A DNA stretch of 62,422 bases, the filler included, from Candidatus Babelota bacterium (GTDB taxonomy: Bacteria; JAGOBX01), in assembly GCA_017999075.1 (NCBI GenBank). It is 8 parts of 8 records of this genome, joined end to end, with 100 filler letters (N's around TTAATTAATTAA, not from the genome) between each part and the next. Parts side by side here need not be neighbours in the genome. Positions count along the whole stretch, not along the records: positions 57,264 to 62,422 come from JAGOBX010000295.1; 7 more parts are not named here. One strand, written 5' to 3'. The notes beneath the pieces were generated by a model. That model saw nothing but the letters and a program-made list of their open reading frames with translations. It searched no databases and was not told the origin of the DNA. This document shows, in pieces, positions 1 through 62,422 of the stretch (positions are counted from its first letter, which is position 1; each line of letters starts with the position of its first letter). The position numbers were made by a program, and so were the translations under genes.

Positions 1-2
1 GT

Positions 3-767
3 TATGACCCGTGCGATTCCACTTCAGTTAATTCTTATATGCAAAATTATCCTGATTTTTTAAACAAGGATATTAAAGGATTAAAAATAGGTCGGCCAAA
101 AGAGTATTTCGGTTCAGGGCTTTCAAAAGAAATGCGCAATATTATTGAAAAAAACTGCAAAATATACGAATCAGAATTCGGCTGTGAAATCATTGATATA
201 AATTTACCTCACACTGAATATGCCATATCTGCATACTATTTAATTGCAACAGCAGAAGCGTCTTCTAATCTCGCACGATATGACGGTGTAAAATATGGGT
301 ATAGAACTCCTGAATATGATAATTTAGCGGATATGTACGAAAAAACGCGAAGTGAAGGTTTCGGCGAAGAAGTTAAACGCAGAATTATGTTGGGAACATT
401 TGTTTTATCTGCCGGATATTATGATGCATATTACAAGAAAGCTCAGAAAATAAGAACGTTAATTAAAAATGATTTTAACAAAGCTTTTCAACAATGCGAT
501 GTTATAATAACTCCAGCATCTCCGACCCCGGCTTTTAACATCGGAGAAAAAATAAATAATCCGCTAGAAATGTATTTATCCGATATTTACACAATTTCTA
601 TTAATCTCGCAGGAATAACGGCATTATCAATTCCTGGAGGTTTTATAAATGGAATGCCGGCAGGAGTTCAATTGATCGGAAACAATTTTGAAGAAAAAAA
701 ACTTTATAATTTTGCTTATAAATTGGAATGCGCGACAAAATTTTATGAAAAAGAACCTCTAATTTAA
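3..767 (+). CDS. gatA: Asp/Glu-tRNA amidotransferase subunit A, 5'-truncated at window edge
   Basis: Motifs AEASSNLARYDG, GFGEEVKRRIMLGT, MYLSDIYT. The frame is open upstream of the listed ATG to the window start (YDPCDSTS). Confidence 0.95.
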   Translation, partial: YDPCDSTSVNSYMQNYPDFLNKDIKGLKIGRPKEYFGSGLSKEMRNIIEKNCKIYESEFGCEIIDINLPHTEYAISAYYLIATAEASSNLARYDGVKYGYRTPEYDNLADMYEKTRSEGFGEEVKRRIMLGTFVLSAGYYDAYYKKAQKIRTLIKNDFNKAFQQCDVIITPASPTPAFNIGEKINNPLEMYLSDIYTISINLAGITALSIPGGFINGMPAGVQLIGNNFEEKKLYNFAYKLECATKFYEKEPLI

Positions 768-801
768 ATCTGACAATACTTTTGAATATTATACATATTC
801 T

Positions 802-850
802 ATTATAAAAAATAAATTGCCTTTTTCAAAGGTAATTTATTTTTTATAAT
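802..850. terminator. Bidirectional intrinsic terminator between convergent gatA and elbB
   Basis: Near-perfect inverted repeat ATTATAAAAAATAAATTGCCTTT-TTC-AAAGGTAATTTATTTTTTATAAT with A/T tails on both sides. Confidence 0.8.
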
Positions 851-1521
851 TAAATCATTTTTACCAAATTATCAATAAGAATGAATATTCCTTTTGATAT
901 ATCGCCTATTGTAACATTAGAAACCATATATGCCGGAGTAGACAAAATTTTATTTTTTTCATCTATAACACAATCATGAGGACCGCAATCAATATGTTCT
1001 GCTCCAAACATTATTATTTTATCGGCATCTTCTTTATTATCTAATCCAGCCGTTAATTTTATTTTATATTTTCCAAGAATCCTGGCAATCAGTAAAGGAG
1101 ATATGCATATAGCTCCTATTGGTTTATGCTGTCTGAACATTTCTTCAATCAGTGATTTCAAATCCGAATTCACACCTTCGTTTCCCTTGCACATATTTTT
1201 ATACCATCCTGCACCGCCAGGTAACACAACAGCATCCAAATCATCTGCTGATATTTCAGTTATATTTTTAACATCTCCGCGGGCAATTCTTGCAGATTCT
1301 ACAAGCTGGTTTCTATGTTCTTTATCTATCGGTTTACGGGTTAAATGATTAATTACCTCAACTTGATCCATATCAAAAGAAATACACTGATATAAACATC
1401 CGTTTTGACTTATTCTTAATAATGTTAATACGCTTTCCTGTATTTCGGAACCGTCCGCTCTTCCGCATCCAGATAGAATAACTCCTATTTTTTTCGGGTT
1501 ATTATTTTGTGGCAGCGACAT
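850..1521 (-). CDS. elbB: ElbB/ES1-type glyoxalase (DJ-1/PfpI superfamily)
   Basis: KKIGVILSGCGxxDGSEIQE, ESARIARG, KPIGAICISP, STPAYM. Likely start is ATG at 1521, overlapping the aconitase stop. Confidence 0.88.
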   Translation of the reverse strand: MSLPQNNNPKKIGVILSGCGRADGSEIQESVLTLLRISQNGCLYQCISFDMDQVEVINHLTRKPIDKEHRNQLVESARIARGDVKNITEISADDLDAVVLPGGAGWYKNMCKGNEGVNSDLKSLIEEMFRQHKPIGAICISPLLIARILGKYKIKLTAGLDNKEDADKIIMFGAEHIDCGPHDCVIDEKNKILSTPAYMVSNVTIGDISKGIFILIDNLVKMI

Positions 1522-3409
1522 ATTTAAGTACACCGCCTGCTTTAATCATTTTTGCTTCCCGTTCAGTTAAATCATGCGAAGCTTCAATAATCAAATTATT
1601 TTTAGAAATATTTTTTATTGAAAGCTTAGAATTATTAACTAATTCCGCAACATCAATTTCAAGTTCATCATCTTTATTTATCAAATCAGTATTGCAAATT
1701 ATCGGAACTATTCCCGTATTTATCAAATTCGAACGATGAATTCTTGCGAATGATTTTGCTAAAACAGCTTTTATTCCAAGTTCATTCGGTCCAAGCGCCG
1801 CATGTTCACGCGACGATCCCTGCCCATAATTTTCTCCGCCAATAATAAACCCGCCATTATTTTCACGGCAATAAGCAGAAAACGTATTATCAATATAATA
1901 AAAAACATATTCTGAAATTTTCGGCAAATTACTTCGCAAATGCTGGGTTAGCGGACCTGCCGGAAGAATATCATCTGTAGAAATCCCATCGCCTAATTTA
2001 ATTAATGCTTTTCCTTTCAATATATCCGGGAGAGGAGAATTTTGTTTTAAAGGCGCAATGTTAGGTCCACGCAAAATTTTACGTTTGTCTTCAAAAGGTT
2101 TAACAATCAAACAATCGTCGCTTACAAAATCATCAATAACAAAACTGAAATTTTCATTCAAATATTTTCTCGGATCTGCAAGTTTCCCTTCAATAGCTGA
2201 AGCTGCCGCAATTTCAGCGCTGCATAAAGCTATTAAGCAATCCTTACTGCCTCCTCTCCCAAACCAGTTTCTGTTTACAGTTCTCAAACTTAAATGTTTA
2301 TATCCCGGAACAAAACCAACTCCTATGCACGCATTACATCCGGGATCAACAATTCTTCCTCCGGCATCAAGAATTTTTTTTATAGAACCATCATTCATCA
2401 AAGTCTGAAAAACCTGTTTAGATCCTGGAGACACGATCAAATCAATATTCTTGCTTATTTTTTTTCCATCAAGAATAGAAGCAGCTATTTTCAAATCATA
2501 TACACTGCCGTTTGTACATGAACCTATAAAAACCTGGTTTATTTCAGTTCCTTCAACTTCTTCAATATATTTAACATTATCCGGAGATCCGGGCATTGCC
2601 ACTTGAGGTTTAAGCAAAGAAAGATTTATTTCAATTATTCTGTCATAAACAGCATCTGAATCAGCATCCAGCTGTTTCCAGCAATTTTCACGTTTTTGAA
2701 GAATTAAAAACTCCCTGGTTACTTCATCGCTTGGAAATAAACTTGTAGTGGCGCCTGTTTCAGCACCCATATTTGTTATTGTTGCACGCTGAGGCACAGA
2801 CAATGTTTTTACTCCTGAACCTGAATATTCAAGTATATAACCTACTCCGCCTTTAACAGAAATTTTTCTCAATACTTCAAGTATAACATCTTTCGCTGAT
2901 ACTCCTGAATTAAGTTTCCCTTTAAGGACAATTTTCATAACTTTTGGTACTCTTAAATAAAACGGACCACCGCCTAATGCCACAGCTACGTCAAGTCCAC
3001 CTACTCCTATACCCATCATTCCAATACCGCCGGCAGTCGGTGTATGACTGTCAGAACCAAGCATAGTTTTTCCCGGTTCGCCAAAACGTTCATAATGAAC
3101 CTGATGGCATACACCGTTTCCTGCTTTAGAAAAATTTGCTCCGTAATTTGAAGCAATTGTCTGTAAAAACAAATGGTCGTCTGATGATTCTCCTTTAAAC
3201 CCCAAAGAAGTATGGTCGCAATAAGATACTGCTTTTTCACACCTTATTTTATCTATTCCAAGAGCTTCAAACTCAAGCCAAGCCATTGTGCCTGTGCTAT
3301 CCTGAGTTATGCAATGATCAATTTTTATTGATATTTCCTGTCCGAATTCAACGTTTTTTCCTTCAACAAGATGTTCTTTAAATATTTTCTGAGACATAGT
3401 TAATCCCAT
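1502..3409 (-). CDS. Aconitate hydratase (small ~640-aa Aquifex/clostridial type)
   Basis: QDSTGTMA, GNGVCHQVH, GSDSHT, Fe-S ligands GSCTN and GCNACIG, swivel-domain NYGQGSSREHAAL. Confidence 0.92.
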   Translation of the reverse strand: MGLTMSQKIFKEHLVEGKNVEFGQEISIKIDHCITQDSTGTMAWLEFEALGIDKIRCEKAVSYCDHTSLGFKGESSDDHLFLQTIASNYGANFSKAGNGVCHQVHYERFGEPGKTMLGSDSHTPTAGGIGMMGIGVGGLDVAVALGGGPFYLRVPKVMKIVLKGKLNSGVSAKDVILEVLRKISVKGGVGYILEYSGSGVKTLSVPQRATITNMGAETGATTSLFPSDEVTREFLILQKRENCWKQLDADSDAVYDRIIEINLSLLKPQVAMPGSPDNVKYIEEVEGTEINQVFIGSCTNGSVYDLKIAASILDGKKISKNIDLIVSPGSKQVFQTLMNDGSIKKILDAGGRIVDPGCNACIGVGFVPGYKHLSLRTVNRNWFGRGGSKDCLIALCSAEIAAASAIEGKLADPRKYLNENFSFVIDDFVSDDCLIVKPFEDKRKILRGPNIAPLKQNSPLPDILKGKALIKLGDGISTDDILPAGPLTQHLRSNLPKISEYVFYYIDNTFSAYCRENNGGFIIGGENYGQGSSREHAALGPNELGIKAVLAKSFARIHRSNLINTGIVPIICNTDLINKDDELEIDVAELVNNSKLSIKNISKNNLIIEASHDLTEREAKMIKAGGVLKYVAATK

Positions 3410-3461
3410 ATTTTTTCACACTCTCCAATCCGCACTAAAACGGAAAATAAATTCTCCAAAC

Positions 3462-3493
3462 AAAAATCCCAAATTACAAAAATTTGGGATTTT
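3462..3493 (-). terminator. Probable intrinsic terminator downstream of the PorV/giant-protein cluster
   Basis: AAAATCCCAAATT-ACAAA-AATTTGGGATTTT hairpin with a U-run on the minus strand. Confidence 0.6.
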
Positions 3494-3601
3494 ATTATAA
3501 ATATAAAAATCTGATATTAAATGTATATTCGGGATACGCCAAAAATTAAAACAAAAAATAATTAAAAAATTTTTTTATCACGCTAATAATTAATTTAACA
3601 A

Positions 3602-5191
3602 TTATTTTTTAAAACTCATTGAATTAGAATGATACATATTCATTAAATTTATCATATTTCCGACATCAGTACTAATCTGTTCTATCAATCCGAAAATCTG
3701 AATTAAAGTTCCATTAACAGATCTGTCAAATACTTCTTTTCTTGTATCAGTATTGAATAATTTATACCTTATAACAATTTGTTTTTCATTATAAATTTCA
3801 AATGTTCCTACAAGTATCAAATCAGCATTAACCAAAATTCCGACCTGTGAAGCAAGTTCAGCATTAATTCTTGAAGCATCAGAGGTTACCATAGACACCA
3901 TTTCACTTACTTCATTTCTATTTTTAATATTAACTTTAGATGTTGAATATAAATTTCTGATTATCATATCAGGAATTCCTGTTGACAACCAATTCTGCTG
4001 ACTGTTATTCATCACAATTTTAAAATTGATGACTGCTATTTCTGTTAAACGGCTGCGTTTTTTCTGAGGTGCAGCAGGAGATTGCACTTGATTTTGCTGT
4101 TTATTTCCAACCTGCTGATTTTGATATGAAGCACTATAAGGAAGAGGCGGCTGCTGTTGTTCTTCTTCAATTTTTTCATCTTCATACTTTTTGGTTATAT
4201 CATTTCCAAAACCGAATCCTACTGAAAAATAATGCTGCTGGTCGTTCAAGCCATTATTATCATACTTATAGGCATAATCAAGTTTCGTCATACCTGCGCC
4301 AAAACTCATACCTGCAGAATATCTTAAATCTTTATCAAGATACAGATCTTTTTCAAGACCAAACCTTAATACAAACGCTAAATTTTCAGGATAAAAATCT
4401 GATCCTGAACGTTTAAACACATTTGCATTTCCTTCATTTTTAAATCTGACTGATTCCCAAACTATAAATTCAGAACCAACATTTAAAGTTTTTAAAGTTT
4501 CAGTTTTAACTCCAGTTATATCTCCCAAAATGTTCAACCTGTCAAGAATATCGTATCTTATACCAAACCTGTATTCAAGATCTTCATCTTCGTTTTTACC
4601 GGTATCCCATTTTTTGCTGCTGTACAAATTTTTCAAACTTATACCAACAGAAAAGTCATTGTTTATCATACCTATATAACCAATATCAAATGATAACCCT
4701 TTGGCCCCGCCTCCGTCAACATTACTTTTAACCCTGCTATAATCGATATTTAATCCCAATAAAGATTGCTGATTAAGTTTTAATCCTATACTGTACATCA
4801 GCGAACTTTCAAGCCAATTCAGTTTATCCCAATTCGGATTGATGTCAGTATAATCAAACGATATATCGTTTCCTGAATAAGATAATACGCTGACACCGAA
4901 TTTAGCAGGTATAGCTACGCTCAAATTATATTGTTTATACCATTTGAATTGACCGGGATTAGTATAAAACGTGCTGAAAATATTTTTGCTTATAGTCGCT
5001 ATGCCGGCAGGGTTATAAGACACTCCATTCACATCTCCATCCATAGCAGTAAATGCATTTGATAACCCTATTGGCCGCGCTCCATAAACAAACCTGCTTC
5101 CACTCAACCCATCCCCTGCTGCAACAGGTATTCCGGCGGCAATCAGAGAAATAATAATTATTGTTATACCTAAATAAATTTTTCTATACAT
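3602..5191 (-). CDS. PorV/FadL-like outer-membrane beta-barrel, Q/P-rich linker, C-terminal TolB_N/CsgG/FlgO-like domain
   Basis: Signal peptide; GARPIGLSNAFTAMxGD...YNPAGI; KLDYAY...HYFSVGF; QQQPP linker; IAVINF...WLSTGIPDMI...ADLILVGTF. GGAGG RBS before ATG 5191. Confidence 0.7.
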   Translation of the reverse strand: MYRKIYLGITIIIISLIAAGIPVAAGDGLSGSRFVYGARPIGLSNAFTAMDGDVNGVSYNPAGIATISKNIFSTFYTNPGQFKWYKQYNLSVAIPAKFGVSVLSYSGNDISFDYTDINPNWDKLNWLESSLMYSIGLKLNQQSLLGLNIDYSRVKSNVDGGGAKGLSFDIGYIGMINNDFSVGISLKNLYSSKKWDTGKNEDEDLEYRFGIRYDILDRLNILGDITGVKTETLKTLNVGSEFIVWESVRFKNEGNANVFKRSGSDFYPENLAFVLRFGLEKDLYLDKDLRYSAGMSFGAGMTKLDYAYKYDNNGLNDQQHYFSVGFGFGNDITKKYEDEKIEEEQQQPPLPYSASYQNQQVGNKQQNQVQSPAAPQKKRSRLTEIAVINFKIVMNNSQQNWLSTGIPDMIIRNLYSTSKVNIKNRNEVSEMVSMVTSDASRINAELASQVGILVNADLILVGTFEIYNEKQIVIRYKLFNTDTRKEVFDRSVNGTLIQIFGLIEQISTDVGNMINLMNMYHSNSMSFKK

Positions 5192-5233
5192 TGAAAACCT
5201 CCAAAACATCTATATCATAAACTAAATCATTAT

Positions 5234-8200
5234 TTACTTTACAATAGCTACCGGATAAACAAATTTATTAACTTTAATCAAATACAATCCGTTTTTAACT
5301 TTTGTACCTTTATAATTAAATCCATTCCATGTTATGGTTCCATTCGCAGAAACATTTTCTTCTTTCGAATAAATTTTCTGTCCTGATAATGAATAAACTT
5401 CCAAACGAGCCGTAGGTGCTCCCGAAGCTCCCGCTAAAGACGGCGATGCATTTGAAGAACTTCTATAGCCAGGAACCAGTATTATTAACTGTTCGCCATT
5501 ATCAGGGTTAAACGCAGGTTCAGTAGATAAAACAGGATTTCCATTCGAATCAACTATCTGAGGTATTGGAACATCATTGTTTAAAATCTCTATTTCCATA
5601 GGATCGGACATTACAGATAAATTATAATATTTATCTGCGCTCATAACTCTTAAATATCTTTTTCCAACAGGAGTCTGAATTTTCAAATTAGTTATCTGTG
5701 GAAGAGATTCGATTTTAGATTCAGTTGTTTTCAAATCAATAATCACAATAGTATCTCCTGCAACATCAGGATTTCCGCTTTCATACAAAAATAATCTTAT
5801 CAAATCATCTTCTGTTGACGAACCTGCAGCAGCTTCAAACTTTATCAGAGGTATTATCATAGAACTTGTAACAAACTTATTTCTAACTTCACTGTTTTCA
5901 TCTCCAATAACTACAATCTGAAGTTTAGTGTTGTTACTTTTATTGTAATACATAATAGGTCTTATAGTTGCATCTGCTGTTGACGCGCTATAAACCCTTC
6001 CGATATTATCCACATCAGAAGCTATTGCTACAAACCACCGTTTAATTTTACTGTTTACCTGAATCTGATTGTCATAAAAATAATACCACCATTCGCCATT
6101 AGCGTTATAATTTGCCTGAGGTATTGAGAATTCATATAATTGACTTACAGTGTCAAATACAGTACTTGCATAAACAAATAATTTTATATAGACTCCTGTT
6201 TTACTGAAATCAAGTAATCCGCCACGTCCTGTAAAAGCACGGCCTCGTATTATCATGCCTACAGTATCTGTCATTTTTTCTCCTAACGGATCAGTAAATT
6301 CTATTATCGGCGGTAAAATAGGAAGTGAATATAAAATATTCAGCATATATCCTGAATATTCCTTCGTATTCCCGATATCATCAATCAATACCATATTTAT
6401 TACAGTATCAAACTTATTACTGTTTATCATAGACATAGTATCAATATATCCTGATATGTCAACAAATACCCCTGTATCTGCTGTAAATAAATATTTTGAA
6501 CCTAAATACAGTTTTACTTTAGAACATAAATCTTCCGGCTGCGAATAAACTTTTAACCTTGCAGATACGTTTATAGTTGTCAAATCAAAAATAAACGGTA
6601 ATGCAGTATCTTCAACTCCATTAACAACCATATTAACTACAGGAGAATTAGGAGGAAGATTATCAACAGTTATATCCCAATTGATATGATCATCAAGTAC
6701 TCCATAATTTACCGTTCCGTCTGAAGCTACTATAACTGCTGCGCTGTCGAATATATTTATATAATACTTTCTCTCTGCAGGAACGCCTGCCGGATCTCCG
6801 TTCACTGTTATCGGATATTTTTTATTAATATCCATTCCGCCCCATCTAAACTCATATTTTCCAAGTCCTGTCTGAGTTAATCTCTCGGTATATACATAAT
6901 TGTCATTCCCTGCATTATCATTATAATTATAAATTCTCACCCACAAATCACGGACAGTCTGTGTATCTGTATTGATTGTTAAAACCATTTTCGTATCATT
7001 TGATAAATCAGCTGATGACCTGATTTTTTTCGGATTATTTGGAGAGAATGTATATGTATCTACAATGATGCTCTGACTGCGCGCCATAGTGAAAGTGGTA
7101 TAAGTATCAATTCTGTTCTGCGCCGGCGACAAGTCTATAACAAAAGCAGAAACTTTAAACAAATTAGATGTGGACGTGAGTCTTACCGGAGCATCAAGAT
7201 CATAAACCAAATATGGTTTTATCTGTTCAGCGGATAAAGTTCCTGTATAAGTTTCTATAACTTCATGATTTGTCATAGATTTAATTCTATCTATTCTAAC
7301 AACTCTTGACGAAACAAAATCAACACCATCGCCTTCATCTTCAACTTCAACTTTAATCTTGTCAAATGAATGCGCCAAAATATTTCCAGGAACATTTGTC
7401 AATTTACCAGTGCTTGATTCAAGCAGAATCCAGGAAACTATATTAGGAGCTTTGATATCTGCAATCGAAAATGTATAGGTATATTCTTTATTATTTCCGG
7501 CTTTATCATAAGCTTTAATAATAACACTGTAATCTCCTTTTGTTTTTAAAGGTTCGCTGAAAACAAATCTGCGTTCATTTAATTCATAATTTATATCCTG
7601 ACCATATATCTGATTTCCATTTATATCTTTAACAGTAACAGCTATTTTTTCCGGATCAAGATCGCTGCCGCCTTCATCATCCTGAATTTTTATATCAATT
7701 CTTGTTATAGCTTTATCAAAAGTAACAGCTTGTTCTATACTTTCAGAACTTCCTGTTTCTTTCACTGCTTTTATACTCGTTATATACGGAGGCATATTAT
7801 CAGGCAGATTAACTCCAGGATAATCTATTATCAAACGTGCTTCATATGTAGGAGATTTTAATCCTGTAATATACTCAGGTTCAGCATGATAATAATAAGT
7901 CAATGGAACAGTAGTAATATGATCAACTATAATCTTCTTACGCACAAGTTCAGCCTGAAAACTTATCAGATAAATATCCTCTGCTAAACTCTGCGGCAAA
8001 TACTGAACCTCAAATTTTCCTACAAACCTTCCATTATTCAATTCATCAGTAACGTCACCTATACCTGAATCGAACAGTTGAAGCATTACAGAATAATCAT
8101 TCGATTTTATTAAATCAGCCGATCTGTTATACGGGTAAGTAAGATTGCTTACCCCGTCTCCAATAACTTCAGAACAAAGTTTCCAGTCTTCATCTTCCAT

Positions 8201-11200
8201 TTCATACCAGTCTTTATCAATAGTCTGAACAATCTGACCTTTTGAGTTGTATAATATAAAAGACAATACTACAAAAGGTTCTTCATCTGTATCCTGGCCT
8301 GAACTCAAATTATTCGGATCATTAACGAGTTTGTCATCAGTAAAAGTAATTCCAAGATCTCTCAATGCCTGATTATTGCCAGCATCTAAAGTAACATTAA
8401 AACTGATATTAACCCTGTCATTTACGTTGTCTCTATTCGGAGAAATCGGATTAGGAGATAAAACTATATTTGAAACACTGAAATTCATAGAAATAACTCT
8501 TATGTTTAATATCATTTCGCTGCGGTTATTTCCTACATCATACGCGGTAATTCTTGCTTCATATAATCCGTTTGAAACAGGAGCTGCATTCATATCCCTT
8601 CCGTCCCATTCAAGCAGATTTTCTCCGCTTTTCCCGCTCTGGTTTACAAAACTTCTAACCAATTTATTGCTGCTGTCATAAATATAAATGTTATATGTGA
8701 TTTTTTCGTCAGAAGTAAAAAATATCTTGCATACTCCTATATAAGGACTGTATGGAGAAGGTACTGCTACTACATTAGTTATTAAAGGCGGTACTCCGTC
8801 TATATTAATTCCTATAGAATTCGCAGCAGGATACGGATTAGACCTCTGAATTATAGGAGCATCATTACCATACTGATCTTTCATATATACAATAACAGGC
8901 GAATTTCTTATAGAAATCTTCTGGCTTATTTTAAAATCAGTTTCGTAAATTCCATCAGTATCAGCAGAATTTACAAGACCATCATTATTATCGTCAGACA
9001 ATTCTATGCCTTTTATTATACTTCCGATATCAAGACTTACCACAGCATTAGGAATATATTCTATATAATTTACAGTCAAACTGTCATTTGCAAGAAAATA
9101 CCTGAAAGCAGTATCACTCGAAGTAAAAATAATACTGTCACAGCTATAATTTACAGTCCATTCTGATTCGTCATATAAAAATTCAGGATTATTAGTGTTT
9201 ATATCCACCATTTTCACATAACTCGAATTTCTTCTTATATCAACAAAATTTTTAGGCATTTTTATTTCAAAACTGTAAATTTTAGTGTTATCAGGAGGAT
9301 TAGAATATTTAACATTATACAGATTGGTTGAATTAACAATTATACTTGTATCTGTTCCTCTTCCTCCTGTTACTCTGAATCTTATAATATCGCCTTCAAC
9401 TTTTATATAACCAAGAGCATCATCTTCAACCAAACTTATTTGAGGAGCTTCTTTATTATAATAAAAAATAATACTGTCAGAATTAACATTTCCTGCAATA
9501 TCATATAATATCCAAGCTATTCTGTAAATACCGTTGCTTAAGTTATTATAATTATTCGGAATCAATTTTATCTGCGAATAATTTTTTAATTTTTCACCGG
9601 CAATCAAACTTCCTGTTATATCAAAATTAGTTATAGTCAATCCGCCAAGATAATGCATTTGAATATCTGACTTGTTCAAATCAAGACCTGCATTGTTATC
9701 AGATACATTCAAAATTATTTCATTCATTTTATCAGAATATAACTGGAGTTCATGAGGTATAGTAGATAATACTTCCGGAGCTATACTGTCTCCTGCATAA
9801 AAACTGAAATTCATAATTTTATATGTTTCGTTTGAAGATATATCCTTAGCATAAAAATATGCTTTCATTAAACCTGTATCGTTTAATTCAGAAATTTCTG
9901 CCGGGTTATATATTACTTTATAAACTCCTTCATCCGCAGGAACAAGCAATTTCTGAATATCTATAACATTATTGTTAACTTCTGAACGCACTAAAAATTT
10001 TACAGTAACATCTTCATTTTTACTGTTTACAAGTTTCAATTTATTATTATTCCATATATGCTGAGATATGATATAACGGGTCTGGCCTACTCTAATATTT
10101 ATCGTATCAATTACAGGAGAATTATACCATACGACTTTTGTATCTTCTTCCCAGAATATTGAGCCCGTATAAATATTGGTCATTGCATTATTGGTTATTG
10201 AACATGATACTGATTCTTTATTAATCTGAGATTCATTATCATAAACTTCAAACGATAATTCGGAAATCTTTTTATAAAATATCGTATCTCCTGTCTGCAA
10301 ATTTTTGCTCTGCAGAATCATATTATTGATTATCGGAGGATTGTTATCATGAACAAAATAATAATTTCCAATAACAGTATCATTCCCGGCCTCGTCAATA
10401 ATTTTAATCATAAAATCATAAGTGTTTCTTATCCTAAAATCAAATTTGTATTTAAAATAATGGGTATCAGACGAAGTCCTGCCGTAATCTAAAGCTTCAG
10501 TATCAGGATCAGACGGATTTGATAAACTTATAAATTGAATATTCTGATCTTCATCAACATTATGTTCAGGGTCATAATTATAATCGCCGTCATTATTTCC
10601 GTCTTTTAATGCCCCATCATAATCTATACTCGCTGCGCCGTTGCCGTCAATATCATCATTATCAAAACCATATTTCCAGTTATCATTATTATCAAAACCA
10701 TCTCCTGAAAACATAATATTAGACCAGTTTTCGCCTTCGTCAAACGAAATTTTCACGCTTTTAATTTTTACCCTGTTAGCTGTATCAGTAACATCTGATG
10801 GAGAAGTCGAATTTATTATTCCTATCAAATTAACTTCATTCTTAGATATATAAATGTTTGATACTGACGCAATCGAATCAGTTATAACGTCTATTTTTGA
10901 ACCTGTATACGTATCAGATAAAAACAGCATATTAAGTTTAGGAGCAATCGAATCATAAATTACAGTTATAACTTTAGTGTCATATCTTCCGATTTTATCG
11001 TATGCTCTGATTATTATAGTATCATAACCGTTTTCTACTTTAGGAGTATAATCATATTTCCATGTCGCAAAATTATTCTGATCAGAATCAGGAATCGACA
11101 CATTATTTACAAATAATTGAGCTACACCTACTCCATAATCAATTATTGTTCCCATAAAATTAGATGATGAAGCCACAGATTGTATAATCCCTTTGGTTAT

Positions 11201-14200
11201 AGCTTCAAGCTGTGAATTTGAAGGAGCGCTGTAGAACGTTCCTCCGGCTACGCTCGCTATCTGTTTCAAAATATCAAAATAACTTATAACGCTTCCGAAA
11301 CCTATTGAATCTATTGTATATCCTTTGCCTTTTGCATTAGCTGCCATTACTAAACCAGCATCAGGATCGAACGGCTGACCATCTGATATCATAACAATTT
11401 TTTTATTCAATGCTTTTGAATTATCAAGCATTGATACTGCTATTGAAATTGCCGGAGCATAATATATTAATCCTACAGGAACTATAGAACTTACTGCATT
11501 TTTCAAAGATGTTTTGTCTGAAGACAAATCATGCAGAAGCGAAGCTGTAGTGTGGAAAGTTACTATACCTATTTGAGCCCCTGCCGGCATATTATCTATC
11601 ATAGTGTAAGCAGCCTGTATCTGCCCTTCCATCGGAGATCCGGGTCCTGAACCCATACTTCCCGAAACATCAAGTATTAAAACCAAATCAGTACTAACAA
11701 GATTTTTAGTCCCAGAAGATAATTTCGCAAAATTTACAGGATTTGATACTGATATCACAGGCGGAGTATAATCAATTATGAAATTGATTTTATATTCTAT
11801 CGTATTTCCGGCATTATCAAACAAAACAATAGCCATTGTGCAATTTCCGTCTATATTAGTATCAGAACTTTTAAGCGGATTTACTAATGTAAAATAAAGA
11901 GTATCATATTCACCAGCTGAAGAATCTCTTGTTACTATTCCTGATAAATATGTAGTTCCTCTCGCATTAGAAAAATGTTCTATTGAAATTCCTGTTGCTG
12001 AATTTAATAACCCTGATAAATTATCTTTTACAGTAACAGCAAATGTATCAATATTGGCTGATATATAATCATTATGAGTCAGCAGCGAATCACCTGAAGA
12101 ATTCCTGTAATAAGCTTTCAGAACTTCAGGTTTTTGCGAATCAATTATAAAAGTGCTTGAATATGAACCTAAAATATTTCCGAAATCATCAACTGTCTCA
12201 AGAATAATCTGGTATTCTCCATCATTGGCAGCAAGTTCAGATAATGGATAAACAAAATTATATTCAAAAATTCGATCAGTAGAATTTATGGTTTTATACC
12301 CGGGAATTATTTCACCTGTACTTGCTTTTTTAAGAAGTATAGATGAATTTTCCATACTTATACCCAAATCTTTTTTTAATAATTCTGCTGATACTGAAGC
12401 TAACCTTCCTTTTACAGTAGGATTATAAAAACTGTTTGCAGCCGGAATAAATTTAAACATACTTTTACTTTCTCCGGTACCTTCAGTCGTAAGTATTCTT
12501 ATTCTTCCTTCTTTAATAGTTTCGTTTCCTGCTTCGTCTTCAACAATTACCTTATATAAATAATTTGCGTCAGACTGCCCCTGTCCTGTCCATATAGCAG
12601 AATAATCTCCATTACCTATAAATGCTTTCTGAAGATCTAATGATTCAATTTCAGTTCCGTTCAATTCGCAGATTTTTACTGCTGCCACCCCTGCTTTTGT
12701 TCTCAATTCAAATAAATTTGAAAATGATTCCGAATCAGAAGCTTCAACGCTCCAATAACTGAAATTCGACACTTCAGAATATATTCCTGATATATTTATC
12801 AAAATTCCAGCTTTAGTGCCGGCTGTTATGAGAACTTCTTCAGAATATGCCGTATTTCCATCAATATCTTTACCTCTCAATATAAATCTTGATTCATTTT
12901 TTATAAGATTCTTTGTTATCAAAACTACTTCAGACGGCACAGGTATCATATTAGGTCCTGTAAGAAATTCAGGCTGAACAAGAAGCGATGGAGTTCCAGC
13001 TTGTTTAACAAGACTTATTTCTCCAAGAGACGCTGATGCATCTATCCCTGAAACTGTAAAATATATTGTGGTGTATTCTTTTATACCATCTTTATCAGGT
13101 GAAAATGGATTCGGAAATACTGTCAAATTAGACACAACTGGTTTCGTATAATCGACTCTAACTGTAACGCTGTCTCTGCTGATATTTTCTGATTTATCAA
13201 TTATTTCTATATCAAGAATATAATTTCCTTCTGCAACAACAAACAATCCGTCATTAGTACCGTCCCATTTAATCTGATTGGCGCCTGCTCTCTGATTTGA
13301 CATAACTACTGTTTTAACAAGATTTCTGTTATAATTATAAACTCTTAAAGTTGTTGTATCAACATTCTTATTCAATTGATATTCAATAAGAGTATAATCT
13401 TTTATACCGTCGCTGTCAGGAGAAAACGGATTCGGCATAACAGATATATAAGATAATTCTGCAGGACTCACATCAGTATAATAAGGTCTGTATTTTAATA
13501 TTGTAGTATCAACATAACTGCTTGCATTTCCTGCATTATCAATAATATTTATCGTAATCTGCAAATTAGCAGTTTCAGCGCAGGTTAATAAAAACTGCCA
13601 TTGTTCAAAATCCATTTTTCCGTGAACAGTGTCTGAAGCGTTTATAGCCTCAACACCGTTATACCAAGTTGAATCACTGTAATCACCGTCAAGATTTGTA
13701 TCAGCTTCAACTTTAATTCTTACCTTATAAATCTCAGATGCCTGTTTTTCAGGTATAGTGCTGTTTCCATCAGGATCATAAGCGGTACCGATAATATTTA
13801 TTAAAGGGCTGTTAAACACCTGATTATTAGCAGGAAGTTTGATATAACCTGTAGGTTTAGTTTTATCAAGAGAAATTATATAAGTATCAATTGTTTTTTC
13901 ATTCCCTGCAACATCTTTTAATTTCACTGTAAGATAAGTATTTTCTATATCCGGAACATAAGTGCTGTTCAGCGTATATATAGCAGAAAAATTTGATATA
14001 ATATATTTCCCGTTTGGAGAAGGAGCACCTAATATTTTACCATACGGCGCAGCATCTCCTGCTATCTGCGCAAAACTTATTGAAGTATATGATGAATCCA
14101 AGCTGTCCACTGTATCTACAGCTACTGTTATTTCATCAAGAAGTTTAACATAACTTGTGCTCGGATTTTTTTCTGAACCATCTATAGCCGCAATATTATC

Positions 14201-17200
14201 TATTCTGCAGGAACTTACTGTCGGAAGAGTGTTGTCAAGAGCAACGCTCCAGTATGTATCAGTAGCCGCATCTCCGTCGTACCCGCTTATTTTTATATAT
14301 GCCGCAGATGTATCAGCTGTAGAATTATCCATCGAAACAGTATAAGAACAATACCATGTATCAGTTCCTGAAATTTTTGTGAATGAGACTTCCTTAGCGC
14401 TGAAAACAGAATCTATTGCGCCGATATCCGCGATAACTCTGGTTACTGTATTGTCCCATGTTGTATATAAAGTTATTACACTTCCATTTTTATAAATCGG
14501 ATAATTAACAGGATTGCCATTAATTAAAACATTCTGATTTTTGTATTGAGAATCATCGTATGTATATAATGAATAACAAACCGGAGGAACATTATCAAGT
14601 TCAGCATACCAAGGATCCAGTGTAGATTCATTGTCTAAAGGATCTTTCGCATAAATATATATTGGTTTATTTGTTCCGTCAGCAATATTGTTGTCCGTAG
14701 CAATATAATGTTCCAGGGTATAAACTCCCTGACCATTAGTTGTTGCAGTTTCTATATAATCTGATGCGGATATCAACGGGTTAGAATCTATACCGCTAAA
14801 ATCAGCCCATACAGTCAATTCTTTATAATCATGAATTGATGATGTATAAGTCAAACTTATAGTTATAGTCTCTCCGTCTTTATATGTTTTTACTCCTGAT
14901 GCAGGATATATGGATGATGCTGCTCCAGGACCACTGACATCAGCTATCACATTGTTGACTGACTGGAATCCATAAGCATTCTTTAAATTATTCGTAAAAG
15001 TTATACCTTGCGCAGGTATGCCGTATCTGAATTTATTCCCTTCTTTCCAGAAATCTGATGATGCAGATGTTTTTATTGCTACAAATACATCAGGTTTACC
15101 GCTGCCGTCATTCTGATTAGGAATATCAATGCTGTATTTAGGTGTCAATGAAAATCTATAATCTGAAGGAAATGATGAAATAGATAATAATTCCACAAAA
15201 GTATCTTTATCATCCAACACTCCAGTAGTGCCTTCACCTTTATTATCAACATATAATGATATTCCACTCATAATTCCAGTATCAGGATTTGCCAAATCAT
15301 CAAATTTAAATCCATCTATATTATAAAATTGTACTAATATCGAATTTATTTGAATACCACCGTTACCGTTATCAGCGTTATCATAAACATTGATTCCTAT
15401 AATAGATTTGGTATCTGAATTTGCAGGCAAATACACACTTCCGTTTTCTGCAAGCATATCTTTAAAAGTCGTAGGAACTCCAACACTTAATGTTTCAGAA
15501 TAAAAATCAGCATACGGATTCTGATCGCCTGTAGAATATTCTATTCCATATTTAGGAATCGACAAAGAAAACTTATCATTAAAATCACAAGTAGAACTTG
15601 TAGCTATTAATATAAAGTAATCCGCTCCTTCATTATCTCCTGTCAAATTATCAGGAAGCGGTGATACGGAATCACCTGCATCTGCTATTGAAAGCAATAT
15701 CGAATATGTGCTTGAAGCTATGTCTGAACGCGGATTCCATAAAGCACCTTCTGTAAAAGGAATAAATATATCTGTAGTGTCATATTCGCCATTTATCCCA
15801 AAATTAGAATCTCTATATAACTGTATTCCTCCTTTATCCCAGTCCAATAAGTCAGTTGGAGAAAATTTTGTATCGCCATTATTATTATTAAATACAAGCC
15901 TTATTGATTTAATATACTCTTTAACTCCGTCTGCATCCCTCACATCAAAACTTAACATCACAGAAGAATCACCAAACGGTTCTATATATTGTCCTGCAAT
16001 AACTTCATTAAAAACCTGTATTACATTTAATGAATTACTTTTAATAGTCCTTGTAACAATATGTGAACCTGATTTTCCAGAAGTAAATTGCAGTCCGTAT
16101 TTAGGAATTGATATATTAAAATCATCGTTATAACTTATATTTGAACTTGATCTGATAACAAGAAAAAAATTATGTCCAGTAGTTTTTCCCGTATAAGTGT
16201 CTGGAATAGTTGTTATTGCAGAATTAGTATCAAAAAATAGTATTGTAACAAATGAATCTCCAGGACCTGCGCCCTGCCATTTCGGAGTTTGAGCTAAAGG
16301 AACAATTGTATCATAATCAGAATTAAATTCCCCGTTTGCATCCATATCTTTCCAAACAGATACGCCACTATTTTTATCTTTTGCTAAATTGTTCAGATCT
16401 CCAGATGTAAAATTATTATCCCCGCCAATATTAGAAAATTGAACTTTCAGTTCGGCTATTTTAGATCTTCCGTCTGTTCCATCTGTCAAGCCGTCAGTAA
16501 TCTTCATTCCTACTACTCCAATCGGATTACTTATAGCAGCTATAGTTTGATAAGGATTAGAAGTTATATCGTCAAAAATATTCGGAACCGTAGCTGTTAT
16601 TAAATCTGTTACCCAATCATCGTTTTCATTAGAAGTATTTCTTGTAAATTCTATGCCTTCCGGAGGTATCCTACAAATAAAATCCGAACCATATTTTATA
16701 TTAGTGCTTGTTCTGATAACTATAAAATAATCTATTCCGGTATTATCTCCCGAATCATTATCAGGAATATCTTGCCCGTAAATAAATCTTAATGTTACAG
16801 AACTATCACTTGTATCCCATTCAGGAAGACCCATAGAAACAAATTCATCAGATGTGTCAAAAACTCCCTGTATGGTTCCATTATCCTTATAAACAGCAAC
16901 GCCGCTTGTAGCATCCATTGATAATGGCATTAAATCAGATGTAGGATTAAAATTTCCCATTATCATATCATCTTCAACAATAAGTTTTACACTTAACAGT
17001 TTTTCTTCTCCAGCAGTTCCATCAGTAACATTAAATCCGAATACAGGTAGTGGATCGCTTTTAGCATCAATCTGCTGACCTGTTATGGTTAATGGTTGGA
17101 TATCTATAGTTGACAATGTTTTTACTATCATTACATCGCTATTAAACAGCCATACATCATCAGGAAGTCCATTTTTACTTTCAAAAAATTGTGAAGGTTC

Positions 17201-19777
17201 TAAAGGATTTAAAGTGCTTGCATATTCTATTTCAGCGCTTTTCGTCAAGCGCACATAAAAATTATGTCCATTATCAATAACAGAACTTGTTCTTACGCAC
17301 ACAAAAAAATCAGACCCATCTGATGAATCTGATTTTGTATCGTTCCATGGTATTGGAATAGTGTCAAATTCCATATAAGCAATAGCGTCAGAATAATGAC
17401 CTTTATCTCCAAAATATTCATCCCATGTAGCAAGAGTGGGAATCAATAATGTATCTCCTTCATCCCATTCGCCATTCTTATTTTCAGGATTATCATCATT
17501 ATCCTGGTATATTAGAACTCCACTTCCCAAAGGATCATTAATATCAAGAGGAAGCAAGTCATCAGGTGTCCAAGACACTCCGGACGAGCTCATAAAATAT
17601 AAACCTATTTTATTGAAATACGCAGTATCTCCTACATTATTTTTACCTTTAGCATTTATTCCCAAAACAGGATAAGGCTTACTGCTTTGAGGTATATACG
17701 GATCATTATGAACAAAATCAGTTATTACGGTAGGAACGGAAGACTGATAAAATACTCCATAACTTAATCCGGGATGATTCAACAAATCATTATCAGATGT
17801 GTGTATTTTAGGAGTTGAATTTGAAATTCCATTAGTAAAAACTACGCCGCCAGGCGGTATTCTGATATAAAAACTATCTTTATAATCAATACTTTTACTC
17901 GTCAATATAGTTACTATGAAATCCCAACCATGCGTTTGATCTCCATTATTGTCAATAGGAAGCAAAACTCCGTCAGCAAGATATAAAGAAACCTTGTAAT
18001 AAGTATCTCCAGCAAGGTTTGTATACGGACCATACCACTGTGTTTTACTTACAGACAAGGGTTTTAAAGGATCAGGAGAGGGTGGATCCATAATATCAAA
18101 AGTTTGTCTGTTAGAAGTTGGTCCATTAGCATATATTGCCAATCCGCTGTTTTTATCACTTGTAAATGGTCTTAAATCTGATGGTTGAAAATCTCTGCCC
18201 ACAAATTCTAAATCAATTCTTCTTAACTGCTGGTTCGATAACACATCTCCCATAGCGTTTTCTGGACCACCTGCAATATCTAAAATTACTATTCCGTCAG
18301 GCCAATAATCAAGATATTTCAAATCCTGTTTTCCATTCTGAGGATCTTCTCCTGGAATTCCTGTAAATAAATCAAGTAATGAAGGCTTTGTATCATTTAA
18401 TAAATTGGTTCCATAAACAGGTCCCACTACTTCATATATCATATCAGTTACCGAATCGCTTTTTATAGATTCTATAATATTAGTATCTGCGTAAACTATT
18501 GTGGAAGCATTTAATTTTGTAGAACTTGAACTGCCATCGTCATCTTCTTCATCTGATGTGGATTTCTTTTTAAAACCTACTGATTCAAATTTCAATTGAA
18601 ATTCGTCCCCATAACCTACTTTCCCCGGCCCCCAGCCTTGATTAGTAGTAATACATATCAAATAAGAATATTCCGATGAAGAATCAGAAGAATCGCTTTT
18701 TTGAGGTATCATCTGATCTCCACCGGCAAATTTAAAAGTAAAAGGAACTCCTTCAACAGGCGGATTCAATAAAGTCATTGGAACAGTCGTATCAGGATCT
18801 GGATATAAAGCATTGTATTTATATGATGTGATTTTTACGTCAGCATCATCCCATTTACTTGTAGTATTTCCGATATCTTTATAAATTGCCCAGGACATAT
18901 ATTTTGGAGGAATAGTACCAGAAAGCCCAATATCATTCAGATCTATATTGGCAGGATTCGGCCATTTTTCACCTGTCAATGGATTTATTACCAAACTGTA
19001 TCCATGCCCTTCAGTATCAATTACAGTAGCTTTTACAAAAGAAATTTTTGCTTCTTCAACATCTGTAGGTATTGTTTTTGACTGACCCAAAGTTAATTTA
19101 AATACTGCATGTGGTTTTGAATTTGCCGGAATAATAAAGTTGGAGGAAGGATACATATTATTTGCTTCGCTTGCTCCAATCGCAGTCAATTTTTCAAGTT
19201 TCATTTTCACTGTTACTTTTGATGAATTCGGACACGACGGATCTATTGTATTATACGAATAAGTTCCGTCTTCTCTTAATGCCCATGCATGTAAACTATC
19301 TATAGTAAAAACTAAATCCGTAGTTGCCGGTACTGTATCATGAAGCTGAACTAACACATATAGTTCTCTTGATATATTTAAAGCTAAACTCACAGGAATT
19401 TTTATCGGACTTGAAGTAATATTGGTAACACTTCCTATTGATTTTGAAATCGAAGCAGAACCATAAGAAATTATTATTTGTTTTATATATTTATAATGGC
19501 TTGATGTCCCTAAACTCACTGTTACAGTATCTAAAAAGATACTCGTCAATTTAATTTTAGCGGTAGTGTCATCACCAGCTTCTATTCCGGGGGATACAGA
19601 AACTTTGTTCGGAACTATCCACCCTCCAGGAAGTATGTATTCCGCTCCACTCATATTATTAGAGCCGGTCGCTCGACAATCCAAACTGTCTTTAACAGCA
19701 AATGCCAAGCCGGCATTCAATAACAATATTGTTATTGAAATAATAAAAATTTTTAAAACATTTTTTTTAGAACGCAT
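5234..19777 (-). CDS. Giant 4847-aa secreted/surface protein with internal repeats, Ig-like modules, vWA and several FlgD-Ig domains
   Basis: Uninterrupted 14.5-kb ORF with AAGGGAG RBS and signal peptide. Repeated DxAGN/DxxxP Ig-like boundaries; PNPFSPDxDG...WDG motifs; DLVLILDVSGSM vWA; C-terminal VYSLSGQKI...WNG...NGLYLIKV...VAIVK. Confidence 0.85.
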   Translation of the reverse strand: MRSKKNVLKIFIISITILLLNAGLAFAVKDSLDCRATGSNNMSGAEYILPGGWIVPNKVSVSPGIEAGDDTTAKIKLTSIFLDTVTVSLGTSSHYKYIKQIIISYGSASISKSIGSVTNITSSPIKIPVSLALNISRELYVLVQLHDTVPATTDLVFTIDSLHAWALREDGTYSYNTIDPSCPNSSKVTVKMKLEKLTAIGASEANNMYPSSNFIIPANSKPHAVFKLTLGQSKTIPTDVEEAKISFVKATVIDTEGHGYSLVINPLTGEKWPNPANIDLNDIGLSGTIPPKYMSWAIYKDIGNTTSKWDDADVKITSYKYNALYPDPDTTVPMTLLNPPVEGVPFTFKFAGGDQMIPQKSDSSDSSSEYSYLICITTNQGWGPGKVGYGDEFQLKFESVGFKKKSTSDEEDDDGSSSSTKLNASTIVYADTNIIESIKSDSVTDMIYEVVGPVYGTNLLNDTKPSLLDLFTGIPGEDPQNGKQDLKYLDYWPDGIVILDIAGGPENAMGDVLSNQQLRRIDLEFVGRDFQPSDLRPFTSDKNSGLAIYANGPTSNRQTFDIMDPPSPDPLKPLSVSKTQWYGPYTNLAGDTYYKVSLYLADGVLLPIDNNGDQTHGWDFIVTILTSKSIDYKDSFYIRIPPGGVVFTNGISNSTPKIHTSDNDLLNHPGLSYGVFYQSSVPTVITDFVHNDPYIPQSSKPYPVLGINAKGKNNVGDTAYFNKIGLYFMSSSGVSWTPDDLLPLDINDPLGSGVLIYQDNDDNPENKNGEWDEGDTLLIPTLATWDEYFGDKGHYSDAIAYMEFDTIPIPWNDTKSDSSDGSDFFVCVRTSSVIDNGHNFYVRLTKSAEIEYASTLNPLEPSQFFESKNGLPDDVWLFNSDVMIVKTLSTIDIQPLTITGQQIDAKSDPLPVFGFNVTDGTAGEEKLLSVKLIVEDDMIMGNFNPTSDLMPLSMDATSGVAVYKDNGTIQGVFDTSDEFVSMGLPEWDTSDSSVTLRFIYGQDIPDNDSGDNTGIDYFIVIRTSTNIKYGSDFICRIPPEGIEFTRNTSNENDDWVTDLITATVPNIFDDITSNPYQTIAAISNPIGVVGMKITDGLTDGTDGRSKIAELKVQFSNIGGDNNFTSGDLNNLAKDKNSGVSVWKDMDANGEFNSDYDTIVPLAQTPKWQGAGPGDSFVTILFFDTNSAITTIPDTYTGKTTGHNFFLVIRSSSNISYNDDFNISIPKYGLQFTSGKSGSHIVTRTIKSNSLNVIQVFNEVIAGQYIEPFGDSSVMLSFDVRDADGVKEYIKSIRLVFNNNNGDTKFSPTDLLDWDKGGIQLYRDSNFGINGEYDTTDIFIPFTEGALWNPRSDIASSTYSILLSIADAGDSVSPLPDNLTGDNEGADYFILIATSSTCDFNDKFSLSIPKYGIEYSTGDQNPYADFYSETLSVGVPTTFKDMLAENGSVYLPANSDTKSIIGINVYDNADNGNGGIQINSILVQFYNIDGFKFDDLANPDTGIMSGISLYVDNKGEGTTGVLDDKDTFVELLSISSFPSDYRFSLTPKYSIDIPNQNDGSGKPDVFVAIKTSASSDFWKEGNKFRYGIPAQGITFTNNLKNAYGFQSVNNVIADVSGPGAASSIYPASGVKTYKDGETITISLTYTSSIHDYKELTVWADFSGIDSNPLISASDYIETATTNGQGVYTLEHYIATDNNIADGTNKPIYIYAKDPLDNESTLDPWYAELDNVPPVCYSLYTYDDSQYKNQNVLINGNPVNYPIYKNGSVITLYTTWDNTVTRVIADIGAIDSVFSAKEVSFTKISGTDTWYCSYTVSMDNSTADTSAAYIKISGYDGDAATDTYWSVALDNTLPTVSSCRIDNIAAIDGSEKNPSTSYVKLLDEITVAVDTVDSLDSSYTSISFAQIAGDAAPYGKILGAPSPNGKYIISNFSAIYTLNSTYVPDIENTYLTVKLKDVAGNEKTIDTYIISLDKTKPTGYIKLPANNQVFNSPLINIIGTAYDPDGNSTIPEKQASEIYKVRIKVEADTNLDGDYSDSTWYNGVEAINASDTVHGKMDFEQWQFLLTCAETANLQITINIIDNAGNASSYVDTTILKYRPYYTDVSPAELSYISVMPNPFSPDSDGIKDYTLIEYQLNKNVDTTTLRVYNYNRNLVKTVVMSNQRAGANQIKWDGTNDGLFVVAEGNYILDIEIIDKSENISRDSVTVRVDYTKPVVSNLTVFPNPFSPDKDGIKEYTTIYFTVSGIDASASLGEISLVKQAGTPSLLVQPEFLTGPNMIPVPSEVVLITKNLIKNESRFILRGKDIDGNTAYSEEVLITAGTKAGILINISGIYSEVSNFSYWSVEASDSESFSNLFELRTKAGVAAVKICELNGTEIESLDLQKAFIGNGDYSAIWTGQGQSDANYLYKVIVEDEAGNETIKEGRIRILTTEGTGESKSMFKFIPAANSFYNPTVKGRLASVSAELLKKDLGISMENSSILLKKASTGEIIPGYKTINSTDRIFEYNFVYPLSELAANDGEYQIILETVDDFGNILGSYSSTFIIDSQKPEVLKAYYRNSSGDSLLTHNDYISANIDTFAVTVKDNLSGLLNSATGISIEHFSNARGTTYLSGIVTRDSSAGEYDTLYFTLVNPLKSSDTNIDGNCTMAIVLFDNAGNTIEYKINFIIDYTPPVISVSNPVNFAKLSSGTKNLVSTDLVLILDVSGSMGSGPGSPMEGQIQAAYTMIDNMPAGAQIGIVTFHTTASLLHDLSSDKTSLKNAVSSIVPVGLIYYAPAISIAVSMLDNSKALNKKIVMISDGQPFDPDAGLVMAANAKGKGYTIDSIGFGSVISYFDILKQIASVAGGTFYSAPSNSQLEAITKGIIQSVASSSNFMGTIIDYGVGVAQLFVNNVSIPDSDQNNFATWKYDYTPKVENGYDTIIIRAYDKIGRYDTKVITVIYDSIAPKLNMLFLSDTYTGSKIDVITDSIASVSNIYISKNEVNLIGIINSTSPSDVTDTANRVKIKSVKISFDEGENWSNIMFSGDGFDNNDNWKYGFDNDDIDGNGAASIDYDGALKDGNNDGDYNYDPEHNVDEDQNIQFISLSNPSDPDTEALDYGRTSSDTHYFKYKFDFRIRNTYDFMIKIIDEAGNDTVIGNYYFVHDNNPPIINNMILQSKNLQTGDTIFYKKISELSFEVYDNESQINKESVSCSITNNAMTNIYTGSIFWEEDTKVVWYNSPVIDTINIRVGQTRYIISQHIWNNNKLKLVNSKNEDVTVKFLVRSEVNNNVIDIQKLLVPADEGVYKVIYNPAEISELNDTGLMKAYFYAKDISSNETYKIMNFSFYAGDSIAPEVLSTIPHELQLYSDKMNEIILNVSDNNAGLDLNKSDIQMHYLGGLTITNFDITGSLIAGEKLKNYSQIKLIPNNYNNLSNGIYRIAWILYDIAGNVNSDSIIFYYNKEAPQISLVEDDALGYIKVEGDIIRFRVTGGRGTDTSIIVNSTNLYNVKYSNPPDNTKIYSFEIKMPKNFVDIRRNSSYVKMVDINTNNPEFLYDESEWTVNYSCDSIIFTSSDTAFRYFLANDSLTVNYIEYIPNAVVSLDIGSIIKGIELSDDNNDGLVNSADTDGIYETDFKISQKISIRNSPVIVYMKDQYGNDAPIIQRSNPYPAANSIGINIDGVPPLITNVVAVPSPYSPYIGVCKIFFTSDEKITYNIYIYDSSNKLVRSFVNQSGKSGENLLEWDGRDMNAAPVSNGLYEARITAYDVGNNRSEMILNIRVISMNFSVSNIVLSPNPISPNRDNVNDRVNISFNVTLDAGNNQALRDLGITFTDDKLVNDPNNLSSGQDTDEEPFVVLSFILYNSKGQIVQTIDKDWYEMEDEDWKLCSEVIGDGVSNLTYPYNRSADLIKSNDYSVMLQLFDSGIGDVTDELNNGRFVGKFEVQYLPQSLAEDIYLISFQAELVRKKIIVDHITTVPLTYYYHAEPEYITGLKSPTYEARLIIDYPGVNLPDNMPPYITSIKAVKETGSSESIEQAVTFDKAITRIDIKIQDDEGGSDLDPEKIAVTVKDINGNQIYGQDINYELNERRFVFSEPLKTKGDYSVIIKAYDKAGNNKEYTYTFSIADIKAPNIVSWILLESSTGKLTNVPGNILAHSFDKIKVEVEDEGDGVDFVSSRVVRIDRIKSMTNHEVIETYTGTLSAEQIKPYLVYDLDAPVRLTSTSNLFKVSAFVIDLSPAQNRIDTYTTFTMARSQSIIVDTYTFSPNNPKKIRSSADLSNDTKMVLTINTDTQTVRDLWVRIYNYNDNAGNDNYVYTERLTQTGLGKYEFRWGGMDINKKYPITVNGDPAGVPAERKYYINIFDSAAVIVASDGTVNYGVLDDHINWDITVDNLPPNSPVVNMVVNGVEDTALPFIFDLTTINVSARLKVYSQPEDLCSKVKLYLGSKYLFTADTGVFVDISGYIDTMSMINSNKFDTVINMVLIDDIGNTKEYSGYMLNILYSLPILPPIIEFTDPLGEKMTDTVGMIIRGRAFTGRGGLLDFSKTGVYIKLFVYASTVFDTVSQLYEFSIPQANYNANGEWWYYFYDNQIQVNSKIKRWFVAIASDVDNIGRVYSASTADATIRPIMYYNKSNNTKLQIVVIGDENSEVRNKFVTSSMIIPLIKFEAAAGSSTEDDLIRLFLYESGNPDVAGDTIVIIDLKTTESKIESLPQITNLKIQTPVGKRYLRVMSADKYYNLSVMSDPMEIEILNNDVPIPQIVDSNGNPVLSTEPAFNPDNGEQLIILVPGYRSSSNASPSLAGASGAPTARLEVYSLSGQKIYSKEENVSANGTITWNGFNYKGTKVKNGLYLIKVNKFVYPVAIVK

Positions 19778-19805
19778 AACTCTATTTCTCCCTTAAAAAT
19801 TTATA

Positions 19806-20711
19806 TTAAAAATTATATTTTATACCTAATATATGGCAGTCGGACAATTCTTTTCCCATTACATAAGCGTAATCAAAATTAAATTTATATAAGTTAAGTC
19901 CAAGTCCGCAATAAATATTTTTATCAAAATCATCGTCATAACTGTTATATCCGGCTCGTACAAATATCATTCTGTCATAATTCAGTTCAGTTCCAAACGA
20001 GACAGAAGCATCTTCATTTCTCACTTTTACTACATCTACTGAAACCAATAGGCTCTGATTTTTAAAAGAAATTCCGCTTCTGATAGTAAACGGCAATTTA
20101 TTTTCTTGAGATTCAAATTTCAGTTTTTGTCCTAAATTCTGTAATGAAATACCAAAACTGACTTCTTCAGAACAAAGCAGTTTTATACCGGCATCAGCTG
20201 CAATACCTGATGCAGAACTGTCGTCTATTTTCTGTTTAATATATTTTCCTGTAAACCCCATTGCAAACTTGTTTTCAGGTTTCATTGTCCAGGTTAAACT
20301 CATAGCAGAATCAGTTGACTTATAATCGCCTGTTCTGTTTCCCAATAAATCTCTACCTTCAATTTCTCCTGAATTCAAATGATATACTGCTATCCCTATA
20401 TAATTTTTATCAATTATTTTAGCCGCATATCCGGCATAATCATAAGCAACGTCTTCAATCCATTCATTATGCTGTATTGTCAATTCCGATTTGTCTATAA
20501 AAGCTATACCAGCAGGGTTCCAGTATAATCCGTAAACGTCTTCTGCAGCTGCAGTATAAGCTCCGCCCAAACTTACAGGTTTTGCTCCTACTCCTATCTG
20601 AAGAAATTGCGCGCCTGTGGTCCCGCTTCCAGCGCAATATCCTGATGTTTGAAAAACAAAAAAAACAGCAGTAATTAATATCATTGAATATAACGTTTTT
20701 TTAATTTTCAT
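19806..20711 (-). CDS. PorV/PorQ-family outer-membrane beta-barrel
   Basis: Signal peptide; AQFLQIGVGAKPVSLGGAYTAAAEDVYGLYWNPAGI; FDYAY; ends in YNF (C-terminal Phe). Confidence 0.85.
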   Translation of the reverse strand: MKIKKTLYSMILITAVFFVFQTSGYCAGSGTTGAQFLQIGVGAKPVSLGGAYTAAAEDVYGLYWNPAGIAFIDKSELTIQHNEWIEDVAYDYAGYAAKIIDKNYIGIAVYHLNSGEIEGRDLLGNRTGDYKSTDSAMSLTWTMKPENKFAMGFTGKYIKQKIDDSSASGIAADAGIKLLCSEEVSFGISLQNLGQKLKFESQENKLPFTIRSGISFKNQSLLVSVDVVKVRNEDASVSFGTELNYDRMIFVRAGYNSYDDDFDKNIYCGLGLNLYKFNFDYAYVMGKELSDCHILGIKYNF

Positions 20712-20781
20712 ATAATTTTCCAAAACTAATTTTTGTTTGCATTATTTCATTCTATCTATAGTAAATATAAATGCAAATATT

Positions 20782-23700
20782 TTATTTTATAATACCTATT
20801 TTACCTATTTTTTCTCCACCTGAATATATCAGTTTATAAATATATACGCCGCTTGCAATTTCTTCACTTTTCATATTTTGCAAATTCCATTCAAGTTCAA
20901 TTCCTGCATCGCCATAAAACTCATAAACTTTTCTTCCTGCCAAATTATATATCAGAAGTTCAACGTATCCTGAAACTCCATTAAAAATAACTTTACCGGT
21001 TCCATATCTTTGCCTGTATGGATTCGGAAATACATAAAACCCAGTATCTGCCCCTGAACCATATTTAGGAGCTGCAACCGAATAATATGAAAAATGAAGT
21101 AATTCGGCTTTAACAGATTTAGAAACAGGATCACTATAATTCAACCCGTCGCTTACAACTTCCCATTTATTAGTAGATTCATTAAACCTGTACATTTTTA
21201 ATTTTGAACATTCTATTCCTGTATTATCCTCAAAACCGTTATTATCATTATCTGAATACGGAATTTCCACTGTAATCATTTTTTCAAATTCCTGATTTAC
21301 AACAGCTTCTGTCAATATGTTTTTAACATCAAATTTTCTTAAACTTCCGTTCAATACCTGTAAATTCCCAAACCCTGATGATTTAACTTTTTCAAACTCA
21401 GTTTCGTTTTCTGATTCTTTCAAAATGTCTATAAACACGCTGTCTTGTAATATATCAGCAGGTATCTGCATAACAGTATTGTTATAAGAATATATATTCT
21501 CTTTTTTTACATTCAGCATAACTCTAACATATTTTGTAGATACATTTCCGAATTCATCTACAAATTTTATCGCATTTAATCCGCATTTTGTCAATTTAAT
21601 AAAATTCGAATACTGCGATGATAATTTAATATTAGTTTTTGGAGCATCTTCAATTTGTTCAACAAAAATCTGAATGTTAGAACTGCACGAAATAATATTA
21701 CTGAATTCATCAGTATAATAAATCGTGTATTGAATCTCATCTCCTAAAAATGCAATATCTTCAGACACATTAATAACAATGTTTTTCTTTATTCCAGGGT
21801 TAATTTTTACAGATGCATTTTTTTGAAACCCTGCAAATTCAGATGTTATATAAACAGTCTGATTTTTAGTATATCTCGTTTCAAACTCCGTTCTCCCTGA
21901 TTCTGATATGTTTTTTTCAATGTCAATTACCCCTGATGCATCAGAAAATCTTATTTTCACTTTTCTGTCTTGTTCAGGAACATATTTAAAATAATCTAAT
22001 CTTTTCAAATTTAATGCTGCTAAAGTTATATATAATGTTTCTCCTGCATTAATCTGTTCAGGAACTGTAAGAGCTATATTCCCGATTAAACTATAATCAT
22101 TTATCACATTTATAAAAAATTCAGATTTAATCCCTGCTCTAACTGTTTCAAGTTTTACAGACAACCCTGCTATTTTATCCAGTTTTCTTAGTTCAAATAT
22201 AATTTTACCCGCGTTATCTGTAATCAGATTCATATATTTTGAATCATTGATAAACTCCGCTTCACCTGAAATTTCCAGTTTCACTGTTTCTCCTGAAAGA
22301 GCATTTCCATTAGAATCTTTAACTATGGCTGACAATATTATTGTATCGAATAATCCCGCATTTATTTGAACATCATTCGGTATTTTGACAAAAGTATACG
22401 GTTCAGGAATTAATTCAGGAAAAATTATCACTGTATCATTTCCTGATTGCGAACCGGTATCAGCATTATTATTTGCAGGCGCGCTTCTTGATAAAACAAC
22501 TGATTTAACAGGACTTTCATTGTTTCCGATATCTATGACGCTTATATCAATATAATATGTTACGTATGCATCAAGATTATTCAGGTTTAACAATGACGAA
22601 GATCTGATTCCCAATTCTGTTTTTTCAGAGGTTGTTAAAATTATTCCTGTATCTGACAAATTTGTTCTATATCTTATTTTATAAGTTTTAAAATCCTGTT
22701 CCTGAGATGGGGTCCAATTCAATATTGCATAATTTGAATAATCAGAAACTGCGAATTCGGAAACTGCAGCAGGAAGCATATCATTTTGAGGAACTGAAGA
22801 AGTATCAGACTCTTGTCTAACTAATACTTTTATTGTATCAGAGAGCACGCTCTCATTTCCTACTATATCAGTTGCCGAAACTGCAAAATAATATTCCGTA
22901 TTTGATGTCAACCCTGTAATCATAGTTTGACAATTATTTTTCTGACGCAAATTATTATCATTTGATACTGACCATTTTTTATAAGCAGGTGTTATAACCG
23001 GCGAAGTATTATAATAAATCGAATAATAATTGAAATCTTCTGATTGAACAGGATTTAATGATAATGTTACGCTATTCTCATTTTTTGAAATCAATGAAGG
23101 GTAAGTCATCTTTTCAGGAGACTGGTTATCTATTATAACTGACCAGTTATTAGTTGCTGAATATTTAAAAATCATTGATTCTACTTTTATAACAAAATTC
23201 AAAATACAAGAATTCTCAGGTTTAGGAATAACAGCTTTAAATCTATTGCCGTATCCTGAAACAGCATTAACCGAAATTTCCAGACAATCTTCAATATCTA
23301 TAATATCGGAATTAATTTTATAAAGCAATTTTATATTTTCAATATTTGAAGGAATAGTGTCAGCAGTGAATACTACAATTATATCACTGTCTTTCAAATA
23401 TGCATCAGAACTGAAATCAATTACTGTATTAGTTCCTTCTGTAATATAATTAACAAAAATATTTTTAACATTGGTTTTTCCAGAATCATTTTGATTACTC
23501 TGAATTCCATTTATTAAACCCATATATTTTACAGTGTTGTTTGATGTGCTCAGTTTTATTTTTCCATGATTTGATTTGTCAGCAAATACAAAAACTTCTA
23601 CAGAACCATAATCATCAGTAATTCCAGAAAATACTATTTTATTATCTATAAGCGTTTCTCCGTCTTCAACTCTTATTTCTATATTTTCTCCTGATACAGC

Positions 23701-25524
23701 TATTCCTGAAGCATCTCTTGCAACTGCTGTAAGTTTAAATGAATTATTCGAACTTATATCTACTGTATCTCCTGAAACCAACTCTATTTTTGAAACAGCG
23801 CCTGCAGTTTTTCTTATAAGTTTAGCTTTTTTTACAGGGCTTTCATTTCCTGTTTTATCAACTGAACATATTTCAAAATAATAATTTGAAGACGCATCTA
23901 GATTCCGGATAAGCAGCAATGAACTTGATAATGTTCCAAGAATAGATTCACTGTTTCTGTCCAAAGTAAAAATCTGGCTGTTGTAAAAATCTTTGGAATA
24001 ACGAATTTTGTATGTATTGAAATCAGCCGATGAAACAGGAGTCCAGAACAAATAAGCGCTGGAACTTCTATCATATAAAGTTAATGATTGAACCTGAGCA
24101 GGAGCTTCAGCGTCTATAATATATTTAAAAGTTGCTCCATCTTTATTTGTGAATATTGTATTATTTATTTCAAAAATATATTCGACAAGAGTTCCATTAA
24201 CCATTTCATTATCAGAAACCGGTATAACGCATTCCCATGTTTTTCGGGCATTCCCGTCAATGCAATACATTTCAACATACCTGTCCTCATCGTTTTCTAA
24301 TGATTTTCCATCAGGTCTTTTTCCGGCATCATACCATAAATATACTTTATCTCCTGTTTTAACCGCATATTCGAATTCTGTAGTTACTGTAATGTCTTTC
24401 CTCAATAATTTTTCAGTTCCATCAAGCAAATGAGCTGTATTATACCCGTCTGTAGCAGGATCTTCAGCAGGACGCTGGCTGTTTGTAGTAGTCTGAACGC
24501 TTGTTGTTACAAGACTTAAATTTCCTGACAAATCTTTAGTTATTACGCTGAACGTATAATTTTCATTGGGCAGTAACCCTCTAACAGCGCTTATAGATGT
24601 ATATCTATTTTTCAAGTTGGGATCTTTCAAGTATGTCCATTGCGAATCTGATGAAGTTACTGCTCCGCCTATTTGATAAACCACTATATACTCGCTAAAA
24701 TCATCCATGTCATATCTTGGAAGCCAGCTTATATGAACAGTAGTAGTTGAATCTGACATTTTTGACGCATTGACGCTTGTTATATCAAAATTATTTGAAT
24801 TGTCCATCTTAATCTGCCATGGTTCATCATATAAATTTCTGTATATCAATCCGCCGTCGCATTCAAAAATAAATTTTATTACATCTCCATCGCTTATTTT
24901 CAAATCCGCAACATTTAAAATTGCACTCCAGTATCCGTTGTTTAATGAACAATTTATTTTTGTGTCAGACAAATTTCCTATTCCTGCTCCATCAGGTTTT
25001 GCAAAAGTATCAACCCATATAACTGGAGAATATTCAGATGCCGAAGATAATCTGAATTTTATTTCAATATTTTCTTTTTTAATTCTATTTATCTGCTCAA
25101 AATCAGTTATAATACTGCCTGATACTCCTGTTGCAGTAACATCAAGTGCGTATAATGAAGAATTTGTGTATACACTTATAGTATCTGAAAGTTCACTTTC
25201 ATTACCCGCGTCATCTTTTACTGAAACTGCAAAATAATATCTTGTAAAACTTGTTAAATTCATTATTTTTGAATAAGAATTTTTTGCTGTCATCAGATTT
25301 GCGTCATTTACATAATTCCATTTTTTACTTGATTTTGTAACATTTGGAAGTGTATCGTAATATACTGTATACTCTTTAAAATCCGAATTATAATAATACT
25401 TCCACGTTAAATTTACAGAATTTAAAGTTTTGGAAAGTGACGTTAATCCCGTAATTTTCGATGGAGCCTCATTATCAGATGTGTATGACCAGCAAAACGA
25501 ATTATTAAACCTGAAAATCTTGCC
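20782..25524 (-). CDS. Large fibronectin type III / Ig-like repeat protein with T9SS-CTD-like C-terminus, 5'-truncated
   Basis: Repeated LxW..DFxxYxIxY...LxxxTxYYFxVxxxDxxGNES. C-terminus VFPNPY...IYNLAGRKV...WNL...ASGVYIY...GKIGIIK. Frame stays open from the listed start to the contig end. Confidence 0.85.
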   Translation of the reverse strand, partial: GKIFRFNNSFCWSYTSDNEAPSKITGLTSLSKTLNSVNLTWKYYYNSDFKEYTVYYDTLPNVTKSSKKWNYVNDANLMTAKNSYSKIMNLTSFTRYYFAVSVKDDAGNESELSDTISVYTNSSLYALDVTATGVSGSIITDFEQINRIKKENIEIKFRLSSASEYSPVIWVDTFAKPDGAGIGNLSDTKINCSLNNGYWSAILNVADLKISDGDVIKFIFECDGGLIYRNLYDEPWQIKMDNSNNFDITSVNASKMSDSTTTVHISWLPRYDMDDFSEYIVVYQIGGAVTSSDSQWTYLKDPNLKNRYTSISAVRGLLPNENYTFSVITKDLSGNLSLVTTSVQTTTNSQRPAEDPATDGYNTAHLLDGTEKLLRKDITVTTEFEYAVKTGDKVYLWYDAGKRPDGKSLENDEDRYVEMYCIDGNARKTWECVIPVSDNEMVNGTLVEYIFEINNTIFTNKDGATFKYIIDAEAPAQVQSLTLYDRSSSAYLFWTPVSSADFNTYKIRYSKDFYNSQIFTLDRNSESILGTLSSSLLLIRNLDASSNYYFEICSVDKTGNESPVKKAKLIRKTAGAVSKIELVSGDTVDISSNNSFKLTAVARDASGIAVSGENIEIRVEDGETLIDNKIVFSGITDDYGSVEVFVFADKSNHGKIKLSTSNNTVKYMGLINGIQSNQNDSGKTNVKNIFVNYITEGTNTVIDFSSDAYLKDSDIIVVFTADTIPSNIENIKLLYKINSDIIDIEDCLEISVNAVSGYGNRFKAVIPKPENSCILNFVIKVESMIFKYSATNNWSVIIDNQSPEKMTYPSLISKNENSVTLSLNPVQSEDFNYYSIYYNTSPVITPAYKKWSVSNDNNLRQKNNCQTMITGLTSNTEYYFAVSATDIVGNESVLSDTIKVLVRQESDTSSVPQNDMLPAAVSEFAVSDYSNYAILNWTPSQEQDFKTYKIRYRTNLSDTGIILTTSEKTELGIRSSSLLNLNNLDAYVTYYIDISVIDIGNNESPVKSVVLSRSAPANNNADTGSQSGNDTVIIFPELIPEPYTFVKIPNDVQINAGLFDTIILSAIVKDSNGNALSGETVKLEISGEAEFINDSKYMNLITDNAGKIIFELRKLDKIAGLSVKLETVRAGIKSEFFINVINDYSLIGNIALTVPEQINAGETLYITLAALNLKRLDYFKYVPEQDRKVKIRFSDASGVIDIEKNISESGRTEFETRYTKNQTVYITSEFAGFQKNASVKINPGIKKNIVINVSEDIAFLGDEIQYTIYYTDEFSNIISCSSNIQIFVEQIEDAPKTNIKLSSQYSNFIKLTKCGLNAIKFVDEFGNVSTKYVRVMLNVKKENIYSYNNTVMQIPADILQDSVFIDILKESENETEFEKVKSSGFGNLQVLNGSLRKFDVKNILTEAVVNQEFEKMITVEIPYSDNDNNGFEDNTGIECSKLKMYRFNESTNKWEVVSDGLNYSDPVSKSVKAELLHFSYYSVAAPKYGSGADTGFYVFPNPYRQRYGTGKVIFNGVSGYVELLIYNLAGRKVYEFYGDAGIELEWNLQNMKSEEIASGVYIYKLIYSGGEKIGKIGIIK

Positions 25525-25525
25525 G

Positions 25526-25625
25526 NNNNNNNNNNNNNNNNNNNNNNNNNNNNNNNNNNNNNNNNNNNNTTAATTAATTAANNNNNNNNNNNNNNNNNNN
25601 NNNNNNNNNNNNNNNNNNNNNNNNN
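25526..25625. other. Artificial contig linker
   Basis: 44 N + TTAATTAATTAA + 44 N. Confidence 0.98.
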
Positions 25626-25671
25626 ACTCTTCCGTTGAAAACTGAATATATCAAGGGGAAAAATAAATAAT

Positions 25672-26655
25672 ATGACATTGACATCGAGCGAATTGAAATA
25701 TATTGAAGTTCCGTTAAGGGAAATAATTGAAATAAATGAAAAACATGGAAGCGTTGAATTGGGACATATCCGTCTGGCCACAGATATTTCTGAAAACGGG
25801 AAGACATATTCTGTTAAGGGGTCTGAAATTTCTTCACCTTCGGTTCAAAAAAAATTTATTGATAAAGGAATTGAATACGTCAATATTGAAATAACGCCTA
25901 AAATAATAGAAAAAATAATTGAAAAACATCCTGAACGTTATGCAGATAAAAATCTTGATCCAAATGTTGCTGTTTTACCGGTTGAGGAAATCCAGACTAA
26001 TTCATATATACGGGAAAATGTAATTGATGAACGTGGAAAAGTTATTGTAAAAAAATGGACTTTATTGAAAAAAGACCATATTAATTTGATGAAAAAATTC
26101 GGAAAAAATAAGGAATATGAAGTTTATGAAGGAGTGCACTCGCAGGAAAAAATTGAAAAAAAAATTGATAAAACTGCAAAAACGAATGTTTTGATAATAG
26201 ATGATCAGGTATATGTTACAGACAGTTTGAAGATGGCTCTTGAAGATTATAATATGAATGTTCACACAATAAATGAAAATACTGATATAATAAGTAAAAT
26301 CAGAAATTCTCCCCCTGATATCATACTGCTGGATATAAATATGCCTGTTATGAATGGATTTGAAATATTGGAACAATTAAAAAAATTCGGAAATTTGAAG
26401 AATATACCGGTAATAATGATTACTGCGCGGAATGTAAAAACTGATATTTTGAAAGCAATAGGATTAGGTGCTGCTGATTATATAGTCAAACCTTTTAATT
26501 ATAAACATATTATAAAAAAACTTATTAAATATCTTCCTGAAAATAAAATTAATATTGATTTGAATGCTCTGAATAATTCCGAGGACTCTAATATGAAAGA
26601 AGACAATCTCACACAAAAATTAAATAATTTACTGGAGAAAATAGATTTAAAATGA
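25672..26655 (+). CDS. Response regulator: C-terminal REC domain, N-terminal modules of unknown function
   Basis: VLIIDD, PDIILLDINMP, PVIMITA, ADYIVKPF; no recognisable output domain. Confidence 0.85.
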   Translation: MTLTSSELKYIEVPLREIIEINEKHGSVELGHIRLATDISENGKTYSVKGSEISSPSVQKKFIDKGIEYVNIEITPKIIEKIIEKHPERYADKNLDPNVAVLPVEEIQTNSYIRENVIDERGKVIVKKWTLLKKDHINLMKKFGKNKEYEVYEGVHSQEKIEKKIDKTAKTNVLIIDDQVYVTDSLKMALEDYNMNVHTINENTDIISKIRNSPPDIILLDINMPVMNGFEILEQLKKFGNLKNIPVIMITARNVKTDILKAIGLGAADYIVKPFNYKHIIKKLIKYLPENKINIDLNALNNSEDSNMKEDNLTQKLNNLLEKIDLK

Positions 26656-27086
26656 AAGTTATTATTGACGCGGACGCATGTCCTGTAAAAGATATTGCAG
26701 TCAGGATTTGTAAGGAATTTGCAAAACCTGTTTATCTTGTTTTTGATTTGAGTCATGTTTTCAATGATGATTACGCGCAGTTGGTTCAGGTTGATACAGG
26801 TAAAAATTCTGTGGATATAACGATTGAATCAATGGTAGATGAAAAAGATATAGTTATAACTCAGGATTTGGAATTGGCGCAGCTTTGTCTGAATAAAAAA
26901 GCAAAAGTTATAAATCCGTTTGGCGAATTGTTTTCAGAATATTCAATACAATATTTTATTCTTGAAAAAGAACATCAGGAGAAATTAAGAAGAACAGGAA
27001 GGCGATGCAGGACGCCTAAAAAACGCAAAACCAGAAATGATGAGATTTTTAAAAAAAAATTTATAGAATTATTGAATAGCATTTAA
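26652..27086 (+). CDS. YaiI/YqxD family (UPF0178, PIN-like) protein
   Basis: MKVIIDADACPVK, DIVITQDLELA; start overlaps the upstream stop. Confidence 0.9.
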   Translation: MKVIIDADACPVKDIAVRICKEFAKPVYLVFDLSHVFNDDYAQLVQVDTGKNSVDITIESMVDEKDIVITQDLELAQLCLNKKAKVINPFGELFSEYSIQYFILEKEHQEKLRRTGRRCRTPKKRKTRNDEIFKKKFIELLNSI

Positions 27087-27094
27087 CATAAAAA

Positions 27095-30055
27095 ATGAAG
27101 CACATATTAAAGTTTGTTTTAATATTTATTATATGCGGTTTGTTTTTTTTGGCGGCGCATTCTGTTATAGATTCGATTTTCTTTTACCGTATGTTTTATT
27201 TAGATTCCTTGCTGTTTAAATTTCCTGATATTGAAAGATATGTCAGAATAGTTGTTTTTATATTAATATTTATAACAGGGTTTGTAATTATAAAATTTAT
27301 TTTAAAACTCAATTCTTTGAATTTAAAATTGAAAGAATCGATGGAAGAACTGAAATTGGTTAATCAGCATCTTACAGCTGATGAACAGCAGCTTAAAGCT
27401 TCCAATCAGCAGTTAAAAGCATATAATCAGCAGCTTATAAGTTCAGAACAGCAACTTCGCGCCGCAGAACAGCAGCAGAAAGCTATTAATCAGCAGTTGA
27501 GAACAACTGAAATTGAACTGAGAAACGAAATTGACAATCATATTATATCAAGAAAACAGCTTGAGATTAATGAACGCAGATACAGAATGATGTTTGAACA
27601 AATGACCGATGCTGTTGCTGTGTATGAAACTTTGGATTCGGGAAAAAATTTTATTTTTAAAGATTTTAATAAATCAGGAGAATTAATAGAAAAAATCGAC
27701 CGCAGATTTTTAATCGGGAAAAGTGTTCTTGAAGTATTTCCGGCAGTTAAAGATTTCGGATTATTCGAAGTTTTTCAGCGAGTCTATAAAACTGGGGTTC
27801 CTGAACATTTTCCTGTTAAACTATATAAAGATTTACGATTGGCAGGGTGGCGCGATAATTATATATATAAACTTCCTACAGGTGAAATAGTTGCAATTTA
27901 TTCTGATGTTACTGAAAAGAAAAATGCAGAACAATACCGCTTGCTTAACATGAAAATTCTTCAAATTCTTAACAGCGATGAGGATACATGCAAAATAATA
28001 GAATCAATTTTGAATATGATAAAAAAACAGGTGAGTCTGGATGAGGCGGAAATTATTATCAGTGAAAAAAACGATTATTTTTATTATTTGGATTCCGGAT
28101 GTTTAACCGGTTTTGTAAGAACCGGAAACTGCCTGATGATGACTGCTGCTGCAAAAAAAATAGAAAATAAAAATTGTATGGCAGCAGATTGCATTTGCGG
28201 TCTTGTGTTAGCTGGAAAAATATCTGAAATACCAGGAGTATCAACTGAATACGGTTCTTTTTTTACTTCAGAATCATCAGAGATTTTTTTGAATAAAGAA
28301 AAATCAGAACAAATTTCCGGAATTAGATTCAAATATTGCAGTTCAGAATACGAATCAGTAGCGATAATTCCTTTAAAAATTGAAACGGGAATAATAGGTG
28401 TTCTTCAGTTTGTATCAAAAAACAGGAATAGATTTGATAAAGATAATATAAGTTATTTAGAAGGAATCGCTGGAAGTATTGTTATAGCTTTAAAACGTAA
28501 GTCTATACTTGATGCGTTGAAATATAATGAACAGAGATTGAAGTTTGCGTTTGAAGCTGCAAGCGAAGGGATGTGGGATTGGGATCTTATTGAAAAAAAA
28601 ATTTATTTCAGTCCAAGATTTCATTCTATGCTTGGTTATGAATTTGAAGGATTCTCATATGATACTGATATTTTATTTAAATATATTCATCCTGAAGACA
28701 GAGAACGAGCCAGGTTTAATTTGAAAAAATATATCTCATCGCCATTGTCAGAAAAATTTGAACAGGTTTTCAGAATGATAACTAAAAACGGTGATTTAAT
28801 ATGGGTTATGTCAAGAGGGAAAATTTTTGAATGGAATAAAATGAAACCATCCAGGATGATAGGAACTTATATGGATATAACCCAGCAGATGAAAATTCAT
28901 AATCAATTGATTCATTCGGAAAAATTATCTGCTGTGGGGCAGCTTGCTTCAGGAATAGCGCATGAATTTAATAATATACTTGCGATAATAAAAAGTTTTG
29001 CTCAAACTGTTATACTTAATATAGAACCGAATCCTGATTATCTTGAAATAATGAAGGAAATAGATGTTCAGGTTAAACGCGGAGCTGAAATAGTTGGGAG
29101 CATAATGGCTTTTGCAAAACCCAGAGAATTAAAAAAAGAAATATGCGATATAAAAAAAATTATTGAACATGTAATAAAAATTCAGAAAAAATCATTGGAG
29201 TTTGAAAATGTTAAAATAATAACAGAGTTTGATTATTCTTCGGAATTGTATGCAGATGTAACTCGCATTGAACAGGTTTTGGTAAACATGATATTAAATG
29301 CAAGGCATGCAATTAAAGCTAAGAAAGGCGGAGGAATTATTAAGATTTCAGTAAAAGAAATTAATGATTTTATTGAAATTTTAATTTCTGATACTGGAAT
29401 TGGAATCTCTGAAGAAAATTTATTAAGTATTTTTGAGCCGTTTTATACAACCAAAGGAGCAAGAGGAAGTGAGTTTAACAATGAAACAGGAACAGGGTTA
29501 GGATTATCAATTTGTTATTCAATAATAAAAAGTCATAATGGTTCAATTTCTGTGAAATCAAAAATCAACGAAGGAGCTACATTCATCATAAGTTTGCCTG
29601 TTAAAGAACCTAAAATTTTAATGGATTCTGAAAATATTGAAAATAACGGAGAGATTTTAACAGTTACAGATAATAAGCCTGATATTTCAGAAAAATTATT
29701 GAAAATAATTATTATTGACGATGAAAATCTTATAGCAGACACTCTTTCAATGGCTATAAAAAAAATGATGACGTCTGAAATTGATTGTTTTTATAATGGA
29801 ACATCAGCTATTGAAGCGTTTAGAAAAAAAAAGTATGATATTGCGTTCATAGACCTTTTATTGCCTGGTATTGACGGATATAAAATAGCAGAAGAATTCC
29901 TTAAAATTGAACCGCTGATTAAAATTATTTTTATGTCAGGTCAGGTCAGGATTGAAATTGGTGAAATTATGGGTAGATCTGAATTCGGATTTCTTCAAAA
30001 GCCGTTTGACATCAATGATGTTATGAATACTATAACATTAATCAAAAAAAAATAA
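27095..30055 (+). CDS. Membrane-anchored hybrid histidine kinase (TM, coiled coil, PAS, GAF, PAS, HisKA, HATPase, REC)
   Basis: EKLSAVGQLASGIAHEFNN, NARHA, DTGIGI, FEPFYTTK, GTGLGL; PAS GMWDWD...IHPED; REC IIIIDDE...DLLLP...KPF. Confidence 0.92.
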   Translation: MKHILKFVLIFIICGLFFLAAHSVIDSIFFYRMFYLDSLLFKFPDIERYVRIVVFILIFITGFVIIKFILKLNSLNLKLKESMEELKLVNQHLTADEQQLKASNQQLKAYNQQLISSEQQLRAAEQQQKAINQQLRTTEIELRNEIDNHIISRKQLEINERRYRMMFEQMTDAVAVYETLDSGKNFIFKDFNKSGELIEKIDRRFLIGKSVLEVFPAVKDFGLFEVFQRVYKTGVPEHFPVKLYKDLRLAGWRDNYIYKLPTGEIVAIYSDVTEKKNAEQYRLLNMKILQILNSDEDTCKIIESILNMIKKQVSLDEAEIIISEKNDYFYYLDSGCLTGFVRTGNCLMMTAAAKKIENKNCMAADCICGLVLAGKISEIPGVSTEYGSFFTSESSEIFLNKEKSEQISGIRFKYCSSEYESVAIIPLKIETGIIGVLQFVSKNRNRFDKDNISYLEGIAGSIVIALKRKSILDALKYNEQRLKFAFEAASEGMWDWDLIEKKIYFSPRFHSMLGYEFEGFSYDTDILFKYIHPEDRERARFNLKKYISSPLSEKFEQVFRMITKNGDLIWVMSRGKIFEWNKMKPSRMIGTYMDITQQMKIHNQLIHSEKLSAVGQLASGIAHEFNNILAIIKSFAQTVILNIEPNPDYLEIMKEIDVQVKRGAEIVGSIMAFAKPRELKKEICDIKKIIEHVIKIQKKSLEFENVKIITEFDYSSELYADVTRIEQVLVNMILNARHAIKAKKGGGIIKISVKEINDFIEILISDTGIGISEENLLSIFEPFYTTKGARGSEFNNETGTGLGLSICYSIIKSHNGSISVKSKINEGATFIISLPVKEPKILMDSENIENNGEILTVTDNKPDISEKLLKIIIIDDENLIADTLSMAIKKMMTSEIDCFYNGTSAIEAFRKKKYDIAFIDLLLPGIDGYKIAEEFLKIEPLIKIIFMSGQVRIEIGEIMGRSEFGFLQKPFDINDVMNTITLIKKK
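27346..27513 (+). repeat. Imperfect 21-nt (heptad) coding tandem repeats, coiled coil
   Basis: About 8 units such as QQLKASN/QQLKAYN/QQLISSE/QQLRAAE. Confidence 0.7.
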
Positions 30056-30063
30056 AAATAAAG

Positions 30064-30091
30064 TTGACTATCCGGTATTTTTTATTACAAT
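30064..30091 (+). promoter_or_regulatory. Sigma70-type promoter for SRP RNA
   Basis: TTGACT-16nt-TACAAT about 7 nt upstream of the SRP RNA 5' end. Confidence 0.7.
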
Positions 30092-30098
30092 TATATAC

Positions 30099-30363
30099 GC
30101 CGCGCTAAATGGGGAATTAGCGGTTCCCTGTAACTTGCAGCTATAGCAGGATTGAAGCTTGAACGAGGATGCTGAGCAGGTAACTGCTTGGTTGGAAAAG
30201 TAGCGTTGAAGGTTAGGTCCTTCGCGATAAAGATTATCGAATCTGGTCAGGTCCGGAAGGAAGCAGCCATAAGATAAGCCCTTTATGCGCCGGGGGAAAA
30301 CCTAACCGGAGCCAACTGTTCAATTGACGTTACATGCAGGTATTCAAATTTAAGTGCGCGGTT
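30099..30363 (+). ncRNA. ffs: Signal recognition particle RNA, long type with Alu domain
   Basis: Helix-8 signature GGTCAGGTCCGGAAGGAAGCAGCC (30245-30268). 5' GCCGCGC pairs with 3' GCGCGGT. Alu-like GGGGAATTAGCGGTTCCCTGTAAC. Lies directly upstream of dnaX. Confidence 0.92.
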
Positions 30364-30514
30364 TTTATGCCGGATTATCGTTAAAATCATAAATACGAAA
30401 TTTTAAGATTAATTATACAGATTGATAATTTATGCATAAATATATAGTAATTAAAATAAAGTCAGCTTAGATTTTTGGCAAATTTTATATTAGATACATA
30501 TTTTACGGATTATC

Positions 30515-30813
30515 ATGAGTTACGTTGTAATAGCAAGAAAATATAGACCTATGTTTTTCAAAGATGTTATAGGTCAGGAACATATAACCAGGACAATATC
30601 AAATGCGATTAAATCAAATCATTTATGCCAGGCTTTCTTATTTACAGGAACGCGAGGTGTTGGAAAAACCACTACTGCGCGAATATTAGCCAAAGCTGTT
30701 AATTGCGAAAAAGGATTTAATCCTGAACCATGCAATGATTGTAATTCTTGTAAATCAATAACAGACGGACAATATGTGGATGTTCTTGAAATAGACGGAG
30801 CATCAAACAACAG
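30515..30813 (+). CDS. dnaX: DNA polymerase III subunit gamma/tau, 3'-truncated
   Basis: MSYVVIARKYRP, Walker A GTRGVGKTT, Zn motif PCNDCNSC, EIDGASN. Confidence 0.95.
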
Positions 30814-30913
30814 NNNNNNNNNNNNNNNNNNNNNNNNNNNNNNNNNNNNNNNNNNNNTTAATTAATTAANNNNNNNNNNNNNNNNNNNNNNNNNNNNNNN
30901 NNNNNNNNNNNNN
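30814..30913. other. Artificial contig linker
   Basis: 44 N + TTAATTAATTAA + 44 N. Confidence 0.98.
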
Positions 30914-32086
30914 GAAAATAATTATTGTTATGGTCGGGTTGCTGATTTGGAAATAGAGCCATTTGAATTTAAGCACAATGAAACAGGCTATAAGCGAATA
31001 TTAAATAATATAATTCAATTGCAAAAAGCGAGCTGTATAGATAAGGTTATAATTGGATGTGAGTCAACTGGAGTATACGGCGAACCATTTGTTCATTATT
31101 TTCAGTTAAAAGGATTTGAGGTTGTTCTGGTGAATCCGATGCATACAAAACGCGTAAAAGAAATGAATGATAATTCTCCGAATAAAACGGATAAAAAAGA
31201 TCCCAAGGTAATAGCTGATATAATTGAATTAGGAAATATTCTTAAAGTGGTTGTACCGGAAGGCTCAGCGGCGGATCTAAGGCGATTAACAGAACTGCGC
31301 GAAACATATATTCAATATCGAACAAGTTTATATAATCAGATACACTCAAAAGTATTTCTTGTATTTCCAGAATATTTTGAAGTGTTAAAAGATATTAAAA
31401 CTAAATGTTCACATTATGTTTTATATAAATATACATTGCCCCAACATTTAAGAAAACTTTCATCAAAAAAACTTGGAATGAATTTACAGAAAATAAGTCG
31501 GGGTCGTAAAAATGAATCAACGGCTAAAATGCTGATTGAAAAGGCCGGAAGCAGCGTGGGGATAAGCGCCGGCTCAGAAATAATCGCAATGGATATCCGA
31601 CAAAAACTTGATATGATTACGAATATAAATATAAAAATTATGGATATAGAAAAACTGATGGAAAAAACAGTCGAGCGTATAGATTACAGTAAAAATATAT
31701 TATCTATTCGCGGAATCAAAACAGTATTGGTGGCTGGTATTATCGGTGAATTAGGAGATATAAAAAAATTTAAAACAACATCAGAAATCGAAAAATTTGC
31801 GGGACTTGATTTGTTTGAAATAAGTTCCGGAAAACAAAAAGGAAATTGCCATATATCAAAACGAGGGCGTAGTCATTTGCGTAAAATTCTGTATCAATGC
31901 GCTTTGAATGTAATCAGAAAAGGCGGTATAATGCACGAAGTATATAATAATTATTTAGACCGCAATAAACCGAAAATGAAAGCAATTGTAGCAATTATGC
32001 GTAAATTATTAAGATTGATATTTGCATTAGTAAGAGATAATAAAAGTTATCTTGATAATTATACAGATGCAGAAATAGCTGCATAA
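30914..32086 (+). CDS. IS110-family DEDD recombinase/transposase, 5'-truncated
   Basis: GCESTGVY, VLVNP, KTDKKD, SIRGI, FAGL, SSG (catalytic Ser), ISKRG...LRKILY, AIMRKL. Frame is open to the contig start; the first Asp motif is cut off. Confidence 0.95.
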   Translation, partial: ENNYCYGRVADLEIEPFEFKHNETGYKRILNNIIQLQKASCIDKVIIGCESTGVYGEPFVHYFQLKGFEVVLVNPMHTKRVKEMNDNSPNKTDKKDPKVIADIIELGNILKVVVPEGSAADLRRLTELRETYIQYRTSLYNQIHSKVFLVFPEYFEVLKDIKTKCSHYVLYKYTLPQHLRKLSSKKLGMNLQKISRGRKNESTAKMLIEKAGSSVGISAGSEIIAMDIRQKLDMITNINIKIMDIEKLMEKTVERIDYSKNILSIRGIKTVLVAGIIGELGDIKKFKTTSEIEKFAGLDLFEISSGKQKGNCHISKRGRSHLRKILYQCALNVIRKGGIMHEVYNNYLDRNKPKMKAIVAIMRKLLRLIFALVRDNKSYLDNYTDAEIAA

Positions 32087-32103
32087 AAAGATATTTGAAA
32101 AAA

Positions 32104-32278
32104 AATTCCGCGTAGGCAGAAAGATTATCGTTTGCGTTATTGAGGCGGCTAACGCCGACCTTCGCGCGGAGCTTTCAATAACTTTCTGCTTGCGCTTTAG
32201 TTTCAATAAAGCAAGGTTAAAGCGTGTAAGCGACTTTCGAATTACCAGTGTTAAACAGAGCGCATTTTCGCGGAAATT
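32104..32278 (+). ncRNA. Candidate bridge RNA/seekRNA in the IS 3' non-coding end
   Basis: Pairings seen by eye: 32110-32123/32182-32195, 32136-32143/32175-32182, 32192-32198/32257-32263, 32104-32112/32269-32278. Confidence 0.5.
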
Positions 32279-32604
32279 AAATTAATAAATTCGGGTTTTA
32301 AATTGGGGCTCTGCCCTAAACCCCGAACAGTTTTACATTTATTTTTCCTTTTAAGGGGGATCCGTTGTTGTGTGTTTAACGTCTCCCATCCTTATCCTAA
32401 AGGAAAAAGCCGAACTGTTAAAACGGCTAAAAAGGAAAGGATAAGAGACAATTTAATTTTATTAAATTATTGAGGTTATGTCAATTAGAAAAAAATATTA
32501 AAAATTACTTGACTGGAATAAACCAGTTCGCAGAGTTGCGCAGAGAATATTAGTTTATCTGTTTAATCTGTTTATATCCGCGTTAAAAATTTTTTTATAT
32601 TTTT

Positions 32605-32630
32605 TGCAACTGTTTCCTGATTTAAGCGTA
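32605..32630 (+). promoter_or_regulatory. ECF sigma (SigW-like) promoter, copy 1
   Basis: TGCAAC-16nt-CGTA, compared with B. subtilis SigW TGAAAC-N16-CGTA. Confidence 0.55.
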
Positions 32631-32646
32631 TCATTAAATATAAATA

Positions 32647-32699
32647 ACAATGATTTAAAAAGAATCGGTGATTTTGATTTAGATATAAAAGTCGGGTAT
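32647..32699 (+). repeat. 53-bp direct repeat, copy 1
   Basis: Matches 33928-33980 with 2 mismatches. Confidence 0.9.
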
Positions 32700-32731
32700 A
32701 GAGGGCATTTTAAATAATTTTGGAGACGCTT

Positions 32732-33664
32732 ATGAATAATAAAAAAACCGTGGAAGCTAAAAATGCTTTTTTTATAAAATTAGGCGCTGGAGAAATGTGG
32801 GCAGAAGATTGTATAAAAAATAATACTATTCGATTAGGTTTTGGAAATCCTTATCATAAAAATTGTTTAAAAAAAGATTGGAAAAAAATAACAAACTTTT
32901 ACATTAATAAAATAAAGAAAAAAAAGACAAAAGCTTCTGAAGTTACTAATCAAATTCGAAATTTTTATGAAAGCGGCAATGATACTATCTGGATAACTTT
33001 TCATAATAGAAAAATGTATTGGTGCTTTGCTGATGAAGAAGTAATTGAATTAAAAGACAAAACTCGTATAAGAAAAACTAAAGGTTTATGGAGTGATTCT
33101 GATATTGATAAAAACAAATTAACTGTTGATAAAATTAGCAGTAAACTTACACAAGTTCAAGGTTTCATTGGCGCAATATGCTCTATTCGCGAATTTGAAT
33201 ATCTATTAAATAAAATAAATAATAAAAAATCAGAAGATTTATTATTAGTCGAGAATGTATATAATAGTCTTCAAGATTCTTTAAAACCTTTAATAAAAAA
33301 TTTAACTTGGGAAGATTTTGAATTATTAACTGATTTAATTTTTAGTTATTCCGGATGGAAAAGAGTTGATGTTTTAGGCAAATATCAAAAAGCAATTGAT
33401 TTAGATTTAATGTCGCCGGTTACAGGAAAAAGAGGTTTTTTACAAGTTAAATCTTATTCTGACTTAAACACTTTTTTTGATTATTTAGAACGATTTAAAA
33501 ATATGTTATTGTATGATGAGATGTTTTATGTAGTACATTCAAAAAGTAAAGATTTAGAAAATTATAAAGGTGACGATTCTTCAAAAATTATTGATATTGA
33601 TAAATTAGCTAAATTAGTTATTGATGCTGGATTAGTAGAATGGTTGATAGAAAAAACATATTAG
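32732..33664 (+). CDS. Mrr-like PD-(D/E)xK restriction endonuclease domain protein
   Basis: C-terminal L.WEDFELL...GW...AIDL...LQVKS...IIDIDKLAKLV. GGAG RBS before ATG 32732. Confidence 0.75.
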   Translation: MNNKKTVEAKNAFFIKLGAGEMWAEDCIKNNTIRLGFGNPYHKNCLKKDWKKITNFYINKIKKKKTKASEVTNQIRNFYESGNDTIWITFHNRKMYWCFADEEVIELKDKTRIRKTKGLWSDSDIDKNKLTVDKISSKLTQVQGFIGAICSIREFEYLLNKINNKKSEDLLLVENVYNSLQDSLKPLIKNLTWEDFELLTDLIFSYSGWKRVDVLGKYQKAIDLDLMSPVTGKRGFLQVKSYSDLNTFFDYLERFKNMLLYDEMFYVVHSKSKDLENYKGDDSSKIIDIDKLAKLVIDAGLVEWLIEKTY

Positions 33665-33717
33665 TATCTTATCAATAAATTTATTGCATTTACGGCAAGA
33701 ATATTTTTTTATTTTTC

Positions 33718-33743
33718 TGCAACCCTTTTCTGATTTCAGCGTA
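33718..33743 (+). promoter_or_regulatory. ECF sigma (SigW-like) promoter, copy 2
   Basis: TGCAAC-16nt-CGTA with flanks homologous to copy 1. Confidence 0.55.
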
Positions 33744-33777
33744 TAATTGAATATAAAACAAAACAGGCGGTTCCATA

Positions 33778-34007
33778 ATGTGTATTGATTATAAACGGCT
33801 TAAATATCATAAAACTATTGATTATTTAAGCGAAAATATAAAAATTATAATTTCAATTCAGCAACAAGTCAAACTGAACATTACTGTTATTTAATGCATA
33901 TTTTAAAAGAACATTATCATATTAATGACAATGATTTAAAAAGAATCGGTGATATTGATTTAGATATAAAAGTCAGGTATCAATGGAGTTTTAAAAATGA
34001 GTTATAA
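33778..34007 (+). pseudogene. Small (~76 aa) frameshifted ORF behind the ECF promoter
   Basis: AGGCGG RBS and MCIDYKRLKYHKTIDYLSENIK, then a shift in an A-run to NYNFNSATSQTEHYCYLMHILKEHYHINDNDLKRIGDIDLDIKVRYQWSFKNEL*. Confidence 0.4.
33928..33980 (+). repeat. 53-bp direct repeat, copy 2
   Basis: Matches 32647-32699. Confidence 0.9.
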
Positions 34008-34055
34008 TGAAGAGTATAAATTCAAAAATAAAAAATAAAAAAAGAGGAATGAAAA

Positions 34056-34217
34056 ATGTTATTTGAAGTCAATACAATTGAAAAAAATATTAGTCCTATT
34101 ATGTCCAATTGGTATTTTACAGAATCAGAATTAGAAAAATATCTATTACCTGATAATAGTGAAATTCCTATTCTAAACGAAAAAATAATTCGATATAAAT
34201 ATTGGTTGAAGATTTAA
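34056..34217 (+). pseudogene. 53-aa ORF, possibly a truncated nuclease N-terminus
   Basis: GAGGA RBS; MLFEVNTIEK...WYFTESELEKYLL...IPILNE resembles the ExxLE helix preceding NucS-like PD-(D/E)xK cores. Confidence 0.3.
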
Positions 34218-34367
34218 CTAAAGCATTAAGATGTTATTGCATTTCACATAAATATTAAAAAATGCTTGTTTTATTTAGAAGCTTTTACTAAAATATTTAA
34301 ATAAGTAATATAAAAATTCTTTAATTTAAACAATTATAAAAAGAAATTAAAATAATTGGGGGCGAAA

Positions 34368-35135
34368 ATGTCCAAAGATTTACTGAATTTTTTTAACGGA
34401 AATAATAGAGGTCTTTTAAAATATTACTTGGATTGTAAACTTCCTGATAATTTAAATATTGCTTGGTATCCTTCTGCTGGCAAAGATTTTAGAGCATTGT
34501 TATATTTAACCCAAAAATATGCTGAACTTAATCCAGCTTCAAGTAATGAAAATTTTTTTCCGAATTTTTATTTATTTACAGATTATGACAATTATTTTTT
34601 CTCTTCGATTTATGAAAATTCAACAATTCATTCAGATAAAAATACAGAAATTATTCTAAATAATTATGAAGAATTACCTAATCTTGAATTGCCGCTTGAT
34701 AAAGAAATTGTAAATTGTTACGAAGGTTCAGAGATGACCGGCAGACTATTTTTTTTGGAAATACAGGTAAAATCAAAAAAAATAGGCGATTTTATATGCC
34801 CTGTGATTTATGCATTTGTTGAGAATGAATCGTTTTGCTCTAAAATTTTACTTTCGCAAAAAACATCTTTGTCGCATATTATTCATATTCGATATGGAGC
34901 GCCAAGCGGCGGCGGTAAAGCATCCGGCATTTGGTTATTGAATGTTTTAAAAAAATTAAATTGTAAAGTATTCATAAGTGATGGCAGTTTTAATTTATCT
35001 GATGGCGATATTGCCGCATATACATTATATCCGAATCTTAAAGGCGAACCACCGGTAATGGAAACAATCAGAAAAATTAATAGCGAAAGTTGGTCTGGTC
35101 ATGGTAATGTTAGTTGGAATATTATAAAAAATTAG
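34368..35135 (+). CDS. Hypothetical protein, possible Rossmann/methyltransferase-like fold
   Basis: IAWYPSAGKDFR...YLFTDY motifs; GGGGG RBS before ATG 34368. Confidence 0.7.
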   Translation: MSKDLLNFFNGNNRGLLKYYLDCKLPDNLNIAWYPSAGKDFRALLYLTQKYAELNPASSNENFFPNFYLFTDYDNYFFSSIYENSTIHSDKNTEIILNNYEELPNLELPLDKEIVNCYEGSEMTGRLFFLEIQVKSKKIGDFICPVIYAFVENESFCSKILLSQKTSLSHIIHIRYGAPSGGGKASGIWLLNVLKKLNCKVFISDGSFNLSDGDIAAYTLYPNLKGEPPVMETIRKINSESWSGHGNVSWNIIKN

Positions 35136-35145
35136 GAGGAGAATT

Positions 35146-35928
35146 ATGAAATTTTCAGACGACCCAAATGTAAGATTGAAAGAATTAAACAAATTGACCG
35201 AAAAAGAAAAACAGGAAATTTTAAAATTTATTTCAAAAGGTGTTCCGATTGAACCTTGGCCTTTTGGGATGCCCTGTTCTGCAATGCCGTATGTTATTGC
35301 TTTAGGAGTTTCGCCCGGAGCAAAACCGCGTCCTGAAGATATAAATATTAAGACTCATCGCGCAAGAGGATGTTTACCAACTATAAACAAACCCGCAGAT
35401 TTTTATTATAAAGACCCAAAACATTACTGGCCAAAAGTGAAAAAAATATGTTCTTTTTTGGTAAATAGAAAATTAAAAACTCAATCAGAAGAAAATGCTC
35501 TTAAATTATCCGCGCATCTAAATTTAGGAACTGGTCAATCTGGTAAAGCCGGTAAAAAAGCCATTGAATCCGATATACTTAAATGGGTTTCAAAATTAAT
35601 ATATTCAAAATTTAAAGCTAAAATTGTAGTCGGATTTGGATTAACAGGTTTGATGAAGAATCCTGAAATCAACGAACTTTGGCAGAATTCTGAAGGAATA
35701 CAAATAGATTGGAAAAAGCCTGATTATTCACGCATTATTAAATTAAATAATAAAAATTATTATTTTAGATTATGGCTTACAGAAAGAGAAGATAAAGAAA
35801 AAATTGCTATATTACTATGGCCTAATCATCCATCAAGAATTCCGTTTAGCGGAAATGCTGACAATAATAAGAATTTAGATAGAGCTCTTAAAGAAGCAGA
35901 TTTATTTTTGACTGAGCATGGTTTTTAA
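35146..35928 (+). CDS. Hypothetical protein with uracil-DNA-glycosylase-superfamily-like motifs
   Basis: AGGAGG RBS; VIALGVSPG, HLNL, IVVGFG, WPNHPSR. The ORF is solid; the fold call is tentative. Confidence 0.6.
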   Translation: MKFSDDPNVRLKELNKLTEKEKQEILKFISKGVPIEPWPFGMPCSAMPYVIALGVSPGAKPRPEDINIKTHRARGCLPTINKPADFYYKDPKHYWPKVKKICSFLVNRKLKTQSEENALKLSAHLNLGTGQSGKAGKKAIESDILKWVSKLIYSKFKAKIVVGFGLTGLMKNPEINELWQNSEGIQIDWKKPDYSRIIKLNNKNYYFRLWLTEREDKEKIAILLWPNHPSRIPFSGNADNNKNLDRALKEADLFLTEHGF

Positions 35929-35966
35929 TCCAAAATCTTCTTTATTAAGAAAATAAATTAATCAAT

Positions 35967-36014
35967 GCAGCGCAGATGTTTGTAAAAATAATTTACATAA
36001 TACTGCGCTGCTTT
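35967..36014 (+). terminator. Possible terminator hairpin closing the island
   Basis: GCAGCGCAG...CTGCGCTGC followed by TTT. Confidence 0.45.
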
Positions 36015-36096
36015 ATTAAATAACAAAAATTGAAAATTTCTTGCCAATAAGTTTTATATTTTAATATCTTATAAAAGATATTAAAAAATATAACTT

Positions 36097-36196
36097 NNNN
36101 NNNNNNNNNNNNNNNNNNNNNNNNNNNNNNNNNNNNNNNNTTAATTAATTAANNNNNNNNNNNNNNNNNNNNNNNNNNNNNNNNNNNNNNNNNNNN
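36097..36196. other. Artificial contig linker
   Basis: 44 N + TTAATTAATTAA + 44 N. Confidence 0.98.
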
Positions 36197-36198
36197 CA

Positions 36199-37161
36199 CT
36201 TGAAAACGGAAAAAGCCTTGAGGAAACTGTTTTATTTTCAAAACAATCAGGAGGGTCAAGTTCAAATGTTGCTGTTGGACTTGCCCGTCTTGACATACCT
36301 GCAGCTTTTACCGGAATAATAGGTGATGATTATTTCGGTAATTTTTTGGAACGCAAACTTTCAGACAGCGGAATTGATTGTTCACTTTTAAAAAAAACTT
36401 CTAAATTCAACACTCCTATTGTATTTGTCGGACTGGATAAAAAAGGAAATAATGATTTTTGTTTTTATAGAGATTTTAATCTTAATAAAGAATATAAAAT
36501 CACAAAGCAAGACAGTCATTTTATAAAAAAAATAAAAATTATGCATTTCAGTTCGGTAGTTCTCCGGGAAATAAATTTTAAATTTCAAATTGCCAAACTT
36601 ATTGACTATATAAAATTTAAAAACAGGGGACTCATCCATTTTGACGCAAATATAAGATTCGGGCTGTGGAATAATCATAATATTTTAAAAAATGTCATAA
36701 TTCAATTTTGCAAATTGTCTGATATAATAAAATTTTCTGAAGAAGAACTTTTTTTTGTTTCCAACATTAAAAATATAGAAAAATCATTAAAAACAATTAA
36801 ACTTTTTAAAGATAAACTTGTAATTGTGACTGCAGGAGAAAATGGGAGTTATACTTTGTTAAACAATGAGCTGATACATATTCCTTCTTTTAAAATAAAT
36901 GCAGTCGATACTACAGGAGCAGGAGATGCTTTTGTCAGCGCATTTTTATCGAGATTGTATAAAAATAAAATAGACAGTTTTGAAATTCTGAAGAATATGA
37001 TTAATAAACAAACCATTGAAGAATGGCTTACTTTTTCAAATGCTGCTGGTTCATTGAACTGCGGACAGAGAGGAGCCACTTCCGGTATGACTTCAGAAAA
37101 AAATATTATTGATTTTATAAAGGAACAAATTTCGAATGAAAAAAATAAAAGTTGCCGGTGA
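36199..37161 (+). CDS. PfkB-family carbohydrate kinase (fructokinase-like), 5'-truncated
   Basis: Upstream in-frame GGSSSNVAVGLARL...GDDYFG; FDANIR; DTTGAGDAF. Confidence 0.92.
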   Translation, partial: LENGKSLEETVLFSKQSGGSSSNVAVGLARLDIPAAFTGIIGDDYFGNFLERKLSDSGIDCSLLKKTSKFNTPIVFVGLDKKGNNDFCFYRDFNLNKEYKITKQDSHFIKKIKIMHFSSVVLREINFKFQIAKLIDYIKFKNRGLIHFDANIRFGLWNNHNILKNVIIQFCKLSDIIKFSEEELFFVSNIKNIEKSLKTIKLFKDKLVIVTAGENGSYTLLNNELIHIPSFKINAVDTTGAGDAFVSAFLSRLYKNKIDSFEILKNMINKQTIEEWLTFSNAAGSLNCGQRGATSGMTSEKNIIDFIKEQISNEKNKSCR

Positions 37162-38965
37162 AACATTAGAAAAGTGTTTGAAACAAATTTCTGAACAGAT
37201 TCATAAACCTGTATCTGAAATTAATGATTATAAAATCATTCAAACCGGGGAAAAAGGATTTTTAGGGTTTTTCAAAAAACCATTTGAGATTGAATATGTT
37301 GACGGTTCTGCGGTTTCGTCTGCAGATGATTTCAGAATTAATGAAGCTCTGAAAGTTGCGCAGGAGTTTGACGGATTTTTTACGATTGATTATCAGGATA
37401 GTTCTGCGTATCTTACTGTTTATCCTCCTGGCGGTTCAGGAAAATCTGTTGATTTAAAGGAAATTATCAGTAGATTGGAATTATTAAAAGTTCATAATAT
37501 AGACGAAAAAAATATAAAAGAAGCATTAACGGATAAAATAAAGACTGCTGTTAAAGTAGCTGATTGGCCTGATGGCGAATCATATAATTCTTATTTTAAA
37601 ATTGAAACAAAAATTGATAAAATGGCAGCATACTGCACGATTTTTCCTCCTAAAAAAGGGGGGAAACATCTTTCAGCAGATGATATTATGAATGGTTTGA
37701 AAAATAATAATATAGTTAAAGATATCTTTATTGAAAATATAAAAACAGCTATTAATAATTGCGAATATCATAAAAAATTTGTTGCTGCTGCAGGACGGGA
37801 ACCTGTTAACGGCAGCGATGCATTTATGAAATATTTTTTTAATGTAAATAAAGAGGTAGATTTAAAAATTAAACATGATGGGAGCGTTGATTTCAGGGAA
37901 TTAAATATAATTCAGACTATAAAAAAAGATGCAGTGATTTGCGAAAAAATAAATCATAGCGATGGAATCGACGGTTATGATGTTTTCGGAAAAGTTATTA
38001 AAGCTAAACCAGGAAATGATTTGATAATTAAAAACGGCAGGAATACTTATCTTGACGCTGAAAAACAAAAAGTTTTTGCAGCAAAAGACGGCGAACCCAC
38101 TTTAAATGATGCAGGAGAAGTTAGTGTTAACGAAATTTTATCAATTGAAGGAGATGTTAATTATTCTACAGGTAATATTAATTTTTTGGGAAGCGTTATA
38201 ATTGAAGGAAGAATAGAAGATAATTTTACAGTAAAAGCTGCAGGAGATATCATTGTCAAAGGGAATATTGGAAAATCTGTTGTTGATGCAGGATCAAATA
38301 TAATTGTTGACGGAGGAATAATCGGAAAAAACGAGGCAGTTATAAAATCCGGAAAAAATGTTTATGCTAAATTTATAGAAAGTTCTAATGTATTTGCCAA
38401 ACAGGATATTGTATGCAGAAAAATGATTATGCATTCAAATATTTCTGCCGGCGTTTCTGTGAGAGTGTCTGGCGACCGCGGAGCTTTGATGGGAGGAATT
38501 ACGCGTGCTGGAGAATCAGTTGTAGTAAACGAGCTTGGCGCTGTAGGAGCAGCTGTTACAACAGTGGAAGTAGGCATTAAACCTGAAATAATTATGCAGT
38601 TGAGCGAACTTGAAAATAAAAAGATTGATATGACTAAAAAACTTGATAAAATAAAACTCGGTATTCAAACGCTTGAAAAAAGAAATGAAGAACGTGAATT
38701 GGACGGAACAGAAAAAGTTCAGGCGCTTCAACTGAATTCTATGGCAAAATCAGTTTCGGAACAGATTGATTCTGTAAAATTTGAGATAATTCAGATAAAA
38801 CGTAATAGTGAAATTAATCCCCGTTCAAAGATTCAGGTGTATGATAAATTATTCGCTAATGTGCATGTTTTATTCGGTAATATCCAGCGTAATTTCAGCA
38901 AAGAAGAAATTCATGTGAGGCTTGGAGTAATGGACGGGAAAATAGTTATATTACCTTATGATTAG
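37136..38965 (+). CDS. FapA/DUF342 family protein with N-terminal Jag_N-like domain
   Basis: N-terminal GETLEKCL...GEKGFLGFFKKP; GSVDFREL, GIDGYDVFG, GDVNYSTGNINF beta-helix. Confidence 0.85.
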   Translation: MKKIKVAGETLEKCLKQISEQIHKPVSEINDYKIIQTGEKGFLGFFKKPFEIEYVDGSAVSSADDFRINEALKVAQEFDGFFTIDYQDSSAYLTVYPPGGSGKSVDLKEIISRLELLKVHNIDEKNIKEALTDKIKTAVKVADWPDGESYNSYFKIETKIDKMAAYCTIFPPKKGGKHLSADDIMNGLKNNNIVKDIFIENIKTAINNCEYHKKFVAAAGREPVNGSDAFMKYFFNVNKEVDLKIKHDGSVDFRELNIIQTIKKDAVICEKINHSDGIDGYDVFGKVIKAKPGNDLIIKNGRNTYLDAEKQKVFAAKDGEPTLNDAGEVSVNEILSIEGDVNYSTGNINFLGSVIIEGRIEDNFTVKAAGDIIVKGNIGKSVVDAGSNIIVDGGIIGKNEAVIKSGKNVYAKFIESSNVFAKQDIVCRKMIMHSNISAGVSVRVSGDRGALMGGITRAGESVVVNELGAVGAAVTTVEVGIKPEIIMQLSELENKKIDMTKKLDKIKLGIQTLEKRNEERELDGTEKVQALQLNSMAKSVSEQIDSVKFEIIQIKRNSEINPRSKIQVYDKLFANVHVLFGNIQRNFSKEEIHVRLGVMDGKIVILPYD

Positions 38966-39053
38966 ATTAACTCTAATTATCACGTCAAAATAAAAAATAT
39001 GGAAAACCGGATTAAAAATGCTTGTTTTTTGAAAAATTATTCGGATTTAAATT

Positions 39054-40565
39054 ATGACTAAAAATCGTATATATATCCTGATTTTAATTTTGTCAGCGGC
39101 ATTTTTTTTGAGGTATTATGACATTTATAAAGATCCTTTTTATTTTAGCTCCGGTGATAAAGATGCTTTTGTTGATTCTGGAATTTATACTTTTAATGCC
39201 AAACATCAAATTACAGCAGGAACTTTTTTTTTTGAAGAATATAACTATCATTTAGTGTTTCCTTTGAACACCGCGTTTACATTTTTATATTTCAAGATTG
39301 CAGGGATAAATTATTTTTCACTGATAAAATTTTTTTGCATACTCGGATTGTGTTATGTTTTTTTGTTTTACCTGATTTTTAAAAATGAAGAAAATTGTTT
39401 TCTGTATTTGATATTTTCGTCTTTTACATTTGTAACTATTTCACTTAACAGGACAGGGTTAACGGAAAATTATCTGTTGTTCTGGATACTTCTGGTTTTA
39501 TGGTGTTTTATTAATGAATCGAAAATTCGGCAATTTTTGTGTGGATTTTTTATTATAATAGGATTATATATAAAAACCAATTTTCTTCCGGTTACAGCAG
39601 CAATAATAGTTATTTGTTTTTTGAGAAGAAGTAAAACTGACTACTTGAAATTTTTTATTTCCGGAATATTTACTGCAATATTGTGTTCTGCCATATATTT
39701 TTTTTTAACATATGATTCGTATTTGTTATTAAAAGAATCAATAATAATAAGACATATATTCACGGACCATTCAGGACGCTCTTCATTTTTTGATTTATTT
39801 AACATTCACACTTTTTTGGGTTCTAATTTTTTTGTAAGGTGTTTTATAATTTATGGACTATTTCTTGCCGGGATGTATAAAATAATTCTGAATAAAAATA
39901 AGAATTCTAAAATTGATATGCTGATTATTCCTATTTTTATTTTTACGGTTTTTATAATAGATTATTCTTCGTCGTATTCGCCGGGAAGATACAGATTGTT
40001 GTTGATACCGTTTTTTATCATAGGTTCGGCAGCATATTTTAAAATTAAAGAAATCAAACAATCGGCAATCCTTTCAATTTTATTGAATTATCTGTTTTTT
40101 TATCCTTTTTTTTGGTGGATAATTCTGAAAAAAATCCGTTTTCATTCAAACTTAGTTATATTTTTTTGTGTTGTAATTTGCTCAGTATTGTTTTATTTTA
40201 TTCAAAAAAAAATTCGATGGCATATTAATATTAAAACAGCACTAATTATTTTTTTGATTATTGAATTGTCTCAATATTATTATATTTTTTCGAATACAGG
40301 ATATGATTTATTAGATTCCACAAAAAAAATTAATAAAATTATTGCGCCAGGCAAAACTGTTTCAGGCTGGTGGGCTCCGCAAATATGTTTTAATAGAACA
40401 GATATTAAAGTAATACCTGGAAATTTATATCCTGAATATTTTGAAAAATATCATCCTGATTATTTGATAACTGCAAATGCGCAATATAATAAGAATTATA
40501 CACTTGTTATGTCATGTAAGTTATCCAGGCCGAATATTATTATTAATACTTATAAAAAATACTGA
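39054..40565 (+). CDS. Polytopic membrane protein, ArnT/GT39 (GT-C)-like glycosyltransferase
   Basis: Many TM segments; FVDSGIYTFNA (DE-like loop), RTGLTE, PGRY. Confidence 0.6.
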   Translation: MTKNRIYILILILSAAFFLRYYDIYKDPFYFSSGDKDAFVDSGIYTFNAKHQITAGTFFFEEYNYHLVFPLNTAFTFLYFKIAGINYFSLIKFFCILGLCYVFLFYLIFKNEENCFLYLIFSSFTFVTISLNRTGLTENYLLFWILLVLWCFINESKIRQFLCGFFIIIGLYIKTNFLPVTAAIIVICFLRRSKTDYLKFFISGIFTAILCSAIYFFLTYDSYLLLKESIIIRHIFTDHSGRSSFFDLFNIHTFLGSNFFVRCFIIYGLFLAGMYKIILNKNKNSKIDMLIIPIFIFTVFIIDYSSSYSPGRYRLLLIPFFIIGSAAYFKIKEIKQSAILSILLNYLFFYPFFWWIILKKIRFHSNLVIFFCVVICSVLFYFIQKKIRWHINIKTALIIFLIIELSQYYYIFSNTGYDLLDSTKKINKIIAPGKTVSGWWAPQICFNRTDIKVIPGNLYPEYFEKYHPDYLITANAQYNKNYTLVMSCKLSRPNIIINTYKKY

Positions 40566-40996
40566 CGTCAACTTCATTAGAATATTGAAAAATTTTAAAT
40601 TATGGGAGTGTTTCCATACTCCCTAAAAAAAATATTTTTTCTCGCTAATCATCATCGCGAATAAAAATAAAAAAATTAATAAAGAAAAATTAAAAAAAAC
40701 GACGCTTAAAATTATTTTTAGGAAACGGTTGGCAATGGACGAGATCCCGTACCGTTAGAAGTAGTCAATTTAAGAAAATGACAGAAAAAATTATTATCAT
40801 TATATTATTGGCATTTAGTTTGTATATGATTATTTTTCTAAATAAATATGTAAATGATTTGTGCAATCATAATGATTTTTTTAATAAAAACAGTCAATAC
40901 AATAACATGTTTGTAACGAAAAGTGGAAATTTCAGTTTGTTTTAAAAAAAAATAAGATGTTTTTTGGATAATAATAAATTTTATTACAAAATACAT

Positions 40997-41025
40997 TTGA
41001 CATAAAACCAATCACAAATTATTAT
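40997..41025 (+). promoter_or_regulatory. Near-consensus sigma70 promoter
   Basis: TTGACA-17nt-TATTAT. Confidence 0.65.
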
Positions 41026-41074
41026 TATAAAAGGTAATTTGATTAATTAAGCTTCCACAAAAAAGTTTGGTTTA

Positions 41075-41237
41075 TCTTATGACTGCTGTTGGGACTGACT
41101 CTAATAAGTAGCTTTTGTGTCATTCTGAGCAAAGTCGAAAAATTTTAAATTTATGATAAAAATAGATTTCTTTACTTGCATTGCTCGAACGAAATGACAT
41201 AATTATAAATTATTAGTCGGCCCAGTGTTTGTCAAGA
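41075..41237. repeat. Nested palindrome: degenerate TGTCATT...AATGACA REP/RPE-like element inside a longer inverted repeat
   Basis: Inner TGTCATTCTGAGCAA (41118) / TTGCTCGAACGAAATGACA (41199). Outer TGGGACTGACT-CTAATAA / TTATTAGTCGGCCCA. Confidence 0.6.
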
Positions 41238-41331
41238 TTTTTGTAAAATGAATAAGACTGACAAAGAAAAAACGTTTGAAGAATAGAAAAGAAATGATAA
41301 AATGTAATAAAAATAAGGAGCATTTTGCTTT

Positions 41332-41372
41332 TTGGTTAAAACGGCGGAAATGACTGGTGCAAAAATCGTGCT
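41332..41372 (+). CDS. Gene start cut by contig end, possibly acetolactate synthase large subunit
   Basis: AAGGAG RBS, then MVKTAEMTGAKIVL; only about 13 codons visible. Confidence 0.3.
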
Positions 41373-41472
41373 NNNNNNNNNNNNNNNNNNNNNNNNNNNN
41401 NNNNNNNNNNNNNNNNTTAATTAATTAANNNNNNNNNNNNNNNNNNNNNNNNNNNNNNNNNNNNNNNNNNNN
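41373..41472. other. Artificial contig linker
   Basis: 44 N + TTAATTAATTAA + 44 N. Confidence 0.98.
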
Positions 41473-41627
41473 TCAATAGAATATCCGATTTATTATTATT
41501 TGATTCTGATAAAAAATTTTTGTTTATCATATAATTTTGCAAAATCGTATTGACAGAATTTTTATAAAAACTAACATCTACAATTTATTTACTGAATTTA
41601 ATATTCATAATACTGTAGAACATAAAA

Positions 41628-43409
41628 TCATATTACCCATATATCAGCGTCTTTAAAACTTGGAATTGATTCTGTAACTAATGGCTTAATATGTTTGATT
41701 ATATAATTACGTATTTCATTTGAATCGGACAAAAGTTTTATATCATTGAAAAATGTTTTTGCCTGCTCAAATGTTATATTGGATAAAATTACTTTTGTAT
41801 CTGGTATTGCATTTGATGTCATACTGAAGTTTTTTAACCCCATTCCAAGCAACAATATTGCAGTTATCGGTATTTCTGCCATATCTCCGCAAACAGTTAC
41901 AGGTTTTCCTGAGTTATTGCATATTGATATTGTTTTGTGAATGAGTTCTAAAACAGCAGGGTGCATTCTTTGAAATAAATGATTTACTTTGTCGTTAGTT
42001 CTGTCTACTGCAAGCGTATATTGAATTAAATCGTTTGTTCCGATTGAAATAAAATCCGCATGTTTTAATAATTTTTCAAGAATGATTACAGCTCCGGGTA
42101 TTTCTACCATAATTCCTACTTTAATATTTTTATCATATTCAATTCCTTCTTCGTCAAGCTCATATTTAATTTCTTTTATTAATTCTTTAGTTTTAAGAAT
42201 TTCGGAAACAAAAGCAACCATTGGAATCAATATTTCTGTTTTTCCGTATGCGGAAGCTCTTAATATTGCCCGAAGTTGAGTTTTGAACATAGCTCTGTTT
42301 TCAAGGCAGTACCGTATTGCGCGTAATCCTAAAAATGGATTTGATTCAGGTATTGAATTTGTGGATAATATTATTTTATCTCCGCCAATATCGAAAGTTC
42401 GTATAACTACTGTTTGATTTTCAGGTATTTTTTTGACAATATCCCGATAAATTATGAATTGTTCATTTTCTGAAGGTAATCTGACTTTATCCAAAAAAAT
42501 AAATTCTGTTCTGAATAATCCTATGCCTTCTGCTCCGAATTTAATTACATCGTCTATTTCTTCCGGTATTTCAATGTTTGAAAAAAAGTTAAGCCGTATA
42601 TTATCTTTTGTAAAGCATTCTTTAAGGGATTCTTCAAGAATTTTTTTTTCTGATTCGAAAAATAAATCGCGTTTGACTATGTATGAACTTATAGTTTCGT
42701 CTTCAGGCTGTTGGATTATATTGCCTGAAACTGCATCAAGGATTATAATTTCACCGTCAATAACTTTAGAAAAAAAATCTGAAGCTTCTATTAAACATGG
42801 AACTTTTAAAGCGCGCGCCAATATTGAAGTATGTGAAGTCCTGCCGCCTCTTTCAGTTATAAGTCCTTTGATATTTTTATGAGCAAAATGTAAGGTGTCT
42901 GACGGAAGAAGTTCTTCTGCAACCAATATAATATCGGATTTATCATTTTCAAATTCAACATCATCAAAACTGTCGCTTAGATTCTGAAGAACCCTCCTTC
43001 CAACGTCGTAAATATCGGAAGCTCGCTGCCGCGAAATTTCATTTTCCAAATTTTTAAAGTTTTCATTTATTATCTGCAATGCATCATCAAGTATATATTC
43101 GCAGTTTATTTGTTCGTTTTTGATTCGTTTTATTATTTCGTCGATAAAAAATCTATCCTGCAGCATAAGAAGATGCGCTTCGAAAATTTTAGAATAGTTT
43201 TCCCCGATTTGTTCGTTTATCTGATTTTTTATTTCATTTATCTGATTAAGACTTTTAGTTACTGCTTTATCAAATCTTATTATTTCATCATTTATATCTT
43301 CAGGGAGAATATTATATTGTTTTATTTTTAATTCTTTTCTACGGTATTTTTTTACAAATCCAATTGATATTCCGAAACAAACAGGCTTTGCCTTATATAT
43401 TTTTTCCAA
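41628..43409 (-). CDS. ptsI: PEP-protein phosphotransferase (PTS enzyme I)
   Basis: GGRTSHTSILAR, GIGLFRTEF, RTFDIGGDK, NPFLGLRAIR, SIGTNDLIQY. Confidence 0.96.
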   Translation of the reverse strand: MEKIYKAKPVCFGISIGFVKKYRRKELKIKQYNILPEDINDEIIRFDKAVTKSLNQINEIKNQINEQIGENYSKIFEAHLLMLQDRFFIDEIIKRIKNEQINCEYILDDALQIINENFKNLENEISRQRASDIYDVGRRVLQNLSDSFDDVEFENDKSDIILVAEELLPSDTLHFAHKNIKGLITERGGRTSHTSILARALKVPCLIEASDFFSKVIDGEIIILDAVSGNIIQQPEDETISSYIVKRDLFFESEKKILEESLKECFTKDNIRLNFFSNIEIPEEIDDVIKFGAEGIGLFRTEFIFLDKVRLPSENEQFIIYRDIVKKIPENQTVVIRTFDIGGDKIILSTNSIPESNPFLGLRAIRYCLENRAMFKTQLRAILRASAYGKTEILIPMVAFVSEILKTKELIKEIKYELDEEGIEYDKNIKVGIMVEIPGAVIILEKLLKHADFISIGTNDLIQYTLAVDRTNDKVNHLFQRMHPAVLELIHKTISICNNSGKPVTVCGDMAEIPITAILLLGMGLKNFSMTSNAIPDTKVILSNITFEQAKTFFNDIKLLSDSNEIRNYIIKHIKPLVTESIPSFKDADIWVI

Positions 43410-43411
43410 TT

Positions 43412-43699
43412 TTATTCCTCGTTGAATTTGTTTTCAAATATTTCTTCTATACTTTTTAGCGCTGCTTCAGCATCGGGACCTTTTACTTTAACAGTTAATT
43501 TTGAACCATATGGCGCTGCAAGAGTCATTATTCCGAGTATACTTTTCCCATTTACCTGTAATCCTTCTTTTTCGAAAAATATTTCTGATAAAAATTTACT
43601 GCATGCTTGAACTAGTAAAGAAGCCGGTCTCGCATGCATACCCATTTTGTTTTTTATTTCAAATGTTTTTTCTAATTCAATTATTTCATTTCTTGTCAT
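43412..43699 (-). CDS. ptsH: Phosphocarrier protein HPr
   Basis: GMHARPA (His15), NGKSILGIM (Ser46); AGGAGG RBS. Confidence 0.96.
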   Translation of the reverse strand: MTRNEIIELEKTFEIKNKMGMHARPASLLVQACSKFLSEIFFEKEGLQVNGKSILGIMTLAAPYGSKLTVKVKGPDAEAALKSIEEIFENKFNEE

Positions 43700-43775
43700 T
43701 TTTTTTAGTGTCCTCCTGAATCATTTTATGCGGATATAATGTTTCTATTTATAATTTTTATATATCATATTATTT

Positions 43776-44648
43776 TTAATGCTTATCTCTGTGATCAAGA
43801 ATTGTTACTATATCCGGTTTGTTTATATTTTGTATAAATTCATTAAGCAATGAAGCTGTCATTACAGATCTGTGTTGACGTCCGGTGCATCCTATAGCTA
43901 TTGTAAGATAGGTTTTTCCTTCTTTGAGATAATTCGGCAGCAGAAAAGATATAAAATCAAAAAATTTATTCAAAAATTCTTTTGTGATATTCCAATTAAA
44001 AATATAATCTCTTACTTTTTGATCGTCTCCGTTTAATTCTGCCAGTTCGTCGACATAATAAGGATTTGGTAAAAAACGGACATCTATAAGTAAATCTACA
44101 TTATGCGGTATTCCGTTTTTGAATCCGAATGATACTATATTGACAGTCATTTTTTTTGAGTTTGAACCTGAAACAAATTTGTTCCATAATAATTCTTTTA
44201 AATTTTTTCCGCTGAATTCCGAAGTGTTTAAAACAAGCGTTGCAAGCCCTTTTATTTCCTGAAGAAGTTTTCTCTCTTTTTTTATTCCGTCTAATACATT
44301 TTTTTTTGATAGAGGATGAGGCCGTCTTGTTTCGTTGAACCTGCGCATCAATGTATCGTTGTCTGAGTCTAAAAAAAGTATTTCATAATTTATTGCAAGA
44401 TTGTCGAGCTGCAATAAAGTTTTAACTATATTTTTTGTAAAATTCTTGTCGCGGACATCTACTACGCATGCTGCATTTTTAATTTCCCCTGTGGAAACCT
44501 TTAAAATTTCACCGAATTTTGGCAATAATTCTGTAGGAATATTATCAACACAGAAATATCCGCCGTCTTCAAGACATTTTACAGCAAAACTTTTTCCTGC
44601 TCCAGACATTCCGGTTATAATCAATAATTTATAATGTTTTTTTCTCAC
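43776..44648 (-). CDS. rapZ: RNase adapter RapZ/YvcJ
   Basis: ITGMSGAGKS, CVDNIP, ETRRPHPL, SFGFKNG, DVRFLPNPY, GCTGxxHRSV. Confidence 0.95.
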   Translation of the reverse strand: MRKKHYKLLIITGMSGAGKSFAVKCLEDGGYFCVDNIPTELLPKFGEILKVSTGEIKNAACVVDVRDKNFTKNIVKTLLQLDNLAINYEILFLDSDNDTLMRRFNETRRPHPLSKKNVLDGIKKERKLLQEIKGLATLVLNTSEFSGKNLKELLWNKFVSGSNSKKMTVNIVSFGFKNGIPHNVDLLIDVRFLPNPYYVDELAELNGDDQKVRDYIFNWNITKEFLNKFFDFISFLLPNYLKEGKTYLTIAIGCTGRQHRSVMTASLLNEFIQNINKPDIVTILDHRDKH

Positions 44649-45598
44649 TAATTTTCTTTTCCTTGAATCCAGTTTATCAGTCTTTTATTAAATTCTTTTA
44701 CAGAATAAAATCCCATTTTTTTAGATCTGTAATTCATTGCAGCAACTTCTAAAATTGATGCTAAATTTCTTCCAACTCTTACAGGAATGCATAAAGTCGG
44801 TATATCTGTCCCGAGTATATTTTTTGTGCTTTCAATTAATCCGAGCCTGTCATATTCTTTGTTTTTATCCCAATCTTCTATTTCTATAACAAGATCAAGT
44901 TTCACACTGTCTTTAATAACTCCTACTCCATATAATGTTTTTATATTTATTATTCCTATTCCTCTTATTTCCAGATGATACTTTATAACTTCAGAACCCT
45001 GACCTATCAGTTCATTGTTACGGTTTTTATAAAATTCTACTACATCGTCAGCTATAAATATGTGATTGCGTTTTACAAGCTCTAAAGCGCATTCGCTCTT
45101 GCCGATACCGCTCCTGCCTATTATTAAAATACCTACGCCGCACACCTCGACAAGTTCGCCATGAAAAACTATACGCGGATTCATTTTTACTTCTAATACT
45201 GGAATTATTTTTCTGGTTATATCAGATGCTTTAAACGGGGTGCGAAGAAGAGGTGTTCTGGTTTCTCTGCATTTTGTTACGAAATATTCTGGAGGAACGA
45301 TGTTACGGGTTAGTATTACTGCTGTGTTTTCATATCCGAAAAAATCATCTATAGCCTGATTTTTTTGAGATTCGGATAGGTTTTTAAGATATTCTATTTC
45401 TGTCATTCCGAATACTTGTATTCTGTGTTCAGTGAAATATTTATACCATCCTGCCAATGCTAATCCCGGCCTGTTTATATCTACTGATTCTATTACATTT
45501 CTTAATCCTTCCTTTCCTTCTATGACAGATAATTCTAAGCTTTTTTCATTGATTAATTCTTCAAGCAATACCTTTGATTTTTTGATTATATCGCTCAT
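44648..45598 (-). CDS. hprK: HPr(Ser) kinase/phosphorylase
   Basis: NRPGLALAG, GRSGIGKSECALEL, IADD, LEIRGIGII, GRNLA. Confidence 0.96.
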   Translation of the reverse strand: MSDIIKKSKVLLEELINEKSLELSVIEGKEGLRNVIESVDINRPGLALAGWYKYFTEHRIQVFGMTEIEYLKNLSESQKNQAIDDFFGYENTAVILTRNIVPPEYFVTKCRETRTPLLRTPFKASDITRKIIPVLEVKMNPRIVFHGELVEVCGVGILIIGRSGIGKSECALELVKRNHIFIADDVVEFYKNRNNELIGQGSEVIKYHLEIRGIGIINIKTLYGVGVIKDSVKLDLVIEIEDWDKNKEYDRLGLIESTKNILGTDIPTLCIPVRVGRNLASILEVAAMNYRSKKMGFYSVKEFNKRLINWIQGKEN

Positions 45599-46062
45599 AA
45601 AAACTTTTTATCCTCATTTTTAACCATCTCATAAAATTTTTTCGATGACCCTGCAGTAGTTAATGAAGTTCTTATATAATCAAGTTTTACTATTCTTGAT
45701 ATACGAGCAAGCATATTTATATGATCATTTGGTTTGTCTTCCGGAGAAATCAGTAAAAAGATAAGTTTAACCGGCTCATCATCAAGAGAATCATAATCGT
45801 CTATTCCTTTTTTGTGTCTTCCGACCGCAAGAATCATATTGTCAATATTTTTTGATTTACAATGCGGTAACCCGATACCTTTTCCTATGCCTGTGCTCAT
45901 CATTTCTTCGCGTTTTATTATTTCATTTTTCAAATCATCGATGTTTTCTATAACACCATTTTTTTTTAGCAGATTTAGTAATTCGATTATTACTTCAGAT
46001 TTGGTGTCGGATTTTAAATTCAATTCGATATTTTCCTTTTGTAAAATATCAATTATATTCAT
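45595..46062 (-). CDS. ptsN: PTS EIIA component (Ntr/fructose type)
   Basis: REEMMSTGIGKGIGLPH, SLDDEPVKLIFLL, HINMLARISR. Confidence 0.88.
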   Translation of the reverse strand: MNIIDILQKENIELNLKSDTKSEVIIELLNLLKKNGVIENIDDLKNEIIKREEMMSTGIGKGIGLPHCKSKNIDNMILAVGRHKKGIDDYDSLDDEPVKLIFLLISPEDKPNDHINMLARISRIVKLDYIRTSLTTAGSSKKFYEMVKNEDKKFL

Positions 46063-46110
46063 AATTTCTTTTCTCCCTCAATAAAAATATTTTATACACA
46101 TTTTTTAAAG

Positions 46111-46170
46111 TAAACATAGAATTTACATACGTCTTTTATATTTTTTTTAACATATGTAATTCTATGTTTA
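46111..46170. repeat. Intergenic inverted repeat between hpf and ptsN
   Basis: TAAACATAGAATT-TACATA ... TATGT-AATTCTATGTTTA. Confidence 0.6.
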
Positions 46171-46214
46171 ACTAAATATTAATAATAAATAAAATTTGAT
46201 GACAAAAAATTTTA

Positions 46215-46640
46215 TTACATTTCGATTAATCCGTATTTACCGTCATTTCTCCTGTATAGAACGCTGACTCTATTTGTATTTATATCGTTAAAAGCATAAA
46301 AAGTTAAATGGTTTTCTTTTAAAATCAATATTGCTTCTTCAACTGAAATAGGCTTTAAAAGTTCATTGGTTTTTACAATTATCTGAACATCTCCAACTTT
46401 TATAATGTTCTTTTTTAACGGCTTTGATTCAACTGCAAGCACATCGTCCATAGTTAATATTTCTTTATCTTTTTTTACAGTTTTTTTCTTTTTATTTTTT
46501 TCACGTTCTTTTTTTAAAGCTGCTTCTAATTTTTCAACAACTTCTGTTAAAGCATCAAGCATTCTGTCTTTTGATTCTTTTGTTGTTATATGAATGTTTT
46601 TCTCCATTAAAGATATTTTTACTATGTTATTATCTTTTTT
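46215..46640 (-). CDS. hpf: Long ribosome hibernation promoting factor, 5'-truncated
   Basis: C-terminal KPISVEEAI...FYAF...VSVLYRRNDGKYGLIE; position upstream of ptsN-hprK. Confidence 0.85.
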   Translation of the reverse strand, partial: KKDNNIVKISLMEKNIHITTKESKDRMLDALTEVVEKLEAALKKEREKNKKKKTVKKDKEILTMDDVLAVESKPLKKNIIKVGDVQIIVKTNELLKPISVEEAILILKENHLTFYAFNDINTNRVSVLYRRNDGKYGLIEM

Positions 46641-46740
46641 NNNNNNNNNNNNNNNNNNNNNNNNNNNNNNNNNNNNNNNNNNNNTTAATTAATTAANNNN
46701 NNNNNNNNNNNNNNNNNNNNNNNNNNNNNNNNNNNNNNNN
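46641..46740. other. Artificial contig linker
   Basis: 44 N + TTAATTAATTAA + 44 N. Confidence 0.98.
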
Positions 46741-46821
46741 TTCGTCTATTTCATTCTCAGCACATATATTTAATGAAAAAATCTGTATAAAAATAATTAT
46801 CATAAAAATTATCTGTCTCAT
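46741..46821 (-). CDS. Start of a secreted protein, cut by contig end
   Basis: MRQIIFMIIIFIQIFSLNICAENEIDE signal-peptide-like sequence directly after the LolA-like gene. Confidence 0.5.
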
Positions 46822-46833
46822 ATTTTCACCATA

Positions 46834-47619
46834 TTATTTACTCATATTTTCAAGATAAGCTTTTGTAAAAACAGAATCCTCAATTTTTTTTGTAGAAAAC
46901 TCAGTCAGGTCGACAATTGTTTTATTACCTTTTTCAAATTCGTCAATGTACATCATTTTATTAGGCACATATTTTCCGTCCACTGTAGAATACTTCAAAT
47001 AATATACTGTTTGCATCAAAGTTCCTGACAATGAAAATGCCTGTTCTTTCAACGGCAAAAAATTATCTTTTTGAACCCAATATATTTTTTTAGGATAATC
47101 GACATCATTAACTTTAGCGATTAATTCGTATTTATAAACAGGAATTTTCCCAATGATTTCTTCAGATAATATATCATTTCCTGTTTTATCAGTCGCCGGT
47201 TTGTACAATTCAGATAATTTACGTTTTTCAAAATCATCGCCTTTAGCATCAGTCCCTGCAATATTTTCATCGCGGTTAATATGCTGAAAAGTTCTCGTAT
47301 TTCTTCTATACATCCAAAAATTATCGCCTGTTTTCAAATAACCGTTACCTCGATCAGATTCAGGAGCTTCCATAATTATTAAAAAAGCATCGTCTCTGTC
47401 TCTCCTGAAATAAACCATTTCAATTTTTTTAACACCCTGTTTAATTTTCTGCTGGGTTACAATGACTTTAGCTTTAGCATCGCTCGTCAATGTTGTTTGA
47501 CGTTCAAGTTCTTTCATTAAACTTTCAGCCGTAATTTTAACAGTAACGCCGGCAGCCCCAAAAATAAACGATTTTAATATTAAAATATTTAAAATTAACA
47601 TAATTAATATTTTAGACAT
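46834..47619 (-). CDS. Outer membrane lipoprotein-sorting (LolA-like) protein
   Basis: Signal peptide; APESDRGNGYLKTGDNFWMY, AFSLSGTLM, FTKAYLE. Confidence 0.8.
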   Translation of the reverse strand: MSKILIMLILNILILKSFIFGAAGVTVKITAESLMKELERQTTLTSDAKAKVIVTQQKIKQGVKKIEMVYFRRDRDDAFLIIMEAPESDRGNGYLKTGDNFWMYRRNTRTFQHINRDENIAGTDAKGDDFEKRKLSELYKPATDKTGNDILSEEIIGKIPVYKYELIAKVNDVDYPKKIYWVQKDNFLPLKEQAFSLSGTLMQTVYYLKYSTVDGKYVPNKMMYIDEFEKGNKTIVDLTEFSTKKIEDSVFTKAYLENMSK

Positions 47620-47662
47620 AACCTAATCTCTCCACATATATTTTTAAAATATTTTTTATAAT

Positions 47663-49402
47663 TTAAATGTATCTCAACGCTTCCGATGGTTTTAAATTCG
47701 CCGCACGTTTAGCAGGGAAAAAAGCAGTAGCCAAAGCTATACATAAAATCAAAATCAAACTAATTAGTATAGAAAAAAAATCAGGAACAAAATGAAGCCG
47801 GTTATTCACTAATAAAATCGATATTATACTTTCAGTACTTTCAAATTTTATGTAACTAATAAAATGCATTAAAATAAATGCCAGAAGAATTCCTGAAGCA
47901 CAAGATATCAGAGTTAAAAAAAACGTTTCCAGTAAAAAACAATTTCTCACATCATTTTTCTGCATTCCAATTGATCTGACAGTTCCGATTTCTCTGGTAC
48001 GCTCTTTTATGGTCATCCGTAAAGTATTTACAACTCCTATTAAAATAATAAAAAATAAAATAAGTACTGCTATTACAGTAATTATATTCAATGCACTTTC
48101 AAGTTTTAACACAGCACTCGCACTTTCATACATGGTCCTCACATCAAGTTTAGCGATTTTAGTCTTATACTGTTTCATATCACGCATTTTTTTTTGAAGT
48201 TCTTCAGTAGTGCCGGTTCTTTCAAGCAATTGCCATTCCCCTGACATTGCAGGAAAAATATTTTTCAGCATACCAATAATCTTTTTATTATCAGAATCAT
48301 TTGCATTTTCAGGTAAATTTGAATAATATACAGGAAAAAATGTTTTTTCGCCTATTAAAACTATATTTTCAGGTATATTTATTTTTTTTTCGTCAACTAT
48401 TGTTTTAACATAAAATTCAGCTGAAGTTATATTGCTGTCAAATTTATGGTTATACAAAACACTAATCTTATCATTAAGATTAATATTGCATTTTTCAGAT
48501 AATTTGCGAGTTATAATTATTCCTCCATCTTTAACTGCTGATAAAATTTCAGTATCATATATTTCCAATTTTTTTGATATTAGAGCAATCGAAGTATCAT
48601 CTTTATTAAGAGAAAATGCAATAATATCAGCTGAATTTTTACCTGATTCTATATTGCCTTGAATAAACGCTTTTTCAGGAATTAAAGCATTATGAAGCTT
48701 GTCTGCCTGTTCTATTGATTTTAAAGGATTATTCAAATTAATAAGCAAAGCTCCTGTTTCATAAGGCCTATACCCCATAATTTTTTTCATATCTTCCATA
48801 TTCAGATACAAAGCGCTTTCCATAAAAATATTTTCAAGCTTAACTATTGCAGCTACAGTAAGACGCGCAGTCTGAGTTTGTCCCCATACATTAGAAGTTC
48901 GCAATCTTATTATATCTTTCACCTTGACATTCAAATATTTAGCTTTCATTTCAGAAAGCAGAACAGGATTTTCTAAGTTTCTATTTTCATAATCTTTTAT
49001 ATTACCTGATACTACTTTACACCAACTATAAAACTCCGGACTTGGTTTTACTCCTGCTAATGCAATATTGTCGCTTTTACCATTTCCTATAATTCTTCCA
49101 AATCCACCTATTCCTTCTTCAATTTCCTTAATACCTTCCACATTTTTTTTTATGATTTTTATAATCCGGTCTTTATCGCGGATCATCATATTTTGAAAAT
49201 TACCTTTTTCGCTGACACTTATATTCATATGCCCAAAAATATGCACCACAATCTTATTAAGCAATACATCTGATATTCCGTTAGAAAAAGAATTCGCCAC
49301 AACCAATGCGGTCATTCCGCATGCAATTGCTATACCCAGCAAAAAATTTCTGCGTTTTTGTCTATACAAATTCCGTAAACTTATTTTGATGATAGGATTC
49401 AT
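47663..49402 (-). CDS. ABC transporter permease, FtsX/LolCE family
   Basis: ISLRNLYRQKRR, ERTREIGTVRSIG, PAKRAANLKPSEALR. AAAGGA RBS before ATG 49402. Confidence 0.9.
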   Translation of the reverse strand: MNPIIKISLRNLYRQKRRNFLLGIAIACGMTALVVANSFSNGISDVLLNKIVVHIFGHMNISVSEKGNFQNMMIRDKDRIIKIIKKNVEGIKEIEEGIGGFGRIIGNGKSDNIALAGVKPSPEFYSWCKVVSGNIKDYENRNLENPVLLSEMKAKYLNVKVKDIIRLRTSNVWGQTQTARLTVAAIVKLENIFMESALYLNMEDMKKIMGYRPYETGALLINLNNPLKSIEQADKLHNALIPEKAFIQGNIESGKNSADIIAFSLNKDDTSIALISKKLEIYDTEILSAVKDGGIIITRKLSEKCNINLNDKISVLYNHKFDSNITSAEFYVKTIVDEKKINIPENIVLIGEKTFFPVYYSNLPENANDSDNKKIIGMLKNIFPAMSGEWQLLERTGTTEELQKKMRDMKQYKTKIAKLDVRTMYESASAVLKLESALNIITVIAVLILFFIILIGVVNTLRMTIKERTREIGTVRSIGMQKNDVRNCFLLETFFLTLISCASGILLAFILMHFISYIKFESTESIISILLVNNRLHFVPDFFSILISLILILCIALATAFFPAKRAANLKPSEALRYI

Positions 49403-49424
49403 AAAATATTCCTTTAACAAAAAA

Positions 49425-50999
49425 TTATTCTCTTGAAATTGCATCAAGCGGGCTAATTTTCCTTGCAACAATAACAGGATAAATCATTGCAGCGCAGGTT
49501 GCTATCATTAACTGAATTATGACTATAAGTATGTCGCCTGAATCCAGAAGCGGCCTAAAAGTATCCCCGCCGTATAATAATTGCAAAAAATCATTTGAAG
49601 TTGTTATATTCTGCAATGTTATAATTTTAGTTGTAATTATTCCACATAATATTCCCATTCCGCCGAATATAATCGATAAAATTGCTGTTTCAAAAATAAA
49701 CATTCCAGATATGAATTTTTTTGTAGCTCCTACTGCACGCATCATGCCTATTTCAGAGGTTCTTTCCAAAGCAGTCATACTCAACGTGTTCATAATAATT
49801 ATTATTGCCACTAAAAATAAAATCATAACAAAACCAAACAAAGCCGCCCTTATAATACCAGCAATATCAGCTATTTGACCTACTGCTTTTTTCCATGAAA
49901 TAACTCTGCATTTCAATTTTAATTTTTTAATTTCAGAAGACAATTGATTCAAAGCTTTATTTATATTTATTCCGTTTTTCAATTTTATGAATACAATATT
50001 ATACGATCCTGAATCAAGTTGAAAAGTATCAGATTTATTTTTTCCTGAATCAGCAATAAAATTCTGACTGATATTTTTGTTAATTATTTCTGAATCAGCA
50101 TTATACTCTTTATCATTACCCGAGATCAATGTTTCATCTTCTATCTCATTCATATTTCCGCCGAATAAAGATTCAAGATTTGTTTCATCAATATTTAACA
50201 ACCTGTTTTCTCCTTTTGACAGTTCGATTTGCTTATCTTTAGAAGTCACCCAACCGAAACATTCTCTGAATGATTCTATATCACAAAAATTTATATGACC
50301 CCAAATATTGTTCAAAGAAGAAAATTTTATGATACTTTTTATTTTAGTTCTTATATCAAGTGCAGAATTTTTTTCATTGAATCCCATAAAAATAAGTTCA
50401 TTTTTAGTATTAAGCGTTTTCAAATTTAACTTTGCGTCATCACTAAGATTCGACTCAATAATTTTCAAATTTTCAGGTAAACACCAATAATTGTAATAAT
50501 CATAAAACTCTTCTCTCTGTTTGGTGGTTATCAATACTCCTTTCTCATTTTGTTTAAGTAAAGTTCCTTCTATACATTGAATATTGTTATTAAACATCTG
50601 CTGGTATTTTTCAAAGTCAACACCCATTATCAAAGTATATCCCGGTTCTCCGTCTTCATTAAAAAGCATTACAAATTCTCTTCCTGCAGGCATATATTTA
50701 TCTATAATGCTATTGCCTTCAAGCATTTTTTTTATATTTTGATATTCTTCTATAACTTCAACAGATTTTCCCATCGGCGAAAAAATCACATTATCTTCCT
50801 TCTGCTCATCAGATATTAAAACAATATGTCCGGTAAACTTTTCTACAATACTATTCTGAAGACCATTATCCATACCTGAAATAACTCCATTTCCGACAGT
50901 CATCAAAAATGAACCGAGAAACAATATTATTCCGATAACAAAACTTTTACCTCTATGTTTTAAAATATTTCTCCAAGCTATCTTTAACAGTAAACTCAT
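49425..50999 (-). CDS. ABC transporter permease, FtsX/LolCE family
   Basis: IAWRNILKH, ERTSEIGMMRAVGA, ARKISPLDAI. Confidence 0.9.
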   Translation of the reverse strand: MSLLLKIAWRNILKHRGKSFVIGIILFLGSFLMTVGNGVISGMDNGLQNSIVEKFTGHIVLISDEQKEDNVIFSPMGKSVEVIEEYQNIKKMLEGNSIIDKYMPAGREFVMLFNEDGEPGYTLIMGVDFEKYQQMFNNNIQCIEGTLLKQNEKGVLITTKQREEFYDYYNYWCLPENLKIIESNLSDDAKLNLKTLNTKNELIFMGFNEKNSALDIRTKIKSIIKFSSLNNIWGHINFCDIESFRECFGWVTSKDKQIELSKGENRLLNIDETNLESLFGGNMNEIEDETLISGNDKEYNADSEIINKNISQNFIADSGKNKSDTFQLDSGSYNIVFIKLKNGININKALNQLSSEIKKLKLKCRVISWKKAVGQIADIAGIIRAALFGFVMILFLVAIIIIMNTLSMTALERTSEIGMMRAVGATKKFISGMFIFETAILSIIFGGMGILCGIITTKIITLQNITTSNDFLQLLYGGDTFRPLLDSGDILIVIIQLMIATCAAMIYPVIVARKISPLDAISRE

Positions 51000-51023
51000 C
51001 TAATCTCCTAAAAATAAAAAAAA

Positions 51024-51698
51024 TTATTCAGAAATTTTACCATCAGTCAAACGCACTATATGTTTGGCATATTTTAAAACTCTCTGATCATGAGTCGAAA
51101 ATATAAATGTTGTTTTTTCTTTTTCATTTAAGCATTTCATAAGTTCTAATATTGACTCTCCTGTTTCGGAATCAAGATTAGCAGTAGGTTCATCGGCTAA
51201 AACAATATCAGGAGTTGTGGCAAGAGATCTGGCTATAGCAACACGTTGACGCTGACCTCCTGAAAGCTCTGCCGGTCTATGTTTAATAAATTCTTTTATT
51301 CCTACAGCTTCTATAAACTTCTCAGCTCGATCTTTAATATCATTTTTAGATAAATTTTTCATTAATAATAAAGGAAATTCAACATTTTCAAGAACATTTA
51401 ATACAGGTATAAGATTAAATGTCTGAAAAATAAATCCGATTTTAAATAATCTTAATTTTGTCAATTCTTTGTCTGTTAATGAAGTAATGTCTTTCCCGTC
51501 AATTTTAACTGTCCCTGATGTAGGCGAATCTATGCATCCTATAATGTTAAGCATTGTAGTTTTACCGCTTCCTGATGCTCCTACTATAGACAAAAAATCA
51601 CCGCGTTCAACAAAAAAATCTATTCCACGCAGAGCTTTAACGATTGTTTTTCCTAATGGATAATTTTTAGTTACACTGTTCATTTCTATTAAAGCCAT
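51024..51698 (-). CDS. ABC transporter ATP-binding protein, LolD/MacB type
   Basis: GASGSGKTT, LSGGQRQRVAIAR, LADEPTANLD, STHD. Confidence 0.95.
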   Translation of the reverse strand: MALIEMNSVTKNYPLGKTIVKALRGIDFFVERGDFLSIVGASGSGKTTMLNIIGCIDSPTSGTVKIDGKDITSLTDKELTKLRLFKIGFIFQTFNLIPVLNVLENVEFPLLLMKNLSKNDIKDRAEKFIEAVGIKEFIKHRPAELSGGQRQRVAIARSLATTPDIVLADEPTANLDSETGESILELMKCLNEKEKTTFIFSTHDQRVLKYAKHIVRLTDGKISE

Positions 51699-51710
51699 TT
51701 TTTAATACTC

Positions 51711-51902
51711 CTAAATTTTATTGTTTTTAAAAACATCCGAAATAATATTCTTAATTATCTTCCAATAAATTGAAGGTGAATATATAATATTAAACGGTAT
51801 AGGATTCTCCCAAAAACAACAGCACTCTTTACGGATAATTTTATCCCTAATTTTTTTTACATTTTCATTGCTCAAAACTTTTAAGATATCATAATCATAA
51901 TC
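51711..51902 (-). CDS. C-terminal fragment of a probable radical SAM/SPASM-twitch protein (absent from ORF track)
   Basis: Open frame DYDYDILKVLSNENVKKIRDKIIRKECCCFWENPIPFNIIYSP...NNKI*. Confidence 0.5.
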   Translation of the reverse strand, partial: DYDYDILKVLSNENVKKIRDKIIRKECCCFWENPIPFNIIYSPSIYWKIIKNIISDVFKNNKI

Positions 51903-52002
51903 NNNNNNNNNNNNNNNNNNNNNNNNNNNNNNNNNNNNNNNNNNNNTTAATTAATTAANNNNNNNNNNNNNNNNNNNNNNNNNNNNNNNNNNNNNNNNNN
52001 NN
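51903..52002. other. Artificial contig linker
   Basis: 44 N + TTAATTAATTAA + 44 N. Confidence 0.98.
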
Positions 52003-52019
52003 TGCCAGTACCGCTATTC

Positions 52020-52043
52020 AGGGCGTAGAGTTTACGCCCTTTT
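52020..52043 (+). terminator. Intrinsic terminator of an upstream (missing) gene
   Basis: AGGGCGTA-GAGTT-TACGCCCT-TTT. Confidence 0.65.
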
Positions 52044-52082
52044 CAATTTAATATTTCGGTTGGCGTAAAAAAGGTTGATTTT

Positions 52083-53501
52083 ATGCTCGGAAAAATGATA
52101 AAAAATATTATTCTATTCATAATTCTATTTTTATCTTTCTATATATCCAATTCATCAGCTACTGCAATAAATGAAATAGCGCCTGATTTTAACGCGCAAA
52201 TGTTGAATGGCGAAAAAGTTAATTTGTATGACGATATTATAGGTTATGATTATAATAATCGGCCTATTGTAATTTTAAGTTTTTTCAATACAGCCTGTGT
52301 GCCGTGTGAAAAAGAGATTAAAGAGCTATCGAAAATCCGTAAAGAATACTCTGATGATTTTGTAAAAATTTATCTTGTTTCACTTGATAATAACAAAGAA
52401 TCAGTAAATAAACATCTGACTGAAAAATTGAAAGTTACGAATATTCCAGTGATTTTTGACAAAGAAGGATTGCGCGTAGGACAAGTATATGGTGTAGTTG
52501 ATGAACTGACAGGATTCACAAAAGTGCCAGAGCTTTTTATTATCGACAAAAACATTAAAATTCGAAATAAATTTACAGGAGCTGAATTAAGCGGCAATAT
52601 TAAAAAAAAAATGTCTGATATATTAGATATCTATATTAAAGAATCAGTCAATAAAATCAACCCTCCTGATAATCTTATAACAATAATATACACTAACAGT
52701 TTGAATGCGAATATTCAATCCTGTGATTGCGATATAAGTCCTTTTGGCGGACTTGACCGCAGAATGACAGTTTTCAACAAAGAACGGCAATTTAATCCGA
52801 ATATTTTATTGCTCGACACAGGCGATAATCTTCCTGTAACAAAAAATAAACTTAAATCAGATTTAATATTGAAAGTATTGGCTGATATGAAATACAGCGC
52901 TGTTATTCCTGGTGATCAGGAATTTATCTTTGACGCTGATTATCTTGCAGAAAAAATAGTTGACTTGAAACTGCCTATAGTATTATCCAATTTGACATAC
53001 TGCGATTCTGCTGCCTGCTATGAATTCGGCAAACAATCAAAGATAATAGAAATAGGTAAATATAAAATCGGAATACTCGGTTATATTGATGAAAGCGCTT
53101 TTTTCTTTGCTGAAACTGATATTAAAACAAAATTACAAATAGAGAGTATAGATAAAATTGAGATTTCAGCTAAAGAACTTAAAACCGAATGCGACTTGGT
53201 TATTCTTTTGTCACATTCAGGATTTTCTAACGATAAACTCATTGCTGAAAAAATCAATGATATTGATATTATTATTGGAGGACATTCGCAGACATTACTT
53301 AGTGAACCATGCAAAATTAATAATACATACATTCTACAGGCAGGCAAAGATGGATATAATGTCGGCAGATTTGATGTGTTTATGAATTCAGATAAAAAAA
53401 TCGAGAAAACAAAGAACAAAATGCGGCTACTTACAGATTCTATAAAACCAGACAGCAAAATTCTGAAAATGATTGAATATTATGAGAAAGCAATTAAATA
53501 A
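52083..53501 (+). CDS. Secreted TlpA/redoxin domain fused to an UshA-like metallophosphoesterase N-terminal domain
   Basis: APDF...SFFNTACVPCEKEI...VPELFIID; then IIYTNS...SCDC...GGLDRR, LLDTGD, PGDQEF, ILLSH, IIIGGH. Confidence 0.8.
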   Translation: MLGKMIKNIILFIILFLSFYISNSSATAINEIAPDFNAQMLNGEKVNLYDDIIGYDYNNRPIVILSFFNTACVPCEKEIKELSKIRKEYSDDFVKIYLVSLDNNKESVNKHLTEKLKVTNIPVIFDKEGLRVGQVYGVVDELTGFTKVPELFIIDKNIKIRNKFTGAELSGNIKKKMSDILDIYIKESVNKINPPDNLITIIYTNSLNANIQSCDCDISPFGGLDRRMTVFNKERQFNPNILLLDTGDNLPVTKNKLKSDLILKVLADMKYSAVIPGDQEFIFDADYLAEKIVDLKLPIVLSNLTYCDSAACYEFGKQSKIIEIGKYKIGILGYIDESAFFFAETDIKTKLQIESIDKIEISAKELKTECDLVILLSHSGFSNDKLIAEKINDIDIIIGGHSQTLLSEPCKINNTYILQAGKDGYNVGRFDVFMNSDKKIEKTKNKMRLLTDSIKPDSKILKMIEYYEKAIK

Positions 53502-53523
53502 TTAGCGGATTTACGGATTATAA

Positions 53524-54534
53524 ATGAAAGTAAAGATTAATAAAATACTTTTAATATTTATTGTTTTACTGTTAGGATGCGCATCAAATAAAAAATCAAT
53601 TTATAAACAAACTGATTCAAATCTGCTATGGTCTTCAGAAAAAAAAAGACCTGACTGGGTTTTAAATGAATATCCTGCGGATAAGGAATATTTGTATTTT
53701 GTAGGAATATCAGATAAATGCATTTCAGAAAAAGACGGACGCGATGCCGCTTTAAAACATTCAATCAAACAGTTTTCAAATTATATAGGAACAAGCGTAA
53801 AAAATAAATATTCAGAAATTATTACACGCTATAATCTTTCATCCGAAATTTCTAATCCTAATGTAACATCAATTGAAATTACAGATATGGTTTCTGAATC
53901 TATAGCCCGTAAACTTAAACCGCTTAAATGGTATATTGAAAAATATCAGGACAAAAGCGGACTGATTTATTTTATGACATATTCGCTTGCAGCGATACCA
54001 AAATCAGAAGCAGACCGTGAACTCGACCGGTTGGACGAAATTACATATAGTGAAATTTATAAAAATGTTTTTGAACTTAATATTAAATCTTTAAATACCG
54101 ATGGGACGCAGGAAAATTCAGCGCAAAATAAAATAGGACAGATTTTATCTGAACGCGGAATAAAAATATCATTTAATTCATCTGCGGCTGATTTCAGTTC
54201 AACTGATATTGATTCAATAATGAACGGAAACTTAAGCGCATTAAACAAAATTCAATTTAAAGTTAAAGCAAAGTATATTATTACCGGCAGTGCGCAAACG
54301 GAATTTTCAGGACATTATATTAATGAGGAAAGCGGGCTTGTTGTTTGCAGAGCGTCAGGACTGATTAAAATTATTGATATTTATTCTGGAACTGAACTTT
54401 TACGACTCGTAGTCGATGATAAAGAATTAAAAGGTATTGCAAAAGATAAACTAAGAGCGGGTAAAATCGCGTTGGATTTATTCGGGCAGAAAACAGGTGA
54501 ACGGATAGCGGAATTTCTGGAAACGCGGCGATAA
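53524..54534 (+). CDS. Lipoprotein with LPP20-like N-terminal region and alpha/beta C-terminal domain
   Basis: Lipobox LLGC; RPDWV...YFVGIS; AKYIITGSA...IIDIYSGTEL. Confidence 0.65.
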   Translation: MKVKINKILLIFIVLLLGCASNKKSIYKQTDSNLLWSSEKKRPDWVLNEYPADKEYLYFVGISDKCISEKDGRDAALKHSIKQFSNYIGTSVKNKYSEIITRYNLSSEISNPNVTSIEITDMVSESIARKLKPLKWYIEKYQDKSGLIYFMTYSLAAIPKSEADRELDRLDEITYSEIYKNVFELNIKSLNTDGTQENSAQNKIGQILSERGIKISFNSSAADFSSTDIDSIMNGNLSALNKIQFKVKAKYIITGSAQTEFSGHYINEESGLVVCRASGLIKIIDIYSGTELLRLVVDDKELKGIAKDKLRAGKIALDLFGQKTGERIAEFLETRR

Positions 54535-54602
54535 TAAAAACGATAAAAAATATAATTTTGGTTAGAAAGATAATTTTAATAGATTTATTTTAAGGTGCAT
54601 TA

Positions 54603-57163
54603 ATGAAATTTGAAAAAATAATATTTTTTGTTTTGTTTGTGTTTATGTTTTTTTCTTGCGGGCAGAATGATAAAAATAATAATATTGATAATGTTGAAAC
54701 TGGCGGAATTTCACTCTCGCTTGTTTGGGATACCGGCGATTCCAATAACCAATCGCAAAATGCGCCCGCCGAAAAAAACAGTATAAAATATGCCGCGCCT
54801 GCGGGTGTGGTAACTATTCGCGTTACGATTTCAGGAACAGGGATGAATGACATTTCGCAATCTTTTGCAGCATCTGCGGGTAGCGGAACTATAACTGGCG
54901 TCCCTGTCGGAAGCAATAGGACAGCAAAAATTGAGGGATATGATGCATCAAATAATGTTATTTACTACGCTTATAAAACCAATATTACGGTTCAGCAAAA
55001 TTTGACTACAAATGCCGGAACAGTTACTATGATTTCAGCTACAAAACCGTATATTGATCATACTGCGGTCGGCACTTCTTCAAAAGATAATGCAATTACT
55101 ATAACTGCGTTAGTTAACGATTACACAAATGTAAATTCAGTCACATTATACTATAAAAAAAATTCGGATGCTAATTATACAAGTGTTTCAATGAAAAAAA
55201 CATCAGGTGATTATTATTCAGAAGTTATACCAGCAAATATTGTAACTGAAAATGTAACATATTATATTTCGGCGTATAATGGAATAAATTATATTTATTG
55301 TGGAAGTTCAGGAATTAGTAACTCGAATCCTTCGTCTAATCCTATAACAGTAACAATTTTAACCACTTCTCGAATTTTATTTGACAATTTCCCCAATTCT
55401 GTTCTTAATTCAAGCATTTGGAATACTGCGAGTTCAGGAATTTTAAATAATTTTTATTTTTATTCAAGCCAGTATTCTTATCGTTTAAACCAGACAAATG
55501 CTCTTATTTCCAATTCAGTGAATTTGAATCAGAATGACGGAACGCTTTATCTTGATTTTTATTACAGACCTTATAACGGCGTTTCTACGGACAAGCTTTA
55601 CGCAAAGTTTTATGATTCTAACGGTGTGTGGCAGACGCTTACTTCATTGACAGCTGGTGATTCGTCATACTGGCGATTAGGGAGGGTAAATATACCTTAT
55701 TATAATCTACATTCAAATTTCAAATTAAAACTGGAATCCAGCACTGCGTATCCAAATTACTATTTTTTTGTTGATGATATTTTGCTTAAACGCTTGTATC
55801 CTTTGATTACTCATTCGGCTGTTGACAATGTAAAATCTGGTGCAACAGCAAATATATCGGCAAATATAGCTTCGGAAAATTCAATCAGTTCAGTAAAATT
55901 ATTTTATAAAAAAAGTAATTCAAACGCTTATTCTGATACTGATATGCTTAAAACAAGCGGAACCACATATCAGGCAAATCTTCCGTCATCATATTTAACT
56001 ACAGGAATTGACTATTTTATTCAGGCAACAGATAATAATATTACATCATATTATGATAACAAAGGATTGAATGTTTCGGGTTTCTATCCGATGACAATAA
56101 AATTAAATCTTCTTGATGATTCATTTTATTCAACTCAATGGAATTCTATTTGGTATGATAAAAGCAGTTCTGAAATTACAAGTAATGATTACATAACATC
56201 ACCATATAGTATGAGATTAAAATATGTGGATTATATTTATACCAATGCAATGAATCTTTCTTCGAGCTCAGACAACTTAACACTGAGTTTTTATTATAAA
56301 GGAAGCGGAACAACTTCAACTGACAAGCTTTATGTTAAATACTACGATTCAAATTCCACCTGGCAAATGCTTTCTGACACAATTGTCGGAACGCCTTTTT
56401 CAAGCTGGTTATATCAGACAATATTTATTCCTACTGTATACCTCCATTCGAATTTTAAATTGCGGTTTGAGGCAGCGACAAGTTCAACATCAAAATATTT
56501 TTATATTGATAATATTCAGTTGAAAACTACTGTTGAAGATGCTATGTATACTATTTCAACTCCAATGCCTGCGCCTGGTTCAACAATTACACGCGGCACA
56601 AGCGGTCAATCATTGATGATAAAATGTCCAGGAGCTACAGGAGGCACTTTTTATTATGATGTTGATAATAATTTAAGTTATAATGTCGCTGGAACAATGG
56701 ACAGCGATTTTTTGAAAGTTAATGTTCCGTATGGTTCAGTAATGACAAACAGCGGTTATAACAACTGGTATGTTAAAGTAAATTATCCTGACGGCAGGCA
56801 AATCACATATCCTGAAAAAGCATCGAATACAAAGGGTTTTCTGCAGTTTAATGTTACATCCACGCAAATTGTTTCTAATCCGTATCCCGCGCAGGGTTCA
56901 CTTATTAAAACTACAAGTTTGTTTCAGACTTTTAGAGTGCATTGTCCAGGGGCAAGTTATGCTCGTTTTTATTATTCGACATATTCATCATTTTATTATT
57001 ACGGCAACACATCTTATATTACTCCTACAGGCGAGTATATTGAGTGTGCTGTGCCATATTCAAACAGTTATATTACAAATAATGGAATTAACTATTGGTA
57101 TGCTCAAATATATTATCCCAATAACTCCAGTATAAGATTTCCTGCATCTATGTATGTTCAATT
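54603..57163 (+). CDS. Large beta-rich surface lipoprotein with duplicated modules, 3'-truncated
   Basis: Lipobox FFSC; IxHxAV...LYYKK, TDKLYxKxYDSN...HSNFKL and PxPAxGSxI...CPGA modules each present twice. Confidence 0.8.
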
Positions 57164-57263
57164 NNNNNNNNNNNNNNNNNNNNNNNNNNNNNNNNNNNNN
57201 NNNNNNNTTAATTAATTAANNNNNNNNNNNNNNNNNNNNNNNNNNNNNNNNNNNNNNNNNNNN
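57164..57263. other. Artificial contig linker
   Basis: 44 N + TTAATTAATTAA + 44 N. Confidence 0.98.
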
Positions 57264-57452
57264 TTCTTTCCCAATAAATCCACATAAAATTACCTCTCAA
57301 TCATTTAACCAGTATTAAGCATTAGCAAAATCTTGGTTTCTGAAGTTTTCGAAATTTCACATAAAAAACAATAGAAAACTTCTAAAAATCCGAACGTATA
57401 GTTCGGATTCAATTACTTATTGACATTTAACCCAATAATTTATCAAAAAAAT

Positions 57453-57786
57453 TTATTTACATTTCAAACACGCTTTTTGCTTTTTTATAGAAGCTTCAAT
57501 AACGCCATCTATACAATCTAAAAATTTCATCACGCATTTTGTCTTAAAGTTTATATAATCCATCAGAATCCATTTTTGTGCTCATACAATTCACGCATTT
57601 TTCAAAACAAGCAAGTGTTTTGATATTATAGATTTCTCACAATCTACAATCAAACAGAGTGAATAACTCTGAAAACAATTGGTCTTTCTCATTAAATTTA
57701 AACACTTCAATTATAATGCACCGCGCCGGATGCGCCATTGTTTTGATTATCTCGTTTCTTACTTTGGCTGATTCATATTTATTCAT
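57453..57786 (-). pseudogene. ArsR/SmtB-family repressor pseudogene (absent from ORF track)
   Basis: MNKYESAKVRNEIIKTMAHPARCIII...FSELFTLFDC, a 7-bp duplication, then EKSIISKHLLVLKNA*IV*AQK...KTKCVMKFLDCIDGVIEASIKKQKACLKCK*. Confidence 0.8.
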
Positions 57787-57824
57787 TTTTTACCTTAACC
57801 GTAAATAATAAACCATTTTATTGT

Positions 57825-57858
57825 TGGCAATTTTACCATTGATTTATAATTTTGTCAA
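57825..57858 (-). promoter_or_regulatory. Sigma70 promoter with overlapping palindrome (likely ArsR operator)
   Basis: Minus strand TTGACA-17nt-TAAAAT; imperfect palindrome TGGTAAAATTGCCA over the -10 element. Confidence 0.6.
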
Positions 57859-58014
57859 GAATTTTTTCTGGTATATTTTTAATAATTTAGATTTTTGATG
57901 TTATTCTTTACCGAAAACAAGTTATATAACAGAAATGTTTCCAAATGGCAGTTCTGCCATTGTGGCAGTTCTGGCATTTTTTGCGAATTTTATATCTGGA
58001 ATATAAAAAAAATA

Positions 58015-58043
58015 TTGACAACATGAATTATTACAATTAATCT
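58015..58043 (+). promoter_or_regulatory. Possible sigma70 promoter for the NCS2 operon
   Basis: TTGACA-17nt-TAATCT about 100 nt upstream of ATG 58142. Confidence 0.45.
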
Positions 58044-58141
58044 GAAAATACCTATTTTAAATTTTTAGATTAAAAATAAATTGTTAAATACGGTTATTAT
58101 TAAAATATTGCAATAATAAAAAAGTTAAGGAGTTATCGGTT

Positions 58142-59854
58142 ATGCCTAAAAAACCTATAAATCTTATATATGGAGTTGATGATAAACCACCTTTTTTTAC
58201 GCTTTTATTATTGGGAATTCAGCATACTTTTGTGTTTTTTATTTCGCTGATACTGCCTTTGATAATAATCAAAGAGCTTGGTGATTCAATAACTCCTGAG
58301 ATTGGCCGCAGTTTTTTAAGTTTATCTTTGATTGCCGGAGGAATCGTTACCATTTTACAGGCAATGCGGGGCAGAATAGGATCAGGTTATTTGTGTTCCG
58401 GGCTTTGCGGACCTTCATATTTAGATTCTTCAAAACAGGCTGCTGCAGCCGGAGGATTGCCTTTGATTTTCGGCATGACAATGATAGCAGGATTGTTTGA
58501 AACATTTTTTTCCAGAATAATGCATAAATTCAAATATCTTTTTCCTACTGAAGTAACCGGAGTAATAGTTACTATGGTAGGTATTGTGGTTATCCCTATT
58601 TCAATAAAAAATTTTTTTGGTGTTACAGATAATAATATTAATATTGATCCTGCCTCAGTAAAAGTTTCTGTAATTACATTACTGGTAATGGCTGCACTGA
58701 GTGTATTTGGAAAGGGTAAAATTAAATTGTTTGGCGCATTGATAGGTATGATAACAGGTTATGCTGCAGCATACTATTTCGGAATATTGACAAACACTCA
58801 TATTCGTTCAATAATTGAAACTGATTTTTTTGATATTCCTGCTGTAAGTCATATAAGATGGGCATTTGATTTTTCAATGATTATTCCGTTTTTTGTGGCA
58901 ACATTGTGTTCGACTTTTAAAACAGTGGGAGATATTGTTACATGTCAGAAAATTAATGATTCGGAATGGCGGAGAGCAGATATGAAATCGCTTTCAGGAG
59001 GGATCCTTGCTGATGGGTTTGGTGGAATTATTCCTGGAATAATAGGCGGTTTCGGTCAATCTACGTCTTCAACCAATATCGGATTATCAGTCGGCACAGC
59101 AGCAACAAGCAGATATATAGCTTTTGTACAAGGTGTTATTTTAATTTTACTCGCTTTTTTTTCTCAGCTTGCTCAGATTTTTTTGATAATGCCTGAACCT
59201 GTTATGGGCGCTACACTTATTTTTTCAGTTGCTTTTATGATAGTTTCAGGCATTCAGATTATAACCTCAAGAATGCTTGATACACGCAAAATTTTTATAA
59301 TAGGAATTTCAATAATTTTGGGATTGAGCGTGGATGCTGTTCCTGGAATATATAACGGAATACATTCTTGGATAAGACCTGTGTTCGGTTCGTCATTGTC
59401 GCTTGCTGCTGTTACAGCTATTTTTCTGAATATTATATTCAGAATAGGAATTTCAAAAGAAAAAAAAATAACTATTGAATCTGGTGAAGATAATTCTGAA
59501 AAAATATCGGAATTTACTGAAGAACAGGGGAAAATATGGGGCGCGCGTTATGAAGTTATTAGAAAATTATCGGTTTCTCTTCAGGAATTTTCAGATGTTT
59601 CTGATTTAATTGAATTAACGGATAATAAAATAAATATTGAAATCAGATATGATGAATTCAATATTGATGCGTATATTTATTACAAAGGAGAAAAATTTGA
59701 ACTGCCGGATAAAAAGCCTGACAAAGAAGAAATAAAAAAAGATTTATCAGCATCCCTTAGATTATCCGGATATTTTATAAAAAATTATGCAGACAACGCA
59801 TCTTTTTCAGAAAAGGACGGATATACTGTCTTACATTTGCATTTTGAACATTAA
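58142..59854 (+). CDS. NCS2 (xanthine/uracil) permease with ~130-aa soluble C-terminal extension
   Basis: YGVDDKPP...LLGIQH, LFPTEVTGVIV, GGILADG, SSTNIGL...TSR, MPEPVMGA; AAGGAG RBS. Confidence 0.9.
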   Translation: MPKKPINLIYGVDDKPPFFTLLLLGIQHTFVFFISLILPLIIIKELGDSITPEIGRSFLSLSLIAGGIVTILQAMRGRIGSGYLCSGLCGPSYLDSSKQAAAAGGLPLIFGMTMIAGLFETFFSRIMHKFKYLFPTEVTGVIVTMVGIVVIPISIKNFFGVTDNNINIDPASVKVSVITLLVMAALSVFGKGKIKLFGALIGMITGYAAAYYFGILTNTHIRSIIETDFFDIPAVSHIRWAFDFSMIIPFFVATLCSTFKTVGDIVTCQKINDSEWRRADMKSLSGGILADGFGGIIPGIIGGFGQSTSSTNIGLSVGTAATSRYIAFVQGVILILLAFFSQLAQIFLIMPEPVMGATLIFSVAFMIVSGIQIITSRMLDTRKIFIIGISIILGLSVDAVPGIYNGIHSWIRPVFGSSLSLAAVTAIFLNIIFRIGISKEKKITIESGEDNSEKISEFTEEQGKIWGARYEVIRKLSVSLQEFSDVSDLIELTDNKINIEIRYDEFNIDAYIYYKGEKFELPDKKPDKEEIKKDLSASLRLSGYFIKNYADNASFSEKDGYTVLHLHFEH

Positions 59855-59881
59855 CAATTATTTTTAAAATTTAAATTTGAT

Positions 59882-61906
59882 ATGTTTAGAACTAAGATAA
59901 TTGTTCTTATAATACTGATTCTGTTGACAAGTTCTATTGGAATAATGGTGTTTACGAATTTTGCAGTCAAAGATTCAGTTAATAATATTACTGAAAATAG
60001 TTCTATAAACTACCTGCATTTGATTAAATTGAATATTGAAAACGAATATAACAGCATTTTGTTTCAGAAAGAATATGCGCTTGCCAGATATAAGGAACAA
60101 TTAAAAAATGTTACCAACCTTGCCATAGAACATATTGATAATTACTGGCAATTGTATAAAAAAGGAAAATATTCCGAAAAAATAGCGAAAGATATGGCCG
60201 CAGAATCATTAAAAAATTTTCGATATGGAAATAACGATTATTTTTTTGCCTATACTCTTGATTTGTTTAATATATCTCATCCGGACTCTAATATATATAA
60301 ACATAATTTATCAGATTATCAGGATGTTAAAGGTAATTATGTAATACGGGAAATGAAAAAAAAATTGACTGAAAATGACAGCGGATACTTATCATTTTGG
60401 TATATTAGACTGGGGGAAACTGAACCGGTAGAAAAATTATGTTATCTGACTTTATATAAAAAATGGAATTGGATGGTAGGGACAGGGGTTTATATAGGAG
60501 ATGTTGTAAAAGATTATGATAAGCGTATGCAGAGTGTAATGGAAGAATTAACCTCAACTTTTTCAAAGATTAAAATAGGAAAGACAGGATACTTTTTTTT
60601 GTTTGATGAAAATAAAAAAATACTGATACATCCTGCGTTTAATGTGAAAAAATTATCTGATTTTAAGAATCCTGATTCTGGATTAGAACATATGGATGAA
60701 CTTATTAAAGCTTCTGAAACTCCGGATAAACCTTATATTTATTATTGTGATAAACCAGGTTTTGAAGGTAAATTTTTAGTAAAATCTTATGTTATAAAAT
60801 TTAAACCTTTAAATTGGTATATATGTTCATCGGTTTATCAGGATGAACTTGATGAGCCTTTGAAAAATATCAGGAATAATCAGATGATTATTACGTTTAT
60901 TATTGTATCTATGAGTATAATAATTTCGTTTTTACTTGTCAACAGAGTTACTAAATCATTGAAAATTTTAACCAATTACGCTACCAAGCTGTCTTCGTCT
61001 GAATTTTCAATGTTATCGAGTATAGATAAAGAAATTATTGGAATCGGAAAAAGCGTTAAAGATGAAGTCAGTGAATTATCTGCAGCTTTTTCTTTTATGA
61101 TTAATTCTTTGAAAAATCATATTGAAAAATTGAAGGAAACAACATCATTGAATGAACGGATAAAAAGTGAATTGAGAATAGCTTCGGAAATACAGAATTC
61201 TATGCTGCCTAATCCGCCTGAAATGACAACTGAAAAATTTGAAATTATGGCGAAAATAATACCTGCCGCAGAAGTAGGAGGAGATTTATATGATTTTTTT
61301 TATATTGACGATAACAGAATATGTTTTTTAATTGGAGATATTTCAGATAAAGGAGTTCCGGCTGCGCTGTTTATGTCTAAAACTAAAACTGCTTTGCGCC
61401 TTATTACTTATTCTGTATATAAATTGAATAATGAAATATCCCCTTCGGAAATACTTAAAGCTCTTAATGCAGAACTTATACAAAATAACGAAATAAAAAT
61501 GTTTGCAACAATGTTTCTTGCGATTTATGATTTGAGAACAGGTAAGTTGGTTTTTTCTAATGCAGGACACAATTTACCAATTATAATATCTTCTCAGATT
61601 GAATTCTTAAAAAAAACTAAGGGTATTCCTTTAGGAATAAAAGATAAAAGTGAATATTCGGATGGTATAATAAATCTTATAAAAGGCGATTGTTTATTGC
61701 TTTATACAGATGGAATAACTGAATCTATGAATAATTTAGAAGATTTTTTCGGAGAAAAAAGATTGTTGGAATTTTTTAACAGTTTGGATTTGAAAAATAA
61801 ATCTTTAAAATTTTTAATAGAAAAATTGCTTGTTTGCGTTAATGATTTTTCTGCTGGATGCGCGCAATCAGATGATATAGCGCTTCTTGCTTTCAGAAGA
61901 ATATGA
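59882..61906 (+). CDS. Membrane sensor PP2C phosphatase (RsbU/SpoIIE family) with Cache and HAMP domains
   Basis: TM, Cache motifs RYGNNDYFF...HP...WNWMVGTGVY and IGKTGYFF...HP, TM, HAMP (DEVSELSAAF); VGGDLYD, IGDISDKG, NAGH, LLYTDGITE, QSDDIA. Confidence 0.93.
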   Translation: MFRTKIIVLIILILLTSSIGIMVFTNFAVKDSVNNITENSSINYLHLIKLNIENEYNSILFQKEYALARYKEQLKNVTNLAIEHIDNYWQLYKKGKYSEKIAKDMAAESLKNFRYGNNDYFFAYTLDLFNISHPDSNIYKHNLSDYQDVKGNYVIREMKKKLTENDSGYLSFWYIRLGETEPVEKLCYLTLYKKWNWMVGTGVYIGDVVKDYDKRMQSVMEELTSTFSKIKIGKTGYFFLFDENKKILIHPAFNVKKLSDFKNPDSGLEHMDELIKASETPDKPYIYYCDKPGFEGKFLVKSYVIKFKPLNWYICSSVYQDELDEPLKNIRNNQMIITFIIVSMSIIISFLLVNRVTKSLKILTNYATKLSSSEFSMLSSIDKEIIGIGKSVKDEVSELSAAFSFMINSLKNHIEKLKETTSLNERIKSELRIASEIQNSMLPNPPEMTTEKFEIMAKIIPAAEVGGDLYDFFYIDDNRICFLIGDISDKGVPAALFMSKTKTALRLITYSVYKLNNEISPSEILKALNAELIQNNEIKMFATMFLAIYDLRTGKLVFSNAGHNLPIIISSQIEFLKKTKGIPLGIKDKSEYSDGIINLIKGDCLLLYTDGITESMNNLEDFFGEKRLLEFFNSLDLKNKSLKFLIEKLLVCVNDFSAGCAQSDDIALLAFRRI

Positions 61907-61927
61907 AAAAAAGGAGTTGGATATAAT

Positions 61928-62269
61928 ATGGAAATTATTGAATATAGAAACGGAGATATTTTGGTTATGAGTTTGACAGGGAAACTTAATTCGTTAACAG
62001 CTGATTATTTTGAAAAAAAATTAATGGATCATTTGGCTTCAGGTTCAAAAAAGATAATTATTGATTTAAAAAAACTTGATTTTTTAAGCAGCAGAGGAAT
62101 AAGAATTTTTTATAAAGCATATGAATTTATTCAAAAATCAAATGATTGCAGAATAGTATTTTCAGAAGTTAATTCTGATATAAAAAAAGTATTTGAACTT
62201 GTTGAACTTGAAAATGATTTTCCTGTTTATCCTGAAGTTGATTCTGCGATAAAAAATGGATTTAATTAA
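61928..62269 (+). CDS. STAS-domain anti-sigma-factor antagonist (RsbV/SpoIIAA-like)
   Basis: LTGKLNS, IIIDLKKLDFLSSRGI (phospho-Ser region), KKVFEL; AGGAG RBS. Confidence 0.92.
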   Translation: MEIIEYRNGDILVMSLTGKLNSLTADYFEKKLMDHLASGSKKIIIDLKKLDFLSSRGIRIFYKAYEFIQKSNDCRIVFSEVNSDIKKVFELVELENDFPVYPEVDSAIKNGFN

Positions 62270-62422
62270 ATATTTATATAAAAAAACAACTAATTCTTCA
62301 GTATTTATTTAAATAAAAAAATTAAAAGTTAAAAAAATTTATCCACTTGACTTTCCTATCAAAAATAAATAAAAATAATATCTTGATAATAAAAGGATTA
62401 AATAAATAATTTAAAATATGCC

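What the first reader, a model, noticed from the sequence alone, without database searches (positions are those of the whole stretch)
58142..62269. Candidate transporter-coupled partner switch: NCS2 permease with RsbW-like tail, Cache-PP2C phosphatase and STAS protein
Seen: three co-directional genes with 27- and 21-nt gaps. The permease tail (~59450-59851) reads KISEF...WGA...LSVSLQEF...INIEIRYD...IYYKGEKF...LSGYFIKNYADNASF...TVLHLHF. Known: this order parallels RsbW/SpoIIAB HATPase domains (E..N box, DxGxxF, GLG.....D, terminal strands), and partner-switch modules consist of a kinase/anti-sigma, a PP2C and a STAS protein. The N-box Asn, the D of DxG and the GxG are all substituted here. Inference: the anti-sigma-like partner is a catalytically dead domain fused to the transporter. 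STAS phosphorylation state, set by the Cache sensor, could gate nucleobase uptake, or the permease could act as a transceptor. No standalone kinase gene is visible, but the contig ends ~150 nt later.
Basis: partly seen in the sequence, partly recalled or inferred. Interest (0 to 1): 0.75.

Follow-up and report, generated by a model that had tools for sequence, protein, structure and literature searches.

The report
Transporter with dead-kinase docking tail
A widespread, apparently undescribed group of bacterial and archaeal membrane transporters carries a disabled copy of a stress-switch kinase, which probably lets a small phosphorylation-controlled partner protein dock on the transporter and switch uptake of a small organic acid.

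Summary
The three genes are real. The permease tail (residues 437-570) has the SpoIIAB/RsbW anti-sigma kinase fold (Z 13-14; profile match to neighbouring kinases E 5e-10). It has lost the ATP-binding Asn, Asp and glycine box and keeps the Glu. A complex model docks it on the STAS phospho-serine (0.78, best control 0.01; may be from memory of solved pairs). Of the 80 closest GTDB loci, 43 have PP2C, STAS or kinase genes within 5 kb, including 13 of 15 archaeal loci; 25 carry a separate RsbW-type kinase. The permease lacks the three nucleobase-binding residues and has an invariant Lys at the TM8 Glu. The linked phosphatases mostly use two unrelated sensors that keep monocarboxylate-binding residues. 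Best model: a partner switch whose output is a small-carboxylate transporter; unphosphorylated STAS binds the tail and probably shuts uptake. Binding, substrate and direction are untested. Not found in print in five targeted searches. New variant of a known kind; interest 0.72.

The parts
58142..59854 (+). NCS2/SLC23-fold permease (570 aa) with a C-terminal RsbW-fold tail
   Evidence: PF00860 E 2e-54; full-length model matches UraA/UapA/SVCT1
58919..58933 (+). TM8 substrate-site motif, K260 to D264; Lys replaces the Glu of nucleobase NCS2 carriers
   Evidence: Alignment to UapA; K in 64 of 64 classed loci, E in 6 of 6 untailed controls
59054..59083 (+). TM10 signature motif (residues 305-314); S309 and T311 replace the aromatic and Gln/Glu nucleobase contacts, N312 and G314 are kept
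   Evidence: motif roles from PMC5972032 section 7
59450..59851 (+). SpoIIAB/RsbW-fold (HATPase_c_2-like) pseudokinase tail: E482 kept; N-box Asn to V486; DxG Asp to Y514; GGLG to LRLS; predicted STAS dock
59882..61906 (+). Membrane sensor phosphatase: dCache_2 - linker (HAMP in homologues) - SpoIIE/PP2C
   Evidence: HAMP hits in homologues L005, L034, L075
59963..60850 (+). dCache_2 sensor (residues 28-323); the first module keeps Y120/H133/K185, equal to the PscD carboxylate residues Y90/H103/K156
61307..61900 (+). SpoIIE/PP2C catalytic domain (residues 476-673) with the acidic motifs present
   Evidence: PF07228 E 1e-44; motif positions; the metal-binding role of these motifs is recalled
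61928..62269 (+). STAS anti-anti-sigma-type protein; S55 (codon 62090-62092) aligns with SpoIIAA S58; member of a 16-row STAS clade from permease loci
   Evidence: (S55 invariant in 44 of 44)

Best explanation
A partner-switching module whose output is a transporter rather than a sigma factor. (1) A membrane PP2C senses a small monocarboxylate outside the cell (inferred from residues). (2) It sets the phosphorylation of STAS S55 against an ordinary RsbW-type kinase, encoded in the operon in many genomes and probably elsewhere in this one (inferred from gene content). (3) The permease tail is an RsbW-fold pseudokinase (fold shown by modelling; ATP site lost by sequence). It binds unphosphorylated STAS through the old kinase-substrate surface. 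Its acidic residues E482 and D/E485 sit on the STAS serine loop, so a phosphate there should release it (docking modelled; phospho-dependence inferred). (4) Bound STAS changes the activity of the NCS2-fold carrier, which moves a small non-aromatic anion, probably a C2-C4 monocarboxylate such as pyruvate or acetate, not a nucleobase (inferred). For direction I favour inhibition by bound STAS, as GlnK does to AmtB (analogy recalled), at about 55% versus 30% for activation. The reason is that homologues without linked switch genes keep the transport site while their tails drift. Confidence by step: fold and dead ATP site 0.95; tail binds a STAS protein 0.8; binding regulates transport 0.6; carboxylate substrate 0.55.
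For: Fold. ATP site: among 149 aligned rows from distant tail homologues, position 514 is Y in 136 and W in 8, position 542 is G in only 5, and Asn is not among the six commonest residues at 486; 27 neighbouring kinase domains keep E, N, D and both G invariant. Docking: score 0.78, best of 3 controls 0.01; the mark was reached by 116 of 157 solved and 2 of 215 mismatched pairs; the runs agree in 100% of contacts, partner pLDDT 89; E482 and L541 touch S54/S55. Linkage: PP2C 37, STAS 39, separate kinase 25, any 43, all three 22 of 80 loci within 5 kb. Hit density is 8-15 (PP2C, 0-2 kb) and 6-13 (STAS, 0-3 kb) per 100 kb, against 0.4-1.4 at 5-10 kb. Linked loci fall in ten named phyla, with several gene orders; 13 of 15 archaeal loci are linked. 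0 of 6 untailed NCS2 control loci had such genes. A distinct 16-row STAS clade (SH-aLRT 98) comes from these operons, beside a generic STAS in L003 and L041. Substrate; the UapA mutant with TFA changed to SSS lost purine transport (PMC5972032 passages). Sensors: 12 of 12 dCache_2 phosphatases keep Y/H/K; 20 of 20 5TMR-LYT domains keep BtsS R72 and R99 and 18 of 20 keep C110. Acyl-CoA synthetase or CoA-transferase genes flank L001, L027, L045, L054, L056, L071 and L074.
Against: Nothing was measured. RsbW-STAS is a textbook pair, so the complex pass may come from memory of solved structures. 37 of 80 loci have no switch gene within 5 kb, and 21 of the 44 loci with at least 4 kb on both sides have none within 4 kb. 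Of 3 distant tailed homologues on plasmids only Thiodictyon is linked, and all three lack K260. E482 is Gln in 37 of 149 distant rows. Tail drift in unlinked loci is modest (tail/TM 0.80 vs 0.68; 10 of 13 hand-picked pairs) and is not specific to the interface. Nucleotide-related neighbours exist: PurH and a YfiH-like gene at L002, adenosine kinase at L009, XdhC at L059, OMP decarboxylase at L049, guaD/PuuD at L001. PscD Y143 is not kept, and BtsS S113 is kept in only 1 of 20. R72 lies in a motif conserved across the 5TMR family (PMC11109136 passage), so it does not name the ligand. Some linked phosphatases use other sensors (dCache_1 in L063 and L067, GAF in L080). The six controls are few and not taxon-matched.
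Confidence: 0.55

Rival explanations
1. Transceptor or sink. Information flows from the permease to the switch: substrate occupancy or flux changes the tail's grip on STAS and so the free STAS pool, which controls another output (a sigma factor through the intact kinase in bacteria, unknown in archaea).
For: The intact anti-sigma-type kinase is co-encoded in 25 of 80 loci. Several loci sit among other signalling genes (GGDEF, histidine kinases, an ECF sigma factor at L003 and L079). The TM8 Glu needed for nucleobase transport is replaced, which could mean binding without transport.
Against: The operons already carry their own membrane sensor. The TM1 QH, D264 and N312 transport residues are conserved, also in unlinked loci. 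Archaea lack sigma factors (established knowledge), yet 13 of 15 archaeal loci are linked.
Confidence: 0.2
2. Same STAS-gated design, but the cargo is a nucleobase or a purine-derived compound.
For: NCS2 fold and best NCBIfam hit pbuX, below its cut-off. Purine or pyrimidine neighbours at L001, L002, L009, L049 and L059.
Against: All three nucleobase contacts are replaced. The sensors are of carboxylate type. Purine/pyrimidine genes flank 5 of 6 untailed controls but only scattered tailed loci.
Confidence: 0.12
3. The tail is a structural relic of an old gene fusion (a dimerisation or stability domain) that no longer binds STAS; the linkage is inherited synteny.
For: About half of the loci are unlinked. 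The model pass may be memory. The RsbW fold is a dimer in solved structures (recalled).
Against: The linkage survives many rearranged gene orders, exchange of the sensor domain, and both domains of life. The modelled interface positions 482, 485 and 541 are among the most conserved tail residues. A dedicated STAS clade exists.
Confidence: 0.1
4. The tail is an atypical but active kinase or ATP sensor for the STAS protein.
For: The Glu equal to SpoIIAB E46 is nearly invariant in the close clade. No other RsbW-type gene was found in the window or in L002.
Against: The Asn, the Asp and the G-box are all lost, and a conserved Tyr occupies the Asp position. A normal kinase is often supplied separately.
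Confidence: 0.03

Closest known systems
SpoIIE/SpoIIAA/SpoIIAB and RsbU/RsbV/RsbW partner switches (Bacillus; PDB 1TH8, 1TIL, 6M36; review PMC8256260, part 1 and passages read)
   Same: PP2C input phosphatase, STAS with the conserved serine (S55 = S58), RsbW-fold partner docking on the serine loop.
   Different: The RsbW-fold domain is fused to a solute carrier and has lost the ATP site. A second, intact kinase is often co-encoded. No sigma factor is a regular part of the locus, and the module is common in methanogenic archaea.
Non-canonical STAS/GHKL modules: SypA/SypE, HmpUVW, BtrUVW (PMC8256260 passages); CapK/CapS and VapS (PMC13373217 passages); SiaABC (PDB 6KKO, NCBIfam SiaA hit)
   Same: A STAS phospho-switch with an output other than a sigma factor.
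   Different: Their outputs are biofilm or motility control, a DNA-binding repressor, a nuclease or an unknown target. In the passages read none is a transporter and none uses a dead kinase as effector dock.
NCS2/NAT nucleobase symporters UraA, UapA, XanP/XanQ; SVCT1/2 ascorbate carriers
   Same: 14-TM fold, TM1 QH, TM10 N-x-G; a serine-rich TM10 motif as in the ascorbate carriers.
   Different: TM8 Glu to Lys, TM10 Phe to Ser and Gln/Glu to Ser/Thr; a 134-aa cytoplasmic tail absent from the six controls.
SLC26/SulP anion transporters with a fused STAS domain
   Same: Same transporter fold superfamily with STAS under the membrane domain.
   Different: There STAS is fused in cis. Here STAS is a free, phosphorylatable protein and the carrier bears its binding partner.
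BtsS/BtsR/BtsT pyruvate sensing and uptake (PMC10653868, abstract read); AmtB-GlnK (recalled)
   Same: A 5TMR-LYT monocarboxylate sensor coupled to a transporter; a small covalently modified protein gating a transporter.
   Different: BtsSR acts on transcription; GlnK is a uridylylated PII protein. Here the link is Ser phosphorylation of STAS and a pseudokinase dock.

Membership tests
HATPase_c_2 / SpoIIAB-RsbW anti-sigma kinases (tail) | SpoIIAB-type GHKL fold including the N-terminal strand and helix | tested here: met
   (Z 13.2-14.0 for UsfX, Rv1364c, SpoIIAB, RsbW; histidine kinases 8.5 or lower)
HATPase_c_2 / SpoIIAB-RsbW anti-sigma kinases (tail) | N-box Glu (SpoIIAB E46) | tested here: met
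   E482; E in 60 of 64 classed loci, E in 103 and Q in 37 of 149 distant rows
HATPase_c_2 / SpoIIAB-RsbW anti-sigma kinases (tail) | ATP-binding N-box Asn, DxG Asp and glycine box | tested here: not met
   V486, Y514, LRLS 539-542
HATPase_c_2 / SpoIIAB-RsbW anti-sigma kinases (tail) | Binds a STAS antagonist | tested here: inconclusive
   The model supports binding, 0.78 vs best control 0.01; not a measurement, possibly memory of solved pairs
HATPase_c_2 / SpoIIAB-RsbW anti-sigma kinases (tail) | Kinase activity; sigma-factor binding | not testable with these tools
   Needs biochemistry
NCS2/NAT nucleobase transporters | PF00860 above cut-off and UraA/UapA fold | tested here: met
   TIGR00801 and pbuX scores are below their cut-offs
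NCS2/NAT nucleobase transporters | TM1 Gln-His | tested here: met
   Q27-H28
NCS2/NAT nucleobase transporters | TM8 Glu-x-x-Gly-Asp | tested here: not met
   K260 in 64 of 64; motif definition PMC5972032 section 7
NCS2/NAT nucleobase transporters | TM10 Phe/Tyr and Gln/Glu nucleobase contacts | tested here: not met
   S309 in 62 of 64; position 311 S/T/A/G
NCS2/NAT nucleobase transporters | Nucleobase transport | not testable with these tools
   Needs an uptake assay
Partner-switching systems | PP2C phosphatase with a sensor | tested here: met
Partner-switching systems | STAS protein with the phosphoacceptor serine | tested here: met
   S55 = SpoIIAA S58; invariant in 44 of 44
Partner-switching systems | Active RsbW-type kinase | tested here: inconclusive
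   None in the window (the contig ends); within 5 kb in 25 of 80 related loci, motifs intact in the 27 domains aligned
Partner-switching systems | Cognate sigma factor as output | tested here: inconclusive
   An ECF sigma gene was seen near L003 and L079 only; whole genomes were not searched; archaeal loci cannot have one (established knowledge)
sCache_2/dCache_2 carboxylate sensors (PscD type) | Tyr/His/Lys carboxylate triad | tested here: met
   Y120/H133/K185; 12 of 12; the fourth H-bond residue Y143 is Phe

The most novel reading that the evidence does not exclude
This is a conserved, cross-domain mode of transporter control in which an anti-sigma kinase fold has been turned into a phospho-serine-reading dock on an SLC23-type carrier. 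A sensor phosphatase/STAS/kinase switch would then gate monocarboxylate (pyruvate/acetate) flux directly at the membrane. It would give sigma-less methanogens such as Methanothrix and Methanoculleus a reason to carry Rsb-type proteins, and it mirrors SLC26, where STAS is fused in cis to the same fold.
Probability: 0.45. Interest if true: 0.85.

Novelty: new variant of a known kind. Interest (0 to 1): 0.72.

Why it matters
It would supply a concrete non-transcriptional output for partner switches, whose targets outside the sigma-factor systems are often unknown (PMC8256260 passages), and a function for Rsb-like genes in archaea. It also flags a large family (at least 357 clusters at 50% identity carry the tail; 501 GTDB stretches matched) that databases label 'xanthine permease' but that probably carries something else, possibly carboxylates in syntrophs, sulfate reducers and methanogens. 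The tail and STAS are small soluble proteins from organisms that include cultured isolates, so the core claim can be tested directly.

Tried and rejected
Sequence searches of the tail against Pfam, NCBIfam and PDB found nothing meaningful. The tail profile hit only helical heptad fragments and designed proteins in the PDB, which I took as chance helix matches. The word-indexed search with the tail found only 2 proteins. The ESM Atlas gave a lead only (second hit 0.94, HATPase_c_2 on 15% of members). A first locus scan with the 137-row alignment could not run for lack of conserved stretches, so a closer 43-row alignment was used; this biases the survey to close relatives (best 80 of 501; 421 unseen). 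A search for long fusion forms (999-2850 aa) found none at E 1e-30, which is weak evidence. The ~112-aa tail-only proteins all start at the Met equivalent to position 459; I could not tell real standalone genes from contig-edge calls and did not use them as evidence. Length-based ORF picking mis-called genes in GC-rich loci, so counts were redone with six-frame HMM searches. The promoter scan was at chance level (31 found, 31.7 expected). PMC10120452 had no passage on E46, S58 or N50, so the catalytic role of E46 is recalled. Literature searches for this architecture: 0 papers each; 1, unrelated; 49 held, 20 listed; 10 held, 8 listed, none with 'uracil permease'; I saw listings only, and none described it. 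One search (methanogen plus Rsb terms) listed 15 papers, none containing 'methanogen'. Subscription journals and supplements were not searched.


Full report
Observation. The three ORFs, their coordinates and the 27- and 21-nt gaps are as stated. They encode an NCS2 permease with a 134-aa extension, a dCache_2-SpoIIE phosphatase and a STAS protein. The window is a concatenation of eight pieces separated by N spacers. The locus is on the last piece, 5,159 bp, so the only sure neighbours are 878 bp of upstream DNA and 153 bp downstream. No other PP2C, STAS or RsbW-type hit was found in the window with my HMMs.

The tail. It is a family feature, not a one-off. The top 120 of 719 full-length hits are nearly all 567-590 aa and align over 93-100% of the query, and 357 clusters at 50% identity match the tail alone. 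Twelve of 73 tail sequences hit HATPase_c_2 weakly. The AlphaFold2 model is confident (pLDDT 95.7). Its best structural matches are the anti-sigma kinases SpoIIAB, RsbW and UsfX (Foldseek E 4e-6; VIA-align Z 14.0/13.6/13.2 against 8.5 or lower for histidine kinases). A profile of 113 tails aligns end to end with a profile of 27 RsbW-type kinases taken from the same loci (P 96.65%, E 4.8e-10, 131 columns; 27 of the 31 domains printed). That profile in turn aligns to B. subtilis RsbW and SpoIIAB. The mapping gives E482 = SpoIIAB E46, V486 = N50, Y514 = the DxG Asp, G516 kept, and GGLG replaced by LRLS. Across 149 aligned distant rows the Asp position is Tyr or Trp in 144 and the last G-box glycine is Gly in 5. 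The tail is therefore very probably unable to bind ATP (inference from established GHKL chemistry, recalled). E482 is kept in 60 of 64 close loci but is Gln in 37 of 149 distant rows.

Docking. The tail plus STAS scored 0.78, best of three controls 0.01. The mark was reached by 116 of 157 solved and 2 of 215 mismatched pairs; the runs agree in 100% of contacts and the partner's pLDDT is 89. The closest contacts are E482, Q481, D485 and L541-F545 against STAS S54/S55. S55 aligns with the SpoIIAA phospho-site S58 and is invariant in 44 of 44 STAS sequences. Because RsbW-STAS complexes are solved, this pass shows likeness and not that this copy binds. Two acidic residues on the serine loop suggest release on phosphorylation (inference).

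Neighbourhood. The GTDB scan matched 501 stretches and returned the best 80. With six-frame HMMs built from these loci, PP2C lies within 5 kb in 37, STAS in 39 (including a few STAS domains of larger proteins), a separate kinase in 25, any of them in 43 and all three in 22 of 80. Among the 44 loci with at least 4 kb on both sides, 23 have at least one within 4 kb. Densities fall roughly five- to tenfold beyond 5 kb. Linked loci are spread over the permease tree (78 rows, 3 truncated or frameshifted loci left out; 13 changes of state), ten named phyla and 13 of 15 archaeal loci. Gene order varies: permease-PP2C-STAS, STAS-PP2C-kinase-permease, permease-STAS-PP2C-kinase, and divergent forms. The kinase is a free gene or is fused to the PP2C. 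Six untailed NCS2 loci, picked by me from 27 plasmid-collection hits, had no switch genes, and five had purine/pyrimidine genes. Of three distant tailed homologues, Thiodictyon has STAS, PP2C and kinase genes nearby; Azospirillum and Pseudoroseomonas do not. The window's STAS belongs to a 16-row clade (SH-aLRT 98, quick tree) drawn from permease loci of six named phyla; L003 and L041 hold both a clade member and a generic STAS. Tails in unlinked loci are further from the family consensus relative to their membrane domains (0.68 vs 0.80). The rows are not independent, the consensus is dominated by linked rows, only 10 of 13 hand-picked pairs agree, and the drift is not interface-specific. This is weak support.

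Substrate and signal. Against UapA, the TM8 Glu is K260, the TM10 Phe is S309 and the TM10 Gln is T311, while Q27-H28, D264, N312 and G314 are kept. PMC5972032 (section 7 and passages read) names the TM8 Glu and the TM10 Gln/Glu as the two main nucleobase contacts and the Phe as the stacking residue. It reports serine-rich motifs in ascorbate carriers and loss of purine transport in the SSS mutant. K260 is present in 64 of 64 classed loci (it was not part of the search patterns; D264 was) and all six controls have Glu, Phe and Gln. A Lys there suits an anion (inference). The sensor's closest solved relative is PscD (E 8e-18), which binds acetate, glycolate and propionate; the paper calls Y90, H103 and K156 critical (PMC5062169 passages). 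These are Y120, H133 and K185 here and are kept in 12 of 12 dCache_2 phosphatases (two split ORFs left out); Y143 is not kept. Many other loci, including all archaeal phosphatases scanned, use a 5TM-5TMR_LYT sensor instead. 20 of 20 keep BtsS R72 and R99, 18 keep C110 and 1 keeps S113 (residues from the abstract of PMC10653868). Two unrelated sensor folds thus point to small monocarboxylates, and acyl-CoA synthetase or CoA-transferase genes flank seven loci. Against this stand five loci with nucleotide-metabolism neighbours, other sensor types in three loci, the family-wide conservation of the R72 motif (PMC11109136 passage) and different pocket residues in the distant branch.

Mechanism. Shown by computation: the fold, the degenerate ATP site, the conserved linkage and the altered substrate site. 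Modelled: tail-STAS docking on the serine loop. Inferred: ligand controls the phosphatase; an ordinary kinase opposes it; unphosphorylated STAS binds the tail, which follows TM14 of the gate domain (cytoplasmic location and gate assignment recalled from UraA); binding alters the carrier's cycle. I favour inhibition at high external acid, like GlnK on AmtB (recalled), because the carrier persists where the switch genes are unlinked. Activation, as in BtsSR-BtsT logic, remains possible. The rivals are a transceptor (0.2), nucleobase cargo (0.12), a relic domain (0.1) and an active atypical kinase (0.03).

Comparison and novelty. It works like an Rsb/SpoII partner switch. The tail is not a member of the active anti-sigma kinases (ATP motifs not met), and the permease is NCS2 by fold but not a canonical nucleobase carrier (TM8 and TM10 contacts not met). 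STAS switches with non-sigma outputs are known (PMC8256260, part 1 and passages; PMC13373217, passages), and 5TMR-SpoIIE fusions in archaea have been noted (PMC11109136 passage). The NAT/NCS2-hound paper (part 2 of 4 read) lists clusters of unknown function without mention of a tail in that part; its supplements were not read and may hold these proteins. Five searches aimed at this architecture (listings only) found no description, but the library lacks most subscription journals. Verdict: real, conserved, apparently undescribed; a new variant of a known kind; interest 0.72.

Noticed in passing
window, N runs at 25526, 30814, 36097, 41373, 46641, 51903, 57164: The window is eight pieces joined by identical N44-12nt-N44 spacers (seven pieces of about 5.2 kb in falling length), so adjacency across spacers means nothing.
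   Followed up: yes
window 57637-57786 (-): 49-aa ORF divergent from the permease that resembles the start of an ArsR-type regulator (resemblance recalled, not scanned); it may be truncated.
   Followed up: no
L084:4502-5023 (-): Truncated, degenerate copy of the 3' end of the neighbouring tailed permease, directly upstream of STAS-binding protein-PP2C-kinase genes in Thiodictyon; two intact tailed permeases lie nearby.
   Followed up: partly
L057:9158-12686, L080:9998-13533: Tandem pairs of tailed permeases beside an ABC cassette and a STAS-fusion protein; possible heterodimers.
   Followed up: no
L023:5694-10058, L037:10001-12914: The permease is followed by a dCache_2 histidine kinase (L023) or a dCache_2 ORF (L037) and preceded by a PAS-GGDEF gene instead of PP2C/STAS; the sensor was kept while the output changed.
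   Followed up: partly
P0129, P0131, P0151 and similar 110-114-aa proteins: Tail-only proteins all starting at the conserved Met near position 459; standalone pseudokinases or contig-edge gene calls.
   Followed up: partly
window 5234-19777 (-) and 19806-25293 (-): 4,847-aa VWA/FlgD-Ig/CHU_C protein next to a PorV-like gene and an Ig/fn3 protein: large surface-protein cluster on a different piece.
   Followed up: no
window 41628-46607 (-): PTS EI, RapZ, HPr kinase, EIIA and ribosome hibernation factor genes on a different piece.
   Followed up: no
L003:13508-14749, L009:6945-8186: A 414-aa Schlafen/AlbA_2 protein follows the permease cassette in two loci.
   Followed up: no
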